DNA from: Candidatus Parcubacteria bacterium
Lineage (GTDB): Bacteria > Patescibacteriota > Minisyncoccia > Sungbacterales > SURF-37
Assembly (NCBI GenBank): GCA_003599755.1
Contig: QZJO01000011.1
Coordinates: 66,424 to 130,423, forward strand
Length of the DNA: 64,000 nt
Reading direction: 5' to 3'
Part shown: positions 1-64,000 of the stretch, piece after piece
Layout: each line of letters opens with the position of its first letter
Numbering within the stretch: position 1 is the stretch's first letter
The notes under the pieces: generated by a model
Databases searched by the model: none
Told to the model about the DNA's origin: nothing
Seen by the model: the letters and a program-made list of their open reading frames with translations, nothing else
Position numbers and translations under genes: made by a program

Positions 1-452
1 AGCAGATAAGCGGCCATGCGCGGCAGAAAATCGAAGCTGCGAAATTGGCTCTCCGCGATGAAGGCGGCGGCGTTAGCGCTCCCTGTTACTTCCCGCGATG
101 CGCGCTCTACGTCGAATTCATGGAGCGGGCTGCGGATATCGAATTTCTTGACAAGGGAAAGCGTGAATCCGTCGAGCGTGGCAAGCACCAGCACATTGCC
201 GTTCCAGGCGTAGCCGAATGGCGATCCGTTCGGCCGGCGCTTTGCCACCCCATTGCGAGGAGCGACATTGACGAGAATTACCCCCTCGTTACCGTCAAGC
301 GCATCAATGGCGTCGATGAGGTTGCCGCTTGCTTCGAGGTCACTGTCCACGCCGATGCACGAGATCGGACTTTGCAATAATGCCGAAGCCCGAATGCTCT
401 GGCGCCCCAAAGCATTCGGATCACGGCAATCATTGATGATGGTGACAGTCAT
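1..452 (-). CDS. partial CDS (N-terminus in window, continues past window start); DUF62 / SAM hydroxide adenosyltransferase-like protein
   Basis: Minus-strand frame is open from ATG at 452 to the window edge and is not in the ORF track because it is truncated. Translation MTVTIINDCRDPNALGRQSIRASAL...LVNVAPRNG...LVLATLDGF; the RDP..G and VNVAPRNG motifs resemble the DUF62 N-terminal core. Family assignment is tentative. Confidence 0.35.
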   Translation of the reverse strand, partial: MTVTIINDCRDPNALGRQSIRASALLQSPISCIGVDSDLEASGNLIDAIDALDGNEGVILVNVAPRNGVAKRRPNGSPFGYAWNGNVLVLATLDGFTLSLVKKFDIRSPLHEFDVERASREVTGSANAAAFIAESQFRSFDFLPRMAAYL

Positions 453-1491
453 GGCGAGTGAATAGAAAACGGCCCCGGAAAGGGCCGCCTGGCGTCCGCT
501 TTGGCGAGCGCACTTAAACGGCCCGCACAGAAGCGGCGCGCATCATACGCATCATGCCGTATTTTAGGATCGAGCCGGGCATATGAGAACCGTAACGCAT
601 GCATGCGACCATGGCAACCCAGTCGGCCCGAACTAAATAAACAGGACCCGATGTCTTTTCGGGTCCTGTGGGACGGCGTCTGGCGGCGATCGTTATTTTC
701 GAGCGGGCGTCTGGCCCTCGGCGATCTTGAGCCGTCGGCGGGCAGTCTCTGTGTCCGGGGAGCGAGCGATGATTTCTGCGATGCGGATCAGATCCGCCGG
801 ATCCCGTTTCCCGCCTTCGTAGTAGCGGTTGGTCGCTACGAGCAGCTCTTGCTCTTCCTTATCCATACACCGCCTCCTCTGCGCCGTCGCCGCTACACGT
901 GGTGCAGCGGTAACGCTTTTGTACGACGACTTTTTTGCCATTCCAGTCGGAGCGATCGGGCAGGCGCCGCAGAGGTCCGCCGCAGGTTTGGCAGGCAAAC
1001 GTCGTAACGGGTTCGGCTATCGCGTCTACTGCCTCGGTTGGTGCTGGCGCGGACATCCTTCCGTTTGGCAGACCTTCTTCTCTTTCTGGCCGCTCGCCGT
1101 CGCCACGAACATCCCTCTCCTGATCCGCACGAGCGTCAGTGGGTTGGAACAGCTGGGGCATGTGGCTTCCGTCGGGGGATTGCCATTGTTCCATGTCATG
1201 CACCGCTCCTTTCGCCCTCTTGAGTTGTACGCCGCGCAGTTAAACGAAATCCGACCTTTCGGTCGGTTCTGGCACGCACTATCTGCGATCTTGCGATTAC
1301 GCGCCATCAGCCGACCGGGAGGTCGGTAAAGGAGGCGAAATAAAAGCGGTGATCGAAGCGTGATTGCATGCAGTATTGGTATAGCGTGCATTCCGGTTTT
1401 CTGTCAATTCAAGTTGGGGAAAAGTAGTTCGACCCCGCAGGCACGTGCCTGCGGGGTCGCATTCGGAATGGAAAGGGCGCTTGCCCTGCTT

Positions 1492-1836
1492 CTAGACCGA
1501 AATTGTCGTCGACACTGCGGCCGCATCCGGGTAGCGCGCGCGGAGCGTCGCGATATCCATCTTCTCGATGCTGCCGTTCGCGACGAGGCCGTCGAAGACC
1601 GACTGCGGCAGGCCGTCATGGCGGCGGAACGCTTCGGTGACGCTGAACGTGTTCAGAATCACCGCGTCAGCGCGGAAGCGCACGATCCCTTTCTGGTCCT
1701 CGGGCAGGCGCCGCAGCAGCGCATGGGATGCGTAGAGCTTGATGAGCTCCTCGGGGTCCTTCTTGGCCGGGGCGAGCGACGACCAGTTCCCTTCTTGTAG
1801 GACGGCCAGAATGTATCGAAAGCCGTTTTCCTGCAT
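1492..1836 (-). CDS. hypothetical protein (114 aa)
   Basis: Balanced amino-acid composition; AGAGGAGA Shine-Dalgarno about 8 nt upstream of the ATG; lies immediately downstream of the 1870..2340 gene (operon-like). Confidence 0.5.
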   Translation of the reverse strand: MQENGFRYILAVLQEGNWSSLAPAKKDPEELIKLYASHALLRRLPEDQKGIVRFRADAVILNTFSVTEAFRRHDGLPQSVFDGLVANGSIEKMDIATLRARYPDAAAVSTTISV

Positions 1837-1869
1837 CCGGGGTCTCCTCTTTTTGGAGATTGGCGCTGG

Positions 1870-2340
1870 TTATAGCCAGAGGCCGATGGGCTCGTGGATC
1901 CGCCTCTTCCGGATCCGGGTCGCGGCGGGTTTCGGCGACGCTTGCTTCGGGTTATCGTCGGGCGGATCGAACACGTCGAGCGGCTGCAGGAGGCAGTCGG
2001 CGAGCGTCACCCGTTGTCCGGCGATCGTCGGGTAGTTCTCGAAGACTACGGCGGTCTGTGAGCAGGGCGTGGAATCGTATCCTCGGCGTGCCGTCCACGT
2101 GACCAGCTCGGTTCGCCAGCGGAAGTTGGGAAACCGTAGCTGGATGGCGCGGTAGATCGGCTCGTTCCTGGGGAAAAGTCCTTCCGTCGCTTCGACCGGA
2201 GCTCCGCGAACGATGCCCGTGCGCAGGAGATTCTTACTCCAGCGCTCGCCGGACGGCTTGACGCCGCCGGGCTGATACCCATGCTGCACGCGAACTGCCT
2301 GCAAGCGTTGAAATGCCAGCGACGCATCCTCTCGCCTCAT
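1870..2340 (-). CDS. hypothetical protein (156 aa)
   Basis: Internal ATG at 2340 preceded by AAGGAGGAG; the longer ORF-track start at 2451 has no RBS. Confidence 0.5.
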   Translation of the reverse strand: MRREDASLAFQRLQAVRVQHGYQPGGVKPSGERWSKNLLRTGIVRGAPVEATEGLFPRNEPIYRAIQLRFPNFRWRTELVTWTARRGYDSTPCSQTAVVFENYPTIAGQRVTLADCLLQPLDVFDPPDDNPKQASPKPAATRIRKRRIHEPIGLWL

Positions 2341-2702
2341 AGCTCCTCCTTGTGGTCCGTGCTGGGTACGTTTGTTGCCGGATGCGCGACCAGACCATCG
2401 CGCACCGTCTCGGAAAGAACGTTCAAGGTCTGGGCGTAGCAGGCGAGCCATGGATCATCCGCTGCGCTCAGATCTCGAGTATGAAAGAGCCGGCCTCTTT
2501 GCGAGGCCGGCTCGGTTTGCAGGTTCAGCGTTCGTTACGCGCGCAAACGGCGATCGGCCCCTTCGGGAAAGAGGATAAACAGGCAGCCAATAAGCATCCA
2601 ATAGGCCGATTGCGGGCGCGATTGCATATCGGTTGTAGCGTAGCTCATGCCGAAGCTAGCGTCAAGAAATTATCCCCACACCCGCAAAGGAGCGGCGATA
2701 TA

Positions 2703-2731
2703 TTGACATTTATCATCTTTTAGTGTATGTA
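2703..2731 (+). promoter_or_regulatory. sigma70-like promoter (TTGACA-17nt-TATGTA) in an AT-rich island
   Basis: TTGACA at 2703-2708, 17-nt spacer, TATGTA at 2726-2731, 32 nt upstream of the 2764 ATG; the local AT-rich stretch stands out from the approximately 65% GC background. Confidence 0.45.
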
Positions 2732-2763
2732 TAAATGTAGAAACGCCAGCAAGGAGGCCCCGG

Positions 2764-3093
2764 ATGAAGAAGGTGTGGCTGGTCGCCGCGGTTCTCGGGT
2801 GCGCTTCCCTATTCATGCTCATTCTGCTGCAGCTCTCGGTTCAGCCGGCCGCTGCCTACAGTCGATCGTTCGGCAGCGGGAGTTCCAGCTTCCGCGCCGA
2901 GTTCTCGGTGCGTAGCGGCGGCGGAGGTTCGTTCGGGCGGTCGTACGGGTACGGACGGACGTACGGCTATGACCGGCGGCATGGTTTTGCGCCGAACTGC
3001 CGGCCGTACTGGGTCCAGAGCTCGCTGTTCTTCAGCAACACGTTCGGCGTGTGGGTGTATCAACCCGGCAAGTGGGTGTTCATATGCCGGTGA
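2764..3093 (+). CDS. small secreted Gly/Ser/Tyr/Arg-rich protein with signal peptide
   Basis: MKKVWLVAAVLGCASLFMLILLQL signal-like N-terminus; AAGGAGG RBS; followed by a hairpin terminator. Confidence 0.55.
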   Translation: MKKVWLVAAVLGCASLFMLILLQLSVQPAAAYSRSFGSGSSSFRAEFSVRSGGGGSFGRSYGYGRTYGYDRRHGFAPNCRPYWVQSSLFFSNTFGVWVYQPGKWVFICR

Positions 3094-3118
3094 TGCGGGC
3101 AGTGCGTCCGCCGCCGAA

Positions 3119-3153
3119 GCGCCTCGCATAGCATGTGCGAGGCGCTTTTCTTA
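3119..3153 (+). terminator. rho-independent terminator (gcgcctcgca / tgcgaggcgc stem plus T-run)
   Basis: 10-bp perfect stem with 7-nt loop followed by ttttctt; directly downstream of the 2764..3093 CDS. Confidence 0.5.
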
Positions 3154-3160
3154 CTTATTA

Positions 3161-3195
3161 AAAAGTTCTCACCCGCGACCCCGAGGTCGCGGGTG
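3161..3195 (-). terminator. rho-independent terminator for minus-strand gene 3209..3460
   Basis: Stem cacccgcgacc / ggtcgcgggtg with loop ccga; on the minus strand followed by a TTTTT run. Confidence 0.5.
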
Positions 3196-3208
3196 ATGTC
3201 TTGGCGGA

Positions 3209-3460
3209 TTATTTCCGAGGATGGGGCGAAAGAAAGATCCGGTACAGCAGGGTACCGACGATTGCGCCGCCGACGACGGTGATGAACGTCGCCGCACTCC
3301 GCAGCTCGAATCCGATGAGGTACCCGATCGAGCCGAATATCACCCCTACGATGACGCCGAATACGATGAGTGAGAGCAGCGGCTCGTTGGGCCAGGTGAT
3401 CAGCTTCATGAGGAACCCGATGACCGCCCCGAAGACGATCCATAGCAGCACGTCAACCAT
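3209..3460 (-). CDS. GlsB/YeaQ/YmgE family (transglycosylase-associated) small membrane stress protein
   Basis: MVDVLLWIVFGAVIGFLMKLI... with Gly-zipper TM helices typical of the family; GGAGGGGG RBS. Confidence 0.7.
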   Translation of the reverse strand: MVDVLLWIVFGAVIGFLMKLITWPNEPLLSLIVFGVIVGVIFGSIGYLIGFELRSAATFITVVGGAIVGTLLYRIFLSPHPRK

Positions 3461-3512
3461 CGCTCACCCCCTCCGGGCATGTGGAGAACTGACGAATTCT
3501 ATTATGCAATTT

Positions 3513-4037
3513 TTACACCTGTGTGTAAAGGAAAACGGTCCCTTCTGTTTTTAATGGCTGCCAATGCGGGAACGGAAATGCGTTGGAAACGACCCGGCTG
3601 CCCGGCTTCAATTCTCTTCGCAGTTTCACCTCGAGATCCGGCATGATGGACGGCAGCCCGTAGACCGTGACGATATCGAACGGCGCGAATGACTGATGCC
3701 AGAAATTGCTTCGGTTGACGGTCGCCCGATTGCCGAGCCCTGCGAGCCGAATGCGCAGGCGCGCGAACCAAACCAAGAGCGGGTTTATTTCAAAGCCGGT
3801 TGCGATCGCACCCGCGCGAGCAAGCGCGATCACGATCCTGCCGTCCCCTGCTCCGATGTCCGCAGCGCGTTGGCCCGGCCGGATATCAGCGAGCGCCACC
3901 ATGCAGCGGATGCGGGCGCGGCTGGACGGCACGAATGGCGCGCCGCGCGCAAACCAGAACAGCGGCACTGCTGCGGCGATCGCCAATGCCACGGCAACCA
4001 ACGTGCCGGCGTATATTGCCAAGACAAGAATCGGCAT
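3513..4037 (-). CDS. class I SAM-dependent methyltransferase with N-terminal TM anchor
   Basis: DIGAGDGRIVIALARAG glycine-rich SAM-binding motif; start taken at internal ATG (MPILVLAIYAG...). Confidence 0.55.
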   Translation of the reverse strand: MPILVLAIYAGTLVAVALAIAAAVPLFWFARGAPFVPSSRARIRCMVALADIRPGQRAADIGAGDGRIVIALARAGAIATGFEINPLLVWFARLRIRLAGLGNRATVNRSNFWHQSFAPFDIVTVYGLPSIMPDLEVKLRRELKPGSRVVSNAFPFPHWQPLKTEGTVFLYTQV

Positions 4038-4117
4038 GGCCGCATGATAGCAGCGTGTGCCCCAAAGAAGAACCGTCCCGATGTACATCGGGACGGTTCT
4101 TCTTTGCGTTGCTGCAT

Positions 4118-4318
4118 TTAGGCCGCCGGCTGCAGATTCTGCTCGATCTGCGCGTGGGCATCCGTGAGCGTGAGCGTCATGTTCGGATGCTTGTCGGCTA
4201 CGTGCTTGTCGAGCGCGGCCTGGTCCATCGTTCCCTTCAGCTTCGCTACTGCTTCATCGCGGCTTTCCGCCTCTACGGACATCACGTCGCCGCAGGAGCA
4301 GGTCATGGAATAAGTCAT
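4118..4318 (-). CDS. DUF1059 family small protein
   Basis: MTYSMTCSCGDVMSVEAESRDEAVAKLK...HVADKHP matches the DUF1059 N-terminal Cys/Asp pattern; second copy at 42387..42608. Confidence 0.6.
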   Translation of the reverse strand: MTYSMTCSCGDVMSVEAESRDEAVAKLKGTMDQAALDKHVADKHPNMTLTLTDAHAQIEQNLQPAA

Positions 4319-4500
4319 GGGAATAGGTTCGCGAATTAAATGCCCGACCTTTTGAGTATTCGCGGCTCATTCAATACTGCCACGGAATCGTGGCGTGCGT
4401 ACAGGAATGCTGACGGTTGCGGGGCATTATCTTTTCGCGTAGTGTGGATTCCAACTTCTCGTATCTCAGGCGCAGTGCACTCACCAGGAGGAGAGAGCGG

Positions 4501-6072
4501 ATGATGGAACAGGATGCGCATGTGCAGGCCCCGGCTCGAGATGCGTTCTTTGATTGTATACGGGCGGAGCGCTTGGCGCTCACGTTCGACGACGTGCGGA
4601 TCAAGCAGGGCTGGGCGTGCGTTCCGTCCGAGGGCGATGTCATGCTCGACACGTGGTTCTCGCGGCGTGTGCCGCTGAAGAGTAACGTCATCGTCACCGC
4701 CGCAATGGATACGGTGACTGAGTCCGAGATGGCCATTGCCATGGCCAAGATCGGCGGGCTCGGTATCGTCTGGGCCATGGAAGCGGAGCGCCAGGCCGAC
4801 GAAGTTCGACGCGTGAAGTACCTGCTACAGGGCCGGCTGGACAACCCTCGTACGGTCATGCCGACGGAAACGCTCGAAGAGGTGCTCAATCGCTGTAGGC
4901 GGCGCAAAAAGCCCTGGAAGTTCCGGAGCTTTCCAGTCGTCGATGCGGAGAGCCGGCTCATCGGGCTCATCACCAAGGCACACTTCGATTTCCGGCAGAA
5001 TTGGTCCAAGCGCGTCGCCGAAGTCATGATCCCCGCCAAGGAGGTGATGGTCGCTGCGGCCGACGTCGATGGCGACACTGCCTACGAGATGATGATCCGC
5101 GAGCAGAAGAAATTTCTGCCGCTGCTGGACCGCCAGACCGGGCGGCTCGTCGGCATGTACACGCACAAGGATCTCGACGGCCTTCGATCCGAGCGCTGGC
5201 GGGCGTTCAATCTCGATGAACAAGGCCGCCTGCGCGTCGGCGCTGCCATCGGCTTGAAGGAGGACGCGCACAAGCGGATGGAGCTGCTTCACGGCTATGT
5301 GGACGTCGTAGTCGTGGATCAGATGAACGGCGCCACGTCGCTCGTCGAGGAGACGGTGCGCGAGTTGAAACTCGCCTACCCGGACGTGGATATCGTGGCC
5401 GGCAACGTAGTGCGCGGCATCCATGCCCAGCGACTCATGGATACCGGAGCTGACGGCATCAAGGTCGGCCTCGGCGGCGGCTCAATCTGCAACACGCGGG
5501 ATAAATCTGGAGCCGGCACGCCTCAGGTCTCGGCAATCGAGGATGTCGCGCGGGCCTTGCGCGGGTCTGGCGTGCCGATCATCTCTGACGGCGCCATGGT
5601 CGAATCCGGCGACGTGGCGATTGCCCTGGCCGCCGGGGCTGACTGCGTGATGTCGGGGCATATCCCGGCTGCCACGGATGAGACGCCGGGCAAGCGATGG
5701 CGGATCCGGGGCGTTCCGGTGAAAGTTTACCGCGGCATGGGTTCGAAGGAGGCCATGCGGGATAACGCCGGCAAGCGCCTGGGAGGCGTGCGCGGATATC
5801 GCATTCCGCAAGGCGTGAGTACGGTTATGATCTCTAAAGGACCGGTCGCCGACGTCATGAAGGAGGTGCTCGCCGGCGTGCGCCTGGGCATCTGGATCGC
5901 GGGCGGGCGCACTATCCCCGAGTTCCATCGGTGCGTGGACTTCGACCGCATAACCGCTGCCGGCAGGCGCGAGTCGCACCCGCACAACATCGTCGCAGTT
6001 TCGGGCGACGATGTGCATCGCCTGCTCCGGGCGTCTGACGGCGATCTTTCAACACTGCTTCGGGCCGTGTAG
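4501..6072 (+). CDS. guaB: inosine-5-prime-monophosphate dehydrogenase (IMPDH) with CBS pair
   Basis: Catalytic loop GLGGGSICNTR, IISDGAM and VTAAMDTVTE motifs; AGGAGG RBS before ATG at 4501. Confidence 0.9.
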   Translation: MMEQDAHVQAPARDAFFDCIRAERLALTFDDVRIKQGWACVPSEGDVMLDTWFSRRVPLKSNVIVTAAMDTVTESEMAIAMAKIGGLGIVWAMEAERQADEVRRVKYLLQGRLDNPRTVMPTETLEEVLNRCRRRKKPWKFRSFPVVDAESRLIGLITKAHFDFRQNWSKRVAEVMIPAKEVMVAAADVDGDTAYEMMIREQKKFLPLLDRQTGRLVGMYTHKDLDGLRSERWRAFNLDEQGRLRVGAAIGLKEDAHKRMELLHGYVDVVVVDQMNGATSLVEETVRELKLAYPDVDIVAGNVVRGIHAQRLMDTGADGIKVGLGGGSICNTRDKSGAGTPQVSAIEDVARALRGSGVPIISDGAMVESGDVAIALAAGADCVMSGHIPAATDETPGKRWRIRGVPVKVYRGMGSKEAMRDNAGKRLGGVRGYRIPQGVSTVMISKGPVADVMKEVLAGVRLGIWIAGGRTIPEFHRCVDFDRITAAGRRESHPHNIVAVSGDDVHRLLRASDGDLSTLLRAV

Positions 6073-6112
6073 CGGCGTCAGAATCGTACGAAGTAAACAA
6101 GCAGCCGAAAAC

Positions 6113-6150
6113 CCGGCCGCGGACAGAGTCCGCGGCCGGTGTTCCTTTAT
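6113..6150 (+). terminator. hairpin terminator downstream of guaB
   Basis: 12-bp inverted repeat ccggccgcggac / gtccgcggccgg followed by T-rich tgttcctttatat. Confidence 0.45.
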
Positions 6151-6172
6151 ATAGTATATGGTGTGGCGCTCG

Positions 6173-6700
6173 TTAGCGTGATCGGCCGCCGGTCCGGCGC
6201 CGCGATCCGGCGCGTCGGAGACGAATTAAGCGCGCGGTTGCTCCCCTGCCGGTCGGCACTTCGCTCGCTTCGGCCGCCACGGCGGCCTGGCGTTCGCGCT
6301 CAGCCGCGTCCAATTTTTCCGCAACGCGCTGGCGTAGATCCGCCAAGCTCCAGCGCGTGCGCATGGTCAATTCGAATACGCCCTGATCCACGGCTTGGAT
6401 GGCTTTGGGCGCCTCGTGCTCGGCATTGGCCAGCATCACGACTGGCGTCTGGCGCCCCCAGGCATCCTGGCGGAGCTTTTGCAGCATGGCAAAACCCTCC
6501 ATGCGCGCCATGAGCGGATCGAGGATGATAAGATCCGGCCGTTCGCGCTGGGCGCTTGCCAGCCCTTCGCCGCCGGTCCGGGCGCCGAAGACGCGGTAGC
6601 CCGCACCCGCGAATTCCTCCAATAAAATGCGGAGGAGCGACGGCTCGTCCTCCACCACAAGAATTTTTTGCTGAACCCGGGTTGGTGTTGCTACTTCCAT
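6173..6700 (-). CDS. response regulator receiver-domain protein (no DNA-binding output domain)
   Basis: KILVVEDEPSL...DLIILD...PVVMLAN receiver motifs; C-terminal coiled/Arg-rich tail; start at ATG 6700 (MEVATP...). Confidence 0.7.
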   Translation of the reverse strand: MEVATPTRVQQKILVVEDEPSLLRILLEEFAGAGYRVFGARTGGEGLASAQRERPDLIILDPLMARMEGFAMLQKLRQDAWGRQTPVVMLANAEHEAPKAIQAVDQGVFELTMRTRWSLADLRQRVAEKLDAAERERQAAVAAEASEVPTGRGATARLIRLRRAGSRRRTGGRSR

Positions 6701-6915
6701 AGGTAATGCCCTGTAAGAATGACGCCCAAAGCGGTCGCGTCTTTCGCCGATACATATTCGGCAGTACAACGCCATAGATTATGAACGGCCTCCCCGTTTC
6801 GCATGCCGCTCTTTCAACCCCAGGGGGCCGGCGTCTTCGCCGTTGTAGTATCGGGCATACGCGAACCGAGGCCCGCGGATGCGGGCCTCGGTCTCGATTC
6901 GCTATTCGGTTGGAT

Positions 6916-8664
6916 TTAGAGCCTGATCGCCTGGTAATCGTCGAACTCGACGTCCATGAAGTCGGTGCGGATGCCGGCGTAGGCGCCTTGAGTGAACGCG
7001 CCGCCGCCGAATTGCCCGGTATCCGTGGTGTCTAAGACGAGCGTCCAGTTGCCCGTTCGCCCCACGTCGGTCCAGAGTTTCAGGTTTACGCCAGAACCGG
7101 CGTTGACCGTTTCCAGGCGCATGCCGACCCACGTGTTTTTGGGTAGGAGGTTCGGATTGGATGCGGCGTTATACGATCCGGTGAAGATTTTTTTCGACGC
7201 CATCGTGAAGTACCGGCTGCCGATTTTCTTTTTGAAGACCGCCGCCCCGTCTACGCGGAGTCCGGCGTAGTACAAGTTCTGCCCGTCGGCGTAGCGGCTG
7301 AAGAAGAGTACGCCGTTGGATGCGTTGCGGTTCGAACTCTGCGAGAGATTGTCGGCCGTGATGCGGAAGTACATCTCCTGGCGGGCGTTTTGGAACACCT
7401 GCTTGGTCAGAAGGCGGAAGATGTTTTGCGGGTGCAGGCCGTTATCGGTGTCATAGGCGTTTGCCGCCGCGTAGATTTTTTGCCATTTCGAGCCGAGCGG
7501 CAGGGCGCCTTGGATCGTTTTGCCGATGCCGTTGGCCACGGTCATGAGCGCGCCCGAGTTGACCCACCAATAGGGACTCGATGATTCGCCCATGGATCCG
7601 GTCTCTTCGATCGTCGCGTTGGTTGCCAGGCCATATCCGCTGCCTGATCCCGGACTGGCTGCCGGCGGCGGAGGCGTGGGCGTGGGTGCCGGAGCCGGCG
7701 CGGGTGCTGGCGCAAGTGCGGGCGTTGGCGTCGGCGCGGGGGCGGGTGCGGGAGCGGGGGCCGGCGCGGGCGGCGGCGTTTTGGCGAGCGTCGCGACCGC
7801 GGCGGGCGCCGCCGATTCAACGAGGAAGTCATCGAACGAGACATCCTGGAAATCGGACCAGATGCCCGACCGCCCCGTCTCATCGATGGCGCTCGAAATG
7901 TCGCGGGCCTTCAGGACTTCGCGCCATCGGCCGGTCTTGCCGTCATCTACGGAGAGCGTGAGGACGACCGCGCTGCCGTCGTTTCGCGCGTCGAGCTTTA
8001 CGCCGATCCAGCGATGCTCCGGAATCAGGTTCGCGTCGCCCTGCGCGCTGAACGTGCCCGGGAAGTGCTTCGCGTAGCCCAGGGTCTGGTAGGCGCCGTT
8101 CAGTTTCTTTTTGATCACCACGCCGCCGTCGGCTCGGATGCCGGCAACGTAGAATGTTTGGTCATCCTGGAAGCGGGACATCACGAAGATGCCGTTCCAA
8201 GGATTTCTGTTTTGGGGATTTGCAAGATTGGTCTTGTGGGAGCGGGCGTAGAAGGACGTGGCACCGTCTTGCCAGGCGTCGCGGGAAAGCAGGCGGAAGA
8301 TGTTTTGCGGATGCGTGCCGTTGTCGGAGAGGGCGGGATATACGGATGCGTAATGCTGATGCCAGGGATCGCGTGCGGGCATTTCGCCGGCAAGCGTTTT
8401 GCCGATGCCGTCGGCCATCACGAGACGGCCGCCGGATTCGAGCCACCAGTAGCGGCTTCGGGATTTCTCGGCGCTTTCAGCTTCTTCGAGCGTGCCGGCC
8501 CAGTTGAAGTTATACAGATAGGTCGACCCAGTCGTGGCTGCAGTGACGCTCGTCATGACGGCCGGGGCAGTCAACGCCGCGGAACCGATGAGCAGTGCTG
8601 CAACAGTACGGAACGGGATGCGCCGGAATTTGATATCCGGCGATCCCTCGGAATTCGCATTCAT
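6916..8664 (-). CDS. secreted protein with two tandem ~230-aa uncharacterised beta-sandwich-like domains joined by a (PA)n linker
   Basis: Signal peptide FRRIPFRTVAALLIGSAALTAPAVM; duplicated YWW(L/V)xSGG...NGIGKT...HPQNIFRLL...NRNxxNG...YYAGLRxDG...IKKK...FDD(F/Y) module; paralog of 10461..11351. Confidence 0.65.
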   Translation of the reverse strand: MNANSEGSPDIKFRRIPFRTVAALLIGSAALTAPAVMTSVTAATTGSTYLYNFNWAGTLEEAESAEKSRSRYWWLESGGRLVMADGIGKTLAGEMPARDPWHQHYASVYPALSDNGTHPQNIFRLLSRDAWQDGATSFYARSHKTNLANPQNRNPWNGIFVMSRFQDDQTFYVAGIRADGGVVIKKKLNGAYQTLGYAKHFPGTFSAQGDANLIPEHRWIGVKLDARNDGSAVVLTLSVDDGKTGRWREVLKARDISSAIDETGRSGIWSDFQDVSFDDFLVESAAPAAVATLAKTPPPAPAPAPAPAPAPTPTPALAPAPAPAPAPTPTPPPPAASPGSGSGYGLATNATIEETGSMGESSSPYWWVNSGALMTVANGIGKTIQGALPLGSKWQKIYAAANAYDTDNGLHPQNIFRLLTKQVFQNARQEMYFRITADNLSQSSNRNASNGVLFFSRYADGQNLYYAGLRVDGAAVFKKKIGSRYFTMASKKIFTGSYNAASNPNLLPKNTWVGMRLETVNAGSGVNLKLWTDVGRTGNWTLVLDTTDTGQFGGGAFTQGAYAGIRTDFMDVEFDDYQAIRL

Positions 8665-9231
8665 GCGGGAATCCCGCGATGCAGTCCGGGGCGAGCATCC
8701 GCAGCCGTGCAGGCGATACGGTCTGGATACGGATGTCCGCTGACGGAGATGCGCGCGGGGCGAACTAACAGAAGTAACCAAGAGAACATGCGCCATCCTT
8801 CATCCCTGCGGATGCCTATTGCGGAGCAGCCGGGATGACGCGAGACGGGATGGCGGTTCAGTCCGTGGTGCGGAATAGATGCTTCGAGGAGCATGGTCGG
8901 TCCGCGCGAGGCGCTGCCGGAGGTACCACCGGTCGCGCTGATGCGCAGGAGTGCCGACGAAAACCGCGCCGCGGGCCAGCTCGATAATGCAATGCCAGCC
9001 ATTCGCGGAAACCTCGGGAGAAGAGTTCCCCTACGACCCTACGACGACAATCTCGACGGTTGTCGCGTACGGCCTCGGGGACTATACCTTCGGCCACGGT
9101 GTTCCGCCATACGAATGTGGAAAACCCCTCGGTTGACTCGGCCGCCGGTTCTCGGTTTAGCAAAACCCATTCCCGCTTTGCAGAGCGGGAATGGGTTCGA
9201 GATGCGTGCCGCGCCAGCCGTTTCGGGCGAT

Positions 9232-10455
9232 TCAGGGGCGGATGCGAGCTGCGCCCGTGGCGTTCGTTACAACGGGAACTCCCGAGGCAGTCAAGTATTC
9301 CATCATTTGCCGGAATTTGTCGGGTGTCGTGCTATAGGTAGTACCCGAGTTGTTGACCTGATGGAAGACGAGGATCAGCCAGACCCCGTCCCGGCGTGCT
9401 TGATCGATCCATCCGCGTACTTCGGCGACCGTCGTGCCGACTCCCACGTTCTGGCGGCGCAGATTATACGGATCATCGCCGAAGCGCACGAATCCGTTCC
9501 AGGTGGAGCGGCCGGCGCTGTAGCCCGCGCTTTTGACCGCAGCGATGACTTCATCATCGAACGCGCCGAAAGGATACGATATCGTTGTGGCCTGAATGCC
9601 CATGGCCGCCAAATCCTCTTTGGATCCGGCTACTTCGGCCATGAGCGCGGATCCGGAAAGCGTGGTCAGATCGGCATGGGTGCGCGTATGCGAGCCGATC
9701 TCATGGCCGGCCGCATGCGCTTCCAGAATCTGACTCTCGGTCATGTAAGCGGGCCATCCGGTGCGCCGCGTGATGATGTTCATCGTCGTGCGAACGCCGT
9801 TTGCGGCCAAGATCGGGGCAATGGTCTGGTACGTATCCCGCCATCCGTCGTCGAAATTGACCGATACCATGCCGCTCATGGGCGGCGGCGCGGGCGCTGC
9901 TTCTTCGAGCACGTAGTTGTCTACGGTCAGCGAGCCCGTGCTCTTTATGAGATGAAATACCGTTAGCGCCACCGCGCCCGCAGGTGCGCTAAACGTTCCC
10001 GATGCGTTTCGCCAGGAGCCGCCGCTCGAGGGTAGGACGGCGATGTCTTTCCACGTATGCGTTCCGTTGGAGTGGCGGTATTGGACCGTGACGTAACTTT
10101 GGGTGTTGGATTGGTAATTATCCGTGAAGCTATAGGTCTTGCCGCTGGCGGTCGGGATTTCGGCGAAATACCATTTCGCATCCCCGCTCGAATAACTCGT
10201 AATGGCGACTGCAGCGGCTTTGGACGAATTGAAACCGGCGACCGGATACGTGAATGTCGCCTGGTTCGTTCCCCAGCGGCCGCGGGCCCAGGATGCCGGA
10301 TTGCCGCCTGAGCCGGCGGTCTCGAGCGACGGGTTTTGTACGAGATTGGCTGCCGCGGCCGATATCGGCGTCCAAACCGCGATCGCGGCGAATATGGCGA
10401 GCGCAAACCACGTCGCGGCGCGCGGTCGCGGTATACAGATGGATGCGGTATGCAT
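9232..10455 (-). CDS. secreted carbohydrate-binding (CBM_4_9-like) plus NodB-type polysaccharide deacetylase
   Basis: Signal peptide; LVQNPSLE...WYFAEI CBM-like region; NodB motifs VSVNFDDGWRD and HEIGSHTRTH. Confidence 0.7.
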   Translation of the reverse strand: MHTASICIPRPRAATWFALAIFAAIAVWTPISAAAANLVQNPSLETAGSGGNPASWARGRWGTNQATFTYPVAGFNSSKAAAVAITSYSSGDAKWYFAEIPTASGKTYSFTDNYQSNTQSYVTVQYRHSNGTHTWKDIAVLPSSGGSWRNASGTFSAPAGAVALTVFHLIKSTGSLTVDNYVLEEAAPAPPPMSGMVSVNFDDGWRDTYQTIAPILAANGVRTTMNIITRRTGWPAYMTESQILEAHAAGHEIGSHTRTHADLTTLSGSALMAEVAGSKEDLAAMGIQATTISYPFGAFDDEVIAAVKSAGYSAGRSTWNGFVRFGDDPYNLRRQNVGVGTTVAEVRGWIDQARRDGVWLILVFHQVNNSGTTYSTTPDKFRQMMEYLTASGVPVVTNATGAARIRP

Positions 10456-10460
10456 AATAG

Positions 10461-11351
10461 TTAGTCGTTCGTGATGGTTAGAATACGGTATTCGTCGAAT
10501 TCGACATCGAGAAAATCGGTGCGAATGCCGCCGCGACCCGGTTCGGTGATGGCCGATCCGCCGACTCGCCCGTCGTCATGCGCTTCGGCCACGAGGCGCC
10601 AGGCGCCTTTCCGATTCCGATCGAAGAACATGCGTATGATGACGGTGCCGTCGGCCTGATCTTGCACTTCGCCGATCAGGCCGAACCATTGATCGCGCGG
10701 TATGAGCGTAGGGTTTTGTTCGCGGTCATACCGGCCGGCAAAGATGGGAGCGCTGGCAAGTTCATAGTAGGTGCCGTTGATTTTTTTCTTGATCGTCGCC
10801 TGCCCGTCTACGCGCAGGCCGACATAGTACAGCGTCTCCGAGTCCTGGTACCGGTGATAGAATCCCACTCCGTTGGATGCGTTCCGGTTGGGACTTTGAC
10901 TATGGTGTTCGCCGCGAATCCGGAAATACGCGATTTGACGTTCATTCCGCCAGCGGTCGCGGGTGAGCAGGCGGAGCAGATTCTGCGGGTGCGCGCCATC
11001 ATCGGTATCGACGGGGTTCGATGCGCGGTAGCGCGTCCGCCAGGACGATTCCTCGCCAAGGTCCCCCATCAGGCCTGCGGCCACGCCGCCGGCTATCGTG
11101 ACCGCGCCGCCCGAGTTAACCCACCAATACCGATCGGTCGATTCGTCCGGCGTCGCGGTTTCTTCGATCACGCGATCTTCGGCAAAGTGTTCATAGAGGG
11201 CTGGGGGCGGAACATCCAGCGATTCCATGGGTCGCTCGCCCGCCCCGATGATCACGGCCAATGCGATCAGCGCCGCTCCGAGCGCCCAGAGTTTGGATCG
11301 AAGCGAGTGAATCAGTTGGCTTGCGGCCTCGCGCAGCGCGGCAACGGTCAT
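10461..11351 (-). CDS. membrane-anchored single-domain paralog of the 6916..8664 tandem-domain protein
   Basis: Start at internal ATG 11351 (MTVAALREA...); N-terminal TM segment LWALGAALIALAVII; same YWWVNSGG...HPQNLLRLL...FDEY domain. The ORF-track N-terminal extension is low-complexity Ser/Arg sequence. Confidence 0.6.
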   Translation of the reverse strand: MTVAALREAASQLIHSLRSKLWALGAALIALAVIIGAGERPMESLDVPPPALYEHFAEDRVIEETATPDESTDRYWWVNSGGAVTIAGGVAAGLMGDLGEESSWRTRYRASNPVDTDDGAHPQNLLRLLTRDRWRNERQIAYFRIRGEHHSQSPNRNASNGVGFYHRYQDSETLYYVGLRVDGQATIKKKINGTYYELASAPIFAGRYDREQNPTLIPRDQWFGLIGEVQDQADGTVIIRMFFDRNRKGAWRLVAEAHDDGRVGGSAITEPGRGGIRTDFLDVEFDEYRILTITND

Positions 11352-11361
11352 AGCGAAACGG

Positions 11362-12972
11362 TCACGGAGCGGCGGCGGTTGCCGGCGAGAGCGGAATCGC
11401 TCGCACCTCGCGCAAGACCAGCTGGCTTGCGTCCGGGCGCGCATCCCAGCCCTTGATGCCCACGCCTCCGGAATCGAGCGCTCGTTCGAGAAACGGCGTC
11501 GCGACGATGACTTCGCCGTTGAGCAGGCATTCGACGCTCCGGCCCCGGACGCGGATGGCGACTTCGAAGTTTCGTTCCGGAAGACTGGCGGCACGTTCGA
11601 CGCCGCGGATGACGCGCAGATCCCCGAGGTATTTCTGCTCGACGTGGGCAACCTGCTGGCTGAAGTTGCACGCGACGAAATTGTCATCGTTCTTGAAGCG
11701 CCCCCAGAGGTAGATATTCCCGCCGGCAAGCCGATCGACCACGGCGGTGAACTGATAATCGCGCCACGCCCGCGTGCCATCCAACAGGGCCGCGCTGCCG
11801 GTATCGTTGGCGGTGGGATGGAGCGCGAGCATGCCGCCGCGATGCTCCAGTACGCCCCAGGTACGGATCCAACCCGTGTCGCGATCGAGCGTGTCGGTGA
11901 ACGGCAGGGGCTTGGCGAGCCCCGCGTCCAGGCGTTCCAGAAGTTCTTCGATCCCCCATTCCGCCCGCACCTCGATGCGCCGGATGAAAAAATGTTCGCT
12001 GGCGTTGCCGCCCGGGTGATAGTTTTGCGTGAAGCGGTTGTCGTCGGACTGCTGGTAAAAAGCCATTGCGTAGATGGACAAGGCGCTGCCGAGTACGATG
12101 TCGCGCGCTTCGGGGTGGTTGAACGTCGGTTCGCCGAAATTGCCAAACGGAAACGCGAAGCCGGTGACGCGGGTGCCGAGCGTATCTTCAAGATTGCGCT
12201 TCGACGATAGGAGATCCTCCAGTACGCGATTCATGAATTCATCATTCGTCTCGAGGCGCCCCGGGCCGGCAAGCCAGAGTTTATTCGAGAAAAAATGCCC
12301 CATGTTGCCCGCGTCATCCACCGGATAGAATTCGTGCGCGTTGTTGCCGTGCGAATGGACTTCCCAGCGGCCGCTTTGAATCATTTGCTTCAACTCCTCG
12401 CCGCTCAGATAGTATTTGCTATTTTGATTCAGCGAAAATTTCGTGATTGCGAACATGACCGCCCGATAATCCAGGGCCTTGAGTACCGGATCCACGGGGT
12501 AATAGCTGTCTTTGCGGCCGTCGTCGAATGTGAGCACGAACGATTTTTCCGGAGGCTTTTTTTCGCCGCGCAGAAATGCATAGAGTTCCGCCAGCGTGAC
12601 GGTCTCCCAGCCGGCCCGTTTGAGCGCGAACATTTGCTCCTTGAAGTGCTGGTTCGGCACGTTGATGCCGCCGGGCGCGGCAACCACGCCGTGGTACAAG
12701 AGCACCGGAATGGATTCTGCCGGCCGCGGCGGCGTGGTCGAGATCGCGCCGGCCGCGGCGCGCGACGCCTCGCCGCCGAACCGATATTCGATCGCATAGC
12801 GGATCGTGTCGGCCCAGATGCCGGCGTAGCGAAAACTCAGATACGGATTATCGCGGGCGAATGAGACGCCCGCGATAAGGCCGGCGGCTACCATCATGAT
12901 GATGCCGAAAAATACAATCTTTGACGTGGTCGGCGTGTGCGTACGGAGCATAGGGGTCAGCGCGTTCCCCAT
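11362..12972 (-). CDS. membrane-anchored NodB-type polysaccharide deacetylase (PgaB/IcaB-like) with C-terminal extra domain
   Basis: VLLYHGV...LTFDDGRKDSY...HSHG motifs; N-terminal TM segment; start choice 12972 vs 12951 unresolved. Confidence 0.7.
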   Translation of the reverse strand: MGNALTPMLRTHTPTTSKIVFFGIIMMVAAGLIAGVSFARDNPYLSFRYAGIWADTIRYAIEYRFGGEASRAAAGAISTTPPRPAESIPVLLYHGVVAAPGGINVPNQHFKEQMFALKRAGWETVTLAELYAFLRGEKKPPEKSFVLTFDDGRKDSYYPVDPVLKALDYRAVMFAITKFSLNQNSKYYLSGEELKQMIQSGRWEVHSHGNNAHEFYPVDDAGNMGHFFSNKLWLAGPGRLETNDEFMNRVLEDLLSSKRNLEDTLGTRVTGFAFPFGNFGEPTFNHPEARDIVLGSALSIYAMAFYQQSDDNRFTQNYHPGGNASEHFFIRRIEVRAEWGIEELLERLDAGLAKPLPFTDTLDRDTGWIRTWGVLEHRGGMLALHPTANDTGSAALLDGTRAWRDYQFTAVVDRLAGGNIYLWGRFKNDDNFVACNFSQQVAHVEQKYLGDLRVIRGVERAASLPERNFEVAIRVRGRSVECLLNGEVIVATPFLERALDSGGVGIKGWDARPDASQLVLREVRAIPLSPATAAAP

Positions 12973-14312
12973 CCGCGGTCGCGGATGCGCAGCAGGGCAT
13001 AGAGGATCAGGAAGGAAAAGAAGAACGTGTTGAGCGCGCCCCAGAGATATAGGTACGGCCAGTAGCGGTTTTCTGGCGCCAGGATGCGGTAGTACAGGAC
13101 GACCAGCGACGTCATGAGGATGATGCCGAGGAAATAAAACAACGGCAGTATGCCGTACGCGAGCGGCGAAAAATAGAGCGCGCGGACCGCGACGAACGGC
13201 GTGGCAATGGTGATGACCAACAGCGGGATGAAATACGTCACGGTAAAGAACGGCTGCGTCCGGTACATGAAGCGCAGCGTGAAGAGCGAATTGATGATCC
13301 AAGATTTTTTCCAGCGGATTTGCTGGCGGACGAGCTGCCGGAAGCGTTCGGGCACGATCGTATAGGCGCGGGCGCGGTCGGTGTAGACGGTGCGGTAGTT
13401 TCGCTTCAGGACCCAGCTGGTCAGCGCGCGGTCATCGCCCCAGGTTACCGGCAGACCGAGGAAACGCTCGTTGAGCCAGTCGTCGAGGATCGGCATGACC
13501 GCGTTCTTGCGATACGCGGACGAGCAGCCGCTGCAGCAGAGTACCGTGAAAAGCGAGGATTCGGCCGCCTTGAGAATGCGGAACGACATGAAATAGTACG
13601 CCGCCTGCATGCGGGTGAGGATATTGTGATCGGCGTTGTGCGGGTCGGCGTGCGCACAGACCGCGCCGATGTCTTCGTGCTGAAACGGCGCGATAAGGTT
13701 TCGGAACGTGCGCGGGATGATGTAACTGTCCGAATCGAGCTGCACGACGATCTCGCCCCGCGCCCGGCGGAACCCTTCGGCCATGGCATGGCGTTTGCCA
13801 CGATTCTGTTTCCAATGGACGATGACAAGCCGCCGGCGATCGCGCTCGCCGAGTACCCGTTTCAATTCCGCAAGCATGTGCGCCGTGCCGTCGGTGCTAC
13901 CATCGTTGATGACGATGACTTCGAGTTTATCCTTGGGGTACTGCGCGCCGAGCGACTGCAGAACCGTACGCACGATTGCGCCTTCCTCGTTTTTGCACGG
14001 TATGACGATCGAAACCGTCGGTTCGTAGCGGCGGTCATCCGGTTCAATCACGCGGGCATTCGCGCGCCGGTAGAGCATTGCCGCGCCCACGCGCGAAAGC
14101 TGGAATGTGGTGATAAAGATCGTATAGCCGTAAAAGACCGGATGAGTGAAAAAGTCCGTCGCGGTTTTGGCCTTTACGAGAATAATGCCGACCAGTATGG
14201 TGGCGGTCAGAACCAGAATCGACGCGATTGAATTGCGGCGGGCCGTGGAGCCCGCCGCCGGCTTCGCGCGATATGCCGGGCGCTGTATCGTAATGGCAGA
14301 TGGATCGGTCAT
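12957..14312 (-). CDS. family-2 glycosyltransferase, processive polysaccharide synthase (PgaC/IcaA/cellulose-synthase-like)
   Basis: VSIVIPCKNEE, INDGSTDGT, QLDSDSYI (DxD), QQIRWKKSW (QxxRW) plus multiple TM helices. Confidence 0.8.
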   Translation of the reverse strand: MTDPSAITIQRPAYRAKPAAGSTARRNSIASILVLTATILVGIILVKAKTATDFFTHPVFYGYTIFITTFQLSRVGAAMLYRRANARVIEPDDRRYEPTVSIVIPCKNEEGAIVRTVLQSLGAQYPKDKLEVIVINDGSTDGTAHMLAELKRVLGERDRRRLVIVHWKQNRGKRHAMAEGFRRARGEIVVQLDSDSYIIPRTFRNLIAPFQHEDIGAVCAHADPHNADHNILTRMQAAYYFMSFRILKAAESSLFTVLCCSGCSSAYRKNAVMPILDDWLNERFLGLPVTWGDDRALTSWVLKRNYRTVYTDRARAYTIVPERFRQLVRQQIRWKKSWIINSLFTLRFMYRTQPFFTVTYFIPLLVITIATPFVAVRALYFSPLAYGILPLFYFLGIILMTSLVVLYYRILAPENRYWPYLYLWGALNTFFFSFLILYALLRIRDRGWGTR

Positions 14313-14363
14313 GGGTACGTATGGGGTATGCGCATCGCATGGGAACGGAGCGCACGTGAAGCG

Positions 14364-15233
14364 TTACGTCGGCCGGGCGCCGAGCGCCGAAGGAATGGTT
14401 GAGACGGCCGGGCTCGGCTCGGCGACGCCGCCCGCGCGGAGTTCTTCATTGATCGCCAAGAGCGCGGCAAGCAGGGGTGAAGCGGTCAGATGCGCGAGCG
14501 CGGTCACGTCTTTGGGCAGGCATTTGCCGCCGAAGCCCCGATACCCTTTGTGCCAGATGATCGAATGGCTGTCCCCGATCCACGGATGCTGGACAAGTAC
14601 TTCTCGCACCGCTTCATAATCGGCACTGAGAAGCGCACAGGCGTTGTAGATCTCGTTGAAAAAGACGACTTTCGTCGCGAAAAAAGAATTCATGGCGTGT
14701 TTGAGCACCTCGGCATCGCGCGCGGACATAACGCGCCGTATCGGGGCATCGGGCAGCAGGGCGAACAAATCATCCCGCAGCGGATGAAACACGTCGGCCA
14801 GGCCGAGAATCTGGAACTGGGGTTTTGCGAAATCATCCCAGGCGGTCGCTTCGGTCAAAAACTCCGGGTTATAGCAGAACGTAAGGTCGCGATGCACTTC
14901 TTGGAAATAATCCGTGGTGCCGGGCGCGAAGGTGGATTTAATGATGACGACGGTTCCGGGCGCCATGCGCGTAAAATACGCGCTCATAATGCGGCGGTGC
15001 TCGGCGCTCGTGCAGTTGTCGGGAAAATTAACCGCGACGAAGATGATTTCCTGCGATACGGTTTCTTCGATCGAATCCCAATTCCCGGGCTTGATGTCAT
15101 ACCATTTGGCCTCTGGGTAATAGCGTTTCAGTATGTCGCCGACAAAACCCGCGCCGATGATGCCGATGTTCGCCGGCTTGGCGCTGCCGCGGGCGGGTCG
15201 GCTCGTGCGCGACGATGGTTGCGGGTGATGCAT
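14364..15233 (-). CDS. UDP-glucose/GDP-mannose dehydrogenase family protein (short, lacks C-terminal UDP-binding domain)
   Basis: NIGIIGAGFVG Rossmann motif and catalytic GFGGKCLPKD; only 289 aa. Confidence 0.65.
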   Translation of the reverse strand: MHHPQPSSRTSRPARGSAKPANIGIIGAGFVGDILKRYYPEAKWYDIKPGNWDSIEETVSQEIIFVAVNFPDNCTSAEHRRIMSAYFTRMAPGTVVIIKSTFAPGTTDYFQEVHRDLTFCYNPEFLTEATAWDDFAKPQFQILGLADVFHPLRDDLFALLPDAPIRRVMSARDAEVLKHAMNSFFATKVVFFNEIYNACALLSADYEAVREVLVQHPWIGDSHSIIWHKGYRGFGGKCLPKDVTALAHLTASPLLAALLAINEELRAGGVAEPSPAVSTIPSALGARPT

Positions 15234-15345
15234 AGGATTTCGGTTAAGCGGTGATTGCAGAATATGTGCGGTTTGAGGATAACCGCACGAACCGTTGCGA
15301 AGAGAACGGCGCCTGCGCGGCGCGTTGATGTTGAATAGATGGCTA

Positions 15346-15576
15346 CTAGGCCGCGATCGATGCCGCCTCCGGTTCGATCGAAGACACGTATGGCGCTCCC
15401 GGAACGCCGAGCCGCTGGCGGGACGGGCAGTAGTAGCTGTAGGCGATGAGCTTCGCGTTCGGGTAGCTTTGGCGGACCTTGTCCTCCCATGCGCGGTAGG
15501 TTTTCTCGACCACCGCTTGCGTGGGGCACTCGGCTACCTCCCAGATACCGTTCACCTGCATGATGAGAAGGAACAT
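15346..15576 (-). CDS. hypothetical small protein (76 aa)
   Basis: AAAGGAGAG RBS 7 nt upstream of ATG 15576; no family recognised. Confidence 0.4.
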   Translation of the reverse strand: MFLLIMQVNGIWEVAECPTQAVVEKTYRAWEDKVRQSYPNAKLIAYSYYCPSRQRLGVPGAPYVSSIEPEAASIAA

Positions 15577-15713
15577 TGATGCTCTCCTTTCTTTTCTTCT
15601 CTGCGCTACGACTGCACGCGGCAATGGAGCGGCCGCGTCATGGGTGAGACGAACGGTTTTTACGGCTCTTACACCGGATGCCGCAGGAATCGCGCGTCTG
15701 CGCGCGGGGAGAT

Positions 15714-16547
15714 TTATGACGTGGTTGCAGGCGGAGTAGTGGTAGCAGCCGGCGGCGTTGTGGTGGCACCGGATGGCGGGGCGGGCGGAGTTGTGGTTCC
15801 GCTCGCGGGTGGAGGTGCGGGCGGCGTAGTGGTTGCCGGAGGAGGAGCGGGGGCAGGTGCCGGAGCGGGCGCTGGCGTGCCGCCAGGACGGATTACCGCG
15901 AGTGAAGCGCCATAGATGGCGATCAATCGCTGCAGCGTGATATCGTCCACCGTGCCGCTCATGACAAGGCCATGGCGTCCCTGGAAGCGTTTAATTGCGG
16001 CTTCGGTCAATGGTCCGAAATAGCCCGTGATCAGACCCTCAGGGTAGATCGCGCGATCGGTGGCAAGAGCCGACTGCAGTGCGGTGACGCCGGCTCCCCG
16101 ATCGCCTCGATCGAGATATGCGCCCGTCGCACCCGGCTGTATGGCGTTGAGTTCAGCTATGATGGAGGAAAGCTGCGTGAGGGCATGAGCGGCAAATGCC
16201 GATTTTTCTTGGGGCGTAGTCGTAGCGGAAAACCGCGCAAGTTCGGCGGTCGTGCTTGCGACAAATGCGCTCGCTCGTTCGAGAACATCCTCGCGTCGGG
16301 CGATGGTAAGCTGATTCGTGATCGTGGCGAGCCGGTTCGCGGCGGCGGTCGCGATCGCGGTGCGTTCGGCCGGAGTCGAGGTGGCGGTGATGCGGGCGAT
16401 ATCCGATTGCACGGCAGCAAGATCGAGCGCGATCTGGCCGAGCAGCGCTTCGACGTGCGAAGCCGCGGCCGGAATGGCACCGGCAAGTATGGCGGCCAGG
16501 CCGATGCCTACGGCAATACTGCGGCGAGAATGAAGAAAGTTTTTCAT
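15714..16547 (-). CDS. secreted peptidoglycan-binding (PG_binding_1) domain protein with Pro/Thr-rich C-terminal tail
   Basis: Signal peptide; GDRGAGVTALQSALA...GYFGPLTEAAIKRFQ PG-binding motif; PAPAPAPAPP/TTTPP tail. Confidence 0.65.
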   Translation of the reverse strand: MKNFLHSRRSIAVGIGLAAILAGAIPAAASHVEALLGQIALDLAAVQSDIARITATSTPAERTAIATAAANRLATITNQLTIARREDVLERASAFVASTTAELARFSATTTPQEKSAFAAHALTQLSSIIAELNAIQPGATGAYLDRGDRGAGVTALQSALATDRAIYPEGLITGYFGPLTEAAIKRFQGRHGLVMSGTVDDITLQRLIAIYGASLAVIRPGGTPAPAPAPAPAPPPATTTPPAPPPASGTTTPPAPPSGATTTPPAATTTPPATTS

Positions 16548-16649
16548 AGGCGAGGTGTCCGGGATGACGGTTTTTCGCGGTAGCCATTACATGCGGGAAT
16601 GCAAAAACCGCCCGCCTCAACGGACGGTTTTTGCATGCGAAAAGACGAA

Positions 16650-17930
16650 TCAGATCTTGGTGCGTACCATGGCCAGCACCGCGGCCGCAGACCATGCTTG
16701 CTGCCGGCAGCCGATCTGGCCGCTTGGCGAGCAGTACTCAAAATACGTCGTTTTATCGCGCATATAGAGTTCGATCGGACCGCCGAAGAATCGGATTGGC
16801 CGAAGCGAGGCGCGCTTGAGCCGCCGGGCTTGGGCGAAATAGCCGTAGTGCATGAGCCCTTCGAATATGAGGCCGTTGAGCATCGGCCAAAAACTGCCGT
16901 TGTGATACGAATCGCTGCCGGGATTGTACGTTGGCGAGCGCTTGGACATGGTGCGGATGCCGGCACGCGGGTCATACAGATCCCGGGCGAATGCGCGGCG
17001 TACGAAATCCGGCACATAGCGGTCATCCACGATCGAATGTACGCGCTCCTCTCGGTCCCGTTCAGCGGCCCAGAGGCAGATCAGCGGGTTCGCGGTGATG
17101 GTGCGGATTTGCCGCTTCTTGCCGTCCAGGGCCTGGGCGGCAAACCAGAGACCGTGCGTGCGAAATAAAAATTTCTCGTGGAATGCGGAACGAATGGCGT
17201 CGGCCTTGGCTCTCAGGCGGGCGGCAAAGTCCGGCGCCCGAGCGCTAAACTCGCCGGCCCACAATCGAAGCGCCAGCCACGCGAAGGCCTGTACTTCGAC
17301 CGGTGCGATCGGATATTCGGGCAGCATTCCGTCTGGCTGCAAGAGCGCCTCGCGCGAGTCGGTCCAAGAATGGATGGCGAGCCCGCCGAAGCGGCGGTCC
17401 GGCGGCGGCGCGTATTCTATGACGTGATCGTTGTCCGCGTCCGCATCGGTGAGCAACCAACGGAGCGCGGCCTCGGCGGCCGGCAGAACTTCGGCGAGAA
17501 ACTGATTGTCCCCGCTCGCTTGCCAATAGCGGTAGAACGCGATGAGGACGAGCGGCGTAGCGTCGATGGAATCGTAATTCCGAAGCGTCCCGTCCGGGTA
17601 TACGTACCATGGCCGCTCGCCGGTCGTGAGATGCTCGTGGCGATCGCGGCGAAATTCGTGGATGAATTTTCCCGGCTCCTCCCCGCTTTCCGGATTGCGT
17701 ACCCGGCCTTGCAGCTGAATCATGGCGCTCAGCGCTCGGCGCGACGTTGCCAATAGAAACGGATCCGGCCGCAGCGCGTAGGCAGCCAAGAGCTTCAGCA
17801 CGGTGACCGCGGTGTCCCGGCCGAAAATAGCGCCGAACGCCTCATGGCGGGCCGACGCCAAAATACCTTCCGGCGTCGCGAGCTCCGTAATCGTCGTATA
17901 CATCTTTCGTTCCAGCTCGCGCGCGGTCAT
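16650..17930 (-). CDS. GDE_C-type (amylo-alpha-1,6-glucosidase-like, (alpha/alpha)6-barrel) glycoside hydrolase
   Basis: SFWPMLNGL and CRQQAWSAAA motifs typical of the GDE_C/GH63-like fold; overlaps upstream GT4 gene by 4 nt (ATGA). Confidence 0.65.
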   Translation of the reverse strand: MTARELERKMYTTITELATPEGILASARHEAFGAIFGRDTAVTVLKLLAAYALRPDPFLLATSRRALSAMIQLQGRVRNPESGEEPGKFIHEFRRDRHEHLTTGERPWYVYPDGTLRNYDSIDATPLVLIAFYRYWQASGDNQFLAEVLPAAEAALRWLLTDADADNDHVIEYAPPPDRRFGGLAIHSWTDSREALLQPDGMLPEYPIAPVEVQAFAWLALRLWAGEFSARAPDFAARLRAKADAIRSAFHEKFLFRTHGLWFAAQALDGKKRQIRTITANPLICLWAAERDREERVHSIVDDRYVPDFVRRAFARDLYDPRAGIRTMSKRSPTYNPGSDSYHNGSFWPMLNGLIFEGLMHYGYFAQARRLKRASLRPIRFFGGPIELYMRDKTTYFEYCSPSGQIGCRQQAWSAAAVLAMVRTKI

Positions 17931-19060
17931 ATGCCAGGGCCTCCGGCCAATTGATAATACAGTCGCTCGTACCGTTCAACCATCACTTCGGCGTTGAAAT
18001 GGCGCAAGGCATGCCGCCGGCATTCGGCGCGGTTGATTTTACCTACGCGCGTCACCGCGTCGATCATGGCATCGATATTCGCCACGACATAGCCGGTGCG
18101 GCCGTGCGCAATAACTTCGCGCATCGAGCCGCGGTCGAATGCGATCACCGGCGTGCCGCATGCCATTGATTCAATGATGGTAAGGCCGAACGGTTCTTCC
18201 CACGTGATGGGATGCAGCATGGCGAGCGCCCGGCTCATCAGCCGGTTGCGCGCCGCTTCATCGACCTCGCCGATCCATTTGATCTGGTCGTTCGAGAGCT
18301 TAGGTCGAATATATTCGCGGTAGTAAGCAAGGTCAACCGTATCGAGCTTCGCCGCAATAATTAGCGGTATGTTCAAGTACTGGGCAACCTCGATAGCATG
18401 GTGCGTGCCCTTCTCCATCGAGATGCGGCCGACGAACAAGAGGTATCCGTCATGCGTCGGCGAAAACGGATACGACTCCATGGCGAGGCCGTTGTATACC
18501 GTGCCGATATGATTCGGCAGACTGTGGATATATGCGCCTTGGGAGCGGGAGATCGAGACGACGCGGGGGCGGTTCATGACCTGGTACATCCGCCGAATCA
18601 AGGTGGAAAACGGGCCATGATAAGTCGCGAGGACCGGCTTTCGGGAAAGATTCGCCGTCGGCAAACTGATATAGCCGATATGATCGTGGATCACGTCGAA
18701 CCGGCCGCCCATTTGATAGGCCGTGCCGATATTAAGCATGGTCCAGGAGTTCAAGCCGTAGATATCCGCGATGCGGGCCTCGCGCAGCGCCCGTGGGTAG
18801 ACGGAAACAAGCTTCGCGTCGGTGCGCGAATCGCCGCTGGCAAACAGGGTGACGGCGTGGCCGCGCCGAACCAGCCCTTCGGTAAGGGCGCTGACGACGC
18901 GTTCGGTTCCCCCGTACTTCTTGGGCGGTACGCTTTCGATCAGCGGTGCGATCTGGGCAATGCGGAGCGGCCTGCCTGCCGAATGGGCAGGCACTCCAGG
19001 GCGGCGGTCTTTGGGCGGCATGATGTACCGGTAACAAAAAACGGAATGGAGCTTTGTCAT
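17927..19060 (-). CDS. family-4 glycosyltransferase
   Basis: EPFGLTIIESMACGTPVIA GT4 signature and RIAQIAPL N-terminus; start 19060 or 19021 uncertain. Confidence 0.75.
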   Translation of the reverse strand: MTKLHSVFCYRYIMPPKDRRPGVPAHSAGRPLRIAQIAPLIESVPPKKYGGTERVVSALTEGLVRRGHAVTLFASGDSRTDAKLVSVYPRALREARIADIYGLNSWTMLNIGTAYQMGGRFDVIHDHIGYISLPTANLSRKPVLATYHGPFSTLIRRMYQVMNRPRVVSISRSQGAYIHSLPNHIGTVYNGLAMESYPFSPTHDGYLLFVGRISMEKGTHHAIEVAQYLNIPLIIAAKLDTVDLAYYREYIRPKLSNDQIKWIGEVDEAARNRLMSRALAMLHPITWEEPFGLTIIESMACGTPVIAFDRGSMREVIAHGRTGYVVANIDAMIDAVTRVGKINRAECRRHALRHFNAEVMVERYERLYYQLAGGPGI

Positions 19061-19156
19061 ACATGACGGTGCGCGCCGCGCGCCATTACGCGCGTAGCGG
19101 GAATCAAAAACGCCGTCCCGGCGCATGGCAGGACGGCGTCGTTGCGGCAATGGCGA

Positions 19157-19999
19157 TTAGTGGTCGTGTTCGTGGCCGTCGGCCGTTTCGTCGGCCCATA
19201 TGACGAAGGTAAATACCGTTTCGCCTCGGCCAGCATCCTTCTTATAGACCGACGTTCGTTCGCGGGCGGAGTGTTGGATGCGTTCGCCCCATTCGGCCGC
19301 GGTTTCGTCTTCCTCGCGGGCAAGGTTGAGTGTCGCAAGATTCGCAAGCGCGGGTACGTCGACGCGTGCGCGCAGCGCCGCAGCCGTCGAGCGGAGCGTC
19401 GTGGTCGTATCGGCGTGGTTGTAGATCAGTTCCAGCTGGTCATAATCATGCTGGTTCGGATGCTGGTTCGGCGTCGGGTTAGACGAATAGTCCATGCACG
19501 AGCCGAGCGGCGCATTCGAGAAGTTCTCATCCTGGTGCGCAAGGCCGAACGTATGACCGATTTCCTGGCAGAGTACCAGATTTCTCCACGCGGGCGTGTT
19601 ATATTGCACGGTCGAAAAATACGTATCGTTCATGCGCACGGCCCCCTGCGTGATATGCCCGGAAGCATTCACCCATACCGAAGCAATGCCGAGCCAACCG
19701 TTGCGGCCGTAGCGGCTGTTGCAGATCTCGACGCGGCCCGCGGTCGGCCGGCAGGTGCGCGGCGATGATCGGCCCGCGGCAATGATCGTATCGAGCACGC
19801 CGGATTGCGACCAATCGCTCGACGCGGTAGCAAGGTAGCTGTCCCATTGTGAAGAGAGATTGTCGCCAAGCTGCAGGGTGAATGGATTGGCCGTGCGCGC
19901 CCAATGGTACGTTCCCCACGCATGATCCGCCTCCGCTGATGCGGCAATCAGGCCGAGCGCGGCGACGGTAAAGAACACAATCCGGAATTTCGTAGGCAT
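19157..19999 (-). CDS. secreted metzincin-like zinc metalloprotease with variant motif QExxHxxGxxH plus Met-turn
   Basis: Signal peptide MPTKFRIVFFTVAALGLIAASAEA; CQEIGHTFGLAHQDEN followed by SCMDY. Confidence 0.55.
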   Translation of the reverse strand: MPTKFRIVFFTVAALGLIAASAEADHAWGTYHWARTANPFTLQLGDNLSSQWDSYLATASSDWSQSGVLDTIIAAGRSSPRTCRPTAGRVEICNSRYGRNGWLGIASVWVNASGHITQGAVRMNDTYFSTVQYNTPAWRNLVLCQEIGHTFGLAHQDENFSNAPLGSCMDYSSNPTPNQHPNQHDYDQLELIYNHADTTTTLRSTAAALRARVDVPALANLATLNLAREEDETAAEWGERIQHSARERTSVYKKDAGRGETVFTFVIWADETADGHEHDH

Positions 20000-20160
20000 A
20001 GTTCCCCGGTTACCAATGACGCTTGTAGTATCTCCGGCCCGCCGAAGCAGGTCAATTTCGGCTGTGGATAGGATATGCGCGCCCACGGAGCGCGCGCAGT
20101 AAGCGCGTGCGCTCTTGCGCGTCTTATACCACTACCAATGATTCGTCCGTTCACTCTTTT

Positions 20161-20619
20161 ATGGCGCAGAATCCCATCGACATGATCGTTGCGGACCATC
20201 GGACCGTCGAGCGGCTGTTTGCGGAATATCAGCATGCCGCCGCGGCCGAGCGGCGCTCCATTGCCGAGCGCCTGTTCGGAGCGTTGGAAGCGCACGCGCG
20301 TATGGAGGAGCAAGTGTTTTATCCTGCGGTTGCCGATCAAAAGGAGCGCGCAGCGACCGATAGGGTGGCCGAAGCCCAGCGGGAACACGGTGACATAAAA
20401 TTAATGATTGCCGAGCTGCGAAACCGAGCGCCCGGTGCGGCGTTTGATGAACGCATGGCCAATCTCAAAGAGGCGGTAGAGCACCACGTCAAAGAAGAAG
20501 AGACCGAGCTTTTACCCTACGCGGCAGAGCGGTTGTCGGGCCATGAGAACGCGATTGCCAGAGAGATGGAGCGGGTCAAAATGAGTATCGCGCATGCGGA
20601 TGAGCGCGGCATCGCATAG
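20161..20619 (+). CDS. hemerythrin-like (HHE cation-binding) domain protein
   Basis: Paired H..E...H helices (DHRTVERLF, EAHARMEEQVFYP, REHGDIK, VEHHVKEEE). Confidence 0.6.
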   Translation: MAQNPIDMIVADHRTVERLFAEYQHAAAAERRSIAERLFGALEAHARMEEQVFYPAVADQKERAATDRVAEAQREHGDIKLMIAELRNRAPGAAFDERMANLKEAVEHHVKEEETELLPYAAERLSGHENAIAREMERVKMSIAHADERGIA

Positions 20620-20633
20620 GCATCAGCTGGAGC

Positions 20634-20666
20634 AAAAACCGTCCGCCATTGAAGCGGACGGTTTTT
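20634..20666. terminator. bidirectional rho-independent terminator
   Basis: aaaaaccgtccgc / gcggacggttttt 13-bp stem with A-run and T-run flanks, between convergent genes ending at 20619 and 20687. Confidence 0.55.
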
Positions 20667-20686
20667 GTTCGGTTCGGTGGAACGAC

Positions 20687-22264
20687 CTATCGGTCTGGGG
20701 CGGGCAGCGGCTGCGTTACCGCTTCGGGCGGCGACATTTTTTCCAACGGCATAATCACCGGAGGCGGCGGCGCTTGATCAAGAATTTCTTTGACCAGCGG
20801 CACCATCACCGCGCGCGGCGCCCATGCGTTCTGGGGAGCTTTTGCGGCTTCGAAGCGGAGCGCCGGAATGAGGAGCTCTTCGCCTCGGAAATTCGTGTAC
20901 CGCCAGAAGCGCATGAGGACGAATTCGGGCGTTCCGAGCGCTACGGTTTCTGCGTTACCGTTCTCGGCCGGCAACATGCCGCCGTACAGGCCTCCGCGAA
21001 GCGCGAATTCTTTGAGGCGTTCGACGTTTTGTTCGAGCGCGTAGGATGATTTTTGGAAGTCGAGCGTATTGATGTTGCCGACGTTCATAGCTTTTCTCTC
21101 GCGCGCATCCACGGTGACCACGATGCCATAGGGCATGCCGCCTTCTTCGTAGACCTCCAGATCCCCGATTTTCAAGGGATAGATGACCGAGATCATGTCC
21201 GGGATGTAGCGGGCCGGACGCGTGCCGTCTTCTAGGAGCGGCTGCGGATACCAGCGCCAGCCGTCATCCACGACGGGCGCGCCGTAGTGGGACGTATCGA
21301 TGCGGTGCTCGGAGAGGAACGCGTCGGCGATGCTGATGAGCGTTTCGGATGCGGGAACTTCGGACTCGGCGAGCGGTTGGTACTCCTTGCCTTCGCGGTG
21401 CCAGCGCTCCCAATCGGCATTGATCGTAATCATGCCTTCGGGCACGTTGACGTTGATCGCGTAGCCGTAGTCGCGATTCTCCACGACCTCGAGGTTGCGT
21501 ACTGTAAGCGCGGAGAATGTGTCGAGCGCGATATCGAAGTTCATGCGGCGAAGCGCGGGCACCAGGTCCGCGGCGGAGCGGCTCGATTTGATGCGTTTGT
21601 AGACGCTTCCGTCGGCAGGTGTTTCGAACGCGTCGCCCGCGTAGCGGTATTCCCAGGGCGTATACGGCCAAGGCGCGATTGTCATGCCCGCCGTTCCTCC
21701 GCCGCCGCTTTGGGAGCGCCCCTCGATCGTGCTCGGGGCAAGCGCGCCGTCTCCGCCCATGCCGAATGCCATCATCGGGGCCGGCGATGCATCGCTGGGA
21801 GCGGTCGCGTCGGCGCCCAGTTCCTGGCCGCTGCCGGTATCGCTTCCTTTCGGCGTCGCGCTCGCGCCAACGAGGTCGCCGAATGCGCGCGCTCCTGCCT
21901 CTTCTATATTCAGGGCGAGTACGCCGCTTTGGCCGCCGGATCCGCCGTAGTCCAGATAGGTGACGCCGGCAAGCGCGACGATAACAAGCGCCAGTGCGCC
22001 GTACGCGAACCCGCTTCGCCGAAGCTCCAGCGAGGCGAGTCGCCAGATTGCGAATGATCCCCCGTTCGGCGCGGCACTGCGCATCGGCAAGGGCCGCTTC
22101 TTGAGCTCTGCGCGCAAGCGGGTGACGAATGCGGTATCAAGCTTGGTATCCGGCTTCATGAGCGAAAATTCGCGAATGATGATTTTGATGCGGTCTTCCT
22201 CGGCGCGGAGCGTTGGATCTATCTCGTAGAGCTCCGCGAGGATTTGGTCGATGGATTTATTCAT
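20687..22264 (-). CDS. anti-sigma factor: cytoplasmic N-domain, one TM, large extracytoplasmic domain
   Basis: Start ATG 22264 overlaps the sigma-factor stop by 4 nt; MNKSIDQILAELYEIDP anti-sigma-like N-terminus; TM FAYGALALVIVALAGVTYL. Confidence 0.55.
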   Translation of the reverse strand: MNKSIDQILAELYEIDPTLRAEEDRIKIIIREFSLMKPDTKLDTAFVTRLRAELKKRPLPMRSAAPNGGSFAIWRLASLELRRSGFAYGALALVIVALAGVTYLDYGGSGGQSGVLALNIEEAGARAFGDLVGASATPKGSDTGSGQELGADATAPSDASPAPMMAFGMGGDGALAPSTIEGRSQSGGGGTAGMTIAPWPYTPWEYRYAGDAFETPADGSVYKRIKSSRSAADLVPALRRMNFDIALDTFSALTVRNLEVVENRDYGYAINVNVPEGMITINADWERWHREGKEYQPLAESEVPASETLISIADAFLSEHRIDTSHYGAPVVDDGWRWYPQPLLEDGTRPARYIPDMISVIYPLKIGDLEVYEEGGMPYGIVVTVDARERKAMNVGNINTLDFQKSSYALEQNVERLKEFALRGGLYGGMLPAENGNAETVALGTPEFVLMRFWRYTNFRGEELLIPALRFEAAKAPQNAWAPRAVMVPLVKEILDQAPPPPVIMPLEKMSPPEAVTQPLPAPDR

Positions 22265-22821
22265 ATTGAGTGCGTGGCATAAAGGATAATCAGGAACGCG
22301 GCCAAGGCATTCGCGGCGCGCAGCTGCCGGATAGCCCGGGAGAAGATGACTTTGCAATGGCCCTCGCTTTTCTGGACGATCTGGGCGATTTCCTGGTACG
22401 AGAGCCCTTCCCACAAGCGCAGCATGAGGATGTCGCGCTGGACGCTGGGCAGGGCCTGCACCTCGGCGCGTACGGCCGCGAGGCGCTGGCGCGCATCGGC
22501 ATCCCGTGCGATGTCCGAGGTATCCGGAATATCCCAGGCATCGTCGATCTCGAGCGCCGGCCGAGCCGTGCGGTAGTGATCGATGACGGTATTGCGGGCG
22601 ATGCGGTACAGCCACGCGCCGAAACGCTGATCGGGATCGCACGAATCGATGTGCTCGAGCGCCTTGATAAACGTTTTGGCGGTGAGGTCTTCGGCGGTCT
22701 CTTTGTGGTGCGTCTTGTAGTAGACGTAGGTATATATCTTCTTGATATACCGATCATAGAGAGCGCTGAACGCTTCTCGGTCTCCCGTTTGGCACGCTCG
22801 AACGAGCGATTCGTCAGTCAT
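22261..22821 (-). CDS. ECF (sigma-70 family group 4) RNA polymerase sigma factor
   Basis: Region 2 (YIKKIYTYVYYKT...AEDLTAKTFIKA) and region 4 (LSYQEIAQIVQKSEGHCKV). Confidence 0.8.
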   Translation of the reverse strand: MTDESLVRACQTGDREAFSALYDRYIKKIYTYVYYKTHHKETAEDLTAKTFIKALEHIDSCDPDQRFGAWLYRIARNTVIDHYRTARPALEIDDAWDIPDTSDIARDADARQRLAAVRAEVQALPSVQRDILMLRLWEGLSYQEIAQIVQKSEGHCKVIFSRAIRQLRAANALAAFLIILYATHSI

Positions 22822-23121
22822 GGTTCGACACGCTCACCACGAGCGCACGATAGGGCGGGTAATGAGGCAGAGCGGCCTTTCGTATACTCGCCCCGCATTC
22901 GTCTCGAGTTTAGGCGAGGATAACTCTGTCGAAAGGTCATGATGCGTTTGGAATGCGTCGGACGGTCCTATAAATACATACGAGGGTCTCGCCGTCGCGT
23001 AACAATAGTATCTATACTAGCGAAAAGCGGCCGCCGATTCTACCGCGCGGCAAGCGGCGTTGCCGGCCGCGGTCAGGCGTATTACACTAGAACCGTTTTA
23101 TTAAAGAATTCATTTCCTCGC

Positions 23122-23577
23122 ATGGCGGGAACCGCGACAAAACTCATCGGTGCGGTGCTGTCCGTGGCAATCATCGGTTCGGCGATCGCGTGGCTTTCGC
23201 GCGCCGAGGACGCCGCGCCGGTTTCGCCTGCCGCGGGGATGCACGGCGGGCCGCCGCCGGGCATGCCGGGGCACATGCGCCGCTATGCTGACGGCACGTA
23301 TGCGGCAACCGGGAATTATATTTCACCCGCTGGCCGGGAGGAGATCGAGATTATGCTGACGGTCGCTGACGATATCGTCGTTGACGCGCATTTTACCGGC
23401 AAGGCGACGCATGCTACGAGTCGGACCATGCAGGGCCGGTTCGGCGCCGGCTTTCGAGAACACGTCGTGGGAAAACCGATCGACCAGATCGTGCTGGACG
23501 TCGTCAACGGCTCGTCGCTCACGCCCAAAGGATTCATGGAGGCGCTCGCGAAGATAAAAGCCGAGGCCTCGTCTTAG
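23122..23577 (+). CDS. secreted/lipoprotein-like protein, candidate FMN-binding domain (possible ApbE substrate)
   Basis: Signal/TM MAGTATKLIGAVLSVAIIGSAIAWL; ...FTGKATHATSRT... weakly resembles the FMN_bind flavinylation motif; convergent with the ApbE gene and overlaps it by 4 nt. Confidence 0.4.
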   Translation: MAGTATKLIGAVLSVAIIGSAIAWLSRAEDAAPVSPAAGMHGGPPPGMPGHMRRYADGTYAATGNYISPAGREEIEIMLTVADDIVVDAHFTGKATHATSRTMQGRFGAGFREHVVGKPIDQIVLDVVNGSSLTPKGFMEALAKIKAEASS

Positions 23578-24443
23578 AACAACTCGGCCGCGAATCCCGC
23601 CGAGCGCCGCACGCGGCGCTCGGCATTGAGCATGCAGTATTCGAAATCAAACGCGGCGAATCGCTCCGGCGCCGCGAAAAAGAGACCGGTCGCAAGCGCG
23701 TCGGCGAGTACCGCGCGGTCCGCGATGACCCAGGTTGCGAGAATTTCGCGGGGCGAGCGGAGTGTGGCCGGATCAATGATATGATGCCAGTCGCGCCAAG
23801 TCCGGCGGTTCCCGCTGGAGCTCGCCATCGCCCCCTCGGACATCGCGATCGCACCGATGATCTTGGACGGGTCGTCCGGATCCTCGAGTCCGACGCGGAG
23901 CGGCTCGCTGCCCGCGTGGAATATGTCGCCGCTGCCGTCGACCACAAATCGCCGCAATCCGGCCTTCTGCAGATAGGCGGCGACGTTATCGATGAAATAC
24001 CCCTTGCCGAGCGCCCCGAAATCAAAGAGCACGGGCTCAGCAATGCGGATATGGCGCTCGTCCAGAATCGTTACCGTCGCATCCAAGTCCGGCGTGGAGC
24101 GGATCGTCCTGTGCGGCGTGAGCGTGTAATCCGCGTCGTAGCCCAAATCCGAAATTGAGAATCCGACGAGCGGGTTCAGTTTTTTATTCGAGGGGTGCCA
24201 GAGCCTCCGGTACCAGTCGAGCATGGCCGTGAAATCGGCCGGCACTTCGGCCTCGCCCGCATGCGTCGCGAGCCGCCGCACGAGCGAGGTCGCGATAAAG
24301 CGCGAATACGTCTGGTCGAATTCGTCGGCCATGCGCGTTATCGTTTTTTGAATCGCGTCCCATGCCGCATCGCCCATGCCGTCCCCGACGCTGATGCGCC
24401 AGCGCGTGCCCATGGATTCGTAGACCCACTCGCGTTTCGGCAT
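23574..24443 (-). CDS. apbE: FAD:protein FMN transferase (ApbE/Ftp family)
   Basis: SSGNRRTWRDWHHIIDPATLRSP (TSG...HHIIDP motif) and DGSGDIFHAGS; start overlaps the upstream gene stop by 1 nt. Confidence 0.75.
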   Translation of the reverse strand: MPKREWVYESMGTRWRISVGDGMGDAAWDAIQKTITRMADEFDQTYSRFIATSLVRRLATHAGEAEVPADFTAMLDWYRRLWHPSNKKLNPLVGFSISDLGYDADYTLTPHRTIRSTPDLDATVTILDERHIRIAEPVLFDFGALGKGYFIDNVAAYLQKAGLRRFVVDGSGDIFHAGSEPLRVGLEDPDDPSKIIGAIAMSEGAMASSSGNRRTWRDWHHIIDPATLRSPREILATWVIADRAVLADALATGLFFAAPERFAAFDFEYCMLNAERRVRRSAGFAAELF

Positions 24444-25954
24444 CAGTATCCCGGAAAATAATCGGTGGCGATCCGGCCTGCGGCAACGCCCATGCCGCGA
24501 AGCAGCCGTTTGTAGGATTCCACCATTGCATTGGGTCCGGAAAGGTAGAACGTCCGCTCCTTCCAGTCCGAGACATGAGTTCGTATCATCGCCGGAGTCA
24601 AAAAGCCGCGCTCGCGGATCCACGCGATCCCCTCCCCGCCCTCGTTGACCAGATATACGGTTCGCAGGCCGATTGCGCGCTCCGCCGCGCCGAGGAAATC
24701 GCGGTACGCGATATCCGCGGGGGTCCGATTCGAGTAGAACAACACGATGTCCCGGCGCTCGGCCCGGTCCATGCAATATTTGATCATGCTGCGAAACGGC
24801 GTGATGCCGATGCCGCCGGCAACGAATGCCAGTTTTTCGCGCGCGGCCGCCGGCAGCGTAAAATCGCCGGCCAACTGTCCCGCCCAAATCCGATCTCCCG
24901 GCTCGAGCGAGACGAGTTTTTGCTTAAAGGTGCTCGGTTTGGGGCCGAAGCGCACGCCGATGCGGAGGTCGGATTCCGTCGGCGAAGCCGCGATGGTGAA
25001 GTACCGGCGGATGCCCCGCACATCCGATCGTGCGTGCGGCAGGGTCCACTCCAGGTATTGCCCGGGTCGGAATGCGAGCGGCGCATCGGGTTTGAAGACG
25101 AATTCAAACGTGTCGCGGGCGGTCTCGATTTTTTCCGCAAGCACGAGCGTCAGCCGACGTTTGAGCCCGACCGCGTAGGAAAACAAATTGCCGATGACAA
25201 GCGCGAGTTCGGGTGATGACGATATGGGGCCGAACGCGAATGGGATACTCGAGAGCAGTCCCACGCCCGCGCCATACGCCAGCTGTAGCCGCCGCGTCGG
25301 CGGCATGGTCTGCGGCTCGGTCATCATGATGGCGGCGAAGAATACGATCGGCCACGAAAGGAAGTGCTGGCCGAGGAGATCATATATATCGGACTCGGCG
25401 AGGATCCCGAGCGCGAGCACGCCGACTACGCTTGCCGTGATGCCGGCAAGAACGAGCGAGAACCGCCTGATTTTTTTGACGATGAGCAATCCTACGAGCG
25501 CCGTGGCCGGCAGCATGACCGCCGATCCGATCCACCAAATCGCGCCGCCGCCCGCGGTAAAGCCGAGCGCGACTGCCGCGAACGCCGCCGGATTGAACAG
25601 ATGCCGGTTCCGCGTGGCGATGACGTATTTGGCGGCGACCGCGATCACGGCCGCAAGCGCGAGCCATGCGGCATCGCGGGACGAAAACGGCGGCGACATG
25701 ATGAAAAACAGGATGAGCGCGGTAATGAGCGTGGATTCGATGTTCGCCGGCGCGGCATAGAATTTCGCCCAAGCATAGTGCGCAAAAAGCGCCGCGGCAA
25801 CGAGTACGCCGAGCGACAGCAGCAATTGCAAACCGGAATATGAAAGCATTCCGGCAAACCCGAAAAGCACTGCCACGAGAGCGGGCCCGCCCAGGCCCCA
25901 AATCAGGAGGCGGTACATGGTGATCGAGTCGATCAATCGGTTCAGGGCGTTCAT
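24443..25954 (-). CDS. integral-membrane oxidoreductase: N-terminal polytopic domain fused to FNR-like FAD/NAD(P)-binding reductase domain
   Basis: About 8 predicted TM helices, then RRYFTIAS (RxY[ST] FAD motif) and FVAGGIGITPFRS (NAD(P) motif). Confidence 0.65.
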   Translation of the reverse strand: MNALNRLIDSITMYRLLIWGLGGPALVAVLFGFAGMLSYSGLQLLLSLGVLVAAALFAHYAWAKFYAAPANIESTLITALILFFIMSPPFSSRDAAWLALAAVIAVAAKYVIATRNRHLFNPAAFAAVALGFTAGGGAIWWIGSAVMLPATALVGLLIVKKIRRFSLVLAGITASVVGVLALGILAESDIYDLLGQHFLSWPIVFFAAIMMTEPQTMPPTRRLQLAYGAGVGLLSSIPFAFGPISSSPELALVIGNLFSYAVGLKRRLTLVLAEKIETARDTFEFVFKPDAPLAFRPGQYLEWTLPHARSDVRGIRRYFTIAASPTESDLRIGVRFGPKPSTFKQKLVSLEPGDRIWAGQLAGDFTLPAAAREKLAFVAGGIGITPFRSMIKYCMDRAERRDIVLFYSNRTPADIAYRDFLGAAERAIGLRTVYLVNEGGEGIAWIRERGFLTPAMIRTHVSDWKERTFYLSGPNAMVESYKRLLRGMGVAAGRIATDYFPGY

Positions 25955-26134
25955 GGGAGGTGCTGGTATTGATGATATTGAAGCAGGTGCGGGGCGGATT
26001 GGCAAAGCAGAGGCATGCTTCCCCGTAGTCCGGTTGCGGCGTATCTTTTTCGCAATTACAGCGGCCGGTAGCGCCGGGAAAAGGAAATCCGCCCGAGCAT
26101 CTGTGCAGGGGCGGATTGGTGCGACGGACTCGCG

Positions 26135-27397
26135 TCACTCGGGGTGCTGCCGCAATCCGGCAAGAGCCAACAGCCGGAACGCGGTTTTGTAGGTGATCTT
26201 CAGTTTCTTCGCTACCTCCCGTCGGTTGCCCCGGCATTCGACCCAAAGATCCCGCACCAGTTTGATCCGCTGTTCTTCGGTCGTCCTTCTTTTGAGCTCT
26301 GTCCAGCTCAGCTGGATCAGCGAGCTGGGCAGCGGCGCGCTGGCGGGGGCGACGTCGGTGGGTTCCGGATCTTCCGCGGTGCTCTCCCAGGCGCTGCCCT
26401 GGGCCAAGTAGTACTGGATATCGCGTTCCGACACGGTGTCGCCGGGAAAGAGATGCCGTATCCGCGTGACTAGATGCTTGAGTTCGCGAACGTTCCCGGG
26501 CCAGGCGTACGCCTCCATGGCGCGGATCGCATCCGCTGAGAATTTTTTTTCCGGAGCTGCAGCTTGGAGGAACCGGGTGGCGAGCCCGGCGATGTCATCG
26601 ACGCGCTCCGCGAGACGGGGTACGTGGATCCGGATGACGGTAAGCCGATGGAAGAGATCGGCTCGGAAGAGCCCGCGCTTGACGAGCGCGGGCAAATCCC
26701 GGTTCGTTGCGGCGAGGATGCGCACGTTTACGACTCGAGATTCCACGCCTCCCACGCGCCATATCACCTGATCATCCAGGAACCGCAGCAGTTTTATCTG
26801 GAGGCCGAATGGGAGATCGCCGATCTCGTCCAGGAGGACCGTGCCGCCGTTGGCGGCAAGGAATAGTCCCGAGCTTTCGCGCACGGCTCCGGTAAACGCT
26901 CCGCGGACATGCCCGAAGAGCAGGCTCTCGGCGAGCTCCGGCGCGAGGAGGCCACAGTTCACCGGGATGAAGGGCTTGTTTTTACGGTCGCTGAGCCGAT
27001 GGAATGCCCGAGCAACGAGCTCCTTGCCGACGCCGCTGGCGCCGGTAATGAGTATCGAAGCGTCGGTTGCGGCGACTTTTCTGATGTCTGCGGCAAGTCG
27101 CTGCATGATCGGGCTGAACAAGAGGAAGCCGGGAACTAGCTCCGGATCTTCGGCGAATGCGGGGAATGCGGCGGCGGGCGGTATGACCGCCGCCGGCGCA
27201 GGCCTTCGCGAAGCGCGCCACGGATGCTGCCGGCAGAATTCCTCGAACGATATGAGCGGCAGGTTCGCTGTGCGCAGCCGGGTTTCGTGCGCATAGAATG
27301 CGCTTCTGCAGGCATTGCAGGAGCCGAACCGCCGGTATGTAGCCGGGCGGATGCCGCAGCGTTTGCATAGCGGCGCGGTCGCAGATGGCGTCACCAT
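26135..27397 (-). CDS. sigma-54-dependent transcriptional activator with N-terminal zinc ribbon instead of a receiver domain
   Basis: Walker A ITGASGVGKE; arginine finger/GAFTGA region HVRGAFTGA; C-terminal Fis-type HTH; N-terminal CKRCG...CNAC. Confidence 0.8.
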   Translation of the reverse strand: MVTPSATAPLCKRCGIRPATYRRFGSCNACRSAFYAHETRLRTANLPLISFEEFCRQHPWRASRRPAPAAVIPPAAAFPAFAEDPELVPGFLLFSPIMQRLAADIRKVAATDASILITGASGVGKELVARAFHRLSDRKNKPFIPVNCGLLAPELAESLLFGHVRGAFTGAVRESSGLFLAANGGTVLLDEIGDLPFGLQIKLLRFLDDQVIWRVGGVESRVVNVRILAATNRDLPALVKRGLFRADLFHRLTVIRIHVPRLAERVDDIAGLATRFLQAAAPEKKFSADAIRAMEAYAWPGNVRELKHLVTRIRHLFPGDTVSERDIQYYLAQGSAWESTAEDPEPTDVAPASAPLPSSLIQLSWTELKRRTTEEQRIKLVRDLWVECRGNRREVAKKLKITYKTAFRLLALAGLRQHPE

Positions 27398-27544
27398 CGG
27401 TTCTCACCTCGTTTCTCATCTCAACGTGCTGATGCCTCACCTATCCGTAATATCTACGACACCGCGCGTCAATTCGCGGTTTCCCATGCACGTGAGCCCT
27501 CCTTAAATGGCTGCGCCCCGACAATCTTCGTCGGGGCGCTTCAG

Positions 27545-27823
27545 CTATGCGGTGGCACGCCGCAGCTCCTCTCTCATTCTCTTGCGTTCCGATCCATGGA
27601 CCAACTCACACCATCTGCGGTTGTCTTCGCCGCCGCACTCTCCGGATCCGGCGGGCAGGGCGCGTGCCGGCACCAGAAGATCATCCTTGCCGTCCCAGCT
27701 CGGCGCGTGCGGCGGACACCAGCGCAACTCGACGAGCTCTCGAGTCGGGTCGGTGTCCGGTTCGCAGGACGGGCAGTAGGGACGCGTGGTTACTTTCCCC
27801 TGCGGTTCGATGTAGTCGCTCAT
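27545..27823 (-). CDS. small zinc-ribbon-like protein (92 aa)
   Basis: GGGAGG RBS; YCPSC...WCPPH...C..C cysteine pattern; last gene of the small-protein operon upstream of the sigma-54 activator. Confidence 0.45.
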   Translation of the reverse strand: MSDYIEPQGKVTTRPYCPSCEPDTDPTRELVELRWCPPHAPSWDGKDDLLVPARALPAGSGECGGEDNRRWCELVHGSERKRMREELRRATA

Positions 27824-27863
27824 CGGACCTCCCGTGGCGCGAGGATGCGGTCTTGCGCGGTTC

Positions 27864-28064
27864 TCATGCCGATTCCCCGACATGCGCCCAGAAATCGTCA
27901 TCCCGCTCCGTAGGCGGAAGCCGCACCAGGATCTTTTTCCGATGGAGGAAATCGCACATGATGCGATTCCCGTCTGCCCACTGATCGCCGTGCGACGTGT
28001 GATGATGACGGCAGAGCCGCTCATCATTCGGCAAAACCGATCCGCACGCTGCGCACAGTGCCAT
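27864..28064 (-). CDS. mini HNH-like endonuclease-fold protein (66 aa), paralog 1
   Basis: GAGGAGG RBS; CAAC...C.HHH..H.D.W..GNRIMCDFLHRKK matches HNH architecture (CxxC, catalytic His, Asn, second C...H pair). Confidence 0.5.
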   Translation of the reverse strand: MALCAACGSVLPNDERLCRHHHTSHGDQWADGNRIMCDFLHRKKILVRLPPTERDDDFWAHVGESA

Positions 28065-28074
28065 GATTACCTCC

Positions 28075-28401
28075 TCAGGTCGTGCGGACCTCGCGGGCCC
28101 ACACGCTCATTTCGGCCGCGAGTTCGTCGGGCGTAATGCCCGCGACTGCGGCAAGCCGCAGGGTGTTGGCGAGGAAGTTCCGCGTGGCTAGGTGCAGGCG
28201 AAAGTCATCGATGGGCGCGCCGTGCGCGAGCGGTTCCACGACTTCGGCAAGTTTCCCGCAGGCCTTGATCTGATGATCCAGGATATGGCCGAGCGAGAAA
28301 TGCGCGTGCTCCTCGGCGGGCAGATGCCGCAGGATCGGATAGTGTTCGGCATTGAACGGCCAGTGCCGGACGACCGTATCGGTCAACGTGCAAAGATCCA
28401 T
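28075..28401 (-). CDS. hypothetical His-rich 108-aa protein
   Basis: GGGAGGAG RBS before internal ATG 28401; H..H motifs (EEHAHFSLGHILDH); family not assigned. Confidence 0.5.
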   Translation of the reverse strand: MDLCTLTDTVVRHWPFNAEHYPILRHLPAEEHAHFSLGHILDHQIKACGKLAEVVEPLAHGAPIDDFRLHLATRNFLANTLRLAAVAGITPDELAAEMSVWAREVRTT

Positions 28402-28514
28402 GGGTCTCCTCCCTTCTACTGCGACCGTAGCAAACTTGAGGGCAAATAAAAAGCGCGCCTCGGCATCGATGCCGAGGCGCTTCACGATAGGCACATCCGT
28501 GCCAGCTTCTACAG

Positions 28515-28832
28515 CTACGAGATGGTTCTCCACCGGTGGGCCACGAGTCGCTGGTCCTGGCGCACGCGGGGCAGCGGGATGGGCGGAAGGTTATAACGCT
28601 GCGGGATGCTGGATTGCCTTGGCTCTCGGGGCAGATCATGCCGCCAATCTTCGCGGTGTGCCCCGGCGTCGTCCCGCTCCGCCATTGCAAGGCGCGGCGG
28701 CAGCTTCTTGCGGTGGAGGAAGTCGCACATGATGCGGTTGCCCTCCGCCCAGTCGCGGCTGGCACAGTCGATGTGGTGAGGGCAGATATCTGCGCCTTGG
28801 AGCCGATTGTCGCACATCACGCACTGCGGCAT
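28515..28832 (-). CDS. mini HNH-like endonuclease-fold protein (105 aa), paralog 2
   Basis: AAGGAGGAG RBS; MPQCVMCDN...CPHHIDCASRDWAEGNRIMCDFLHRKK; the GNRIMCDFLHRKK core is identical to paralog 1. Confidence 0.5.
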   Translation of the reverse strand: MPQCVMCDNRLQGADICPHHIDCASRDWAEGNRIMCDFLHRKKLPPRLAMAERDDAGAHREDWRHDLPREPRQSSIPQRYNLPPIPLPRVRQDQRLVAHRWRTIS

Positions 28833-29008
28833 GATCTCCTCCTTGAGGAAGTGCTCGACAGCGTTTGTCGTAGATCGCAAGCAGTTCGCCGTGGTTGCTC
28901 GCGAAGAAATCGTCTCGACCGCGCCACTGGGGCATTTATAAAGAAGCATAATAAATACATTTTGTCAATAAATGCACGCACCAACGGCCCGTATACTACG
29001 GTCAGAAT

Positions 29009-30148
29009 ATGCGGAGCATTGCAGCAATCGTACTGGTCCTTGCCGCGGCCGGAGGAGCGGCCTTTTTCTGGTATCGGCCTGCAGCTGCGCCGGCTGCGTC
29101 CGGAGCGCTCGATTTTACATTGACCACGCTTTCGCAAGCGGTCGCGGCCGCAGCGCCCGGCTCCGAGCTCCGCGATATTCCCGACACGGCGGCAGTTGGT
29201 GGCGGCTGGCGCATCGAGACGTCGCGCGATGGCCGCGCACTGCTCGAATCCCCCGATGAAACCCTGGTGACGCTCGATCAGAACACGGAACTGACCGTCG
29301 TCGCGCATGATGCCGACGCGCGCCGAAGCAAGTTCTCGCTGGCCGGCGGCCGCGCGTGGACGCGCGTGAAGAAACTATTCGATCAGGACGAATTGTACGA
29401 AATCCGTTCATCGAATGCCGTTGCCACGGTACGCGGCACATCATTTTCATTCGGGTATGCGGCGGGCGTGACGACGTTGTTGGTCGCCGAAGGAATCGTC
29501 GGCATTCTGGCTCTTGATCCGGAAACCGGCCAACCGCTTACGGCTTCGAGTACGCTCGTACACGCCGGCCAAAAGGCGATCGTGGATGATCGCCTGCCGC
29601 CGTCGGAGCGGATTCGCGTGGCCGCATTAACGACGGAAGATATGGAATCAGAATGGTACCGCTTCAATGATCCTGATGGTTCTCCCGCGCCCGCTCCGGC
29701 ACCGCCCCCTGCTCCCGCTCCGGCCCCCACACCGATGCCCGCTCCAGCGCCGACGCCGGAGCCATCGCCCGCGCCGGCTCCTCTCCCCGCGCCCAACCCT
29801 CCGCCGCCTCCGGCGCCGCTGGCGATTGATGCCGTTGCGCCGGATACGGTGACGTATAATCCGTCGGGCGCGAATGCCGTTCAGATCGCCGGCAGCGGCT
29901 TTTCGGGCGCGACGGCGGTTCTGGTCGGCGTCCTTGCGGTGAAATTCGAAATCAAGGATGACGGGGCCATTTGGCTGTTTGCCGATTCATCGATATCGCC
30001 CGGAACCTATGCGGTAAGCGTCCGCCGTGGCAGCGAAGAGGCCAAGCGCGATCGCGCGCTCACGATTCTGCCGCAGCCGGACCGATCCGACGAGTCCGGT
30101 GCCAATCCTAATCAGGATCCTCCGCCCGGTTCCGCGGCCACTAACTGA
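29009..30148 (+). CDS. FecR-domain protein with Pro-rich linker and C-terminal Ig-like (IPT/TIG-like) domain, N-terminal TM
   Basis: FecR-like block VKKLFDQDELYEIRSSNAVATVRGTSFSF; PAPAPAPPPAPAP linker. Confidence 0.7.
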   Translation: MRSIAAIVLVLAAAGGAAFFWYRPAAAPAASGALDFTLTTLSQAVAAAAPGSELRDIPDTAAVGGGWRIETSRDGRALLESPDETLVTLDQNTELTVVAHDADARRSKFSLAGGRAWTRVKKLFDQDELYEIRSSNAVATVRGTSFSFGYAAGVTTLLVAEGIVGILALDPETGQPLTASSTLVHAGQKAIVDDRLPPSERIRVAALTTEDMESEWYRFNDPDGSPAPAPAPPPAPAPAPTPMPAPAPTPEPSPAPAPLPAPNPPPPPAPLAIDAVAPDTVTYNPSGANAVQIAGSGFSGATAVLVGVLAVKFEIKDDGAIWLFADSSISPGTYAVSVRRGSEEAKRDRALTILPQPDRSDESGANPNQDPPPGSAATN

Positions 30149-30154
30149 GCGCGC

Positions 30155-32083
30155 GTGTCAGCGACTATCAGGAAAATCGTTTCGCTTGCCGCCATCGGCG
30201 CGCTGATAACGGCCGGCGCGGCTTTTGCCGTGCAGTTCGGTTTTCTCGATTCCTGGGAGGAGCTCGTGCGGGATCGGTTCTTCATCCGCCGCGCGCCGCC
30301 GGCCGAAATCGTCATCGTCGCCATTGATGACGCAAGTATTGCAACGATCGGCCAATGGCCGTGGCCACGGCGCGAGTTCGCGGTGCTTTTGGAACGGGTG
30401 CGGGGCGCTCGCGCTGTTGCGATCGACGTCACGTTCTCAGAAGCGTCGCGGCATGGGGCCGCGGATGACCGCGCATTCGCCGATGCGATCGTGGCGTTCG
30501 GCCAGCCGATTGTCCTGCCGGTTGAAATCAATGAGCGGAGCGAAGTCGTGCTTGCTCCCCTGCCTGAACTTTCGGCGGCCGCCGCCGAAGGATTTGCCGA
30601 CGTCCTCGTAGACGCAGACGGCATCACGCGTTTCGTCCGGACACGGCTTTTGGGGTACGAGAGTTTTGCCCTTGCAGCGGCGCGCCAGCTTGGTGCCGCG
30701 GCCGGCGGCGATGCGGCCGCGGCGGATCGTTTGCGCATCGATTACCGCGGGCCGGCGCGGACATTTTCGACGGTTTCGTTCCATGACGCGGCAGCGGGGC
30801 GGATTCCGGAGCGCGCGTTTGCCGACAAGCTTGTCTTGGTCGGGGCCACGGCAAGCAATCTCCATGATATTTTGGCCACGCCGTTCGGCCGCATGCCGGG
30901 CGTGGAAGTCCACGCCAATGCCATTGCCACGCTTATGGACGATCGCCCGTTTCGCGCGATTCCGTTCGGGGTCGCGGTTGGGGCATTCGCGCTCGCGAAC
31001 GCGCTTGCGGCCGGAACCGTGTATGCCGTGCGCCGGCTGCGCGTGCTGGTCGGTTTGCTGGCTGGTTTCCTCTCCTTGATTGTCGCGGCGTCATTCGCGC
31101 TGTTCGAAACACAGCTGACGTTCCCGACGGTTGCCGCCGTGCTCGGGTTTCTGGGGACCGCGGGTAGTGCGACGGCGCTGCAGTATCTTGCCGAATCCCG
31201 GGAGAAGCGCTTTATCCAAAAATCATTTCAGCATTACCTCGCGCCGGACGTCGTGCGCGAACTTATCAAAGATCCCGCGAAGTTGCGCCTGGGCGGCGAG
31301 CGCAGGACCGTGGCAATCCTCTTTTCGGACATCCGCGGCTTTACTTCGCTCTCCGAGACCATGGATCCCGAGGCGCTTGCGCATCTGGTTAATGAATATC
31401 TGACGGCCATGACCGATATCGTAATGGCGCGCCACGGTCTTGTGGATAAATACATCGGCGACGCGATCATGGCGCTGTGGGGCGCGCCGATCGAGCGCCC
31501 GGATGCGACCCAACAGGCGTGCCGCGCGGCACTCGCCATGGTGGAACGCCTGGCCGAGCTCAACGAGCAATGGGCTCGCGAGAAGCTGCCGCGCTTGGAT
31601 ATCGGCATCGGTATCAACGCCGGCGCGGTATTCGTCGGCAACATCGGCTCGCGGGAGCGGTTCAACTATACGGTTATCGGCGACGAAGTGAATTTCACGT
31701 CGCGCTTGGAGGGACTCAACAAAATCTATGGGACGCGCATCATCGTGAGCGACGCGGTGCGGGCCGCAATCGCTGATGTTCCGGATCTGTTCGTGCGTGA
31801 ACTGGACCGCGTCATGGTCAAAGGGAAAAAAGAGCCGCGCACGATTTTCGAGCTTTTGCCCGCGAAGCAGCCGGAAGGGGCAGCGGCCGAGGCGTTTGCC
31901 GCGTTCGCGCGCGGGCGCCAGCACTATGCGGCGGGCCGCTGGCGGGAGGCCGCGGCGGAATTTGGGCGCGCGCTGGAGCTGGCCGATGATCCGCCGAGCC
32001 GCTTGTTTCTCGAGCGCTGCCGCGTATTGCAGCAGCACCCGCCGGACCAATGGACGGGCGTATTCGAGTTCAAGTCGAAATAG
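30155..32083 (+). CDS. CHASE2 sensor-domain class III adenylate/guanylate cyclase
   Basis: GTG start 6 nt after the FecR gene; periplasmic CHASE2 region, then TM block, then cyclase motifs ILFSDIRGFTSLSE, YIGDAIMALWGAP, NFTSRLE. Confidence 0.8.
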   Translation: MSATIRKIVSLAAIGALITAGAAFAVQFGFLDSWEELVRDRFFIRRAPPAEIVIVAIDDASIATIGQWPWPRREFAVLLERVRGARAVAIDVTFSEASRHGAADDRAFADAIVAFGQPIVLPVEINERSEVVLAPLPELSAAAAEGFADVLVDADGITRFVRTRLLGYESFALAAARQLGAAAGGDAAAADRLRIDYRGPARTFSTVSFHDAAAGRIPERAFADKLVLVGATASNLHDILATPFGRMPGVEVHANAIATLMDDRPFRAIPFGVAVGAFALANALAAGTVYAVRRLRVLVGLLAGFLSLIVAASFALFETQLTFPTVAAVLGFLGTAGSATALQYLAESREKRFIQKSFQHYLAPDVVRELIKDPAKLRLGGERRTVAILFSDIRGFTSLSETMDPEALAHLVNEYLTAMTDIVMARHGLVDKYIGDAIMALWGAPIERPDATQQACRAALAMVERLAELNEQWAREKLPRLDIGIGINAGAVFVGNIGSRERFNYTVIGDEVNFTSRLEGLNKIYGTRIIVSDAVRAAIADVPDLFVRELDRVMVKGKKEPRTIFELLPAKQPEGAAAEAFAAFARGRQHYAAGRWREAAAEFGRALELADDPPSRLFLERCRVLQQHPPDQWTGVFEFKSK

Positions 32084-32131
32084 AGCACCACGGCCTTCCG
32101 GCCGTGGTGCTCTGCAAGAGATTATAGGACG

Positions 32132-32533
32132 CTAGCGCGCGTTCGAGTCGGGTTGGTGCACGCCGAAAATATTGCCTTCGGTATCTTTGTAGTAGGCCTG
32201 CCAGGCCATGCCCGGGATAGCTTGCTTGGGAAGCGCTAAAATTCCGCCAGCTGCCTCGATCTTCCGTATCGTTTCGTCGATGTTCTCAACCTGCACCGTA
32301 CAGACGTAGGCGTTTACGGGCTGGTTCGCTTCTGGAGCTTTGCCTCTGCGCACGAAAAGGCCGCCATTAATGCCTGGCTCCTTACTGTCTTTGTCCGCTG
32401 TCATCACTCCCCAGTATGAAAACGGCTCTTTCATCCATACGGGGAAATCCCAACCAAACACGGCCCGGTAAAAGGCAATCGCCCGCTCAGGATCTGCTGC
32501 ATGAATTTCGAAATGGACGACTCTGTTGCTCAT
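32132..32533 (-). CDS. VOC/glyoxalase-bleomycin-resistance family protein
   Basis: VVHFEIHAADPERAIAFYRAVFGW... paired beta-alpha-beta-beta-beta modules; start at ATG 32533. Confidence 0.65.
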   Translation of the reverse strand: MSNRVVHFEIHAADPERAIAFYRAVFGWDFPVWMKEPFSYWGVMTADKDSKEPGINGGLFVRRGKAPEANQPVNAYVCTVQVENIDETIRKIEAAGGILALPKQAIPGMAWQAYYKDTEGNIFGVHQPDSNAR

Positions 32534-32626
32534 ATCGTCATGGTATCTCGCCGCAGCGGTATTGCGCAATTGAAGAAGCCCCGCACGGTGAAGCTGTGCT
32601 TGGCTTCTTCGTGCGGGGCGTGCGGC

Positions 32627-32734
32627 CTACTTCTGCTTTCCGCCCTGCTTCTGGCGGACGCGCAACTTCTCGATCGCGAAGGCAGCGCCGACGAGGACGA
32701 GGACGAGGATCGGAATGAACTGGTGCGGGGTCAT
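32627..32734 (-). CDS. candidate 35-aa single-TM microprotein
   Basis: MTPHQFIPILVLVLVGAAFAIEKLRVRQKQGGKQK with AGGAG about 9 nt upstream; below the ORF-track size cutoff. Coordinates derived from the frame of the overlapping plus-strand ORF. Confidence 0.3.
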   Translation of the reverse strand: MTPHQFIPILVLVLVGAAFAIEKLRVRQKQGGKQK

Positions 32735-33022
32735 TGCGTGCTCCTGGGTGTTCGGTGTTGGTTGTTCGGCTCACCGCAAGAAATTCCGCGAATGCGAACT
32801 GCGCCCGGGGCCTCCTTTCCGAGTCGGTGACTTCAAACAGAATGGATGGAAATCGGTCCTCTTTGAAGCCACCGAAGTATTGAAAGGATAATATTACATT
32901 ATCACTTTCCGCATAAAAAGTCAATAGGAGACATCCGTGCGTTTTTGAAAGTCATTATTCCGGGCTACGTCGTCTGCTTCGTCGCTGATTGCCAATTATC
33001 CGCAATAATTTTGCACTCGATT

Positions 33023-33436
33023 ATGACAACCCGGCAAAGGTTTGGTTATGCCGTGGCAGCTGGCATGACTCTTCTTGCCGTGCTTCCTTCCACGTTCGCT
33101 GTCGCGGAGACGGAAACTTCGCTCCCCCGGCATCCCATCATCGTAAACGAGACCGTCGCGTGGGAGTCAAACGCGATTCCCGTCCAGGCCGGACGGCGTT
33201 ACATTTTTTCCGACCAGTACCTTGCGAACGTGACGAATGAAATCGATATTCGATATATGTTGGCCAATGGCTCGCACTTGGATGTGCGCGTAGAACAATT
33301 CGGCAGCAGCCGAGTTTGGAATAATGCCGCGATCAGCTTCGCCGCGCCGCCGAATGCCGTATCTATGGTCATTACGCATCGGATACACGGCAGCGGCTAT
33401 ATTGTTGCGCGGAATTTCAAACTCGTGGCGGAGTAG
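33023..33436 (+). CDS. secreted hypothetical protein (137 aa)
   Basis: Signal peptide MTTRQRFGYAVAAGMTLLAVLPSTFAVAETE; no family recognised. Confidence 0.5.
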   Translation: MTTRQRFGYAVAAGMTLLAVLPSTFAVAETETSLPRHPIIVNETVAWESNAIPVQAGRRYIFSDQYLANVTNEIDIRYMLANGSHLDVRVEQFGSSRVWNNAAISFAAPPNAVSMVITHRIHGSGYIVARNFKLVAE

Positions 33437-33481
33437 TTTGCTCGAGCAAGCGGTGACTGGCGCATAACGCAAACGTCGTTC

Positions 33482-34072
33482 TTAGTACCAGCTCTCGAGC
33501 CAGCTTTGCATCATGAGAATCTCGCGCGATTGCGAGGTGATGATGGCATCAGCCAGCATTTTCATTTCTTCGCGCTCGGTCGAGGCCTGGAGCATGCGGG
33601 CCATGACGATTGCCATCTCGTGATGCGGAATCATCTGCAGCATGAATTCGCGGTCAAACTCGGCGTCAGACACGCGGCGCAGCGCCTCGGTGTCCCCTTC
33701 CATGCCGCCCATGTGCATCATGCCCATGCCGTGCCTCGCGATGGGCGCGGATCCGAACCATTCCTGGTACCAGGCGCGCATGTCGCGATTCTCCCGCTCC
33801 TGCGCTTCGATGATGCCGTTGGCGAGCGAGAGGATTTCCGGCCGGCGCGACCGTTCGAGCGCGATGCCCGCCATCGCGATCGCGCCTTCGTGATGCGGAA
33901 TCATCTGCTCGATGAAGTGCGCGTCAATCCGCCCCGCAGCGCCGACCGGCGTCGCATCGCGGTACATCATGGGTCCGCCCCAGCCGTCGGGCAAAGCAGG
34001 CAAAACCAGCGGCGCGACAATCAAGCCGAGGATCAAACTGCCGATGCCGACGACGAGGATTTCCTTGCTCAT
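33482..34072 (-). CDS. DUF305 family protein (two DUF305 repeats), membrane-anchored
   Basis: Twice-repeated FIEQMIPHHEGAIAMA / FMLQMIPHHEMAIVMA motif; adjacent to the Cu ATPase. Confidence 0.7.
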   Translation of the reverse strand: MSKEILVVGIGSLILGLIVAPLVLPALPDGWGGPMMYRDATPVGAAGRIDAHFIEQMIPHHEGAIAMAGIALERSRRPEILSLANGIIEAQERENRDMRAWYQEWFGSAPIARHGMGMMHMGGMEGDTEALRRVSDAEFDREFMLQMIPHHEMAIVMARMLQASTEREEMKMLADAIITSQSREILMMQSWLESWY

Positions 34073-34132
34073 ACGTTCCCATCGTATGCTTCGCCATCGC
34101 CGGCCGCAAGCCGGCGATGAGCGCCGTGTCGC

Positions 34133-36259
34133 TCACAGCGTACGCCGCCGCAGCGCGGCCGCGTTGATCGCGACGATTACCGTGGACAGCGACATGAAGA
34201 CCGCGGCGATCGCGGGCTGGAGCATAATGCCCCACGCGGCGAGCGCGCCGGCGGCAACCGGCAACGCGATTACGTTATAACCGGTCGCCCAGAAAAGGTT
34301 TTGGATCATTTTCGCGTACGTGAGGCGGGAGAGCGTAATGATTTTAGGAATATCGCGCGGATCGTTTCTAACGAGAATAACGCCTGCTGATTCGATCGCC
34401 ACATTGGTTCCCGCGCCGACGGCAATGCCGATGTCGGCCTGGGCAAGCGCGGGCGCGTCGTTGACGCCGTCGCCGACCATGGCGACGCGCTCGCCGCGGT
34501 CCTGGAGCTTACGGACCGTTGCCGCTTTCTGGTCCGGCAGAACGCGCGCGAAGTATTCATCGATCGAGAGCTCCTGGGCCACCCAAGCCGCTACGTCTTC
34601 GGCGTCACCCGTGATCATGGCGACTTTGATGCCCATGGTTTTGAGCGCCTGCACCGCGGCGCGGGATTCCTCGCGGATGGCGTCGGCCAGGGCAACGCTG
34701 CCGACATAGGCGCGGTTTTCAGCGATATGGACTACGGTTTTTCCTTCGCGCTCGTGGGACCGGATTGCGGCCTGGTGCTCGGGCGGAATTGCGGCCCCTT
34801 GCTCCTGGATGAGCGGCAGAGATCCGACAACCACGCGCTTTCCCTCGACATCAGCCTGCACGCCTTTACCGCGCAGATTAGCGAACGAAGTATTGCTCGG
34901 AATGACGACCCTCTGCTCCTGGGCTTCGGCAACGATGGCGCGGCCGAGCGGGTGCTCGGATTGCGCGTTCGCGGCGGCGGCCCGGGAGAGTACGGCGTCT
35001 TTCGGCCCGATGACGGCCACGACCTCGAACGAGCCCTTCGTGAGCGTGCCGGTTTTATCGAAGAGGACCGCGGTGACGCTGCGTGCGGCCTCAAGCGCGA
35101 GGCGGCGCTTCACGAGGAATCCATTTCGCGAGGCGAGCGTCGTGGAAATGGACGCGACGAGCGGTATCGCGAGCCCGAGCGCATGCGGGCAGGCGATCAC
35201 CAGGACCGCGACCAAGCGCTCGACCGCAAACCCAAATCCCGCGTCAAGGGATATCCAAGTCGCGAACGTGATGCCGCCGGCCGATACGGCCAAGTATGTC
35301 AGATACATGGCGGCGCGGTCGGATACCAATTGCAGGCGCGATTTCGACGCCTCTGCCTCGGCAACCAGGCGCATGACGCCGGCAAGAAAAGTACGCTCGC
35401 CGAGCTTGTCCACGCGGATTTGCAAACTGCCGTCTTCGTTGATAGTGCCGGCGATCACCGGGTCGCCGCGCCGCTTCGGCACCGGCCGCGATTCGCCGGT
35501 GACGAGCGACTCATTGACGGATGATTCTCCTCCGACCACGGTGCCGTCGGCAGGTACGGTGGCGCCCGGGCGGATAAGTACGACATCGCCTTCCACGAGT
35601 TCGCGGAGCGGGACCGCGGTGGGCTTGCCGTCGCGAATAACTTCGGCGGTGTCGGGAATGAGTTTTGCCAGTTCCGCGAGTGCTCCTTGAGCGCTGGCGA
35701 CCGCGCGCATTTCAATCCAGTGGCCGAGGAGCATCACGGCGATGAGCGTGGCAAGCTCCCAGAAGAGCGTCATGTCCTCCCCGAGCAAAACCGCGCCGGC
35801 GCTATACAGATACGCCGCGCTGATCGCCAGCGCGATGAGCGTCATCATGCCGGGTTGCCGGGCCTTAAGCTCCGCTAGCGCGCCGTTGAGAAATACGAGG
35901 CCGCCGTAGAAAAAAACGATTGACCCGAGAACGAGCGATACATATGCCGAGCCGGGAAACGCGGGCGCTTCCCAGGAAAGAAATAGGCGCGGAAGGTCCG
36001 AGTACAGGATAATCGGAATAGTCAAAACGGCCGTGACCCAAAACTTTTTCAGGAAATCCTCGGTATGGTGCCCGGCGTGCTTGTCGTGAGCGGCATGGTG
36101 CATTTGCTGCTCGGCTGGCGACCGAGCCGCATCGGCGGGCACTAAGTCCATGCTGCATTTCGGGCACCGGCCCGGACCTGCCTGCCGGATATCCGGGTGC
36201 ATGGGACAGATGTATTCTGCTTGGTCGTGCGCGTGATTCATGGCAGTCAAGACCATCAT
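34133..36259 (-). CDS. heavy-metal (copper) translocating P1B-type ATPase, CopB-like (CPH motif) with His-rich N-terminus and TRASH/YHS-like CPxHPxI...CPKCxM metal-binding domain
   Basis: DKTGTLT, ACPHALGLAIP (CPH), MVGDGVNDAPAL, TGES; N-terminal YICPMHPDIRQAGPGRCPKCSMDL. Confidence 0.85.
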   Translation of the reverse strand: MMVLTAMNHAHDQAEYICPMHPDIRQAGPGRCPKCSMDLVPADAARSPAEQQMHHAAHDKHAGHHTEDFLKKFWVTAVLTIPIILYSDLPRLFLSWEAPAFPGSAYVSLVLGSIVFFYGGLVFLNGALAELKARQPGMMTLIALAISAAYLYSAGAVLLGEDMTLFWELATLIAVMLLGHWIEMRAVASAQGALAELAKLIPDTAEVIRDGKPTAVPLRELVEGDVVLIRPGATVPADGTVVGGESSVNESLVTGESRPVPKRRGDPVIAGTINEDGSLQIRVDKLGERTFLAGVMRLVAEAEASKSRLQLVSDRAAMYLTYLAVSAGGITFATWISLDAGFGFAVERLVAVLVIACPHALGLAIPLVASISTTLASRNGFLVKRRLALEAARSVTAVLFDKTGTLTKGSFEVVAVIGPKDAVLSRAAAANAQSEHPLGRAIVAEAQEQRVVIPSNTSFANLRGKGVQADVEGKRVVVGSLPLIQEQGAAIPPEHQAAIRSHEREGKTVVHIAENRAYVGSVALADAIREESRAAVQALKTMGIKVAMITGDAEDVAAWVAQELSIDEYFARVLPDQKAATVRKLQDRGERVAMVGDGVNDAPALAQADIGIAVGAGTNVAIESAGVILVRNDPRDIPKIITLSRLTYAKMIQNLFWATGYNVIALPVAAGALAAWGIMLQPAIAAVFMSLSTVIVAINAAALRRRTL

Positions 36260-36367
36260 ATACTGATCGGATGCATTCAGCAGGCGCTATGAACGAAAAC
36301 CGTCTCGCGCGCTCGGCGCGCGAGACGGTGGTAGAGGTTCGGCGCTCGCGCCGATCGAAGGGCCGGG

Positions 36368-36724
36368 CTATCTCGTCGCCGCGGCGACGGCTGGCACCGC
36401 GGCGGCCGCCTGGGCCGTGCGGGACTGCAGGTTCGTGATGACCTCGTCGGCGAGCTCCAGCACGACCCTGAGATATACCCGGTGGTGCCGGCCGTGCGCC
36501 TGGGGCATCGCGACCATCAGGGTTTGCCGGGCTGTCGTACAGACGGCGAGCATGCGCTCGACATCCTCTGCCGGAATCTCGACTTCGCTGATCAGGGTGA
36601 GGACGGCCTCGACGGCACCCTGCTTGTAGGGATCGGCTTGGATGCCGACCAGGCGTATGGGGCTGAGCATCTCGCGGACTACTTCGGGGAAGGGCTTGAT
36701 TCTTGGGGGTTCGGTTTCGTCCAT
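36368..36724 (-). CDS. hypothetical protein (118 aa) downstream of copB-like gene
   Basis: GGAGG RBS before ATG 36724; no family match. Confidence 0.45.
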   Translation of the reverse strand: MDETEPPRIKPFPEVVREMLSPIRLVGIQADPYKQGAVEAVLTLISEVEIPAEDVERMLAVCTTARQTLMVAMPQAHGRHHRVYLRVVLELADEVITNLQSRTAQAAAAVPAVAAATR

Positions 36725-36874
36725 ACATGCCTCCGCCCCAATTGGGGAACTTCTGGCATTCAGCATGAACGCTTTTTTTGATTCGTCAATGCGTGCGGCT
36801 CGGAGTCAAGGGGCGCGCGTATGAAGAAGGCCGCCGATGCGCGGGCGACCTTCGCTCGGTCGGCGCGTCGGCGG

Positions 36875-37177
36875 CTAGTTGCCGGTTCGGCTGAATCCGG
36901 CCGCAGAAAACCGCACGCGCGATCCCTGCGACGTAATCCGTTCCTCGGTGATTTCGATGAAGCGCTCCCAGCGCGCCTTGAGCGCGCGCAGCTCGTCCAG
37001 CTCCGTTGACCGGATGAACTTGAGCGCGGCACCGTCGCGTAACAGCAGTTCGACGACCCCGCCAAGCTCCAGGCCGAGCTTTGGTCCCGCATCGGCGAGC
37101 AACGCCTCTTTCAGCTCGGCTCGCTGCCGCAGCTCCTCGTTGATCTCCTTCGCGAATCGCTCCGCGATGCGGTTCAT
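36875..37177 (-). CDS. hypothetical helical protein (100 aa)
   Basis: Internal ATG with weak GGGGAG RBS; coiled-coil-like composition. Confidence 0.35.
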   Translation of the reverse strand: MNRIAERFAKEINEELRQRAELKEALLADAGPKLGLELGGVVELLLRDGAALKFIRSTELDELRALKARWERFIEITEERITSQGSRVRFSAAGFSRTGN

Positions 37178-37362
37178 CTTCGCGATGCGGCTCCCCACGC
37201 AGCCGGGAAGCAGGAGCGGTCGTTTTTGGCCAGCGCGCATGCGGACCTCCTATGCGAGATAGTGATCTTCCGATAACATGCTGCGCACAAGAAGCCAATA
37301 GAAGAAACCCCGCACGGCGAAGCCATGCGGAGCTTCTTCCTGCGGGGTCTGGATCCGGATGT

Positions 37363-38307
37363 TTACTGCGTGGATTGCCGCTCTCCGACGCGCGATCCGC
37401 GGCCGGTCTGCTGGCGAATGTGGCGCGTTGCCGCGCTGAACGACATGCCGAGAACTTCCCCGGCTAACTTTTCCTGCAGCGCGTGGTCGAATTGGACAAG
37501 CTGCAGCGCGGTCGCGAACCCGAGGCGCTGGCCGCGGGGACGCATGAGAGACAGTAAGGCGGCCACGTTCGGAGACAGCCGCCGGAGCGCAAGGTGCTGG
37601 TTGACCCAGCCGATCGAGGCGTTGCGGTCCTCGGCGATCTTCATGCAGCTGTGCCCCTGCGCGCGCAGCTGAAGAATCGCGCGCATGACGGCAATCGCGT
37701 CGTGATCGCGCGTGCCTCGTCGGGACGGGGTGATGGGAGCAACGGTATCGCCGTGCGATGTCTCAGGTGCTGCCGGTGCCTGGGGAGCGTGGGCGGTGCC
37801 GCTCGAGTGCGCGTTCGGCTCGGGCGGCGGGATTGCGGCCGGGGGCTGGGAACCGTTGCCGTTCGCTGGAAGATCGGCCGTTACGGCGGGCGGCACCGGC
37901 GGACCAGTTGGGGCAGGCGCGCTTCGGCCGTTCTGATGCGCCGGTTTCGGAGTCGGATCCGCGTTCGGCATCGCAAGCCGCCGGCGCGCATTGGCGATGA
38001 TCACGACGCCGGTGGCCATGTGCGGGCCACAGAAACCGGAGATGCGATCCGACGCGATACGCGGATGCTCGGCTCGATCGCCGACGCAGGCGATGCAGGG
38101 CCGCCAGGGCGAGCCGCACCGATTCTTGGCGCAGCCGTTGAGGTTGGTCGCGAAGTCGCTTGCCATTCGCAGGCAGCCGTCACGATCCACGCCGCCCCCG
38201 CCCAGAAGTGGGCATGCATAGAGTTTCTCCGGAAGGCGTTCGCGTCGCACGGTCGGGACGGGTCCGCGCGCCAGAAGCCGGTGATCACCTGCCCGGAACT
38301 GGGTCAT
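37363..38307 (-). CDS. DNA-binding protein: N-terminal Cys-rich region plus Pro-rich linker plus C-terminal ParB/KorB-like HTH
   Basis: GAAAGGAGAA RBS; C-terminus SCMKIAEDRNASIGWVNQHLALRRLSPNVAALL resembles the ParB/Spo0J HTH; N-terminus has 9 Cys (CPLLGG...GCLRM...GCAKNRCGSPWRPCIACVG...FCGPH). Confidence 0.5.
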   Translation of the reverse strand: MTQFRAGDHRLLARGPVPTVRRERLPEKLYACPLLGGGGVDRDGCLRMASDFATNLNGCAKNRCGSPWRPCIACVGDRAEHPRIASDRISGFCGPHMATGVVIIANARRRLAMPNADPTPKPAHQNGRSAPAPTGPPVPPAVTADLPANGNGSQPPAAIPPPEPNAHSSGTAHAPQAPAAPETSHGDTVAPITPSRRGTRDHDAIAVMRAILQLRAQGHSCMKIAEDRNASIGWVNQHLALRRLSPNVAALLSLMRPRGQRLGFATALQLVQFDHALQEKLAGEVLGMSFSAATRHIRQQTGRGSRVGERQSTQ

Positions 38308-38437
38308 GGGCGTTCTCCTTTCGTGGTGTTGAGAGCTCGGCACTTCTGGCTTCGTTGTAGCATGAGAGTGGCCAAAACCAATACCGCGCCGTACACAATG
38401 TACGCGCGGCACTGATAATAACTCTACCGAGAATTTC

Positions 38438-39772
38438 TTATTGGAGGAACATGCCGAGAAAGATGGAAAGCAGCGCGGCTGCTCCTTCGGCAGGCGAATA
38501 GGGCATCGGCTTGCCGGCTTCCGTGGAGCTCGGCTCGGGCGTCACTTCTATTTCCATTTGAGGCGCTGGATGAATTCGACCCTCTGCACCCTGGGGCGGA
38601 AACGGCGGCATTGCTTCGCGCGGAAACTCTGCGCTCTCGGGGGGAAATGGAAATTCTCTACCTTCAGAGGGAAATGGAGGCATTCCCTCATGCGGGGGCC
38701 GCATGAAATTCGCATCTGAAGGAGGCGGAAACCCTTCTCCTTCGGGCGGCCTCATCGTCGCAAAGCATGCGCCCATGTTCGCCTGGGCCTCTTGCGAAGG
38801 AGGATTGCCCGCCAGCATGCGGTCCAATTCTTCTCCGAGCGAATCTCTGAGGCATTGCTGGACTTCGGCCGGCATCATCTGGAAATCGTTTTTGAAGCGA
38901 TCGCGCCCTTCCCGCATTTGCTGAAAGTCCTGCGGCGGGATATCGCCGCGTTCCACGGAAAAATTGAAGCAGGCCTCTTCATTGGCCGGATCGTTGCAAA
39001 ATGTCTCGCAGGCCTCCCCGAGGCATCCGCCGGGGCCTCTGCCGCCCGTCTTTCTCAGAAATGCCGCATCTTCTTCCGTCATCATGCCGGAAGCAAGTCC
39101 GAAAGCGATGCATTCTTCCACGTGGTCCGCGCAATAGAGCGCGCATTCCTCGTCGCCGCGGCAGCGCGGCGGCGCAATACCCTGCTCGAGCGCGCCGAGT
39201 ATTTTATCTACCTCGCGCAGTTCTTCTTCGGACATCAATCCGGCGGTTTTCGCGAATGCGATGCATTCTTTCATCTGGGCGGGGTTGGAGCCGCTGCAGT
39301 ACGCGTCGCATGATGCTTTATCGGTGCAGCCGCCGGGGAGGGTGGCGCCCGATTCGAGCGCCCGCATGACTTTGCGCGCCTCGTCGAGCTCTCGGCCCGA
39401 CATCATGCCCGTTTGCTCGGCAAAGACGATGCATTCGCGCATGTTTCGCGTGTCGTTGCAGAACGCCTCGCACGAATTTTTCGACGTGCATCCGCCCGGC
39501 CCTTTGCTTCCCGCTTCGAGGAACTTGCGCGCCTTCGAAACTTCTTCCGGCGTCATGAGCCCGTTTCGTTCCGCAAACGCCAGGCAGGCATTCTGGTTGG
39601 CCGGCTCATCGCAATACGCATGGCATTCCTCTTTTGACCCGCATCCGCCAAGCTCGCTCACCGGGAATTGAATAATCGGTTCCGCGAATGCTCCCATCGC
39701 GAGAAGTATCAATACGCCGCTTCCGACAAGTGCGCCTGCCACCCTGCTCATAGCCGCGACAGAGCTTTGCAT
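38438..39772 (-). CDS. secreted protein with five tandem ~45-aa four-cysteine repeats and hydrophobic C-terminal tail
   Basis: Signal peptide; repeat GGCxSKxxCxAYCxxPxNxxxCxxFAExxGLMxxEE x5; C-terminal Pro/Glu-rich stretch and terminal AAALLSIFLGMFLQ. Confidence 0.6.
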   Translation of the reverse strand: MQSSVAAMSRVAGALVGSGVLILLAMGAFAEPIIQFPVSELGGCGSKEECHAYCDEPANQNACLAFAERNGLMTPEEVSKARKFLEAGSKGPGGCTSKNSCEAFCNDTRNMRECIVFAEQTGMMSGRELDEARKVMRALESGATLPGGCTDKASCDAYCSGSNPAQMKECIAFAKTAGLMSEEELREVDKILGALEQGIAPPRCRGDEECALYCADHVEECIAFGLASGMMTEEDAAFLRKTGGRGPGGCLGEACETFCNDPANEEACFNFSVERGDIPPQDFQQMREGRDRFKNDFQMMPAEVQQCLRDSLGEELDRMLAGNPPSQEAQANMGACFATMRPPEGEGFPPPSDANFMRPPHEGMPPFPSEGREFPFPPESAEFPREAMPPFPPQGAEGRIHPAPQMEIEVTPEPSSTEAGKPMPYSPAEGAAALLSIFLGMFLQ

Positions 39773-39773
39773 G

Positions 39774-40013
39774 TTACTCGAACGGATTGGTTTTTACGTC
39801 GCTGAACGGGTTTGTTTCGCGTACGGGGTTCACGTCGGGAACGCTAACGGTGCCGGACACGGAATTGGTCTGGGTAGATGGCTGCTCTTCGGCTGGCGCG
39901 GGAGCTTGGAGATCAGCGGGGTAGAAGGAGAAATAGAATAGCGCCGCAAGAATGGCAACAAGAACGACAGCCCCGATCCAGATTGGCTTCGGCATACGTT
40001 TATTATAGCCCAC
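39774..40013 (-). CDS. small single-TM membrane protein
   Basis: PKPIWIGAVVLVAILAALFYFSFY TM segment; stop is 1 nt from the start of the 38438..39772 gene; alternative ATG start at 39995. Confidence 0.4.
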   Translation of the reverse strand: MGYNKRMPKPIWIGAVVLVAILAALFYFSFYPADLQAPAPAEEQPSTQTNSVSGTVSVPDVNPVRETNPFSDVKTNPFE

Positions 40014-40059
40014 GCGAAAGGGCTGCTATGCACAGGACGTCTCGTATGGGCGGCACTCT

Positions 40060-41829
40060 TTAGCGCAATTCGTACTGGCTCAAGAGTTTCTTGTTGCCTT
40101 CGATCTGATAGTGCAAGAGCTCGGCATAGAGGCCTTTGCGCCGCGCAAGCTCCTGCGGGCTTCCTGCGTCGGCGATGGTCCCGTTATCGATAACCACCAC
40201 GCGATCCACGTTCTGGATGGTCGAGAACCGGTGCGCGATGATGATTACGAGGCGGTTTTTAAACAGTTTCTGCAATGCATCCTGCACCAAATGCTCGGAC
40301 CGCGAATCCAAGCTCGACGTCGCCTCGTCGAGAATCAAAATGGGCTTGTCATGCAAAATCGCCCGCGCGATCTGGATCCGCTGCTTTTGCCCGCCGGACA
40401 GCTTCACGCCCCGCTCGCCGATCTGGGCATCGAGTCCGTCCTTGAGCTTGGACACGAATTCGTACGCGTTGGCCTGCTCCAGGGCGCGGATGATTTGTTC
40501 GTCCGTGGCGCCGGGTACGCCGTAGCCGACGTTTTCCCGGATCGTCGAGGAAAATAATTCGTTGTCCTGGAATACGAGCGCGATGTGGCTCCGAACCCAG
40601 GAATGGTCCGCCTCAGCGTAGCTTTTGCCCGAAAGCAGCAAGCGGCCGCGCGTCGGCTCATACAGTTTGAGAATCAGGTTGATGAGCGTGGTTTTTCCGG
40701 CGCCCGAATGCCCCACGAGAGCCACGGTTTCGCGGTTCGAGAATGTGATCGTTACGTCGGTCAGGACCGGTGATCCATCCTCATAGGCGAAGCTGACGCG
40801 GTCGAACGAAATTTCCGGCTCTGCAACCGGGGGCCGCGCCGCCGATGTTTGAAAATCCTCGCGCTCAGGCAGGTTGAGTACTTCAAAGAATGCCTTGGAA
40901 TCCGCGTCGGCCTGCTGCACCTGCTCGAGAATAAAACTCATGCCATACAGCGGCCACCGCAGCTGGGCTAACAGCTGGATTACCAGGACCATTTCGCCGA
41001 GCGACAAATCGCCCAGATACGTCTTCCGGAAAATGATAAAAAGCACCGCGACAAAGATGATCTCGAGCCCGAATTCGCGGATGAAGTTCAGGATATGGTA
41101 TTGGGTCGATTGGCGATCATAGATTGTATTGATCGTTCTATAGGTGTCCGAGACCCGTTTCCATTCCTGCCGTTGGGCATTGTAGGTTCTGACTAGTTTG
41201 ATGTTGGCGATGACCTCGGCGATTCTCCCCCGCGCTGCGTCCTCATGCGTGTTTTTTTTCACTTGTCGCTCGCCCCACTTTTTTGTCGAATACCGCGTAA
41301 TGGCGATGTAGACGGGAAATACGGAAAGCGCGAGAAGTCCGATAGTCCAGTCGAAATACGAAAGCACGGCAATGCCGAACGCCGCCTGGAGAATGCCGGG
41401 GATGATCCAGTTGGTCGCCTGTCCGATGAAATCGCGGATCGAACCGATGCCGCGATTCAGCTGGTTGATGACTTTTCCCGAAATCTCACCGTCGAAGTGC
41501 CGCTGCTCGAGCGTGAAAATTTTCCGATAGTAGAGCTCCGTGAGGAACCTTCCCAGGCGCGAGGCGATATGATCCCCCACGCGCTGCCCGGCGGTGTTCA
41601 CCACCACCATCGCGATATTGATGCCGAGAATCAGCAGGAAGAAAAAGACGAGGCGGTCGTAGTCCCCGGCTCCGGCCGTGATCTGGGCGGAAAGTTCGTC
41701 CACGACGAATTTCAAGGTAACCGGGGTCGCCTGCTGCAGCACCGCCAAAACGGTGATGAGGATGCAGGCCAAAACAATCCACGGGTGCAGCGGTTTGGCC
41801 AGGCGAATGATATTGAGGATGTTCGTCAT
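40060..41829 (-). CDS. ABC exporter, fused permease plus ATPase (MsbA/type I exporter-like)
   Basis: Six-TM domain followed by Walker A GHSGAGKTT, signature LSGGQKQR, Walker B ILILDEATS; start at internal ATG 41829 because the upstream extension overlaps the real gene at 41949..42302. Confidence 0.8.
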   Translation of the reverse strand: MTNILNIIRLAKPLHPWIVLACILITVLAVLQQATPVTLKFVVDELSAQITAGAGDYDRLVFFFLLILGINIAMVVVNTAGQRVGDHIASRLGRFLTELYYRKIFTLEQRHFDGEISGKVINQLNRGIGSIRDFIGQATNWIIPGILQAAFGIAVLSYFDWTIGLLALSVFPVYIAITRYSTKKWGERQVKKNTHEDAARGRIAEVIANIKLVRTYNAQRQEWKRVSDTYRTINTIYDRQSTQYHILNFIREFGLEIIFVAVLFIIFRKTYLGDLSLGEMVLVIQLLAQLRWPLYGMSFILEQVQQADADSKAFFEVLNLPEREDFQTSAARPPVAEPEISFDRVSFAYEDGSPVLTDVTITFSNRETVALVGHSGAGKTTLINLILKLYEPTRGRLLLSGKSYAEADHSWVRSHIALVFQDNELFSSTIRENVGYGVPGATDEQIIRALEQANAYEFVSKLKDGLDAQIGERGVKLSGGQKQRIQIARAILHDKPILILDEATSSLDSRSEHLVQDALQKLFKNRLVIIIAHRFSTIQNVDRVVVIDNGTIADAGSPQELARRKGLYAELLHYQIEGNKKLLSQYELR

Positions 41830-41948
41830 GCCGCGTTTTTTTTGCTTCGGGATTGCGTATGCAGCGTAGCGGTTTTGCGCCGGAAATGAAATGAGTGAGC
41901 CGCCCGGATGGTGTCCGGGCGGCTGGCGGCTTCGACAGGAACGTTCGT

Positions 41949-42302
41949 TCAGGAACTGGTCAGCGCCTCGGCGCAACTGCGCGCGAGATCCGAGTTCGGC
42001 TTCTTGGCGCCGACGGGGGTTGCCCAGCCGCCCTTCTCGATCAGGTCGGGCTGGGTCCAGGAGCTCTCCGCCTTGAGCGCGGCGACCTTGGCTGCCGCAT
42101 CGGGCTGCTGCTTGAACCGCTCGACGCAGATCGGGGTGAGCGCCGCGATGACGGCCGCTTCGGTCTGGTCGCGCGCCATCTTCTTGGCCGTGCTCTCGAG
42201 CGTCCATCCGAGCCCCGTGAAGCCGATGATCATGATCGCAACGGCGCCGATCACGACCCCCTGCAGCGTGTGCACCAGACGATCCTTCGCCGGCTGCTTC
42301 AT
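41949..42302 (-). CDS. small membrane protein (117 aa)
   Basis: CAAGGAGGCAG RBS; TM segment VVIGAVAIMIIGFTGLGW. Confidence 0.5.
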   Translation of the reverse strand: MKQPAKDRLVHTLQGVVIGAVAIMIIGFTGLGWTLESTAKKMARDQTEAAVIAALTPICVERFKQQPDAAAKVAALKAESSWTQPDLIEKGGWATPVGAKKPNSDLARSCAEALTSS

Positions 42303-42386
42303 AACTGCCTCCTTGGAAGGTCAATGCCTTCCCGATATATTCAGCATACCCCGAAAAACCGCCGAACGGTAGCCGTGACGCGCCGG

Positions 42387-42608
42387 CTATTCGTTTTCGG
42401 CCCGAGCATCGAACTCGCGCTGCATGCGCGCCATCCATTGCTCTTTATTTTCGCCGGTGCGCTTTTCCATATCCATGATGCTCGCCTTGTGTGCATCGTC
42501 GGCCATCATGTGCCGGGCGCCGTTTTGCATGATCTGGTCAAACGTATTGCCGGAGAATGTTTCGTCGCATACGCCTCCCAATTCGCGGCACGAAAATGTT
42601 TTGCTCAT
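42387..42608 (-). CDS. DUF1059 family small protein
   Basis: MSKTFSCRELGGVCDETFSG... canonical DUF1059 N-terminus. Confidence 0.65.
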   Translation of the reverse strand: MSKTFSCRELGGVCDETFSGNTFDQIMQNGARHMMADDAHKASIMDMEKRTGENKEQWMARMQREFDARAENE

Positions 42609-42627
42609 ATAAATGTATTAATGCCAT

Positions 42628-42885
42628 TCACCGATGCGGGCAGCCGGCCCAGCAGCACGGCCGGCGCATGCCTTCGATAAGTTCAGCGCGCGTCCGCGCG
42701 ATCCGGCGGCTTCTCGTCTCCGGCTGCTTTGCGGACTCGACCCAGCAGATCCATTCGTTGCGCGCGAGCGGCGTGATATCCTCCCATGCCGCAAGCGCCT
42801 TCGGGGAAGCAGTAAGGACTTTTCGGAAGTCCGCTGGGACTTGATGGACTACGCCGGCGGCGAATTTATGGCGAGTTTTTGCCAT
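42628..42885 (-). CDS. YdeI/OmpD-associated family protein
   Basis: LARNEWICWVESAKQPETRSRRIART motif typical of the family. Confidence 0.6.
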   Translation of the reverse strand: MAKTRHKFAAGVVHQVPADFRKVLTASPKALAAWEDITPLARNEWICWVESAKQPETRSRRIARTRAELIEGMRRPCCWAGCPHR

Positions 42886-43038
42886 ATAATGATACTACAT
42901 CGGGCAATGGTTCTTCCCCTATTCTTGACGTTTCATTTTGGTATTGCTTAGCTAGGCGCAGCCCGGCTCTTTTTCATTCCTCCTCGTTAGCTCGAAGCAT
43001 CCCATGTGCGGATTCTTCGACCCTGATGAGGAGGCCCC

Positions 43039-43353
43039 ATGAATAAGGTTCGAGCGCACGTTCGGCAGTGCTGGAGAATTTACCTCGGCGTCCTGATAGC
43101 CGGGCTACTCATTCTCTCCGCGATCGCCGAAGTTCATTGGTTCTCGATTCTTGTCTGGGCAGCCGCGAGTATCGGCCTTCTTTCACTCGTGGCGGCAGCC
43201 CTGTGGTCTGCGGCGACGAGCGGCCAACGGTATGCCATGGCATTAGCCATGCTCATCACTATAGCGATGATGGGGATCTTCGCGTTTACCGTGGCGCCCC
43301 CGGCGGTACAGAAGGCGGTTCGGTTCTTCATAACGGTACTCTTCACCGACTAG
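43039..43353 (+). CDS. hypothetical 3-TM membrane protein
   Basis: GAGGAGG RBS; hydrophobic helices; putative promoter TTGACG-17-TTAGCT about 110 nt upstream. Confidence 0.5.
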   Translation: MNKVRAHVRQCWRIYLGVLIAGLLILSAIAEVHWFSILVWAAASIGLLSLVAAALWSAATSGQRYAMALAMLITIAMMGIFAFTVAPPAVQKAVRFFITVLFTD

Positions 43354-43384
43354 ACGGGCGATTCCCGCCCTGAGGAGGAGTGTC

Positions 43385-43885
43385 ATGCGTGATGCGAATG
43401 ACCGTGACTGGAACCTGCACCGAAACATCCTACCCGTCGTCATCGGTGCTGTGCGGGACGTCATCGTGAAGCTTCCCACGGACGAGCCGGAGCGAAGCGG
43501 CGGCTACTTCTGCCTCCTCGAGCGTGATGACCTCGCGCCCACCGCGATGGTACGGGTCGGCAATCCGGCCCCCGCACGGTTGGCGGAGTATCTCTCTCGC
43601 GCGGGAGCGAAGGCGCATCGTTTGCGTGGCCATTCTGATCAGGAACCCAGTAGCTGGGTGACGCGTAATCTGCTGCTTGGTCGTCACTACGGCGGCGCGA
43701 TCAGAGCCGGTGAATACATCTTGTCGTTTTCCGGCCTGCCGGAACTCGCCGAAGAGGCCGCGATGCTCCTGGCTGCGTGGCGCCTCGGTTGGCTCACGAG
43801 GGACCAGGCAGGGGTGATTGCGACGCTGAGCAACAACCGGTTCTTCCTCGACAACACCTGGCTGATCGCCCACGCTCGTACATAG
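43385..43885 (+). CDS. hypothetical protein (166 aa)
   Basis: GGAGGAG RBS; no family recognised. Confidence 0.5.
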   Translation: MRDANDRDWNLHRNILPVVIGAVRDVIVKLPTDEPERSGGYFCLLERDDLAPTAMVRVGNPAPARLAEYLSRAGAKAHRLRGHSDQEPSSWVTRNLLLGRHYGGAIRAGEYILSFSGLPELAEEAAMLLAAWRLGWLTRDQAGVIATLSNNRFFLDNTWLIAHART

Positions 43886-43942
43886 CGGTTGCGGGTCGAG
43901 AATCTCGCGCACTGAAAAGGGCAACCCCTGAGGAGGAAGACC

Positions 43943-44392
43943 ATGATCACGGAAGCAGTTGCTGCCCGGATCAATCAGCTCTACGTCAATCCGCAAGAGC
44001 GGACGCCCAACGAAGTCGATCGCCTGCTCGACCAGATCGCGAAGATCCGGGAGTCCTGCGCGCACGACTTCCGACTGCTCGTGCCGATGAAGCCGCTGCC
44101 GCCCTCGCTGGTGCCTGACGTGCTCATTGGGGCACGGCACCCCAATAGGGCCGGCTACTATGCCGATCCCCAAGAGCTCCGGTTCTACTGTCTCAAGTGC
44201 AGCGACCAAGGACAGGCGGACGTTACGACCCGCTGTCCCCGCTGTCTGGGACGCATGATCCAGCCGCGCGAATATGAGGATCGCGCGAAATACTTCGGTA
44301 GTTGGTCTGCGAAGTATAGCGCGCGCCTCTACACCTGTAGCGACTGCGGACAGGAAGTTGTCATGGATGAATACAAGTACGGCTGCCTCTAG
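43943..44392 (+). CDS. hypothetical Cys-rich (multi CxxC zinc-ribbon) protein (149 aa)
   Basis: GAGGAGGAAG RBS; CLKCSD...CPRC...CSDCG...C. Confidence 0.5.
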   Translation: MITEAVAARINQLYVNPQERTPNEVDRLLDQIAKIRESCAHDFRLLVPMKPLPPSLVPDVLIGARHPNRAGYYADPQELRFYCLKCSDQGQADVTTRCPRCLGRMIQPREYEDRAKYFGSWSAKYSARLYTCSDCGQEVVMDEYKYGCL

Positions 44393-44510
44393 GCCCGCCG
44401 TTTGCACGAAGGCCCGCCGCTGCGCCAGCGGCGGGCCTCTTTTTGGTAAATTATGTATTCGAAACGACAACGTGCGCACTGCGGTCTAGAAATGAGGGAG
44501 GAGTGAAGCG

Positions 44511-44735
44511 ATGGAAAAATCAGAGACATCCGTCAAGTTCTATGATTTCAATGAGCAGCCGCTCATGGGCATGGATCCGATTCTCCTCGGCCGCGAGTTC
44601 GGCATCACCATCGAGATTCTTGGCGGCCGTGACGAAATTCTGGGCGCGTACCCGATTCGTATCTCGGGCTCGGGAGCCGGTGTCGATGCCTACATCGAAC
44701 GATACGGCCACACGTGGAAAGGTACGACGTTATAG
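44511..44735 (+). CDS. hypothetical small protein (74 aa)
   Basis: GGGAGGAG RBS; followed by a strong terminator. Confidence 0.45.
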   Translation: MEKSETSVKFYDFNEQPLMGMDPILLGREFGITIEILGGRDEILGAYPIRISGSGAGVDAYIERYGHTWKGTTL

Positions 44736-44882
44736 CCGTCACCGAGGGCGAGTAAAGGAGCTCGCCACTCGCGGTGGCGGCTTCTTCTACCTCTGGTCCG
44801 CTGGCCGAACGAGATCAGGATATTCTGCTGCAGGTAAGGGCGGTTTTCCATCGCTGTTTCGCATTTGCGACCCGCAGGGAAA

Positions 44883-44912
44883 CAAAAAACTCCCCGCGGC
44901 GGGGAGTTTTTT
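44883..44912. terminator. bidirectional rho-independent terminator
   Basis: aaaaaactcccc gcggc ggggagtttttt; between convergent genes ending at 44735 and 44942. Confidence 0.6.
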
Positions 44913-44941
44913 GTCGCGCGGGCCGCTCGCGGTTCGTATCG

Positions 44942-45841
44942 CTACCTCACGTTCACCCACGCCATGCCCCGATCCGCGCTCTTGTAGATGGCGTTCTTGT
45001 TCGTTAGCGCATAAACAACGTCCGGTTCGGTCTTGCTGAACGCAAGATACAGGACGGTTCCGCCGGCAAAGGTTTCGTTCACTTTCTCCCACGAAACGCC
45101 GCCGTCGGCGCTTTTGCCGAGCCCGCCGAGGCGTTCGGAGAACGCAAGCGCGTAGTCATTGTCCTGCGGATGGGACGCAAAGACGCTTACCGCCCCGCCC
45201 GAAAGTTCTTCGGAAAGGTTTGCCCATGCATCGCCCTTGTCCTTGCTGATTTGTACGCCGTTTTGAGTTGCGGCATAGAGGGTATGTTTATCCGTATGAT
45301 CGACCGAGAGCGAGTACGGGGCAATTGAGCCACGCGCATATTCCCATGATCTGCCGCCATCCTGGCTTCTTTGGAGTTTACCGCCGAAAAATCCATAGAT
45401 GACATCTGGATTTGCCGCGCTCACCGCCATGGCATGGAAGTCCACCGGACCGCCGAGTCCTGCGGATATGCGTTCCCACGAGAGGCCGCCGTCCGTCGTT
45501 TTTTGAAGGCCGATATTGCCGCCGCGTGCGGGATGCCCGCTACTGAAGAACACGTTTGCTTCCGTCGGATGCGAATTGAAACCCATCAAGTCGTCGCGCG
45601 TCTCGCCGATGCGATAGAGGTCTTTGTCGTCCTTGAGGAGATATAACCCCTCGTGCGTGGCGATGTAGACCTTGCTCGCGTCCGTGACATCAACCGCAAT
45701 CCCGTGCGAATGGCTGAACGATGATACGGGAATAAGCGGTTCGCCGCCGCGGGCCGCGCCGGGGGCGTCTTCCTTAACCAGGAGAAAGCCGAGCGCGAGC
45801 AGGAGGATGGCGCCCCCCGCGATTAGATAGTTTTTCTGCAT
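44942..45841 (-). CDS. secreted BNR/Asp-box repeat beta-propeller protein (Ycf48/sialidase-like fold)
   Basis: Signal peptide; repeated S/TxDGGxSW boxes (TTDGGLSW, SQDGGRSW, SKDKGDAW, SADGGVSW). Confidence 0.65.
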   Translation of the reverse strand: MQKNYLIAGGAILLLALGFLLVKEDAPGAARGGEPLIPVSSFSHSHGIAVDVTDASKVYIATHEGLYLLKDDKDLYRIGETRDDLMGFNSHPTEANVFFSSGHPARGGNIGLQKTTDGGLSWERISAGLGGPVDFHAMAVSAANPDVIYGFFGGKLQRSQDGGRSWEYARGSIAPYSLSVDHTDKHTLYAATQNGVQISKDKGDAWANLSEELSGGAVSVFASHPQDNDYALAFSERLGGLGKSADGGVSWEKVNETFAGGTVLYLAFSKTEPDVVYALTNKNAIYKSADRGMAWVNVR

Positions 45842-45858
45842 AAAGTTTACTCGTTAAA

Positions 45859-46218
45859 TCAATTTCGGCGCCACTGCCGCATCATATCGATCTCGTTCGC
45901 CTGCGCGGCGATGATGTCGTTGGCGAGTTTGATGAATTCGGGGCGCTTCGTGCCGGCAAGAAGCGTGCGCGCCATTTCAACCGCGCCTTCGTGATGTACG
46001 ATCATCCCGTCGAGGAAGGCTCGTTCCAGGGCCGCTCCCGTTCTGCCGTCGAGGTCCGCCATCATCCCGCTCATCGCGCCATGCATGCCGCTCGGGATAC
46101 TCGCGGACGGATACGGCACGTTCTTCGCGGCTGCCGTCGTGCCCGCAACGTATCCGATGACGAGGCCGAGAATGAGGGTCAGCAAGCCGATGACCAAACC
46201 GTTGTTGATAGGTTCCAT
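45859..46218 (-). CDS. DUF305 family protein (single repeat), membrane-anchored
   Basis: LDGMIVHHEGAVEMA motif; TM N-terminus. Confidence 0.65.
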   Translation of the reverse strand: MEPINNGLVIGLLTLILGLVIGYVAGTTAAAKNVPYPSASIPSGMHGAMSGMMADLDGRTGAALERAFLDGMIVHHEGAVEMARTLLAGTKRPEFIKLANDIIAAQANEIDMMRQWRRN

Positions 46219-46258
46219 AAGTCGTTGTTGTTATGGGCGGATACAGAATGCAACAACG

Positions 46259-46648
46259 CTACGGCGCGCGCGGACTGGTTGCGGTCTCCAGAAGGAGCGT
46301 GGAAAAAAGCGAATCACGTAAAAATCCTTCGGGAACGAATATGCGCGGCCGAGGCGGATCAGGCGGGTCGCAGGTGCGGCGCAAAAACAGGCGTGCAGCG
46401 GCAAATGCGAGAAGCGCTAAAACGGGTATCCCCGGCGGTATCGCGGTCATCAGTGCTTGCCACAAGGAGATGTGTTCAAACGCGGGCATCGTACATATCG
46501 CTTTTTCCCCAAACATAAACGGACAATTGATCATCGGCGCCCCGTCGTGAGCCATGCCCATCACCCCGACAGGCAATACGAGCATCGGGCCGATGCATAC
46601 CGCGAGCGCGACAATCGAGACAGACGATTTTATGAGCGTATGTTCCAT
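46259..46648 (-). CDS. hypothetical membrane protein, possibly degenerate
   Basis: Hydrophobic N-terminus but odd Pro/Asp-rich C-terminus; lies at the GC transition before the lower-GC block. Confidence 0.3.
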   Translation of the reverse strand: MEHTLIKSSVSIVALAVCIGPMLVLPVGVMGMAHDGAPMINCPFMFGEKAICTMPAFEHISLWQALMTAIPPGIPVLALLAFAAARLFLRRTCDPPDPPRPRIFVPEGFLRDSLFSTLLLETATSPRAP

Positions 46649-46755
46649 AGTAGGGTCGGCAGCATCAGGGCACGAACCATGCAACTCAGCAGTAAAGCGA
46701 AGTTCGCTTTATGGTAAGCAGCGAGCCGCGGCATTTACCCCGCACCAATTCCTTT

Positions 46756-46962
46756 CTCCGAAAGCGAGACGACGTTCGAACCTTAACGATCAAATTAGTC
46801 CGCGACGTTTATGAAAGCATACGCGAGTTCGGTCTCGCGCTCAATCTGCCGAAGTTCGCTTTTGTTCCGGGTCGACGTGACGACGCCTCGCGGTGGCGTC
46901 CCTCTCAATTTATGAATTCAGAGCAGGCCGCCAAGTGGGAGAAACCGGCCGCATGAGGCCGG
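46756..46962 (+). repeat. 207-bp direct repeat, copy 1 (about 97% identical to copy 2)
   Basis: ctccgaaagcgagacgacgttcgaacc...gagaaaccggccgcatgaggccgg repeated at 48864..49070; contains several short hairpins. Confidence 0.85.
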
Positions 46963-47067
46963 GTCGCATGGCTCTTGACGAGATAACATATAAGTGCTTT
47001 TGTTATTTGGCTCCTCCCAATCAGCTCTTCTCGATCACTTGATAAATCGCGCATTCAGGAGGGGCTC

Positions 47068-47319
47068 GTGTCAGCTCATAACGAGAGACAGCTAGACTCA
47101 GAGTCGCATCATGACCTTCACATGAAGTTGGTCGCGGCTATCCAGGAGGCGCAAGAGGAAGCTTCCCGCGCGTGGGAAAAATGGGAGGCTGAACTCCGTG
47201 ATTGGCACCTCGAGAATCCTGGGAGGCGCACGCGGCGTGGTGTGCATGGGAGGCGGAGATGGAAACGGAAAGGAGGAGGGGATGATGCAAATCAGCATCT
47301 ACCAACATCACGGAGGTGA
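47068..47319 (+). CDS. hypothetical small helical protein (GTG start)
   Basis: AGGAGGGG RBS before GTG 47068; overlaps the next gene by 38 nt in a different frame. Confidence 0.35.
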   Translation: MSAHNERQLDSESHHDLHMKLVAAIQEAQEEASRAWEKWEAELRDWHLENPGRRTRRGVHGRRRWKRKGGGDDANQHLPTSRR

Positions 47320-47641
47320 CTTCAAGGTCGCCTGGACCGACGGCGATGGAGGAGAGCGCCACTTCATGTACGATCTGGGCGGGGCCATCAGCTTTGCCCT
47401 CGGACTGAAGATCGGCGCGCTCGCGCGAGGCGAGGAGGCCGAACTCATCGTCAACGTCCGACATCCGGCGATGAATCGGGGCTTCCGCGACGGATTCCTG
47501 ATGGGTCGTGGCGACCCAACCGGACAGGAGTGGCTGTTTGCCGGCGGTTATACTGCCGATAGACGCTCTCCGCCGGACGATGGACGCTACGCAGCTCATC
47601 TGCCGTTCATGCGCGAGCGACTGGCGGAGTTCCTCCGCTAG
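47282..47641 (+). CDS. hypothetical protein (119 aa)
   Basis: AAAGGAGGAGGGG RBS before ATGATG 47282; no family match. Confidence 0.45.
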   Translation: MMQISIYQHHGGDFKVAWTDGDGGERHFMYDLGGAISFALGLKIGALARGEEAELIVNVRHPAMNRGFRDGFLMGRGDPTGQEWLFAGGYTADRRSPPDDGRYAAHLPFMRERLAEFLR

Positions 47642-47777
47642 CACTCGGGTCACTTCACCGGACCTTACTCGGTGGACGCGACGATTGGCTGCGCAATGCC
47701 GATCATCACAGGCACCGATGCATAGAGAGCATCGGGCCTTTTGTTTTCGCTCAATCGGTGATGTACGGCATAACTAA

Positions 47778-48608
47778 TTAGATACCGAGCAGCTGAACGA
47801 TGACGCTTGGCTTCCAGACCTGCCCTAAATTTGATAGTTCGCTTAACTCCTCATCTTGGACCCGACCAGAGTATATACCCATGAATTTCGTTCGCGGTGG
47901 TACACCAAGCTGGAAACCCTCTGACGAATGAATGAGACCCGATCTATATGCGATCACAGGAGAACCCGACATACCTTTTTTTGTTGACGCGTCAATTAGA
48001 AAGATTGGCCTCTTCGCATAGTCGATATCGATATCCGAGGCGACGTGACCCGTCTTCCAAATTGGAAATTTACCAAAAGCCGATTGATTGTACGGGAATC
48101 CGATTATTGAAACGGGATCCGATGGCAAGATTATAAGATCTGTATTCGCAAGGGTGATATCCAGTGGGTGCACATCGATATCGTTCGTGACCTCGATCGG
48201 TAGAGCGATGACATCTGCTTTTCCATCTGCCGTGTCTATCTCCTTCCACGTGAGTTTGCCATTTCCATCTTGTAGGGAAACATCCTTCGGAATCCATTTA
48301 CCGAGCAAGTCTTTTCGGTGATGCCAGATTCGAATCGTGTTAGGTATTGCAGCTAGCCCCGAAAGTGGATTATCTGTTTTAGGATCTCGTCCAGATACGA
48401 CATGCCAGTTCGTTATCAAGAAATGCTCTCCATCTCTGGCAACAATAAATCCGGTACCGGAGCCCAGTTGTTGGGCATTAAAAAAGATTTCCAGATGGAG
48501 CGAAATTGCCGTAAGGGGATGCACGATTGGCATAGTTGTTTCTCGAAGATATTGCGGCCAGGACATGGCCTGAGTCATCGTTATGTTCGAACCTCTAATT
48601 CTTCGCAT
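47778..48608 (-). CDS. trypsin-like (S1/chymotrypsin-fold) serine peptidase
   Basis: GSGTGFIV...HFLITNWHVV (His), D, and TKKGMSGSPV (Ser) catalytic triad context; about 48% GC vs about 65% flanks; start 48608/48578/48533 uncertain. Confidence 0.7.
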   Translation of the reverse strand: MRRIRGSNITMTQAMSWPQYLRETTMPIVHPLTAISLHLEIFFNAQQLGSGTGFIVARDGEHFLITNWHVVSGRDPKTDNPLSGLAAIPNTIRIWHHRKDLLGKWIPKDVSLQDGNGKLTWKEIDTADGKADVIALPIEVTNDIDVHPLDITLANTDLIILPSDPVSIIGFPYNQSAFGKFPIWKTGHVASDIDIDYAKRPIFLIDASTKKGMSGSPVIAYRSGLIHSSEGFQLGVPPRTKFMGIYSGRVQDEELSELSNLGQVWKPSVIVQLLGI

Positions 48609-48863
48609 CAAACCGATTCAATTTTGAACTTTTGGCCTTCCATTTTTGACAATGCTCGGGCGGCAGGATCCCGGCGCTCTGCGCCTAGAACCGTCGCGGC
48701 ACGCGCACTGCATGCGCTAACGCCGCTCTTTGAAACCTTGCGGTTTCAATACTTCCACCACGGGGAAACTCCCGTTTCCCCGACCTCCCTTCTCTGGTTC
48801 GAATCCTACGCGCCTCGTGCATCAAAATCAAAACCCCTCGCAAGGAGAGGTTTTGATTTCGAA

Positions 48864-49070
48864 CTCCGAAAGCGAGACGACGTTCGAACCTTAACGATCA
48901 AATTAGTCCGCGACGTTTATGAAAGCATACGCGAGTTCGGTCTCGCGCTCAATCTGCCGACGTTCGCTTTTGTTCCGGGTCGCCGTGACGACGCCTCGCG
49001 GTGGCGTCCTTCTCACATTATGAATTCGGAGCAGGCCGCCAAGTGGGAGAAACCGGCCGCATGAGGCCGG
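48864..49070 (+). repeat. 207-bp direct repeat, copy 2
   Basis: See copy 1; the two copies bracket the 1.9-kb protease cassette. Confidence 0.85.
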
Positions 49071-49120
49071 TCCGCGTTCGAGCGTTTCATGGTAGAAGCT
49101 AGATAACGAATCAGCAGTAG

Positions 49121-51004
49121 CTATTCGCCCATCTCTCCGAGGAAGCGGGATCTCTCCTTTCCAACGATCCTTCCACCATGCCGATGCGTTTCTCTGCCTG
49201 TTCGCTGAGAGGCCCATGACATCAGTAACGACTGTTTCGAGCGGGTAACCGAGACGAAGAAAAGGCGCCGGCGCTCCTCGATGTTCGGCATCTCCCCCGG
49301 CATGAGATCGTCCTCCAGCGCGGGAATAAAAACGATTGGCGCCTCGAGGCCTTTGGCGCTGTGCATGGTAAGAATCCGTACCTTATCCGGGAGTTCCGCA
49401 TCCTTTCCCTCGAGCTTGCCAGCTTCTCGCTCCTGCTCGAAATTCTGCAGGAGCTCGCTTAGTTTCATCACATTCTCCTTCCCCGCCTGCCTTGCAAAGT
49501 ATTCCTGTGCGATCCCTATTCCCTTATCATCAGCGCATTGTGGTGCATCTCGGATAATGGTCGGGATGATTGTTTCGAAATTCCTTTCAGCAGCACGTTC
49601 GGACATCTTCCGATGAAATTCTCCTACGAGACGTCGGTGCCGAATATCGGGATAGCGACTGGGGTCCTTTGCGACATTTTGAGTTGCCGCCCAAAGTGAC
49701 TGCCCGTTTGCCTGAGCCAGATCACGAAGATGTTTAATGGTCTCTGCCCCAATGCCATCGTGCGCGCCAAGACATTGGCGTGCAGCCAGATTATCTGACT
49801 GATCAGCCAGGAGTCCGAGTACCGCGAGGAGTTGAGCGAAACATTCAGAGTCGAATGGACCAGCTATTCTCAATTGAACATCGGTCGGAATATTGGCTAC
49901 CCGAAGCGCTGAGATGTAATCATCCGCAACTCCACCATCGCCAAAGAGAATCATCATCTCACGGTACTGAGCGCCACGTTCGTGAAGTTCCTCGACCTTA
50001 GCGACCAGCCATTGGATTTCTGCTTTTTTGCTTCGCAACCAGAAGGTTGCGACTGTGCCCCCATTCTGCGCGGCAACAAGGTTGGCCTTTCCTGGAATTC
50101 TTATCCTGTTGTTGCGAATCAAGGCATTTGCTTTATCGATTATGGCGGACGGGCAGCGATGGCATTTTGTTAGAAGGAGCGTCGTGGTGCCAGCGACGCG
50201 GTCGTGGAAATCAACCAGTCCATTGGGTCGAGCGAAGCGCTGGGTCTCATAGATGCTTTGGTCCTCATCGCCCACTACACAAAGACCACGAGGGTTACCT
50301 ATCAGAAGACGTACCAGCTCTTGATCGCTATGATTCAGGTCCTGGTATTCATCGACGAGTAGATAATGAATCCTCGCCTGCTCTCTTTCGCGAATGTTGG
50401 GATGGGCTTCAAAGATGCGCAACACAGCGTGAACAACTCGAAACCAATCGACACCACCATAGAATCCCTGAATCGCCTCGTACGCTTCGGTGAACCTATG
50501 ATAGGTCTCCGTTGCTTGGGGGCTCCTGCGAATCCAGTTCGGGATACCAGCGCCGCTCAATTCGGCCCTGTACGCGTTTAGATATGTTTTTATATTGCCC
50601 TGTCCTCTGAAAGGCAGTCGTAGACCGATCGCATTTAGATCGACCATCACATCTTGGATAAGGATTCTTGTTTCATGCTCACTTAAGGGTCGAACCGTTT
50701 GTTTCATTCCAACTAGGTCAGCGTGCTGTTTTAGAATCCCCATCGCTTTCGAGTGAAGCGTCCGGACATCAGGCATTCGATCCGGAGCGATGCCCTCGCG
50801 TTCGAGACGCTGCCGCATCTCTTTCGCCGCCGCACGCGTAAACGTCACCGCGAGCATCGTTTTTGGATCAATTTTGTCCTTAGTGAGCAGATCAACTATT
50901 CGAGCGACCAGACACATGGTCTTTCCAGTTCCAGGACCAGCAACAACGCGGAGAGGGCTATCCCTGTGATCCACGACTTGCTGCTGCTCGTCGCTCAGAT
51001 TCAT
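49121..51004 (-). CDS. UvrD/PcrA-like superfamily-1 DNA helicase (627 aa, lower GC)
   Basis: Motif I AGPGTGKT, motif II LLVDEYQD, motif V TMHSAKGLE, motif VI VSVTRSK. Confidence 0.8.
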   Translation of the reverse strand: MNLSDEQQQVVDHRDSPLRVVAGPGTGKTMCLVARIVDLLTKDKIDPKTMLAVTFTRAAAKEMRQRLEREGIAPDRMPDVRTLHSKAMGILKQHADLVGMKQTVRPLSEHETRILIQDVMVDLNAIGLRLPFRGQGNIKTYLNAYRAELSGAGIPNWIRRSPQATETYHRFTEAYEAIQGFYGGVDWFRVVHAVLRIFEAHPNIREREQARIHYLLVDEYQDLNHSDQELVRLLIGNPRGLCVVGDEDQSIYETQRFARPNGLVDFHDRVAGTTTLLLTKCHRCPSAIIDKANALIRNNRIRIPGKANLVAAQNGGTVATFWLRSKKAEIQWLVAKVEELHERGAQYREMMILFGDGGVADDYISALRVANIPTDVQLRIAGPFDSECFAQLLAVLGLLADQSDNLAARQCLGAHDGIGAETIKHLRDLAQANGQSLWAATQNVAKDPSRYPDIRHRRLVGEFHRKMSERAAERNFETIIPTIIRDAPQCADDKGIGIAQEYFARQAGKENVMKLSELLQNFEQEREAGKLEGKDAELPDKVRILTMHSAKGLEAPIVFIPALEDDLMPGEMPNIEERRRLFFVSVTRSKQSLLMSWASQRTGRETHRHGGRIVGKERSRFLGEMGE

Positions 51005-51209
51005 AATCCCGGATATGTTCGAACTTTTCTTTGAGAGGTCATGCGATTACTTTAAAACGTTGTTGTTTCTGGGTGTTTAGGACATAACCTCTCCGGAGTA
51101 TCGCCGCCTCAGAAACCGGCCTACTTCGGCCGGTTTCTCCGTCTAGTCGCCATCCTGCGGGGTCGTAAAGTGAGCACAGGTTCGATCAGAACTGCCGGCT
51201 CCTTGCGAA

Positions 51210-51401
51210 ATGAACATGAACGAAACCGCAGGGTATCGAGCGTTCCAGGCACGCGTCCGTGCCTGGGGCGATCTCTTCGCATCAATGGGTCTCCCCATGA
51301 AGGCGGACGATGTCGAGACTGTCGCGACGTATGCAGCGGCAATCGAAGAAGTGATTCGGAAAAGTCGTCGGAATTCGCGTAAGCGTATTAGTCGAAAGTA
51401 G
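51210..51401 (+). CDS. possible small helical protein (63 aa) next to tRNA
   Basis: ORF only; no RBS; speculative. Confidence 0.15.
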   Translation: MNMNETAGYRAFQARVRAWGDLFASMGLPMKADDVETVATYAAAIEEVIRKSRRNSRKRISRK

Positions 51402-51514
51402 CTAGATAACTGCGGGGACGTCGGCGAGAGGATCGAACCGTGGGGATGAGTCCAGGTTCGAATCCCACGCCTGGGTGAGGTTGAAACGCGCGCATTTATG
51501 CGCAAAATGACCGA

Positions 51515-51586
51515 CTCCGGCGGCAGGATTCGAACCTGCGACCATCTCGTTAACAGCGAGCCGCTCTACCACTGAGCTACGCCGGA
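51515..51586 (-). tRNA. tRNA-Asn (anticodon GUU)
   Basis: Cloverleaf readable on minus strand: acceptor TCCGGCG/CGCCGGA, D-arm GCTC-AGTGGTA-GAGC, anticodon stem-loop GCTCG-CTGTTAA-CGAGA, T-arm GCAGG-TTCGAAT-CCTGC; CCA not encoded. Confidence 0.7.
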
Positions 51587-51589
51587 ATA
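51569..51589. repeat. 21-bp direct repeat ccactgagctacgccggaata (copy A, overlaps tRNA 5-prime end)
   Basis: Identical 21-mer recurs at about 51871..51891, bracketing the GIY-YIG ORF. Confidence 0.6.
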
Positions 51590-51825
51590 AGGTTATGCTT
51601 TCGAATGTACTTTCTGCCTGCTGCACTCTTCAGATATCGCTCACGTTCTCGCGCTTCCTCAATCGTATTGCATTCTTCTGTATATATCACTTTCCACGGA
51701 GCATACCGGCTAGAGAAGGTTCCTTGCCCATTATTATGCTCATGAAGTCTGCGGTCTAGATCCGTAGTGCTGCCGGTATATGTCTTTTTCGCCGTTTTAC
51801 TTTTGAGGATGTACACTATCGCCAT
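51577..51825 (-). CDS. GIY-YIG nuclease family small protein
   Basis: IVYILKSKTAKKTYTGSTTDLDRRLHEHNNG...WKVIYTEECNTIEEARERERYLK; 3-prime end overlaps the tRNA-Asn 5-prime end. Confidence 0.65.
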   Translation of the reverse strand: MAIVYILKSKTAKKTYTGSTTDLDRRLHEHNNGQGTFSSRYAPWKVIYTEECNTIEEARERERYLKSAAGRKYIRKHNLIPA

Positions 51826-51870
51826 ACCGCTCTACCCGCCTCGCGTCGACTCGCCGCGAGTCGAGGCGGG

Positions 51871-51891
51871 CCACTGAGCTACGCCGGAATA
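51871..51891. repeat. 21-bp direct repeat copy B (tRNA-Asn 5-prime fragment) preceded by a GC hairpin
   Basis: ccactgagctacgccggaata preceded by gtcgactcgccgcgagtcgag palindrome; approximate coordinates. Confidence 0.55.
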
Positions 51892-51996
51892 TGTATCCGC
51901 CCCTTTAATAAGAACTTCCATCTGAAATCTCCGCGGGCCGCTGAGCTTCCGATGTGCGACTGAACATCGCAAGGATACGCCAAAATCGATCAGAAA

Positions 51997-52344
51997 TCAA
52001 TACGGATAAAAGATCGAAGCCACCCGCTTGGGTGGCTTCGCATAACGGCGGCACCAGGAAAGAATCCGGTCGGCCGATGGATCGGCGATGCCGGTCGTCC
52101 CCCAGCGGAAGATGCCGTTGCAGAACCGCTGGCCCGCCGGCGTGTTCGGCCGAATGCAGTGCTCGATTGCGTACGGCCGCTCCTCGATCATGAGTCCGTC
52201 CGCGCGCCGGCAAGCATAGGCGAGTAGGACATCGGGCTCGATGAGCAGGGTGCCGAGCAGCATGGCAAGAAACACGGCAACAAAGGTCAGGGCGATCACC
52301 GCCCCGTACAGCATGAAGCGCGTGCGATCGAATGCGCCTCGCAT
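51997..52344 (-). CDS. hypothetical membrane-anchored protein
   Basis: ORF with TM segment LYGAVIALTFVAVFLAMLLGTLLI; no RBS found. Confidence 0.25.
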   Translation of the reverse strand: MRGAFDRTRFMLYGAVIALTFVAVFLAMLLGTLLIEPDVLLAYACRRADGLMIEERPYAIEHCIRPNTPAGQRFCNGIFRWGTTGIADPSADRILSWCRRYAKPPKRVASIFYPY

Positions 52345-52491
52345 GCTACACCCCTTTCCCGCATGGTCGCGGACGATTTTATGAACCTAGGGCATTCTCT
52401 ATTATATAGCAATCCGCTATAAGGAAAGGCCTCACCCGAGAGAGCCGTGCTTGGCTTCCCCGGGTGAGGCCTATGCTCTGTGAAGACGCGT

Positions 52492-52785
52492 TCACGGCGC
52501 CGCTGCCAACGTATATCCCCTCGCACGGAGGAAGCATTCGATGTACTCGCGGCACTCATCGCTGATCAGCTCGGCGCACTGCGGCGGGAAGAACGTGACC
52601 TCCGTTGATCCGATCGGACGCAGGAGTTCGAAGGTCGTGTGTCCCAGCCCATCCTTGAGCCCGGCATGACCGATGAACCATACGTCGCCGCGTTCTGTGA
52701 CCGGCACCACGCGGATGTTCTCTGCGGCCTTCTTGGGCGCTTTCTGGAACAGTCGGGAAGCCAGTGCTTTGATCCCCGCTAGCAT
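52492..52785 (-). CDS. hypothetical protein (97 aa)
   Basis: GAGGAGG RBS before internal ATG 52785. Confidence 0.45.
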   Translation of the reverse strand: MLAGIKALASRLFQKAPKKAAENIRVVPVTERGDVWFIGHAGLKDGLGHTTFELLRPIGSTEVTFFPPQCAELISDECREYIECFLRARGYTLAAAP

Positions 52786-52892
52786 GGCGCACCTCCTCGA
52801 TGCGGGTATGCTAACAGGAACGGTATTTTTCGCAATGCCGAAAAACACTCCTCCTTTGAAGAGGTTGGGGATATTCGGTTAACAATGATGGC

Positions 52893-54218
52893 CTAGATCT
52901 CGCACGAGACCGATACCTCCTCGTCGATGCAGGTGTCGGTTCCCCCGCCGCCGTGTACGGTATCCGTGCCCGGGCCGCCGTCGAGGAGATCGTCCCCGTT
53001 GCCGCCCTGCAGCTGGTCATTGCCGTCTTCGCCGTAGAGCTCATCGTCGTCATTGCTGCCGGTCGCGTTGTCATTTCCGCCGCCGAGGCGGATGACGTCA
53101 TTCCCGTTTCCGCCGCTGACCGTGTCATTGCCGCTGCCGGTCACGATTTCGTCATTCCCGTTTCCACCGGAAACCGTGTTGTTTCCTTCGCCGCCGAAAA
53201 TATCATCGTCCCCATTACCGCCCGTAATAACGTCATCGCCGTTGCCGCCGTAGATCGTGTCATTCCCCGCGCCGGCATTTACTTCGTCGTTGCCATCGCC
53301 CAAATCAATCCAGTCATCGCCGTCGCCGGTCTGGACTTCGTCGTTGCCGCCGTAGGCATACACGGTCGCGGGGCCATCGGATTGGATGATGAGGTCGCGG
53401 CCGGGCGTTCCGCAGATGATGTCGGTTCCATCCTCGGCTTTGGCCATGTCCGTGCCATTGCCGTCGTACATGACGATCACGTCATCAACGCCGTCGAACG
53501 CGCGCAAGATCCCGTTATAAGAGCTTCCGTCATCGCGGCCGCCGTGGATGATTTCGTTGGCATCCACCCAAATGGTCGCCGGGTGGCCCTCGCAAAACGG
53601 CGCATCGGTCGGGACGCTCTGGACCTCCACTACTAAATCGCAGCCGAACGTTTCGCCGGCAAGCGCGGGATCGAGCTGGTATTCGGACGCGACGCCCGAA
53701 TCCTGGGAGCACTGTCCCATGAAGCAGGGCACATGCAAGTCAATAATCCATTGATCCGCGGTGTCGCTTTCGGATTTCGCGAGCGTTCCGACGGCGATGC
53801 TGGAGGTTGCACTCGGATCATGGAATGCGGGCACGCCGGTGTCGTTGGCCGGCGCGTTGTCCGGGGTTTTGGAAAGATACGGGCAGAGCGACCGATAACA
53901 GCGGGCATAGTCGGTCGGGTTTTCCCGGCAATACGCGCGTTCCTCTTCGCTGTCGGTGCGGGGCTTGGGCCGCTGGACGATGCGATATTCGACTTCATCG
54001 AGGTTCGGGTTGGCGATGAACGCCGATGAAAGGTCGATGTTGATGGGCTCGAGATGCACTTCGCCCGGAAATACGGTCGAGAACGAAATGATATTGGGCG
54101 TGACGGAGAGGTTCGCGTTGATGGTGACGTGGTTTGCGCTGACGCCAAGCGTGCCGAACGCGGCAATTGCCAAAAAGCCGGCCGCAGCTACAAGCAGGCG
54201 CACGACGTATGAATTCAT
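52893..54218 (-). CDS. secreted protein: SipW-cognate-like signal plus conserved ~230-aa N-domain plus C-terminal RTX-type Ca-binding nonapeptide repeats
   Basis: N-domain shares VEYRIVQRPKP...CFMGQCSQD...FGCDLVVEV blocks with the 58526, 60375 and 61756 paralogs; C-terminus GGNGNDxIxGGxGND repeats. Confidence 0.65.
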   Translation of the reverse strand: MNSYVVRLLVAAAGFLAIAAFGTLGVSANHVTINANLSVTPNIISFSTVFPGEVHLEPINIDLSSAFIANPNLDEVEYRIVQRPKPRTDSEEERAYCRENPTDYARCYRSLCPYLSKTPDNAPANDTGVPAFHDPSATSSIAVGTLAKSESDTADQWIIDLHVPCFMGQCSQDSGVASEYQLDPALAGETFGCDLVVEVQSVPTDAPFCEGHPATIWVDANEIIHGGRDDGSSYNGILRAFDGVDDVIVMYDGNGTDMAKAEDGTDIICGTPGRDLIIQSDGPATVYAYGGNDEVQTGDGDDWIDLGDGNDEVNAGAGNDTIYGGNGDDVITGGNGDDDIFGGEGNNTVSGGNGNDEIVTGSGNDTVSGGNGNDVIRLGGGNDNATGSNDDDELYGEDGNDQLQGGNGDDLLDGGPGTDTVHGGGGTDTCIDEEVSVSCEI

Positions 54219-54235
54219 TCCCGGAATATGACTAG

Positions 54236-57025
54236 TCATTCCGTTGCTGGCGCATCAGACGGCGGAGGGGTCGGAACTGGCTCGGGAACAGGTGCTTCGG
54301 GCGAGGGGTCGGCTGGAGCCGGATCCATCGGCGGAGGCGGAGCTTCGGCAGGATCAGGCACCGGCGCTTCGGCCGGCTCTTCGGGCTCAGCCACGGGCGT
54401 CTCCGATGGCGTCTCCGTAGTCGAGGAATCGGGCGTGGCATCAGATTGTTCTTCCGGCGTCGGAGCAGGGGTCTGGGCTGCTGGTTCCGGCTCGCTGCTC
54501 GCCTCCGGTTCATCAGCAACCCCGCCATCTACCGCGGGCTCCTCGGAAGCGTCAGTATTCGTCGCTTGTGAGTCATTTTCGTCTGCCGGCGCGGCCGGAT
54601 CTTCGTCTGCAGGCGCGCTTTCGCTTGCGGGCGCAGGGGTTTCAATGGCTTCCTCTTCGGGTTCCGGCTCCGGCCGGCGGACTTCTAACGGCAGCGGTTC
54701 TTCCACGGGGATATCAACCGCATCCACGAGTACGGGCTGTACGATGGTAGTCAGTTTTTCGCCGCTGGGCTGGAACGGCGTCTGCCACGGCTGCATGACT
54801 TCGAGCGGCCGGTAGAAATAATTGTTGGCAGCGCCCGGCGTCGGGTCGGGGTCCACCCAGTTGGCCGCGCCATCCGGAATGCGCGCGAACGATTTGTTCT
54901 CGGGCGCATCCTGGGTGTAGGCGTGGCTGTCGATCAACAAGCCGCCCGCGCCGATTTCATTCGAGAACAGGCGCACGGTGTCGCCGCCGGTATTTTCCAG
55001 TTCAAAATCGTCGTCCCCGTCGCGGTAGACCACGAGGAATCCGTGCGATGGGATGATCGTGCTGCCGGTATCGGTGATCGCGCCCGAGATCACGAGCTCG
55101 TTGTCGTTCGAGCTGTCGTAGAGCACGTAGCCCGCCACGTCCACGCTGAAGCCCGTGGGATTGAAGAGCTCCACCCATTCGCCGTCGAGCGCCCCGCCGC
55201 CCGTTCCCTGGTCGTCCCCGGTGGGGTTGGGGACGAATTCGTTGATCAATACATGGGTTGTCGAATCATACGGCTGCACTTCGCCGCAAGCGATTTGGTT
55301 GGGCAGGGCGCGGTAGTTGACCGTCACGCCCGAATCGAAGCGGATCGCGGTATTGGCATCCAGATCGTTGCCGGTTCCGGCTTTCGCGAACGCGGCCAAA
55401 AGCGTCCGGCTGCCGTTGATGTGAATGTCGCCTTCGGACGCGAAGAGCACGGCCTCGCCGATATCCGACGCATCGGCCGCGGCCTCGATGGCCGCGTCGT
55501 CGCCGGTAATCGCGCCGCTTGTGGATACGAGCAAGATCGCGCCGACGACGCCCGAGCCCGAAAAGCTTGCGCCCGCGGCGATATCGATCGCGCCGTCCAC
55601 GATGATGGTTACGAAACTGTCGCCGAATGCCGGGTCCTGGGCAATGACGGTGTTGGAACCGATCGCGAGATTGCCGTGGATGTAGAGCGGCCCGTCGATG
55701 ACGGCGCTGTTGTTCGCGCCGAACTCCACGTTGCCCATGATTTCGGCCGGTCCGAGCTCGAGGCCGACGGTATTGTCCGGGAAGATGAGATGGCCGTTGA
55801 TAGTGCCGCCGTCTTGCGCGCGGGCTTTCCAGAAAGGAATAGAAATATTCGGAAGCGTCGTAGCCGGGATATTCGTAAGCGTCGTACCGGACACGGTGAT
55901 GCTCGGATCAATCGTGTTCTTGGCAAACGCGCTGCCGTTGATTTCGCGGCCGGATCCCCCGCCGAACGCTTCGATCTCATCGTTGGAGCGGACGTTGCCG
56001 TTGACTACCACGCTCGGGCCGAACGTTACGTCATCGTTGCCGTTGGTCACGCCGGCCGCCTGCACCGCGAGTTGATCCGGAAACGCGGCGAAATTTGCCG
56101 CGCAGGCAAAGCCGGTGTCGAAGTTCAAAAAGTCCACGACTTCGGTCTCGATGTCGTCGATCGTCACCGCGACGCTTTCGGGCGTGAGGTGCTGCCAGCC
56201 GATGCGCGTTTCCTCTTTGACGATATAACCGGCCGGGTCGAGGCCCGTGAATTGGTAGTAGCCGTTGGCGTCGGTGACCGTAACGGCGATCACGTCGAGT
56301 GTATCGCCATCGAGCAATTGGATCTGCCAGCCCTCGACGCCGAAGTCGCCCGGCGTAAAGGATTCGGACTGGTCGAGGTCATGGTATTTGTAGCCCTGGA
56401 TTTTTCCCTTGGTCTGGGCAAAGTCGTAAATCTCGGTCGTGATCAAACTCTCGTGCGCGCCGGGCAGGCCGGAGTCGCAGGCAATGGCTTTGACCACCGC
56501 GTCGTCCGAAAGCGGAATGGGCCCCACGGGTTTGGGTCCGCCGGCCGAGATGCCGCAGACCGGATCGGGCGCGATGTTCGGGTCCAGCCCCGGGGTGACC
56601 GTATAAAACACATGCGTGGCGTCCGGATCGTCGTCATCAATCGTGAGATTGATCGGGTCGGTGTAATTGCCGCCCGGCGGCGTGATGACCGGCGGCTCGA
56701 TCATGATGATCGTCGCGGTGACGTTGACCACGTGGCCCTCGAACGCCGTGATAAGCGGCAGCGAGGCCACGCTCAGGGCGACCGCGATCGCGGTCAGGCG
56801 CGTGAAGGTCTTGCGGCTCGAGAGCCGCCGCTGCACCCGTTGCAGCATCCGCGCCACCGGAGAGATCCGCCGCGGTATGATCACGGCCGGAGTGCTCGTC
56901 TTCGCAGTGAGGTTGATGACGTAGCGGCTCAACGGCGCAGTCCGCTTGCGCTGGACACGCGTAACACCGCCTTTGGCAAGGCGTTTTATTTCGGAAATTT
57001 GTTTCTTCGAGCGGGATTCGTTCAT
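54236..57025 (-). CDS. large secreted surface protein: SipW-cognate-like signal, Cna-B/SdrD-B-like domain, beta-helix (bactofilin-like) region, lamin-tail domain, acidic Pro/Glu-rich C-terminus
   Basis: LPLITAFEGHVVNVTATI signal-processing region as in paralogs; GYKYHDLD...DANGYYQF Cna-B-like; HVLINEFVPNPTGDD...GEWVELFNPTG LTD; start 57025 vs 56848 uncertain. Confidence 0.65.
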   Translation of the reverse strand: MNESRSKKQISEIKRLAKGGVTRVQRKRTAPLSRYVINLTAKTSTPAVIIPRRISPVARMLQRVQRRLSSRKTFTRLTAIAVALSVASLPLITAFEGHVVNVTATIIMIEPPVITPPGGNYTDPINLTIDDDDPDATHVFYTVTPGLDPNIAPDPVCGISAGGPKPVGPIPLSDDAVVKAIACDSGLPGAHESLITTEIYDFAQTKGKIQGYKYHDLDQSESFTPGDFGVEGWQIQLLDGDTLDVIAVTVTDANGYYQFTGLDPAGYIVKEETRIGWQHLTPESVAVTIDDIETEVVDFLNFDTGFACAANFAAFPDQLAVQAAGVTNGNDDVTFGPSVVVNGNVRSNDEIEAFGGGSGREINGSAFAKNTIDPSITVSGTTLTNIPATTLPNISIPFWKARAQDGGTINGHLIFPDNTVGLELGPAEIMGNVEFGANNSAVIDGPLYIHGNLAIGSNTVIAQDPAFGDSFVTIIVDGAIDIAAGASFSGSGVVGAILLVSTSGAITGDDAAIEAAADASDIGEAVLFASEGDIHINGSRTLLAAFAKAGTGNDLDANTAIRFDSGVTVNYRALPNQIACGEVQPYDSTTHVLINEFVPNPTGDDQGTGGGALDGEWVELFNPTGFSVDVAGYVLYDSSNDNELVISGAITDTGSTIIPSHGFLVVYRDGDDDFELENTGGDTVRLFSNEIGAGGLLIDSHAYTQDAPENKSFARIPDGAANWVDPDPTPGAANNYFYRPLEVMQPWQTPFQPSGEKLTTIVQPVLVDAVDIPVEEPLPLEVRRPEPEPEEEAIETPAPASESAPADEDPAAPADENDSQATNTDASEEPAVDGGVADEPEASSEPEPAAQTPAPTPEEQSDATPDSSTTETPSETPVAEPEEPAEAPVPDPAEAPPPPMDPAPADPSPEAPVPEPVPTPPPSDAPATE

Positions 57026-57057
57026 GTGAGTCGAGTCCCCGGCCCGGTTGTAGAATT

Positions 57058-57318
57058 TCAGCTGGCGCGCCGCTTGAACAAATAGTCCTTCAGCCGACGC
57101 TTCAGCAGTCTGCGACCGTGCGTTGTTTTGAGATGTTTCTCTCTGCGGCGCGCATCGGAGCCTTCGAGCATGGCCTCGTAGTAGATGCAGCGCCACTGGC
57201 TTCTCTTGGTGGAGAAATTCTTCCCGCTGTTGTGTTCGGCGAGTCGCTTTCGGAGATCAACGGTATATCCGATGTAATGCTCTCCGCTTGGGTTCTCGAG
57301 AACGTAGACGTAGAACAC
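57058..57318 (-). CDS. GIY-YIG nuclease family small protein (GTG start proposed)
   Basis: FYVYVLENPSGEHYIGYTVDLRKRLAEHNSG...WRCIYYEA...RRREKHLK; placed 11 nt downstream of the signal-peptidase gene stop. Confidence 0.55.
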   Translation of the reverse strand: MFYVYVLENPSGEHYIGYTVDLRKRLAEHNSGKNFSTKRSQWRCIYYEAMLEGSDARRREKHLKTTHGRRLLKRRLKDYLFKRRAS

Positions 57319-57328
57319 AGCTGAAATT

Positions 57329-57829
57329 TCACAACCGGGAGGCCCAGATCGAGATGTAACCGATGTACGGTATGCGAAACGGTTGTTCGGGGCGGAATTC
57401 CACCGCTTCCCCGACCACGTCTTCATAGGTGACGGGCGGGTCCTCGGAAAAATTCGCGTCCCCTTTCGTGACTAGCGTCGTCGCGTTGGTTCGCACCACC
57501 CGGTGGATGGTGAAGCCCTCGGCGTTCCGCCAGACCACGATGTCGCCCTCGGCGATGTCGGGTTTGGACACCGCGCGAATCAAAATCATGTCCCCGGTTT
57601 TGAGCGCGGGCCACATGGAGCCGGACGTGATCGCGGCAATGGGAACGTCGGTCCCGAATTTCCAGATCAGGAATTTGGGCACGCCCCAGAGAATGCCAAC
57701 GACGATCGCGGCGTAGATCGCCACGTTCAAGACGATTTTGAGAACGGTGCGGGTCACAGCCACAGGCGTGCAGGCATCGCGCTCAGAGCACCGAGCCGTC
57801 GGGAGCGAGGCCGCGCCGATACGTGTCAT
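57329..57829 (-). CDS. signal peptidase I, SipW-type (S26B, archaeal/eukaryal-like)
   Basis: SGSMWP catalytic Ser motif and FTIHRVV His motif; N-terminal TM; start possibly at internal GTG 57757. Confidence 0.7.
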   Translation of the reverse strand: MTRIGAASLPTARCSERDACTPVAVTRTVLKIVLNVAIYAAIVVGILWGVPKFLIWKFGTDVPIAAITSGSMWPALKTGDMILIRAVSKPDIAEGDIVVWRNAEGFTIHRVVRTNATTLVTKGDANFSEDPPVTYEDVVGEAVEFRPEQPFRIPYIGYISIWASRL

Positions 57830-58235
57830 CGCCCTGCCACGGGCCCGGAATCTTGAAGAGGAATACCCGGCCGGTCATGGTCTCGCCGATGCGGGCGGAA
57901 GCCGGCATGTAGACCGAAAACTCGATCTTGGTCTGGGCGTTGGCCGGCAGGATGAAGAAGTTCTTGTCGAGCTTCATGAGCTCGCTGACCGAGCCGAAGC
58001 GCACCACGGCGACATACAGCGGAATCGCGGTGCGATTCTGGATGTCTACCCGGCGCACGGTCTGGGTTCCCGGCGAGAGGTCGCCGAAGTCGAGGCGCTC
58101 GGTCGTGGGATTCACCCCGACCCGGCCCCGGCCTTCGATGACGTGCACCTGTGCGCGATATTTGTTCGCGTCGAGGGTGATGTAAAAGATCGCCAAGAAA
58201 ACGACGGCGAGGATGACAAACAGGATTTTTTCCAT
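57783..58235 (-). CDS. membrane-anchored hypothetical protein upstream of SipW-type peptidase
   Basis: TM MEKILFVILAVVFLAIFYITL then a beta-rich domain; operon position; no family recognised. Confidence 0.45.
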   Translation of the reverse strand: MEKILFVILAVVFLAIFYITLDANKYRAQVHVIEGRGRVGVNPTTERLDFGDLSPGTQTVRRVDIQNRTAIPLYVAVVRFGSVSELMKLDKNFFILPANAQTKIEFSVYMPASARIGETMTGRVFLFKIPGPWQGDDTYRRGLAPDGSVL

Positions 58236-58525
58236 CCGCGACAGCGATGAAAGCCATCGGCGGAAGCTCAGCTTGCCTGATCCGCCTTGGGCGGATCCGA
58301 CTTGTGGGATTTGAGTAGTAGGTTCCATACCACCCACTTGTACCCCATTTTGATCTGTTTGTCAGCCCCACGAGCTGCCCGAGTCGCCGCCTAGATTTCG
58401 CCGAAGCAGAACCTAGGCGGTACACTCGGATTTCCATCTGAATCTCACAAGGACTCAGGCGAAGCTTGCCGCCTAAGTTTCGCAACGCGAAAGTGAGGCG
58501 GGGTTTGGACAGCTAAGCGTGGTGC

Positions 58526-60211
58526 TTAGTTTTCGGGATATGCAGAAGATTCTGCCGGCTCGGTATCAACTTCGGTGATGTCATTCGTGCGAGCCGCCTC
58601 GGCTTCGCCATCCCACCAGTTGTCCTCGGCATTCACGTCTGCGCCGCCGGATACGGACGGACCGTACCAATTGACATTGTTCCCAAGACCTGCGGGAGCA
58701 AAGTTGTTGGTATTTACGGTCAGGACGCCGTTGTTACTCGTCCCATTCGCAGCGGCCGGAGCTACGCCGACGGCCTCAAGAACGTTGCTTTCGAAATCAT
58801 TGTGGTGAATCGAGGAAGCATCCGGGCCGTCGTTCGCCACGCCCACGTCATTGTTCAGGATGTCGTTGAACGCCACTTCATAATTTGAAGCGGTGTTGAA
58901 GAACATGGCCTGGCGCCAACCATCAAAGACATTGTGAAGAATGTCGATGTTGGTCGCGACAGGCGTTGATCCGGAACCGATCTCAGTAATCACAGCCTTT
59001 GCGTCAGCGCCCTTGGCACCCCCCGGAGCCGTGAACAGGTTGTGGCTGATTACGGTGTTATCAAGCGACGAGTTGCTGCCTTGTCCGGTTTCGTTGTGGA
59101 TGTAGATCGCGGCATTCGCGCTTGCTTGGATGAAGCTGTAGTTGGTGAATTCAAGGCCGGTGATAGTCACGTTATCAGCGTCGATGAACATGCCGCCGGG
59201 GATGTTTGCATCACCAGCCGCTCCAAGCCCCGCAATCGTCACGCTCTCATCGACGTTGATGGGGAAGGTATCGGTGCCGTTGTACGTGGAATCAACACAG
59301 ATTGTCGCTCCGGGAGCGGCTGCATCAATGGCGGCCTGTAGAGATTCGCTACCCGATACCGTATCAGTGCAATCAGCCGGATCATCATAGGAAGCGACTG
59401 CAGCCCCTACGAGGGGGCGTACTTCTTCGCTGACATCCGACACTTCGACCCAGAGGTCGCAGCCGAAGATTTTGTGTTCGTTCGCGATCGGCTGGGTGAA
59501 GGCATCGGCATCGATCGTGGAGCTCGCGCTCACACGCTCGACGAATTCCTGCCAGTCCTGGGCGCAATAGTTGCCAAAGCAAGGTACTGCAAGATCGATA
59601 ACCCAGTTGTCGACAGTATCACCGGGGAGCTCATCCTCGGTGTCCACATCCGATTTTGCCAAGCGGCCGAACGTGTCGAGATATTGAACAGTCGAGGTTG
59701 GACCGTTGGTGTCAACCCAGAATGGAATGTGGAACGAATTGGTATTGCCGTCGTTCTCATCCGGTCCGTGTTTCGAGATGTATTCGCAGAGCGACGGAAG
59801 GACGCCCCATGTTTCGCCCGTGGTAAGCTGCCGTGGAGCCTCGCCACAATCAACGCTGTAAGAGCCATCTTGGTTCGCCACGAGATGACCGGTTGTTGCG
59901 AGCGGCTCGTCCATCAGAACGGTGCCATTTTCGGCCGTGATCGCGCATTTTGGCTTCTGGCGGATGAAGTATGCGACGTCATCCACGCGACCCTCTTCCA
60001 AAAACGAGTTGGAAAGTTGAACGGTCAGCGGCTGATCCAGATGCTCCTGCGGAAAGACCGTGCCGAAGTCGATCCACTCGGTACCTACGGAAAGCGCATT
60101 CTCGATTTTTGCCGTCACGTTGACCACGTGCGCCTCGAACGCCGCGAAGAGCGGCAAGAGCGCGACCGCGGTTCCCGCGACAACGATCCCCAATGCTAGT
60201 TTCTTTTTCAT
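58526..60211 (-). CDS. secreted protein: SipW-cognate-like signal plus conserved N-domain plus right-handed beta-helix-like C-terminal region
   Basis: MKKKLALGIVVAGTAVALLPLFAAFEAHVVNVTAKIENAL; C-terminal NxxIxxN parallel beta-helix-type repeats. Confidence 0.65.
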   Translation of the reverse strand: MKKKLALGIVVAGTAVALLPLFAAFEAHVVNVTAKIENALSVGTEWIDFGTVFPQEHLDQPLTVQLSNSFLEEGRVDDVAYFIRQKPKCAITAENGTVLMDEPLATTGHLVANQDGSYSVDCGEAPRQLTTGETWGVLPSLCEYISKHGPDENDGNTNSFHIPFWVDTNGPTSTVQYLDTFGRLAKSDVDTEDELPGDTVDNWVIDLAVPCFGNYCAQDWQEFVERVSASSTIDADAFTQPIANEHKIFGCDLWVEVSDVSEEVRPLVGAAVASYDDPADCTDTVSGSESLQAAIDAAAPGATICVDSTYNGTDTFPINVDESVTIAGLGAAGDANIPGGMFIDADNVTITGLEFTNYSFIQASANAAIYIHNETGQGSNSSLDNTVISHNLFTAPGGAKGADAKAVITEIGSGSTPVATNIDILHNVFDGWRQAMFFNTASNYEVAFNDILNNDVGVANDGPDASSIHHNDFESNVLEAVGVAPAAANGTSNNGVLTVNTNNFAPAGLGNNVNWYGPSVSGGADVNAEDNWWDGEAEAARTNDITEVDTEPAESSAYPEN

Positions 60212-60374
60212 TTGTTTGGTTTGAATTAGTTCTGCTCGACTCGACCTTTTGTACGTTCCCCTTTGCAGCAACCGCTGTATCAGAGCATTTCGGATACAGG
60301 AGTTGCTGCAGGGTTTTTGGCCTTCCGGCCAAAGCATAGTCCCCGCTTCCGCAGGAACTATGTTTGGGCGCAAG

Positions 60375-61655
60375 TTACTCCACCGGCTCCACGCACTCCT
60401 TGCTGTTGTAGCTCAGCTTGTAGAGGAGTCCCGCGGGGTTGGTTTCGGGCGTGCCGCCGGGCATCCCCTCGTTCGTGACCTCAATTTTTAGCGTATTGAG
60501 GCCGGGTGCGAGGTTCGTGACCGCGTACGCATCCTGCGTGGCGGCTTGGAAGTTGTTCGGGTTGACCAATTCTTGGCCGACGAGGATGTCGTTTACGAAC
60601 GCGCGGTACGTATTGTCGGTCGCGATGTTGAGAAACGCGCTCGTCACCGTGCCGCTGACCGTGAACGTCCGCTCGAACGTGAACGTCTCGGTGAGGGTCG
60701 GGTTATCAACCGGGTCGCTTTCCCAGATCCAGGACGCGAACGGAATACTTGCCGTCCATGCCGGATGGATTGAGGTCACGAGCTCGGCCGGCGCGTCGCC
60801 GTTTTCGGCGACCGTGGTATTCGTGTCGCTGCCGATCTGCGTGAGCGTTTCTTCGCCGAGCGCGCAGCTGACTTCGGATACTTCGACCCAAAGATCGCAG
60901 CCGAAGATTTTGTGCTCGTTTTCTTTTGGCTGGGTGTACTCGTCGGCGTTGATCGTCGAGCTGCCGCTGACGGCGGCCACGAAGTCGGCCCAGTCCTGGG
61001 CGCAGAATCCGCCGAAGCACGGCACGGCCAGGTCAATGATCCAGTTGTCTACGGTGTCGCCGTCGATCTCGTCTTCCAGATCAGTGTCGGATTTGGCGAG
61101 GCGGCCGTGCGTGTCGTTCCACGCGATGCCAAACGGCGTCTCGGCGCCGTCACCGACAATCGTCCACGGCTGGTGGAACGACGTGAGGGTCTCGTCGTTT
61201 TCATCCGGCCCTTCTTTGGAGATGTATTCGCATAGCGACGGCAACATGCCCCAGCTTTCGCCCTCAACGAGCGCGCGGGGCGCGGGGCCGCAGTCCACGG
61301 TTACCTCGCCCTCCTGATCGAGCACCAAGTGGCCGGTCGCGGCGAGCGGCTCGTCCACCAGAACGGTGCCGTTCTCGCGCGTGATGGCGCATTTGGGTTT
61401 TTGGCGGAGGAAATATTCAACGTCGTCCACGCGATCTTCGTCGAGGAATGATTGCGACAAGGCAACGCGCAGCGGCTGGTCCAGGTGCTCCTGCGGAAAG
61501 ACCGTGCCGAAGTCGATCCAGTCGGTGCTTACCTGGAGGGCATTTTCGATTTTTGCCGTCACGTTGACCACGTGCGCCTCGAACGCCGCAAACAGCGGCA
61601 AAAGCGCGATGGCGAGACCGACGGCGGCAATTCCGATGCCGATTCGTTTAGTCAT
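60375..61655 (-). CDS. secreted protein: SipW-cognate-like signal plus conserved N-domain plus C-terminal beta-sandwich
   Basis: MTKRIGIGIAAVGLAIALLPLFAAFEAHVVNVTAKIENAL; N-domain about 70% identical to the 58526 paralog. Confidence 0.65.
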   Translation of the reverse strand: MTKRIGIGIAAVGLAIALLPLFAAFEAHVVNVTAKIENALQVSTDWIDFGTVFPQEHLDQPLRVALSQSFLDEDRVDDVEYFLRQKPKCAITRENGTVLVDEPLAATGHLVLDQEGEVTVDCGPAPRALVEGESWGMLPSLCEYISKEGPDENDETLTSFHQPWTIVGDGAETPFGIAWNDTHGRLAKSDTDLEDEIDGDTVDNWIIDLAVPCFGGFCAQDWADFVAAVSGSSTINADEYTQPKENEHKIFGCDLWVEVSEVSCALGEETLTQIGSDTNTTVAENGDAPAELVTSIHPAWTASIPFASWIWESDPVDNPTLTETFTFERTFTVSGTVTSAFLNIATDNTYRAFVNDILVGQELVNPNNFQAATQDAYAVTNLAPGLNTLKIEVTNEGMPGGTPETNPAGLLYKLSYNSKECVEPVE

Positions 61656-61755
61656 GCGTCTGATTGCCGAACCGTTCCCCGAGTCCGGAAAGTCACGCGA
61701 GTGAAGCGATAACCCCAAACCCCGCGGATTGCGGGGTTTGGGGGAGTTTCAGCGA

Positions 61756-63207
61756 TTACTCTTCGCAAACCGTAAGTTCGACCAAGATCGATTCAAGGTC
61801 ATCGAAATCGCTTGCGAGGAAGTATTGGCTCGGAGCATCGGCAATCTCATTCATGAGGAATGCCTCGGTGGTCGATGTGACGCCGATCCCGATGGCGAAT
61901 ACGTCGATACCGGCAGCGCGCGCCGCATCAGCTGCAGCCGCTGCGTCTATCGCGCCTTGCGCTTCGTCCGGCTGATTGGGCGCACCGTCCGAGATAACGA
62001 CCATGACGTCCTGCACCGATGGCCGCTCATGGGCATGCGCGTTATCGAGTTCGGCAATGGCAAGCGTGATGCCGGCTTCCATATCCGTGGTCCCGCCGCT
62101 TACCAAGCCATTGATAGCGGCCTGAATGGTCGCTTTGACGTCCGTGAGGTGCGAATCCAATGTTGCGCCACTGGAGAAACTCGTCTGGCCGATATGGTTC
62201 TCATTACCCGATGCCGAAGGCATGAGCGCATCAACGAACGCGAGCAATCCCGTCTTTACGGTGTTCATGTCCGTCCCGCCGATGCTGCCGGAGCGATCAA
62301 CCACAAGCATGAGGTCGATCTCTTCTTCGCAGCCAAGACCCGGCAAGCTGATGTTGAATACTTCGAACCAAAGATCGCAGCCGAAGATCTTGTGCTGATT
62401 CTCGATCGGCTGGGTCCAGTCGTCGGCATTCTCCTGCTCGTTCGCGTTATGCGTGCCGACGAATGTCGCCCAGTCCTGGGCGCAGAATCCGCCGAAGCAC
62501 GGCACGGCCAAGTCGATCAGCCAGTTATCCTCGAAGTCCTGGACGCTTTTGGCCAGGCGGCCCTGGGCTTCCAGCCAGGAGATGCTTTCACCGTTTACGG
62601 TAAACGGCGCGTGGAATGCGTCTACATCGTCATCGTTCTCCTGCTCGGTGCCGTCTTCCGTGTCTTCGTGCTTCGAAAGATACGGGCAGAGCATGGGCAG
62701 TACGCCCCAGGTCTCTTCCGGAACGGTTTGAAGCTCGCGGGGCGCGGGGCCGCAATCTACGTAGTAGCCGTCGAATTGAGTTACGCCTTCGAATGTATCG
62801 CCGGGATCCAACGGCAGCGGATCAGCTACGTCATTCGGATCATACGCGCCGGGGAATACGTGGCCGGTCCGAGTATACAGATGCGTGCCATCTTCGCCCG
62901 TGGCGGCGTCGAATTCCGTGCCGTCATTCCAGGTGATGGCGCATTTGGGCTTTTGGCGGATTACGTACTCCACGTCGTCCACCCGGTCTTCATCTTGGAA
63001 CGATTGCGACAGGGCGATGGGGATGTTCTTTACGAGATACTCCTGCGGGAAGACGGTGCCGAAGTCCAAGGGATTTACGGGAACCGTCAAAGCGTTTTCG
63101 ATCTTGGCCGTGACGTTGACCACGTGTGCCTCGAACGCCGCGAACAGCGGCAGAAGGGCAACGGTGGCGCCGGCAACGGCAAGACCGAATAGAACCTTTC
63201 TTTTCAT
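61756..63207 (-). CDS. secreted protein: SipW-cognate-like signal plus conserved N-domain plus C-terminal von Willebrand factor A (MIDAS) domain
   Basis: MKRKVLFGLAVAGATVALLPLFAAFEAHVVNVTAKIENAL; LMLVVDRSGSIGG...TDMEAGI...VVISDGAPN VWA motifs. Confidence 0.7.
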   Translation of the reverse strand: MKRKVLFGLAVAGATVALLPLFAAFEAHVVNVTAKIENALTVPVNPLDFGTVFPQEYLVKNIPIALSQSFQDEDRVDDVEYVIRQKPKCAITWNDGTEFDAATGEDGTHLYTRTGHVFPGAYDPNDVADPLPLDPGDTFEGVTQFDGYYVDCGPAPRELQTVPEETWGVLPMLCPYLSKHEDTEDGTEQENDDDVDAFHAPFTVNGESISWLEAQGRLAKSVQDFEDNWLIDLAVPCFGGFCAQDWATFVGTHNANEQENADDWTQPIENQHKIFGCDLWFEVFNISLPGLGCEEEIDLMLVVDRSGSIGGTDMNTVKTGLLAFVDALMPSASGNENHIGQTSFSSGATLDSHLTDVKATIQAAINGLVSGGTTDMEAGITLAIAELDNAHAHERPSVQDVMVVISDGAPNQPDEAQGAIDAAAAADAARAAGIDVFAIGIGVTSTTEAFLMNEIADAPSQYFLASDFDDLESILVELTVCEE

Positions 63208-63495
63208 ATAGTTATGCAGTTAGTCGGTTAATCGGTTGAGCGACCTGCCGATGCCGGCAGGACGGAACAATGGCTCGACCTTGAAGTGCCCCGCACCGCG
63301 CGGGGTGCCGGGGTAAACAAAACAGAGCCGCCGCTTGCGCGGGGCTCTGCTTGAATAACGAAAAATTCCATCTCCCCAAAGGAGAGACAGCCGCGGAGCC
63401 ATGAACCGGAACACAGGGTTTTTATCATTCGGGCTCGACGGTAGTTCGGCGACCAGAGCCATCCGCCTGTTGCGCGTGCAATCGGCGGGACGGTT

Positions 63496-63624
63496 CTGCC
63501 CACCGCAGGGCCGGCGCGCCATCTCGTCCCGCGGTGAAGCGGGTAGACAGCAGCCCGTCGCTATGTCCGCGGTCGGCGGAAGGAAGGACGGGTTGAGCGC
63601 AGATGCCAGCCCTGCGCTGGGCAA
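63496..63624 (+). ncRNA. candidate SRP RNA (4.5S/ffs-like) domain IV hairpin
   Basis: GGCGGAAGGAAGGACGGG...GCGCAGATGCC resembles the conserved SRP RNA GGAAGGAAGCAGCC...GGCAGAUGA core; flanking arms ctgcccaccgcagggccggc and gccagccctgcgctgggc are 16/18 complementary. Not verified by covariance model. Confidence 0.3.
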
Positions 63625-64000
63625 AACGTTTGAACGGGAAATCTATCGGCTGCGGGAACGATGCAAACGTTCACCGGAGCCGTTAGCGTACCAGCAGTGA
63701 AAATATCCGGTCAATTTTCGGCACGCCGTTTTATGCACAGGTTATTCAACGCGGGGCCATTTTGGTCCAGCGCGACGGGCGGTTGACACGCCAAGCGAGA
63801 TGTCGCTACGAATGCATTGCAAAAACAGCATCGGTTTTCGGTGAGGCGAGATCGCATATGGGGGTCTTACTGCTCGTGTTCCCCAAGGTAAGACCCCCGT
63901 ATGCGAACTCGATGCTGAATTTCCCTTCGGTCCGACGCGCATTATTTAATGCGCGCCGGTCTTATTTAATTTCCCAGCGCAAAAAACATTAATCGCCGCT

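Follow-up and report, generated by a model that had tools for sequence, protein, structure and literature searches.

The 64,000-nucleotide stretch of DNA analyzed here (the window) contains an interval beside a tRNA-Asn gene that is probably a mosaic of separately acquired cargo, a conserved spacer, and a selfish mini-element lodged in the tRNA gene. The cargo would extend from about 46.76 to 51.11 kb, as a variable foreign stretch in a putative hotspot downstream of tRNA-Asn, with a generic UvrD-like helicase and a trypsin-like protease of PDC-S45/phrog_7688 type that is predicted to be cytoplasmic, the latter in a 1.9-kb segment between 212-nt repeats. The conserved spacer, of approximately 400 bp, adjoins the tRNA, and the candidate mini-element, of approximately 300 bp, occupies the 5' part of the tRNA gene. 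Based on its architecture and distribution, we infer that the mini-element is a mobile, minimal Slx1-like selfish element that targets tRNA genes. The first-pass annotation had listed a "GIY-YIG mini-cassette" at this place; it is indeed present, but it was treated as a side detail although it is the truly unusual piece of the block.

The tRNA-Asn(GTT) gene is intact and lies on the minus strand with its 3' end towards the block, as first described (51513/51515..51586/51587; ARAGORN, and Rfam RF00005 at 71.4 bits over the full length). Next to its 5' end is a minus-strand gene for an 82-aa GIY-YIG nuclease (51577..51825; Pfam GIY-YIG, 1e-18) that is Slx1/UPF0213-like and consists of the catalytic domain only. 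This ORF runs 10 nt into the tRNA, whose U8-A9-G10 supply the stop codon. The nearest solved chains are UPF0213 proteins (1zg2 and 1ywl), followed by SLX1, a structure-specific nuclease. Residues Y5, Y16, G18, R26, H30, and E62 are invariant, and dN/dS is 0.13 relative to the gene in L003, the one close relative available.

The ORF is bracketed by exact 21-nt copies of the tRNA 5' end, as had been noticed at the outset (repeat D18, 51569-51589 and 51871-51891; blastn E = 1.7e-6). The upstream copy is a relic of the tRNA-Asn 5' end that runs from position -3 to the D-loop GG (51871..51891, minus strand), and the downstream copy of the duplicated segment includes the first ~18 nt of the tRNA itself. 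What had been missed earlier is that the upstream copy comprises tRNA positions 1-26, split past the D-loop GG by a GC-rich, 36-nt palindrome (51835..51870; minus-strand CCCGCCTCGACTCGCGGCGAGTCGACGCGAGGCGGG) that sits precisely in the relic D-loop. Read from the sequence, the relic continues between palindrome and ATG as TAGAGCGG plus 1 nt (51826..51834, minus strand), where TAGAGCGG equals tRNA positions 20-27 in standard numbering (sequential 19-26). The complete layout is therefore relic 1-18, palindrome, relic 19-26, ORF, and intact tRNA, and the same relic continuation is found in two other loci (L021 and L032). The palindrome occurs once in the window, and as a single sequence it folds no better than shuffled sequences (z = -1.4).

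A scan of GTDB species representatives recovered 568 relatives of the GIY-YIG protein, and the best 80 of these 568 loci, mostly from Patescibacteria and Bacteroidota, were examined. A tRNA gene on the same strand lies within 150 nt downstream in 53 of the 80 and within 150 nt upstream in 13; by our own estimate, chance adjacency would be about 0.1-0.3%. Two apparent exceptions without a tRNA are explained, one by a group I intron in its tRNA-Asn and the other by a tRNA that ARAGORN overlooked. In all of the first three homolog neighborhoods the ORF abuts tRNA-Asn. A relic of the tRNA 5' end is present upstream in 50 loci among the best 80 of 568; it breaks off after tRNA position 7 in 17 of them, after positions 9-11 in 8, and after positions 16-23 in 25. 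It is followed by a conserved palindrome, CCCGCC...GGCGGG, which directly abuts it in about 45 of the 50. Of 48 related loci, 45 carry the palindrome motif upstream of the ORF at a distance of up to 170 nt. The tRNA sequence resumes past the palindrome in at least 16 loci, where the 8 nt that follow are those that come next in the intact tRNA (nearly so in 3 of 16), so the insertion is precise.

Dozens of genomes share this 5' layout, the tRNA genes concerned being those for Asn, Gln, Leu, Arg, Ala, Met, and Thr; its mirror image is found at the T-loop of tRNA genes for Glu, Leu, Asp, and Arg. Protein lineages follow their tRNA type: for 48 of 69 proteins the nearest neighbor has the same tRNA target, versus 17% by chance. 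Diverged elements are arranged in tandem at one tRNA in L004, and likewise in L040 and L033. There are also palindrome-plus-duplication units that lack the ORF; in one of them (L055) the local leader is duplicated as well, which is easier to reconcile with a duplication made on the spot than with import of a homology arm.

These ORF-less units, together with the strong purifying selection on the GIY-YIG gene, could be accommodated if the latter were a domesticated, vertically transmitted Slx1-like gene of repair or RNA metabolism that is cotranscribed with tRNAs. Local duplication would then have left the repeats as a by-product, and the palindrome would be an independent REP/MITE-like repeat moved by another enzyme. 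Precise insertion without target duplication does recall IS200/IS605 and REP hairpin elements. Moreover, prokaryotic Slx1-like proteins have been described as minimal nucleases with mainly vertical inheritance, one of which is fused to a TrmH-like tRNA G18 methyltransferase (PMC1564403). Nevertheless, we consider domestication unlikely, as the family is found at no fewer than 10 different tRNA species, on the 5' or the 3' side and always with relic and palindrome, and diverged copies stand in tandem at single tRNAs. The protein encoded in the window is 57-62% identical to proteins of Patescibacteria despite the 60% GC content of its host, and its gene has a foreign GC content at third codon positions (GC3, 0.47). 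The palindrome is tied to the ORF in the 45 of 48 loci noted above, and with a single occurrence in the 64-kb window it is no genome-wide repeat here.

It is quite improbable that the mini-element instead moves as an excised circle composed of the tRNA 5' piece, palindrome, short tRNA piece, and ORF, and enters by a single crossover within ~7-22 nt of tRNA identity, with host recombination or an unlinked recombinase as the catalyst and the GIY-YIG nuclease providing stimulation only. As derived from the layout alone, the joined ends of such a circle would rebuild the tRNA 5' half that the palindrome splits, and a crossover in the 5' piece would give the observed order; attP sites in tRNA-integrating elements offer an analogy. 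However, no locus has a linked recombinase, each holding only an ORF of 75-82 aa, and the identity available for crossover is very short.

The block is compositionally foreign and lies downstream of the tRNA, both as initially proposed. GC content falls from a window background of 0.60-0.63 to 0.46-0.55 between about 47.75 and 51.9 kb, and it returns to background at ~51.9-52.0 kb, past the GIY-YIG element and not directly past the tRNA; the stretch from 46.7 to 47.7 kb (0.55-0.61) lies above the dip. The drop beside tRNA-Asn in the first-pass annotation thus stands, but its figures were overstated (a background of 0.65), and its extent of 46.7-51.5 kb began too early and ended short of the GIY-YIG element. 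GC3 is foreign in the protease (0.46), helicase (0.535), and GIY-YIG (0.47) genes, compared to 0.69-0.77 in native genes. Integrase domains are absent from every block ORF of at least 50 aa, in keeping with the original observation, and blastn found no direct repeat of the tRNA-Asn 3' end anywhere in the window; the view of the block as a classic case of tRNA-targeted integration is therefore not upheld.

The expected variability of the block is seen against L003, which is collinear with the window through the GIY-YIG gene, tRNA-Asn, and the 400-bp spacer and diverges at ~51,110, so that the helicase side represents variable cargo; the helicase is missing from this position in L003. The border between the conserved, tRNA-proximal DNA and the cargo is marked by a terminator-like palindromic hairpin (51111..51137; inverted repeats I1 and I2). 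Collinearity stops there, and in the motif scan the hairpin matches part of the ends of the 212-nt repeats in inverted orientation. Within the conserved spacer is a 63-aa ORF on the plus strand (51210..51401), which has no family match in Pfam, NCBIfam, or PHROGs and lies in DNA ~85-90% identical to L003. Our searches yielded no empty/filled pair of otherwise isogenic sites for either the island or the mini-element, and in a metagenome scan with the left-flank protein no hit exceeded 64% identity and synteny did not extend past BNR-DUF305.

The two 212-nt direct repeats (family D2 in the repeat search), R1 (46756..46967) and R2 (48864..49075), are both on the plus strand, with a spacing of 2108 nt and 96-97% identity (97% over 207 nt by blastn). 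The repeats and the 1.9-kb segment between them are present as first annotated, and the repeat length is corrected from 207 bp to 212 nt. R1 ends in the hairpin GAAACCGGCCGCATGAGGCCGG and has no match in Pfam, Rfam, or PHROG. R2 lies in the DNA that flanks the helicase gene on its 3' side, and its terminal hairpin, in minus-strand sense, lies 46 nt past the helicase stop codon.

Inside this segment is the trypsin-like peptidase, recognized correctly from the start: a 266-aa, minus-strand serine protease (47778..48578, or 47778..48611 with 277 aa; Pfam Trypsin_2, 1.5e-11) with His, Asp, and Ser motifs (TNWHV, ADVIAL, and GMSGSP) and no obvious signal peptide. It matches PADLOC PDC-S45 (5.5e-22) and phrog_7688 (1e-35), as well as the PADLOC RT-Protease_XI and LmuA models. 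More than 1,100 relatives of about 250 aa exist, and five other independent neighborhoods (L001/L002, L167, L168, L169, and L171-173, some on more than one contig) place the gene in solitary contexts in bacteria, one archaeon, and plasmids, with no adjacent UvrD-like helicase and no homolog of the 119-aa protein. Solitary genes like this protease gene are typically met with in mobile elements and defense islands. The 119-aa orphan ORF (47282..47641, plus strand), for which JGI called an identical protein (P0121), has a GC3 within the native range (0.72) and is followed by a terminator-like site at 47715-47735. Its family has only 7 small members among 1.84 billion representative proteins, and no Pfam domain was found in these 7 relatives. 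On the P0122 contig, the one other contig with a 119-aa homolog, a convergent gene lies 123 nt beyond that homolog, the same geometry as in the window; a joint function of the protease and the 119-aa ORF retains a small probability. The 83-aa ORF (47068..47319, plus strand) is preceded by a Shine-Dalgarno-like AGGAGG and has no match in Pfam, PADLOC, NCBIfam, or PHROGs; it and an 81-aa ORF, both without a family match and uncalled by JGI on the identical contig, are doubtful as real genes.

The isolated 627-aa helicase (49121..51004, minus strand) was likewise identified correctly and is an SF1A UvrD/PcrA/Rep-like enzyme (Pfam UvrD-helicase, 4.4e-53, and UvrD_C, 9.3e-30). Its NCBIfam scores for PcrA (256 bits), Rep (253 bits), and UvrD (248 bits) are all far under the cutoffs, and it matches the PADLOC GajB model PDLC00114 over its full length (240 bits, 1.6e-71) and phrog_1967 (234 bits). 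This full-length GajB match and the accessory, compositionally foreign setting would suit a Gabija system in decay, with the helicase as its GajB and with GajA, the OLD-type ATPase-TOPRIM nuclease, lost. Such an origin has a low probability. The helicase resembles GajB at the level of models, but the GajA neighbor is absent: neither the 500 bp upstream nor the rest of the block contains a GajA-like ORF or a remnant of one. The PcrA, Rep, and UvrD scores equal or exceed that for GajB, the phrog_1967 match also counts against GajB, and the solved chains at E <= 1e-10 are named UvrD (4c2u being the best, at 190 bits), PcrA, Rep, UvrD1, UvrD/REP helicase, AddA, and "DNA helicase," with no GajB. 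The PcrA, Rep, UvrD, and GajB models all score alike (240-256 bits), and the protein is a generic SF1A helicase, solitary and compositionally foreign.

The PADLOC scan does find defense-island families in the block, as anticipated (PDC-S45 and GajB, in two genes), and these matches, those to RT-Protease_XI and LmuA, the low GC beside the tRNA, and the P0122 geometry could be cited for the original proposal that the protease, 119-aa, and 83-aa ORFs and the helicase are one undescribed antiphage or abortive-infection module integrated at tRNA-Asn; yet this is very improbable and already largely refuted by the neighborhood data, as the genes do not co-occur in the five protease neighborhoods, the 119-aa family is so rare, the genes lie on opposite strands with terminator-like sites and 212-nt repeats between them, their GC3 values differ, and integrase and att repeats are absent. 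Protease and helicase were most likely acquired separately and, if active at all, could have single-gene defense or mobile-element functions.

For the mini-element, we propose that the predicted nuclease attacks a naive tRNA gene, breaking or nicking it where its cloverleaf-forming DNA is single-stranded in a loop or junction (7/8 junction, D-loop, or T-loop), and that the element would then be copied in from an occupied copy via recombinational repair. Counted against homing is that the intact tRNA beside the element still carries the presumed target, and against RecA-type repair that the left homology is only 7-11 nt when the palindrome is at 7/8, which is short. The palindrome would split the leftover copy of the target, making it uncleavable, and would also shorten the direct repeat able to delete the element. 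We found no description of such a tRNA-gene element in the searchable literature, and it is a widespread and apparently undescribed kind. The tRNA segment that it carries in duplicate would rebuild an intact tRNA, so that the essential gene may survive insertion, and the native tRNA promoter would then also drive the nuclease gene.

The point of real interest in this region is a widespread, minimal GIY-YIG element that resides in tRNA genes; as a defense island, the block of DNA beside it is ordinary. The first-pass annotation had read positions 46,700 to 51,900 as a low-GC block with the geometry of integration at tRNA-Asn and as a candidate for a new defense or abortive-infection module. The features that it annotated are real: the tRNA-Asn(GTT) gene (51515..51586, minus strand; called by ARAGORN and Rfam), the direct repeats R1 and R2 (46756-46967 and 48864-49075; 212 nt, 97% identical), the protease, UvrD-like, and GIY-YIG open reading frames (ORFs), and an exact 21-nt copy of the tRNA-Asn 5' end (51569-51589 and 51871-51891). 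A JGI metagenome contig (3300007352 Ga0104756_1000081; L166), traced by way of the 119-aa protein, matches the window with 0 mismatches at offset 37,281; exact-protein searches with the helicase and with protease P0001 gave no record. The GC dip also exists, at 0.46 to 0.55 from ~47.75 to 51.9 kb, but the 65% background given for it is too high, as the window has a GC content of 0.60 overall with 2-kb values mostly between 0.59 and 0.64, and the first kilobase of the claimed block (46.7 to 47.7 kb) is near background.

The block was correctly described as lacking an integrase: no ORF of ≥50 aa in it carries an integrase domain, no tyrosine or serine recombinase gene is found among these ORFs at the tRNA-proximal end, and the minor block ORFs hold no remnants of an integrase or of GajA. 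A repeat of the tRNA 3' end (attL/attR) is absent across the window (blastn-short, tRNA plus flanks). The direct-orientation matches of tRNA-Asn plus flanks in the window are confined to the 5'-end repeat, and the T-loop-like matches are 12 to 13 nt long, inverted, and marginal (E = 0.1 to 0.4). With no integrase domain in the block ORFs and no tRNA 3' end repeat in the window, classic tRNA-targeted integration is not supported. The block is foreign in composition. A metagenome scan with the left-flank BNR protein recovered no empty site of the block (best match, 64% identical; synteny limited to BNR-DUF305[-141 aa]). The unit to which this protein belongs (44942-46684, minus strand) comprises a BNR/Asp-box protein, a DUF305 protein, and a small membrane-like ORF, and it is conserved (46 to 64% identical) on numerous metagenome contigs from groundwater and sediment, whose flanks are otherwise unrelated.

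The sole close relative available for comparing the block is a 1,089-bp ENA contig (L003), whose GIY-YIG protein is 90 to 91% identical to that of the window. The two are collinear through the palindrome, the GIY-YIG gene, tRNA-Asn, and a 400-bp spacer, up to a hairpin at ~51,111-51,137, beyond which they are unrelated and a different ORF takes the place of the helicase; the tRNA-distal side thus appears to be variable cargo. Judged from this alignment, the block boundary is apparently the hairpin, 400 bp from tRNA-Asn. The hairpin (51111-51137) reproduces, in part and in inverted orientation, the ends of both 212-nt repeats, a likeness that hints at a recombination joint. The repeats themselves match no protein, RNA, or phage family and could be a recombination joint, a duplicated 3' flank of the helicase gene, or a new small RNA. 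We rejected a third repeat copy at 51.1 kb (just ~25 to 60 nt around the hairpin are alike), a view of the repeated hairpins as integron cassettes (IntI is missing, and the 212-nt identity is not attC-like), and remnants of a tmRNA or tRNA at 48.79 kb and 51.45 kb (called by neither Rfam nor ARAGORN). T-arm-like fragments, GGATCGAACC and CAGGTTCGAATCC, are found close to the 3' end of tRNA-Asn, on its downstream side, at 51420-51480; they are kept in the ENA contig and may be what older events at this tRNA left behind. Directly right of the tRNA-Asn locus (52893-57025, minus strand) are the gene for a calcium-binding RTX repeat protein, in which the DNA at 53038-53348 repeats with periods of 27 and 54 nt, and then that for a 929- to 986-aa SdrD_B/LTD-domain surface protein. 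Overall, the block is best described as a small, integrase-less, mosaic variable region.

A low-GC protease and helicase beside a tRNA gene resemble a defense system, and it is neighborhood comparison that splits the block into unrelated single genes. The Trypsin_2 protease (47778..48578, minus strand; 266 aa from JGI's ATG) has more than 1,100 relatives of ~250 aa, all single-domain. Relatives stand alone in five other independent neighborhoods: flanked by ribosomal-protein genes (L001/L002), adjoining a PIN gene on a Rhizobium plasmid (L167), adjoining integrase and AbiEii toxin genes on a Planococcus plasmid (L168), adjoining a Cas1-like gene and ribosomal genes in an archaeon (L169), and adjoining HicAB in Dehalococcoidia (L171-173). 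None of the five includes a UvrD-like helicase or any homolog of the 119-aa protein, which counts against a single module. The protease matches phrog_7688 (E = 1e-35) and PADLOC PDC-S45, a profile without a curated cutoff (E = 5.5e-22; 76 bits in two stretches, with partial coverage), and is therefore a solitary gene tied to mobile elements or defense islands. Like it, the PDC-S45 and phrog_7688 proteins are lone, ~250-aa, single-domain Trypsin_2 proteins in accessory contexts; however, the match to the PDC-S45 candidates is partial, and the gene here lies inside a segment bounded by the 212-nt repeats. We know of no functional test of the PDC-S45 candidate family anywhere.

For the 119-aa protein (47282..47641), a word-indexed search returned one homolog, and an exhaustive HMMER scan of 1.84 billion representatives returned just seven small relatives, none with a Pfam domain. 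Its ORF has a native GC3 of 0.72, whereas the values of the protease (0.46) and helicase (0.535) genes are lower. ORFs of 83 aa and 81 aa have no family matches and were not called by JGI.

The isolated helicase (49121..51004, minus strand) scores alike against profiles of PcrA (256 bits), Rep (253), UvrD (248), GajB (240; PADLOC PDLC00114), and a phage helicase family (234). The solved chains that it matches at an E value of ≤1e-10 are UvrD, PcrA, Rep, and related UvrD/REP-type proteins, with none named GajB, and its plasmid relatives, at most 29% identical, are uninformative. It resembles Gabija in matching GajB profile models over its full length, but housekeeping-type UvrD, PcrA, and Rep are equally similar, and no ORF or domain of GajA (OLD-family ATPase plus TOPRIM nuclease) is present from 46.5 to 52.3 kb. 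The pieces of the block are, moreover, kept apart by terminator-like sites and by the 212-nt repeats. Given the solitary relatives, the GC3 contrasts, the lack of GajA, an integrase, and a tRNA 3' repeat, and the separating terminators and repeats, we conclude that the four ORFs (protease, 119 aa, 83 aa, and helicase) are not one system and that the central interpretation of the block as a defense module is not supported.

The GIY-YIG ORF (51577..51825, minus strand) belongs to a compact unit at tRNA-Asn. On the minus strand, the layout reads TAT-TCCGGCGTAGCTCAGTGG / CCCGCCTCGACTCGCGGCGAGTCGACGCGAGGCGGG / TAGAGCGG-T-ATG...(82 codons)...CTTAT-TCCGGCGTAG..., and then continues as the intact tRNA. 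The duplicated stretch comprises tRNA-Asn positions 1 to 26, and a 36-nt palindrome splits the upstream copy right after the GG of the D-loop; the stop codon of the ORF is the tRNA's own U8-A9-G10. The palindrome has asymmetric arms (motif, CCCGCCTCGACTCG / CGAGTCGAGGCGGG) and occurs once in the 64-kb window. Its folding does not differ significantly from that of shuffled sequences (z = -1.4), and no Rfam family covers it or the relic, as we term the leftover partial tRNA copy.

The encoded protein consists of 82 aa, and its GIY-YIG domain (Pfam PF01541, E = 1e-18) spans residues 2 to 72, with no separate DNA-binding domain. Residues Y5, Y16, G18, R26, H30, and E62 are invariant or nearly so among 21 sequences, so that the catalytic set (Tyr, Tyr-x-Gly, Arg, His, and Glu) is kept. 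The closest solved relatives are the UPF0213 proteins 1zg2 (E = 8e-9) and 1ywl (E = 2.5e-7), followed by SLX1; domain, conserved residues, and best solved matches all place the protein in the Slx1/UPF0213 branch. The ORF is under purifying selection (dN/dS = 0.13 versus the ENA contig). Relatives are rare on viral contigs, with five matches, one of which (L174, 1289-1596) adjoins a tRNA-Arg (ACG) gene 9 nt downstream, near the end of the locus. The window also holds a second small GIY-YIG gene (57058-57318, minus strand; 86 aa, GTG start, native-like GC3 of 0.71), situated between S24-peptidase and LTD-domain genes without a tRNA nearby. Its protein is 38% identical to the tRNA-linked one, and as a 22-nt inverted repeat (CCCGGTTGTGAAATTTCAGCTG / CAGCTGAAATTCTACAACCGGG, at 57041-57062 and 57319-57340) brackets the ORF, it lies in the loop of a large palindrome.

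The association with tRNA genes recurs across genomes. An indexed search returned 19 GIY-YIG homologs, the named ones being from Patescibacteria, and in all three neighborhoods first retrieved the ORF abuts tRNA-Asn. With an 8-sequence alignment as the query, GTDB species representatives yielded 568 relatives; Patescibacteria, Bacteroidota, some "Gammaproteobacteria" metagenome-assembled genomes, KSB1, and Ignavibacteria-type genomes account for the best 80. The distribution spans phyla, and the window protein is 57 to 62% identical to Patescibacteria proteins. The cultured species Flagellimonas nanhaiensis and Aequorivita sinensis (L047, L077) are among the carriers. Among these best 80 of 568, a same-strand tRNA starts within 150 nt after the ORF in 53 loci, usually at -6 to +36 nt, and a same-strand tRNA ends within 150 nt before it in 13 (Glu, Leu, Asp, and Arg). 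A same-strand tRNA lies within 600 nt downstream in 57 of the 80 (Asn, 20; Gln, 11; Arg, 11; Leu, 10; the remainder Ala, Met, Ser, and Thr). Two seeming exceptions proved to be a tRNA-Asn with a group I intron and a tRNA missed by ARAGORN. Protein lineage tracks the tRNA target: nearest-neighbor proteins have a common target in 48 of 69 cases, compared to 17% by chance, and do so in 23 of 23 Asn-linked cases.

The junctions are precise. Fifty loci have a further copy of the tRNA 5' end ahead of the ORF; this copy breaks off after position 7 (17 loci), 9 to 11 (8 loci), or 16 to 23 (25 loci), with CCCGCC... directly following it in ~45 of the 50. In at least 16 loci, the 8 nt past the palindrome are the next 8 nt of the intact tRNA (nearly so in 3 of the 16, exactly in the rest), from which we read the palindrome as a precise insertion in a contiguous tRNA copy. 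The arm motif precedes the ORF in 45 of 48 loci, its orientation being ambiguous when two mismatches are allowed, and different bases adjoin the palindrome on its 5' side (GG, ATA, CTA, AGC, and TCG). Mirror loci, in which the ORF follows the tRNA, consist of an intact tRNA, a terminator, the ORF, and a tRNA 3' relic with a CCCTGCC...GGCAGGG palindrome in the T-loop.

Arrays and derivatives of the unit exist as well. At L004 (617-1318), two tandem diverged ORFs lie upstream of one tRNA-Asn, each after a tRNA-Asn 5' fragment and a palindrome. Their proteins are 68% and 45% identical to that of the window; the inner relic equals the tRNA over 26 nt, and the piece after the inner palindrome resembles the tRNA anticodon arm, yet is diverged, and reads as if it might have been imported from another genome. 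Units without an ORF occur at L031 (2426-2990) and L055 (2778-2964), where the 5' part of a tRNA-Leu is duplicated and its D-loop holds a short palindrome; at L055, a 24-nt native leader is duplicated too. L031 also shows two tandem tRNA-Leu 3' relics, each with a ~120-nt palindromic insert in the T-loop. Triple tandem palindrome copies are seen at L014 (~2890-3000) and L037 (~2680-2800), and one relic at L032 (~2890-2990) is interrupted by a palindrome at 7/8 and again in the D-loop. In a Minisyncoccia locus (L008, 3248-3540), the tRNA-Asn not only has a GIY-YIG unit upstream but is also interrupted in its anticodon loop by a group I intron (Rfam Intron_gpI, 55.6 bits), which explains why ARAGORN missed it; group I introns of this kind were recently reported in Patescibacteria (PMC13011429), a report that L008 fits.

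From these features we infer that the unit is a selfish element. The predicted nuclease would open a naive copy of the tRNA gene at one of the loop or junction positions; repair would then copy the element in, with the duplicated tRNA segment restoring the tRNA gene. The tRNA promoter would afterwards serve both genes, and the palindrome would disable the leftover copy of the target and shorten the flanking direct repeat. Kinship to Slx1 and the loop and junction positions suggest that a structure, rather than a long sequence, is recognized, which is speculation; the fusion of an Slx1-like domain to a TrmH-type tRNA G18 methyltransferase, an old report (PMC1564403), is a suggestive coincidence. 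A joint reading is possible, to which we give slightly less than even credence: 75- to 82-aa Slx1-like GIY-YIG nucleases and a conserved CCCGCC...GGCGGG palindrome would form an unrecognized class of ~300-bp mobile elements, widespread in Patescibacteria, Bacteroidota, and other phyla, that find tRNA genes by cloverleaf-like DNA structure and not by long sequence, insert at 7/8, in the D-loop, or in the T-loop, regenerate the tRNA from a duplicated or carried segment, borrow the tRNA promoter and the U8-A9-G10 stop, and spawn ORF-less palindrome derivatives. The mechanism has weak points. It does not explain why the intact tRNA beside the unit is uncut; the left homology is very short at loci with the palindrome at 7/8; the leader duplicated locally at L055 misfits an imported homology arm; and the palindrome alone has no thermodynamic signal. 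No isogenic pair with and without the unit was found among the loci compared.

In the literature searched, whose coverage is thin for subscription journals, we found no description of small GIY-YIG elements within tRNA genes. In its apparent mode of working, the unit comes closest to free-standing homing endonuclease genes such as SegB in the tRNA cluster of phage T4 (PMC2330249). The T4 Seg genes are likewise GIY-YIG genes without an intron or intein, located among or beside tRNA genes, and are thought to spread by cutting a gene-less copy that is then repaired by copying in the gene (PMC2330249). However, Seg and I-TevI-type enzymes are 200 to 250 aa long, include a DNA-binding domain, and fall within the UvrC/homing-endonuclease lineage, whereas the window protein has 82 aa, comprises the catalytic domain only, and belongs to the Slx1/UPF0213 lineage. 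Unlike the Seg genes, the unit is bacterial-chromosomal and rare in viral contigs (the five matches), and it lies within the 5' part of the tRNA gene, accompanied by a duplicated tRNA segment and a conserved palindrome, features undescribed for Seg.

The minimal size and conserved residue set are those of UPF0213 proteins (BH0048, 1zg2; EF2693, 1ywl; the Escherichia coli YhbQ class). Members of the Slx1-like/UPF0213 family have been viewed as repair proteins passed on vertically, with selfish GIY-YIG genes said to stem from the other (UvrC) lineage (PMC1564403). The genes of the unit depart from this view in bearing hallmarks of selfish insertion, namely, target duplication, tandem arrays, and lineages specific to tRNA type. 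Phages and integrative and conjugative elements (ICEs) that target tRNA genes, with a partial tRNA in attP, share with the unit an insertion in a tRNA gene that is repaired by a carried replacement segment and a partial tRNA copy that remains at the far end. In contrast to the unit, which is ~300 bp long, lacks a recombinase, and usually replaces the tRNA 5' part (D-arm), they are kilobases long, rely on integrases of the tyrosine or serine type, and nearly always replace the 3' part; the larger 4.4-kb block differs from them in having neither an integrase nor a tRNA 3' end repeat. The unit thus misses a defining feature of both homing genes and tRNA integrators, the DNA-binding domain and the recombinase, respectively.

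In IS200/IS605 and REP/RAYT elements (PMC3733652), a GC-rich palindrome is likewise inserted precisely, without target-site duplication, and is sometimes arrayed; here, the palindrome is tied to a GIY-YIG gene and tRNA fragments and occurs once in the 64-kb window. No Y1/HUH transposase ORF is linked to it in the window or at the related loci, and no conserved target tetranucleotide 5' of the palindrome is common to the loci. Group I introns in tRNA genes have a ribozyme core and usually lie in the anticodon loop; there is no Intron_gpI match from 46.0 to 52.5 kb of the window at an E value of ≤1, and its tRNA-Asn is uninterrupted. A true intron of this type was seen solely at L008, where it occurs in addition to the GIY-YIG unit.

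If the joint reading is true, it would explain hundreds of small tRNA-adjacent ORFs annotated as "GIY-YIG nuclease" or misnamed "excinuclease ABC subunit C," as well as orphan pieces of tRNA genes, both 5' and 3', in genomes. Among GIY-YIG proteins, the Slx1-like branch would then have a selfish lifestyle as well, beyond the vertically inherited repair role ascribed to it, and the units would rank among the smallest protein-coding mobile elements known, with a second, recombinase-free way of living in an essential tRNA gene without killing it. That an 82-aa nuclease would tell tRNA genes apart raises the question of how specificity is achieved without a DNA-binding domain. The elements are frequent in Patescibacteria, whose tiny genomes have single-copy tRNA genes, and so may affect tRNA expression and genome stability in these organisms.

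What the first reader, a model, noticed from the sequence alone, without database searches (positions are those of the whole stretch)
46756..49070. 207-bp near-identical direct repeats bracketing the protease cassette
Two 207-bp copies (46756..46962 and 48864..49070) differ at only a handful of positions and flank exactly the 1.9-kb lower-GC segment holding the S1 peptidase and two small ORFs. This is far longer than IS target-site duplications. It suggests either an att-type duplication from site-specific insertion or a cassette that can be lost by homologous recombination between the repeats, giving an on/off accessory module. Each copy has several short hairpins and ends in a gaaaccggcc...ggccgg stem-loop; a similar stem-loop recurs at about 51110-51140, so these may be a repeated structured element family.
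Basis: seen in the sequence. Interest (0 to 1): 0.65.

Follow-up and report, generated by a model that had tools for sequence, protein, structure and literature searches.

The report
Duplicated non-coding flank in tRNA-Asn islet
Two 97%-identical 212-bp non-coding copies really do bracket a 1.9-kb accessory segment in a small gene islet next to a tRNA-Asn gene of a Parcubacteria genome, and they look like an ordinary recombination scar, not a new RNA or a new kind of mobile element.

Summary
46756-46967 and 48864-49075 are direct repeats ("R1", "R2"): 212 nt with 8 differences, or 207 nt with 6. Both boundaries are sharp, and these are the only high-identity repeats in the 64-kb window. A second public contig carries the identical arrangement.

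R is non-coding. It matches no Rfam family, shows no folding signal, and has no homologue in any collection searched. Its right end is a terminator-type hairpin 45 nt after the stop of a UvrD/GajB-like helicase. A diverged inverted 60-nt copy lies upstream of that helicase.

The repeats sit in a 4.8-kb lower-GC mosaic between tRNA-Asn and a conserved 141aa-DUF305-BNR operon. No recombinase was found among the window ORFs scanned. A 14/15 same-strand copy of the tRNA's last 15 nt lies at 48669-48655, inside the "cassette". That copy, not R, is the att-like core.

Best reading: R is a flank or end module that was duplicated when a second accessory module (trypsin-like peptidase plus ORF119) was recombined into the islet. 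The exact route is unresolved. Recombination between the copies could delete 2.1 kb, but no single-copy variant was found.

This is ordinary genome plasticity and of low interest. An unexplained, strongly structured 181-nt element (48650-48830) was noticed inside the cassette.

The parts
46756..46967 (.). Repeat copy R1 (212 nt). It lies in the divergent intergenic region between the 141-aa/DUF305/BNR operon (minus strand) and ORF83/ORF119 (plus strand).
48864..49075 (.). Repeat copy R2 (212 nt). It starts 45 nt downstream of the helicase stop codon and is followed on the minus strand by terminator T2.
46945..46962 (-). T1 hairpin of R1 (CCGGCC-loop-GGCCGG, followed by TTTCTCC on the minus strand). 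No upstream minus-strand gene lies close by, so this is a vestigial position.
49053..49070 (-). T1 hairpin of R2. It is a terminator-type stem-loop with a TTTCTCC tail, 51 nt after the helicase stop codon (49121).
   Evidence: The tail has 4 T in 8, below the scan tool's threshold.
51115..51174 (+). c3: a diverged inverted partial copy of the T1 end of R (hairpin + TTTCTCC + 35 nt), upstream of the helicase start. The stems and tail are 19/19 conserved, all 3 hairpin mismatches are in the loop, and the extension is 22/35.
48829..48855 (-). T2: terminator-like hairpin with a TTTTGATTTT tail, immediately after the left end of R2 on the minus strand.
48650..48830 (-). Strongly structured 181-nt element. 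It has a long closing stem and four hairpins, two of them perfect 8-9 bp helices capped by GCAA and GGGA loops on the minus strand. Its 3' end contains the tRNA-end copy.
   Evidence: z -5.9 on both strands, 0/200 shuffles; no Rfam hit
48655..48669 (-). DR-2: ATCCTGCCGCCCGAG, a 14/15 copy of the 3' terminus of tRNA-Asn in the same orientation. Candidate att-type repeat.
51513..51587 (-). tRNA-Asn (GTT). Its last 15 nt (51529-51515) form DR-1.
49121..51004 (-). UvrD/GajB-like SF1 helicase (627 aa), GC3 0.535, with no GajA partner nearby. The closest relatives retrieved from metagenome contigs are at most 31% identical.
47778..48611 (-). Trypsin_2 (S1) peptidase. The probable start is the ATG at 48578 (266 aa). 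It has His, Asp and Ser motifs (NWHVV, DVIAL, GMSGSP). It hits PADLOC PDC-S45 and PHROG 7688. GC3 is 0.46, and the nearest homologues are 55-57% identical, in other phyla.
47282..47641 (+). ORF119: strong Shine-Dalgarno sequence, host-like GC3 of 0.72, and only one homologue (73%) in 5.8 billion proteins. It is convergent with the peptidase. The plus-strand terminator is at 47715-47735.
47068..47319 (+). ORF83: a possible small gene (GTG start with AGGAGGGG upstream). It appears in none of the JGI gene calls seen for this locus, and no family matches it.
46693..46711 (.). Perfect 19-bp palindrome TAAAGCGAAGTTCGCTTTA between R1 and the operon start. Its 13-mer CGAAGTTCGCTTT recurs inside R1 (46850-46862); R2 has 1 mismatch there.
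46259..46684 (-). 141-aa membrane-like ORF, first gene of the conserved operon with DUF305 (45859-46218) and the BNR protein (44942-45841). This is the host side of the islet.

Best explanation
R is a non-coding junction or end module of a small mosaic islet that lies between tRNA-Asn and a conserved metal-related operon in a Parcubacteria genome. In its R2 position it carries the terminator hairpin of the helicase gene. In its R1 position it is the upstream region of the operon.

The module became duplicated when a second accessory module (peptidase plus ORF119/ORF83) was recombined into an islet that already held the helicase module. That gave the order tRNA-Asn, helicase, R2, [T2, structured element with tRNA-end copy], peptidase, ORF119/83, R1, operon.

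The interleaved pattern (tRNA-end repeat, R, tRNA-end repeat, R) is what stacking of two related units produces. Three routes would give it:
(a) site-specific accretion at the tRNA-Asn end by an integrase acting in trans, followed by decay of the distal end;
(b) Campbell-type single crossover of a 2.1-kb circle within R;
(c) homology-anchored insertion of DNA from a sibling strain.

Shown here: the repeats and their boundaries, the non-coding and non-RNA-family status, the islet anatomy, the tRNA-end repeat, foreign composition, absence of a recombinase among the ORFs scanned, and absence from the closest relative.

Inferred: the order of events, the recombination route, terminator function, and the consequence that RecA-type recombination between the copies would delete a 2108-bp unit and leave one R.
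For: The repeats are real, sharp-edged and 97% identical, and the same arrangement occurs on a second contig.

R is non-coding. The 81-aa plus-strand ORF has no homologue among 1.84 billion representatives and no Pfam, PHROG or NCBIfam hit. R2 has no start codon for it.

There is no RNA family match and no fold signal.

The islet is accessory. The closest relative locus, L001, shares only the three operon genes and has no R-like DNA. The GC3 values of the peptidase (0.46) and helicase (0.535) compare with 0.69-0.78 for host genes. Peptidase homologues are solitary genes in unrelated contexts and phyla.

The tRNA-Asn terminal 15-mer recurs at 14/15 on the same strand, 2860 bp away, with 2/2000 shuffles matching as well. 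T-arm-like 16-mers (15/16 identical) lie inside both ends of that interval.

The T1 hairpin lies 45-51 nt after the helicase stop. Its stem and tail are perfectly conserved in the diverged copy c3, while the loop and extension have diverged. A 13-mer in R1 matches a palindrome beside the operon start. Together these place R as the helicase-to-operon junction.

Tandem accretion and integrase-less CIME remnants at tRNA genes are documented (PMC5704250).
Against: No empty-site or single-copy variant was found, so the polarity and order of events are untested. None of the ORFs scanned with Pfam in the window is an integrase or recombinase. No third tRNA-end repeat lies beyond R1, so route (a) needs an extra deletion. 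The tRNA-proximal ends of the two proposed units are unrelated, which is unexpected for sibling elements using one integrase. ORF119 has host-like codon usage, so the segment between the repeats is not a single foreign cassette. The 15-mer repeat rests on one 14/15 match.
Confidence: 0.6

Rival explanations
1. Functional duplicated cis-regulatory or RNA element. R is a terminator-promoter-leader unit, or a small RNA gene, kept in two copies because each serves its downstream unit. R1 would drive the metal operon. R2 would give a roughly 100-165-nt transcript ending at T2, or act on the peptidase.
For: Weak sigma-70-like matches lie on the minus strand inside R (TTGGCG-16-TAAATT and TTGAGC-17-TATGCT, read from the sequence). 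T2 follows R2 directly. The GTTCGAAC palindrome in R also lies 8-19 nt upstream of both the peptidase and helicase start codons as TATGTTCGAAC; 4 of the 5 window copies are in islet non-coding DNA. The first 97 nt are identical between the copies. A 13-mer is shared with the palindrome beside the operon.
Against: Neither promoter candidate passes the scan threshold. Fold z-scores are not significant. No Rfam family matches. The substitutions in one hairpin break pairing. R is absent upstream of the same operon in the nearest relative. With two near-identical copies, covariation cannot be assessed. The GTTCGAAC count as a whole is only marginally enriched (5 against 1.3 expected; 2/100 shuffles reach it).
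Confidence: 0.12
2. R1 and R2 are the attL and attR of a 1.9-kb integrase-less element inserted by a site-specific recombinase that recognises R itself.
For: Direct repeats with sharp edges flank accessory DNA. The islet lies beside a tRNA gene, a classic integration hotspot.
Against: No recombinase gene was found among the ORFs scanned in the cassette or the window. R contains no tRNA or other structural-gene end that would explain a 212-bp identity block. The only tRNA-end repeat lies elsewhere (48669-48655), inside the supposed element. The segment is compositionally heterogeneous.
Confidence: 0.1
3. Integron-like cassette array or MITE-type interspersed repeat. R (and c3) would be recombination sites or mobile miniature elements that punctuate gene cassettes.
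For: Three related copies (R1, R2 and partial c3) separate the helicase, the peptidase module and the operon.
Against: The ends have no RYYYAAC / GTTRRRY core sites. At 212 nt R is longer than attC sites (recalled from memory as roughly 57-141 bp), and it folds as a multi-branched, non-significant structure rather than one imperfect hairpin. No IntI was found. R has no terminal inverted repeats and no consistent target duplication (TTCGA flanks R2 only). Only two full copies occur in 64 kb. There were no matches in phage, plasmid or viral collections, and none with the single R 22-mer scanned against metagenome contigs.
Confidence: 0.04
4. Assembly artefact. The real molecules would be a chromosome with one R plus a separate 2.1-kb circle or a strain variant, mis-threaded through the 97-nt identical block.
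For: The source is a metagenome assembly, and the first 97 nt of the copies are identical. The junctions R|T2 and ORF83-side|R would also exist in a free circle.
Against: Two contigs of different length carry the identical arrangement and SNP phasing. The copies differ at 6-8 positions spaced closer than typical k-mer or read lengths, so each copy is linked to its own flanks. The identical block (97 nt) is shorter than usual reads.
Confidence: 0.04

Closest known systems
Tandem accretion of integrative elements and CIMEs (cis-mobilizable, integrase-less remnants) at tRNA genes, e.g. ICESt1-related elements of Streptococcus thermophilus (reviewed in PMC5704250)
   Same: Accessory modules are stacked directly downstream of a tRNA gene. 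The tRNA 3' end is repeated in direct orientation (14/15). No integrase gene is left. Repeats in direct orientation would allow loss of one unit.
   Different: The long repeat (212 bp) is not the att core and does not contain the tRNA end. No third att copy lies beyond the second unit. The tRNA-proximal ends of the two units are unrelated. The units are tiny (2.1-2.9 kb) and carry no transfer or recombination genes.
Campbell-type (single-crossover) integration of a circular DNA through a shared homologous segment
   Same: It produces exactly two direct copies of the shared segment with sharp edges around the inserted DNA. It is reversible by homologous recombination. A repeat length of about 200 bp suits RecA-type recombination (established knowledge, not tested here).
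   Different: No circular form, replication gene or donor was observed. The inserted DNA is itself a mosaic of host-like and foreign composition.
Chromosomal integron cassette arrays and CALINs (attC repeats such as Vibrio VCRs)
   Same: Highly similar repeats separate promoter-poor accessory genes in one orientation-consistent array.
   Different: There are no R'/R'' core sites, no single imperfect hairpin and no IntI. R is 212 nt long. The segment between the repeats holds three ORFs in convergent orientation with their own terminators.
Rho-independent (bidirectional) terminators of this genome
   Same: The stem-loops of R, c3 and T2 have the A-tract / GC stem / T-tract form seen in an unambiguous 20-bp terminator hairpin at about 4066-4109. 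T1 lies 45-51 nt after the helicase stop.
   Different: This accounts for only about 25 of the 212 nt. The T tail is short (TTTCT).

Membership tests
att sites of a tRNA-targeting integrative element / CIME | Direct repeats that include the 3' part of the target tRNA gene at both ends of the element | tested here: not met
   R contains no copy of the tRNA-Asn end: a 20-mer with up to 3 mismatches and a 15-mer with up to 2 mismatches found none. A 14/15 copy exists, but at 48669-48655, outside R. It delimits a different 2.86-kb interval.
att sites of a tRNA-targeting integrative element / CIME | Integrase or recombinase gene in or next to the element (absent by definition in a CIME, but then needed in trans) | tested here: not met
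   Pfam scans covered all islet ORFs and 30 further window ORFs. None is a tyrosine or serine recombinase or a transposase.
att sites of a tRNA-targeting integrative element / CIME | An empty site (attB) in related genomes, or a circular junction | not testable with these tools
   The nearest relative is 74% identical at protein level, with a different gene order. The source reads are not available.
Integron attC site / CALIN | Inverse core and core sites (RYYYAAC ...
   By sequence inspection, the ends are CTCCGAAAG... and ...GGCCGG, and the only near match, GTTAAGG, fails the last position. The RNA and DNA folds are multi-branched, with z-scores from -1.0 to +0.5. The length is 212 nt.
Integron attC site / CALIN | IntI integrase and Pc promoter at the head of the array (not required for a CALIN) | tested here: not met
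   No integrase was found among the window ORFs scanned.
MITE / REP-type interspersed repeat | Terminal inverted repeats, target-site duplication and many dispersed copies | tested here: not met
   The ends of R are not inverted repeats. TTCGA flanks R2 only. Two full copies occur in 64 kb. The genome-wide copy number could not be tested because the MAG is not in the searchable collections.
Known structured RNA family (Rfam 15) | Covariance-model match at or near the gathering score | tested here: not met
   the only hit overlapping R is ohsC (25 bits against a gathering score of 50, E 0.14-1.5), which is driven by the T2 hairpin.
Novel structured RNA | Thermodynamic stability beyond shuffles, and covariation across homologues | tested here: inconclusive
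   For R, stability is not significant. Covariation cannot be assessed with two 97%-identical copies. The substitutions in hairpin 46902-46923 are not compensatory.
Intrinsic terminator (T1 hairpin only) | GC-rich stem-loop followed by a T tract, just downstream of a gene on the same strand | tested here: met
   A 6-7 bp GC stem with a TTTCTCC tail lies 45-51 nt after the helicase stop on the minus strand. The stem and tail are 19/19 conserved in c3 although the flanking extension has diverged by 37%. The tail is below the scan tool's T-tract threshold.
Gabija defence system (for the adjacent helicase) | GajB-type UvrD helicase together with an adjacent GajA (ATPase-TOPRIM) gene | tested here: not met
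   GajB profiles match over the full length (E 1.6e-71), but no GajA-sized ORF lies on either side. The neighbours are a tRNA, non-coding DNA and the peptidase.

The most novel reading that the evidence does not exclude
R, its diverged relative c3 and the adjoining 181-nt hairpin-rich element (which carries the tRNA-end copy) might together form the landing pad of a previously undescribed platform in CPR bacteria. The platform would be recombinase-in-trans or homology-driven. It would stack single defence genes next to tRNA-Asn, with about 200-bp punctuation modules that double as terminators. Alternatively, the 181-nt element could be a new structured RNA class associated with such islets.
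Probability: 0.06. Interest if true: 0.6.

Novelty: new member of a known kind. Interest (0 to 1): 0.22.

Why it matters
If the reading is right, this is a compact example of how very small CPR genomes gain and can lose candidate defence genes. The genes here are a solitary trypsin-like PDC-S45-type peptidase and an orphan GajB-like helicase. They sit at a tRNA-linked hotspot that retains no recombinase among the ORFs scanned, which leaves a 212-bp repeat pair as a ready substrate for deletion. That is useful for annotating this MAG and for population-level studies of gene flux in Parcubacteria. It does not reveal a new mechanism or answer an open question.

Tried and rejected
(1) Coding repeat. 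The plus-strand frame is open across R (81-aa ORF in R1, with an RHH-like look). It has no homologue in 1.84 billion representatives and no family hit. R2 has no start codon for it, and the substitutions are 3 synonymous to 3 non-synonymous. A 38-aa minus-strand ORF keeps a start codon (TTG/GTG), but all 3 of its substitutions are non-synonymous and it has no Shine-Dalgarno sequence. Rejected.

(2) Known RNA family or riboswitch. Nothing was found.

(3) Conserved regulatory region of the operon. It is absent in the closest relative, L001.

(4) Wider repeat family. The hairpin pattern scan of 185,579 species genomes gave only two unrelated terminators. An R 22-mer scan of metagenome contigs gave 0 hits. 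Two R patterns gave 0 hits in viral contigs. blastn against phages and plasmids gave nothing. The source MAG itself is not in the scanned collections, so its genome-wide copy number stays unknown.

(5) Helicase-linked module. Eighty metagenomic helicase relatives (at most 31% identity) carry neither R nor a neighbouring peptidase.

(6) Peptidase-linked module. Two homologue loci carry no R-like DNA.

(7) R's left end as a decayed tRNA 3' end (GGTTCGAA...CGGAG). Only 9/15 match the tRNA-Asn end and there is no T-stem pairing. Not pursued.

(8) A 14/16 match of the tRNA anticodon arm at 46729-46714. It is within chance expectation.

(9) Helicase flanked by 60-nt inverted repeats as a transposon. 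There is no target duplication and no transposase.

(10) Extending beyond the window to look for more copies. Three exact-protein look-ups failed.

(11) Pseudo-tRNA in 48648-48741. ARAGORN reports it only at a threshold that also gives many false hits.
Full report
**Observation**

The two copies exist as described. The repeat finder, MAFFT and blastn give 46756-46967 (R1) and 48864-49075 (R2) as direct repeats spaced 2108 bp apart. Over 207 nt they are 97.1% identical (6 mismatches, E 5e-99). Over 212 nt they differ at 8 positions. The differences fall at repeat positions 98, 120, 147, 153, 154, 165, 208 and 209, so the first 97 nt are identical.

The sequences outside the repeats are unrelated on both sides: local alignment scores equal those of shuffles. 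Both boundaries are therefore sharp. No further full copy exists in the 64-kb window. All other window repeats are 66-88% identical.

A 60-nt partial copy in inverted orientation (c3, 51115-51174) is genuinely homologous:
- The hairpin matches at 22/25 and the adjoining extension at 22/35.
- The alignment scores 40 against 19.7 +/- 2.2 for shuffles.
- Only 3 of 127,930 window 35-mers reach 22/35.

**Source and reproducibility**

The window comes from a MAG labelled Candidatus Parcubacteria bacterium. The BNR protein is RJQ36435.1 (locus tag C4552_04060) and the peptidase is RJQ36439.1, on a contig of 131,458 bp.

A different public contig, JGI Ga0104756_1000081 (105,277 bp), is 100% identical to window 37282-57641. 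It includes both copies with the same SNPs. The 6-8 differences are spaced closer than read length, and the longest identical block is 97 nt. A collapsed or invented repeat is therefore unlikely, although read-level phasing could not be checked.

**What the repeat is not**

It is not coding:
- The plus-strand frame is open through R (an 81-aa ORF in R1). That ORF has no homologue among 1.84 billion representative proteins.
- It has no Pfam, PHROG or NCBIfam hit.
- R2 has no start codon for it.
- The substitutions are 3 synonymous to 3 non-synonymous.

It is not a known RNA. Rfam finds only the tRNA at gathering thresholds and nothing credible at E<10.

It is not detectably structured. Fold z-scores are -1.0 and -0.7 on the minus strand and 0 and +0.5 on the plus strand, and -0.9 with DNA parameters. 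The substitutions inside the 46902-46923 hairpin break pairing rather than compensate.

It is not an attC site: there are no core sites, no single hairpin and no IntI, and it is 212 nt long. It is not a MITE: there are no terminal inverted repeats and no consistent target duplication.

It has no relative in any collection searched:
- The hairpin pattern, scanned against 185,579 species genomes, found only two unrelated terminators (Pyrinomonadaceae and Micromonospora).
- One 22-mer from R, scanned against metagenome contigs, gave 0 hits.
- Viral contigs, phages and plasmids gave nothing.

The two genome hits show that the stem-loop is a generic terminator type.

**Anatomy of the neighbourhood (read on the minus strand)**

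The features occur in this order:
- tRNA-Asn (51587-51513).
- About 500 nt that contain an inverted T-arm-like fragment and c3.
- A UvrD/GajB-like helicase (51004-49121).
- R2.
- Terminator-like hairpin T2 (48855-48829).
- A hairpin-rich 181-nt element (48830-48650).
- A Trypsin_2 peptidase (48611 or 48578 to 47778).
- ORF119 and ORF83, convergent on the plus strand, with a plus-strand terminator at 47715-47735.
- R1.
- 71 nt containing a perfect 19-bp palindrome.
- The 141aa-DUF305-BNR operon.

The interval 46756-51512 is 53% GC, against 60% for the window. GC3 is 0.46 for the peptidase and 0.535 for the helicase, but 0.72 for ORF119. Host genes have GC3 of 0.69-0.78. The segment between the repeats is therefore not uniformly foreign.

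The peptidase hits PADLOC PDC-S45 (E 5.5e-22) and PHROG 7688. Its nearest homologues are 55-57% identical. They occur as solitary genes in unrelated contexts, one of them next to Abi_alpha.

The helicase matches GajB profiles over its full length but has no GajA partner. Its relatives retrieved from metagenome contigs are at most 31% identical, and none has R or a peptidase nearby.

None of the ORFs scanned in the window is a recombinase or transposase.

The closest relative locus, L001 (BNR protein 74% identical), shares only the three operon genes. It has no R-like DNA and has other tRNAs and a serine recombinase upstream. The whole interval, R included, is therefore accessory.

**Clues to origin**

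1. T1 hairpin. The right end of R is a GC hairpin followed by TTTCTCC on the minus strand, 45-51 nt after the helicase stop in R2. In R1 it has no gene to terminate. In c3 the stems and tail are 19/19 conserved. All three hairpin mismatches are in the loop, and the extension has diverged by 37%. This is a signature of selection on the hairpin. An unambiguous terminator elsewhere in the window has the same A-tract / stem / T-tract style.

2. Link to the operon side. A 13-mer inside R1 (46850-46862) is identical to half of the 19-bp palindrome at 46693-46711 next to the operon start. R2 has one mismatch there. R therefore looks at home both after the helicase and before the operon.

3. The tRNA-end repeat. 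The last 15 nt of tRNA-Asn recur at 14/15 on the same strand at 48669-48655. Only 2 of 2000 dinucleotide shuffles of the downstream 10 kb give such a hit. The identity block starts in the T-loop and runs to the tRNA end. From memory, this is a classic pattern for tRNA-targeting integrases. T-arm-like 16-mers (15/16 identical) lie just inside both ends of that 2.86-kb interval.

The order along the islet is therefore tRNA-end repeat, R2, tRNA-end repeat, R1. This interleaved pattern is what stacking of two related units gives.

**Mechanism**

I conclude that R is a junction or end module that was duplicated when a second accessory unit was recombined into the islet. Three routes fit, and the available data cannot separate them:
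- (a) Site-specific accretion at the tRNA-Asn end by an integrase supplied in trans, followed by loss of the distal end of the older unit. This is the CIME / tandem accretion scheme described in PMC5704250.
- (b) A Campbell-type single crossover of a 2.1-kb circle within a resident R.
- (c) Homology-anchored insertion of sibling-strain DNA, in which R2 is the recipient's copy and R1 the donor's.

Each route has a weakness. Route (a) lacks a third tRNA-end copy, and the proximal ends of the two units are unrelated. Route (b) has no observed circle. Route (c) needs an illegitimate join exactly at R's left edge.

Whatever the route, the copies hold 97-nt and 42-nt perfect blocks. Homologous recombination could therefore delete a 2108-bp unit: one R plus T2, the structured element, the peptidase, ORF119 and ORF83. 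This follows from established knowledge of RecA-dependent recombination and was not observed here.

**Rivals**

- A functional regulatory or sRNA role for R cannot be excluded. In its favour are weak promoter-like hexamers, T2 directly downstream of R2, and the GTTCGAAC palindrome that R shares with the 5' regions of both islet genes. It has no positive support from folding, family search or conservation.
- R as the att site itself, an integron-like array, a MITE, and an assembly artefact are each unlikely, for the reasons given in the membership table.

**Verdict**

The feature is real and correctly described. The att core, the cassette limits and the RNA-family idea need correction.

It is a new instance of a known kind of genome plasticity in a poorly studied phylum, so interest is low (0.22). 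The most interesting by-product is the 181-nt element at 48650-48830. It has fold z -5.9 on both strands and two perfect helices capped by GCAA and GGGA loops on the minus strand. It embeds the tRNA-end copy and matches no Rfam family. It may be an att-arm region or a structured RNA, and it could not be followed up for lack of homologues.

Noticed in passing
window 48650-48830: This 181-nt element lies inside the 'cassette', between terminator T2 and the peptidase promoter region. It folds far better than shuffles on both strands (z -5.9, 0/200, and the MFE equals the centroid). It has a long closing stem and four hairpins. On the minus strand two perfect 8-9 bp helices carry GNRA-type loops (GCAA at 48730-48749, GGGA at 48761-48782). 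The 3' side of the closing stem is the 14/15 copy of the tRNA-Asn end. No Rfam family matches and no homologue occurs in any fetched locus. It ranked 3rd of 710 windows in a rough window-wide z-scan.
   Followed up: partly
window 51515-51529 and 48655-48669 (minus strand): The 3'-terminal 15-mer of tRNA-Asn (ATCCTGCCGCCGGAG) recurs at 14/15 in the same orientation, 2860 bp downstream. The two copies enclose ORF63, c3, the helicase, R2 and T2. Only 2 of 2000 shuffles match this well. This is a candidate att-type repeat of a decayed, integrase-less element. A weaker 13/15 hit at 37819-37833 is within chance expectation.
   Followed up: partly
window 51569-51891 (minus strand): An 82-aa GIY-YIG nuclease ORF (51825-51577) sits directly upstream of tRNA-Asn. 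It is preceded by a duplicated 5' part of the tRNA (exact 21-mer at 51871-51891 = 51569-51589). In that copy a 35-nt GC hairpin is inserted in the D-loop region, followed by GTAGAGCGG. The ORF's stop codon lies inside the real tRNA. It looks like a homing-type insertion that restored the tRNA by duplicating its 5' part. A second GIY-YIG gene is called in L086 at 19777-20037, which maps to window coordinates 57058-57318.
   Followed up: partly
window 48582-48592 and 51014-51024; also 46774 and 48882: The 11-mer TATGTTCGAAC (palindromic core GTTCGAAC) lies 8-19 nt upstream of the start codons of both the peptidase and the helicase. The core also occurs once in each R copy. Four of the five GTTCGAAC sites in the window are in islet non-coding DNA (1.3 expected in the whole window). 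It may be a shared operator, or a relic of tRNA T-loop-like sequence.
   Followed up: partly
window 51455-51470 and 48796-48811 (plus strand): Two T-arm-like 16-mers (GGTTCGAATCC[C/T]ACGC, 15/16 identical) lie in inverted orientation relative to tRNA-Asn. One is about 45 nt downstream of the tRNA. The other forms the 5' side of the closing stem of the structured element. 51445-51465 also aligns to tRNA-Asn positions 41-62.
   Followed up: partly
window 46693-46711: A perfect 19-bp palindrome (TAAAGCGAAGTTCGCTTTA) lies 9 nt upstream of the 141-aa ORF start. Its half-site recurs 152 bp away inside R1. It may be an operator pair for the DUF305/BNR operon.
   Followed up: no
window 47282-47641 (ORF119) and P0244: ORF119 has only one homologue (73% identity) in 5.8 billion proteins. 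That homologue is on a 1,014-bp contig from a different JGI sample, and it too has a convergent neighbouring gene at nearly the same spacing. ORF119 and the peptidase may therefore be a linked pair despite very different GC3 (0.72 against 0.46).
   Followed up: partly
window 58500-63200: Three to four tandem paralogous genes (about 1.44-1.55 kb period, 66-84% DNA identity) are all on the minus strand. One carries a VWA domain. They lie next to large LTD/SdrD-like and RTX-repeat surface proteins.
   Followed up: no
window 4066-4109: A perfect 20-bp palindromic hairpin (CAAAGAAGAACCGTCCCGAT...ATCGGGACGGTTCTTCTTTG) lies between two minus-strand ORFs. It gave the strongest fold signal in the window scan and is an ordinary bidirectional terminator. 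It is useful as a reference for terminator style in this genome.
   Followed up: yes

Follow-up and report, generated by a model that had tools for sequence, protein, structure and literature searches.

The window, by which we mean the whole analysed stretch of 64,000 nucleotides from a Candidatus Parcubacteria contig, carries a gene for a trypsin-like serine protease that is convergent with two small open reading frames, orf83 and orf119, across an intergenic gap of 136 nt (ORF map; Table 1). The ORF map reproduces the positions given in an earlier note on this DNA, the orientation of the protease frame relative to the plus-strand pair, and the 38 nt by which the 83-aa and 119-aa frames overlap in different reading frames. 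AGGAGG-type motifs, as read from the sequence, do precede both small frames. Farther out lie the copies of a repeat, a helicase gene and a tRNA gene.

Table 1. Features of the locus, in window coordinates
Feature	Position	Strand	Basis or remark
R1, first copy of the 212-nt direct repeat	46756-46967		96% identical to 48864-49075
orf83	47068-47319	+	open frame, GTG start, AGGAGG motif 5 nt upstream
orf119 (NCBI RJQ36438.1)	47282-47641	+	homologues, codon usage, model
Terminator-like hairpin with T-run	47715-47735	+	between the convergent orf119 and protease genes
Trypsin-like serine protease, 251 aa	47778-48533	-	Pfam, alignment, AlphaFold model
Protease open frame, extended upstream	47778-48611	-	TTG at 48611, 277 aa
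17-mer resembling the tRNA-Asn 3' end	48655-48671	+	2 mismatches
Terminator-like hairpin	48834-48847	-	between helicase and protease
R2, second copy of the 212-nt direct repeat	48864-49075		pairs with R1
UvrD-family helicase, 627 aa (NCBI RJQ36440.1)	49121-51004	-	GajB-like, no GajA partner
R3, diverged inverted partial copy of R	51115-51174		71-73% identity
tRNA-Asn(GTT)	51513-51587	-	edge of low-GC variable region

The two small open reading frames

Homologues, conserved motifs and codon usage show that orf119 encodes a genuine small protein, cytoplasmic and of a rare family. This family comprises eight clusters among 1.84 billion representatives, and orf119 has no match in Pfam, PHROG, PDB or BFVD. 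Its codon-usage score of 0.18 vs. a host mean of 0.19 is host-like, and its AlphaFold model reaches a pLDDT of 86. The likely start is at 47285, and the conserved start of the family falls on the protein's own Met. In all likelihood it is a native gene of its Parcubacteria host. An antisense ORF of 171 aa (47138-47653, minus strand) was considered as a real gene and rejected, as it is not conserved in L011, one of the contigs with an orf119 homologue.

The earlier note had taken both small frames for genes, which holds for orf119, with its homologues and codon usage, and not for orf83. The latter is probably a chance open frame in the leader region of orf119. In 5.8 billion proteins no homologue of orf83 was found, and orf83 itself was also absent; furthermore, it is missing from both the JGI and the NCBI gene calls. 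Its codon-usage score (-0.142) is close to the null mean for out-of-frame ORFs (-0.145). Upstream of the orf119 homologues no conserved leader was found, and the orf83 region is not conserved there. The AGGAGG motif occurs 38 times in the window, with a start codon 4-10 nt downstream at 20 of the 38 sites, and because it is so frequent near start codons, such a ribosome-binding motif is weak evidence for a gene.

The protease and its predicted location

The protease matches the Pfam family Trypsin_2, of the clan PA serine peptidases, with 45.7 bits (cut-off 27.6). The catalytic residues His44 (TNWH), Asp107 (DV.A) and Ser189 (GMSGSP) follow in this order, and are invariant in 38 aligned sequences. 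A chymotrypsin-type two-barrel fold is predicted by the AlphaFold model (pLDDT 92.9, pTM 0.91), for which the best Foldseek matches are DegS, DegP, HtrA1, SplB and V8 (E about 2e-8), at an identity of only 12-21%. The model thus shares the chymotrypsin double barrel and the His-Asp-Ser triad with HtrA/DegS/DegP (S1C) and with the staphylococcal Spl/V8 proteases (S1B). Unlike these, the window protease has neither a PDZ domain, nor a signal peptide, nor a membrane anchor, and it carries a conserved, family-specific Trp-rich insertion at about residues 50-105. The protease domain is the sole domain detected in the 251-aa protein.

Homologues indicate Met27 (48533) as the likely start, giving the 251-aa protein, while the alternative gene models yield 276 aa (NCBI), 266 aa (JGI) or 277 aa (longest open frame). 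At none of these candidate N-termini did a Kyte-Doolittle scan find a hydrophobic stretch resembling a signal peptide; the 12-residue mean peaks at 1.63, on a conserved β-strand of the core. The N-termini of the family are also short, with at most 17 residues ahead of a conserved IDPLS motif in the 38-sequence alignment. Hydropathy scan and family N-termini therefore agree with the claim that the protease lacks a signal peptide at every candidate start. As far as sequence and model can tell, the enzyme is a cytoplasmic trypsin-like protease with an intact triad.

The composition of the gene is foreign to its host, with a GC content of 46% vs. about 60% and a codon-usage score of 0.002 vs. the host mean of 0.19, which points to horizontal acquisition.

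Family distribution and a possible role in conflict

The earlier note proposed that the protease and the small frames may form a toxin/sensor module. Spelled out, such a model makes the protease the toxic or effector component and gives orf119, alone or together with orf83, the part of inhibitor, antitoxin or sensor, the two small frames being regulated through translational coupling or frameshifting. We consider this very improbable. The small frames do adjoin the protease, orf119 is a real protein, and all lie in the same cassette, a 2.1-kb segment bounded by the 212-nt repeats, so that a lineage-specific link between orf119 and the protease may exist. In the P0122 contig, which carries the closest orf119 homologue (73% identity), a convergent gene likewise lies at comparable spacing. 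Against this, neither small frame was found at any of about 90 loci of protease homologues. A tblastn search of 105 loci for the small frames as conserved partners matched only the window contig and the orf119 loci without protease. On two independent contigs of the latter kind, L011 and L094, the orf119 homologues adjoin unrelated genes, and a metagenome scan with the orf119 alignment gave no further contexts. The protease family outnumbers the orf119 family more than 100-fold, and the two genes are unlike in both GC content and codon usage. Their convergent layout, with a terminator-like hairpin in between, makes no operon, and neither this arrangement nor the co-occurrence (0 of about 90 protease loci, two orf119 loci without a protease) is that of a type II toxin-antitoxin pair. 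For orf83, both coding signal and homologues are lacking.

Frameshift regulation of the small pair has nothing in its favour. A fusion of orf83 and orf119 would need a +1 shift, for which no recognised site was seen on reading the sequence. It would also remove the conserved first β-strand, since the orf119 family begins at its own Met. Given the missing co-occurrence, the partnership of toxin and orf119 is largely refuted. The locus holds three unrelated things, a solo protease, orf119 and the chance frame orf83, rather than a three-gene module, and we regard a solo acquired protease outside any module as highly probable.

The protease belongs to a family of at least 1138 clusters with an extremely patchy distribution: a pattern-limited scan of 185,579 species genomes found relatives in at least 209 of them. 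The 80 retained loci span many bacterial phyla, CPR lineages and Bathyarchaeota, and their relatives share at most 57% identity with the window protease. Family members are always encoded by a single gene and are free-standing, with no fusion partner; the aligned ones (n = 38) measure 228-266 aa and the listed matches 226-285 aa. No neighbour family was found in more than three of 150 immediate neighbours of homologues, these three being near-identical conjugative elements, and the 80 genome loci show no conserved synteny.

Integrases, defence genes, prophages and conjugative elements recur loosely near the homologues. In 12 of the 80 loci, for example, a tyrosine or serine recombinase is encoded no more than 4 kb away. 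DpdF, restriction-modification genes, TIR, AbiGi and components of MADS are among the defence-type neighbours, and the closest homologue of the protease has Abi_alpha and a PHP-SMC ATPase beside it. A minority of loci have integrases or defence genes nearby, and the apparent enrichment in defence islands, judged from raw counts, is modest.

Many homologues are flanked by housekeeping genes, such as those for ribosomal proteins, tRNA synthetases and DnaX. These ribosomal, tRNA-synthetase and replication contexts would suit an ordinary cytoplasmic enzyme with a housekeeping or regulatory task, HtrA-like without PDZ and with no role in conflict, as would the nearest folds (DegS, DegP, HtrA) and a relative kept in a Nealsonbacteria genome of 0.64 Mb. 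Nevertheless, we find such a role unlikely. The patchy occurrence across many phyla, at no more than 57% identity, argues against it, as do the lack of conserved synteny, the foreign composition at this locus, the integrases, conjugative elements and prophages near many loci, and the absence of a match to any NCBIfam housekeeping model. Overall, the family has the look of an accessory gene of the conflict type, not of a secreted housekeeping protease. The earlier note had named a Sec signal peptide together with a conserved housekeeping context as the finding that would speak against its idea; both were looked for, and neither is present.

An accessory gene could also benefit its carrier, a phage or mobile element, through superinfection exclusion, counter-defence or processing of the element's proteins, for instance, and not serve the defence of the host. 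The protease aligns over its full length to phrog_7688 (7.9e-36), ten relatives are found in IMG/VR viral contigs, one relative in Shigella phage SfII has the lysis genes on one side and a gene for an HNH endonuclease on the other, and others are carried by Lachnospiraceae conjugative elements. However, the ten viral loci stand against hundreds of cellular ones and are all distant (28-37% identity), and no phage or element genes adjoin the protease in the window. We therefore judge service to the carrier quite unlikely, noting that superinfection exclusion overlaps with the explanation that we prefer and does not contradict it.

This preferred explanation, an acquired solo protease with a role in a conflict system and with unrelated neighbours, we hold as a whole to be somewhat more probable than its alternatives together. 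It draws on matches to the defence catalogues. The protease matches PDC-S45, which PADLOC lists as a phage-defence candidate (E 5.5e-22, 76 bits), best over profile positions 152-245 of 293, and all 38 aligned family members match this model weakly (best 2e-27). A Sinorhizobium prophage protein, by comparison, matches PDC-S45 at about 1e-94 (PMC12429752), so that the window protease is better seen as part of a diverged sister group than as a core member. It resembles PDC-S45 and phrog_7688, both candidate catalogue entries, in being a single gene with a cytoplasmic trypsin-like domain that occurs in prophages and islands, and differs from PDC-S45 by its divergence. In the searchable literature we found no experimental report on the protease family or PDC-S45, including on protection against phages.

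The trypsin-like domains of LmuA and of the RT-protease DRTs (RT-Protease_XI) in the PADLOC models match the protease as well, albeit weakly. In Trypsin-MBL modules, HamA, Avs or LmuA carries the protease as a fused domain, and an upstream MBL-fold nuclease is activated through cleavage by the protease (PMC12799240; 10.1101/2025.09.03.673762). The window protease shares with these modules of Hachiman, AVAST, Lamassu and DRT an intracellular Trypsin_2-type protease and a conflict context. In contrast to them, it is a free-standing protein of 251 aa with no fusion to HamA, Avs or LmuA. No gene for an MBL-fold nuclease is present among the called genes of the locus, and the MBL family is absent from the 25 Pfam families listed for the 150 immediate neighbours of homologues, a list that contains every family matched by at least two members and in which no family exceeds three.

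If the protease acts in conflict, it would do so as a self-contained enzyme, most probably against phages or in abortive infection. It might be held inactive until a cue of infection allows it to cleave proteins of the host or the phage, and the conserved Trp-rich insertion would be the likeliest regulatory or sensing part. An anti-phage or abortive-infection function specifically remains a tentative assignment, possible though somewhat short of an even chance. Of the idea that the protease is an abortive-infection effector, the part that stands is the one suggested by the accessory, conflict-type family and the PDC-S45 matches, whereas the toxin/sensor module with the small frames falls away.

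Protease-based immunity is a current topic, but the characterised cases combine a sensor-fused protease with a pro-nuclease. The free-standing cytoplasmic trypsin-like proteases, with at least 1138 clusters and with members in CPR bacteria and archaea as well, appear in the catalogues only as a defence candidate. The locus itself raises no new question. What it adds is a divergent member from the CPR and a clear-cut negative finding, namely a protease family without an obligate partner gene. Such a family would have to function on its own or through host factors, which makes it a cheap single-gene target for testing.

Repeats, helicase and tRNA-Asn

The UvrD-family helicase matches the GajB models over its full length (1.6e-71), and the models for PcrA, Rep and UvrD give it roughly equal scores. 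Its GC content (53%) and codon usage are both atypical. Unlike in Gabija, the GajB-like helicase is not accompanied by the OLD-family ATPase-nuclease GajA: no ORF for an OLD ATPase-TOPRIM protein lies beside it, and upstream only the diverged repeat, a 63-aa ORF and the tRNA-Asn are found.

The protease and the helicase could be thought of as a two-gene defence system, by analogy with Hachiman, which includes helicase-linked trypsin-like proteases (PMC12799240; bioRxiv 10.1101/2025.09.03.673762). The two genes are adjacent, lie on the same strand and are both of atypical composition. However, only 2 of the 80 loci have a UvrD-like gene within 6 kb, and one of these two genes is part of a complete Gabija-like pair. 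Between the two genes of the window are about 590 nt (49120 down to 48534) with R2 and a minus-strand terminator-like hairpin, and this hairpin argues for separate transcription units. Furthermore, an MBL nuclease is missing, and the GC contents of protease and helicase differ. A joint system of the two is highly improbable. In the preferred explanation, the protease would instead have arrived together with the orphan helicase in a hotspot beside tRNA-Asn, in a cassette bounded by the 212-nt repeats.

This direct repeat, which brackets the orf119-protease cassette, had been overlooked in the earlier note. R1 and R2 have sharp boundaries at both ends, and R1 ends in a hairpin (GGAGAAACCGGCC-loop-GGCCGG). 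R3 is an inverted copy of the last ~60 nt of R, hairpin included. No exact match to the repeat was found in viral or metagenome contigs, nor any blastn match in plasmids and phages. A structured RNA was considered and rejected, with no Rfam match to E = 1 and folding z-scores of 0.46 and -0.67.

The direct repeat around orf119 and the protease, together with the inverted copy beyond the helicase, could be read as an undescribed integrase-less cassette system beside tRNA-Asn in a CPR genome that stacks single foreign genes in succession, here the protease and the helicase, with the solo protease as a one-protein abortive-infection system that senses through its Trp-rich insertion. We regard this combined reading as improbable. 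No integrase was detected by Pfam among the called genes, or in the window by ad hoc HMMs of limited sensitivity for tyrosine and serine recombinases.

ARAGORN calls only the tRNA-Asn as a tRNA. Fragments with GGTTCGAATCC in them at about 48797 and 51458 were inspected as tRNA-like and rejected, as by inspection they form no T-arms. The 17-mer that resembles the 3' end of the tRNA-Asn lies 2.86 kb from this gene, with 0.58 such matches expected per window at up to three mismatches, and is possibly an att remnant.

The protease and its family

The trypsin-like protease of this locus fits best into the PDC-S45/phrog_7688 solo-protease group, as a diverged member. Its Pfam Trypsin_2 score exceeds the gathering threshold, and at least 1138 relatives were found among 5.8 billion proteins. 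Nearly all of these are 245-260 aa long and align to about 89% of the query; the predicted start is accordingly at Met27 (48533), giving a protein of 251 aa. An alignment of 38 family sequences has invariant His44, Asp107 and Ser189, with N-termini at most 17 residues ahead of a conserved IDPLS motif. The earlier note saw no signal peptide and this holds, as no hydrophobic signal-like segment was found at any candidate start. AlphaFold gives a confident model (pLDDT 92.9, pTM 0.91), which in the PDB resembles most closely the protease domains of DegS, DegP, DegQ, HtrA1 and staphylococcal Spl/V8 (12-21% identity). A PDB sequence search gave marginal matches only. Together, the triad, the lack of a signal segment and the structural matches of the model indicate a cytoplasmic, PDZ-less, trypsin-like protease, predicted to be active.

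All 38 aligned family members weakly match PDC-S45, a PADLOC phage-defence candidate (best 2e-27, window protein 5.5e-22), and they match the trypsin domains of the PADLOC models LmuA and RT-Protease_XI more weakly still. The PHROG family phrog_7688 aligns with the window protease over its full length (7.9e-36). A distant relative, 29% identical over the C-terminal two thirds, occurs in Shigella phage SfII (L095, NC_021857.1 40429-41049). It is annotated as hypothetical protein SfII_57; the lysis cassette and an HNH endonuclease gene lie on either side, and an IS911 copy is adjacent.

In the searchable literature we found no experimental test of PDC-S45; the sole paper naming it merely lists it in Sinorhizobium prophages (PMC12429752). 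The studied defence-associated Trypsin_2 proteases are fused to HamA, Avs1a or LmuA, and they cleave, and thereby activate, an adjacent MBL-fold pro-nuclease (PMC12799240; bioRxiv 10.1101/2025.09.03.673762). The window protease, in contrast, has neither a sensor fusion nor an adjacent MBL-fold pro-nuclease, and is not a member of such a trypsin-MBL module. Its mode of action may still be similar, with a latent enzyme inside the cell that would be released upon infection. Such a cytoplasmic protease is a plausible candidate for a conflict-system gene.

Protease neighbourhoods

The protease gene and its flanks were collected from 80 species genomes, 10 viral contigs and about a dozen metagenome contigs. 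ORFs within 4 kb of the protease were clustered all-against-all, and no family was common to more than eight loci. The largest clusters were tyrosine recombinases (eight loci) and serine recombinases (four loci), followed by three near-identical Lachnospiraceae conjugative elements. Likewise, no family had more than three members when the 150 immediate neighbours were compared with Pfam and PADLOC. A minority of loci have defence-type neighbours, such as DpdF, restriction-modification genes, TIR, AbiGi and MADS components. A defence-island-like setting surrounds the closest homologue (55% identity; L106, Logan ERR10503156 contig, 387-5399), where an 881-aa PHP plus SMC/AAA_21 ATPase is followed by a 152-aa ORF, an Abi_alpha protein and then the protease. 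Other homologues have ribosomal, tRNA-synthetase or DnaX genes on both sides. The mixed contexts and the lack of a recurrent neighbour indicate a solo gene in variable surroundings.

The proposal of a toxin/sensor module with the two small ORFs is not supported by these loci: with tblastn, orf83, orf119 and the 212-nt R repeat were found only in the window's own contig. The earlier observation is partly confirmed.

The two small ORFs

The source of the window is a "Candidatus Parcubacteria bacterium" genome assembled from metagenome data (proteins NCBI RJQ36435-36442; RJQ36435 = C4552_04060, RJQ36438 = C4552_04075, RJQ36441 = C4552_04090). ORF calls bear out the layout described in the earlier note, with a 38-nt overlap of the small ORFs in different frames and a protease convergent to both. 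A gap of 136 nt, containing a terminator-like hairpin, separates orf119 from the protease.

Features of the locus, in window positions
Feature	Position	Strand	Remarks
R1, direct repeat, 212 nt	46756-46967		96% identical to R2; sharp ends
orf83	47068-47319	+	ORF call; 83 aa
orf119	47282-47641	+	ORF call; 119 aa
Protease open frame	47778-48611	-	277 codons; convergent with both small ORFs
R2, direct repeat, 212 nt	48864-49075		96% identical to R1; sharp ends
UvrD-family helicase	49121-51004	-	627 aa; between R2 and R3
R3	51115-51174		diverged inverted copy of the last ~60 nt of R, including its hairpin; beyond the helicase
tRNA-Asn	51513-51587

The strong ribosome-binding support claimed for both ORFs stands in so far as AGGAGG precedes each of them, but this motif with a start codon is common in the window (20 of 38 AGGAGG sites). 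Furthermore, orf83 has no homologue in the protein collection searched, where its own sequence is also absent, and neither JGI nor NCBI calls it. Its codon-usage log-odds (-0.142) is close to the mean of out-of-frame ORFs (-0.145; host gene mean 0.19), and its GC3 is 0.54 versus 0.69-0.78 in the measured neighbouring host genes. Taken together, orf83 is probably not a gene.

In contrast, orf119 is a real gene. It has a codon score of 0.18, relatives in only eight clusters (one of them spurious) out of 1.84 billion representatives, the conserved motifs YQH..GDFKV.W, DLGGAISFALGLK and P..NRGF, and a confident predicted model (pLDDT 86). No match was found in Pfam, PHROG, PDB or BFVD. One homologue is in another Parcubacteria MAG, where the locus retrieved contains no protease gene and no genes are called for 0.7-1.2 kb to either side of it; after a third homologue comes a cold-shock-like gene. 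The upstream sequences show no conservation among these homologues, and orf83 is absent from them. In the MAG locus (L011), the tRNA-Lys 3' end (5121-5139) has a perfect 19-nt duplicate 92 nt downstream (5213-5231).

The GC content of orf119 (62%) is near that of the host (~60%), whereas GC is 46% in the protease, whose codon score is 0.002. This contrast points to a native small gene next to a foreign protease, which counts against a co-evolved pair.

Repeats, helicase and tRNA surroundings

R1 and R2 bracket orf83, orf119 and the protease. The repeat carries a hairpin, GGAGAAACCGGCC-loop-GGCCGG, within its last ~60 nt, and this motif has only three sites in the 64-kb window, those in R1, R2 and R3 (0.02 expected by chance). 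R has no Rfam match and an ordinary folding energy, and no copies were found elsewhere in the viral, metagenome, plasmid and phage collections scanned. An assembly accident is unlikely, because several positions differ between R1 and R2 and because a JGI contig (L013) shares 20,360 nt with the window at 100% identity, repeats included.

The helicase, separated from the protease by a terminator-like hairpin, aligns with GajB models from end to end (1.6e-71), and no GajA partner was found. Its scores against PcrA, Rep and UvrD models are about equal, and its GC (53%) and codon usage (score 0.048) are atypical of the host. It may be a defence-type helicase left as an orphan, or a PcrA-like gene that was acquired. 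The 17-mer CTCGGGCGGCAGGATCC (48655-48671), a short way upstream of the protease, resembles the tRNA-Asn 3' end CTCCGGCGGCAGGATTC (51515-51531) with two mismatches and could represent a decayed att site at the border of the helicase segment. No integrase was detected among the called genes or by a recombinase profile search of the window. In our reading, foreign single genes have accumulated in this region, a hotspot next to the tRNA.

An 82-aa GIY-YIG ORF (51577-51825, -) overlaps the tRNA-Asn 5' end, and a perfect 21-nt duplication of that end flanks the ORF (51569-51589, 51871-51891). As we read the sequence, the distal copy belongs to a 28-nt fragment of the tRNA 5' end that a ~36-nt palindrome (~51838-51870) interrupts. 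The arrangement resembles a footprint left by a mobile GIY-YIG insertion. Another small GIY-YIG gene (86 aa, ~57058-57318, -; JGI calls, L013) adjoins a Peptidase_S24 (LexA-like) gene, so the genome has several GIY-YIG copies. Three tandem paralogues of 615, 447 and 483 aa lie at 58526-63207 (-), with DNA repeats 70-84% identical at a spacing of 1438-1552 nt. The first has a weak NosD-like model match, and related short segments occur in large genes at 53686 and 56708. GC-rich Gly/Ala-type low-complexity repeats (7664-7776, 15813-15888, 29671-29817) are common to three distant ORFs on both strands.
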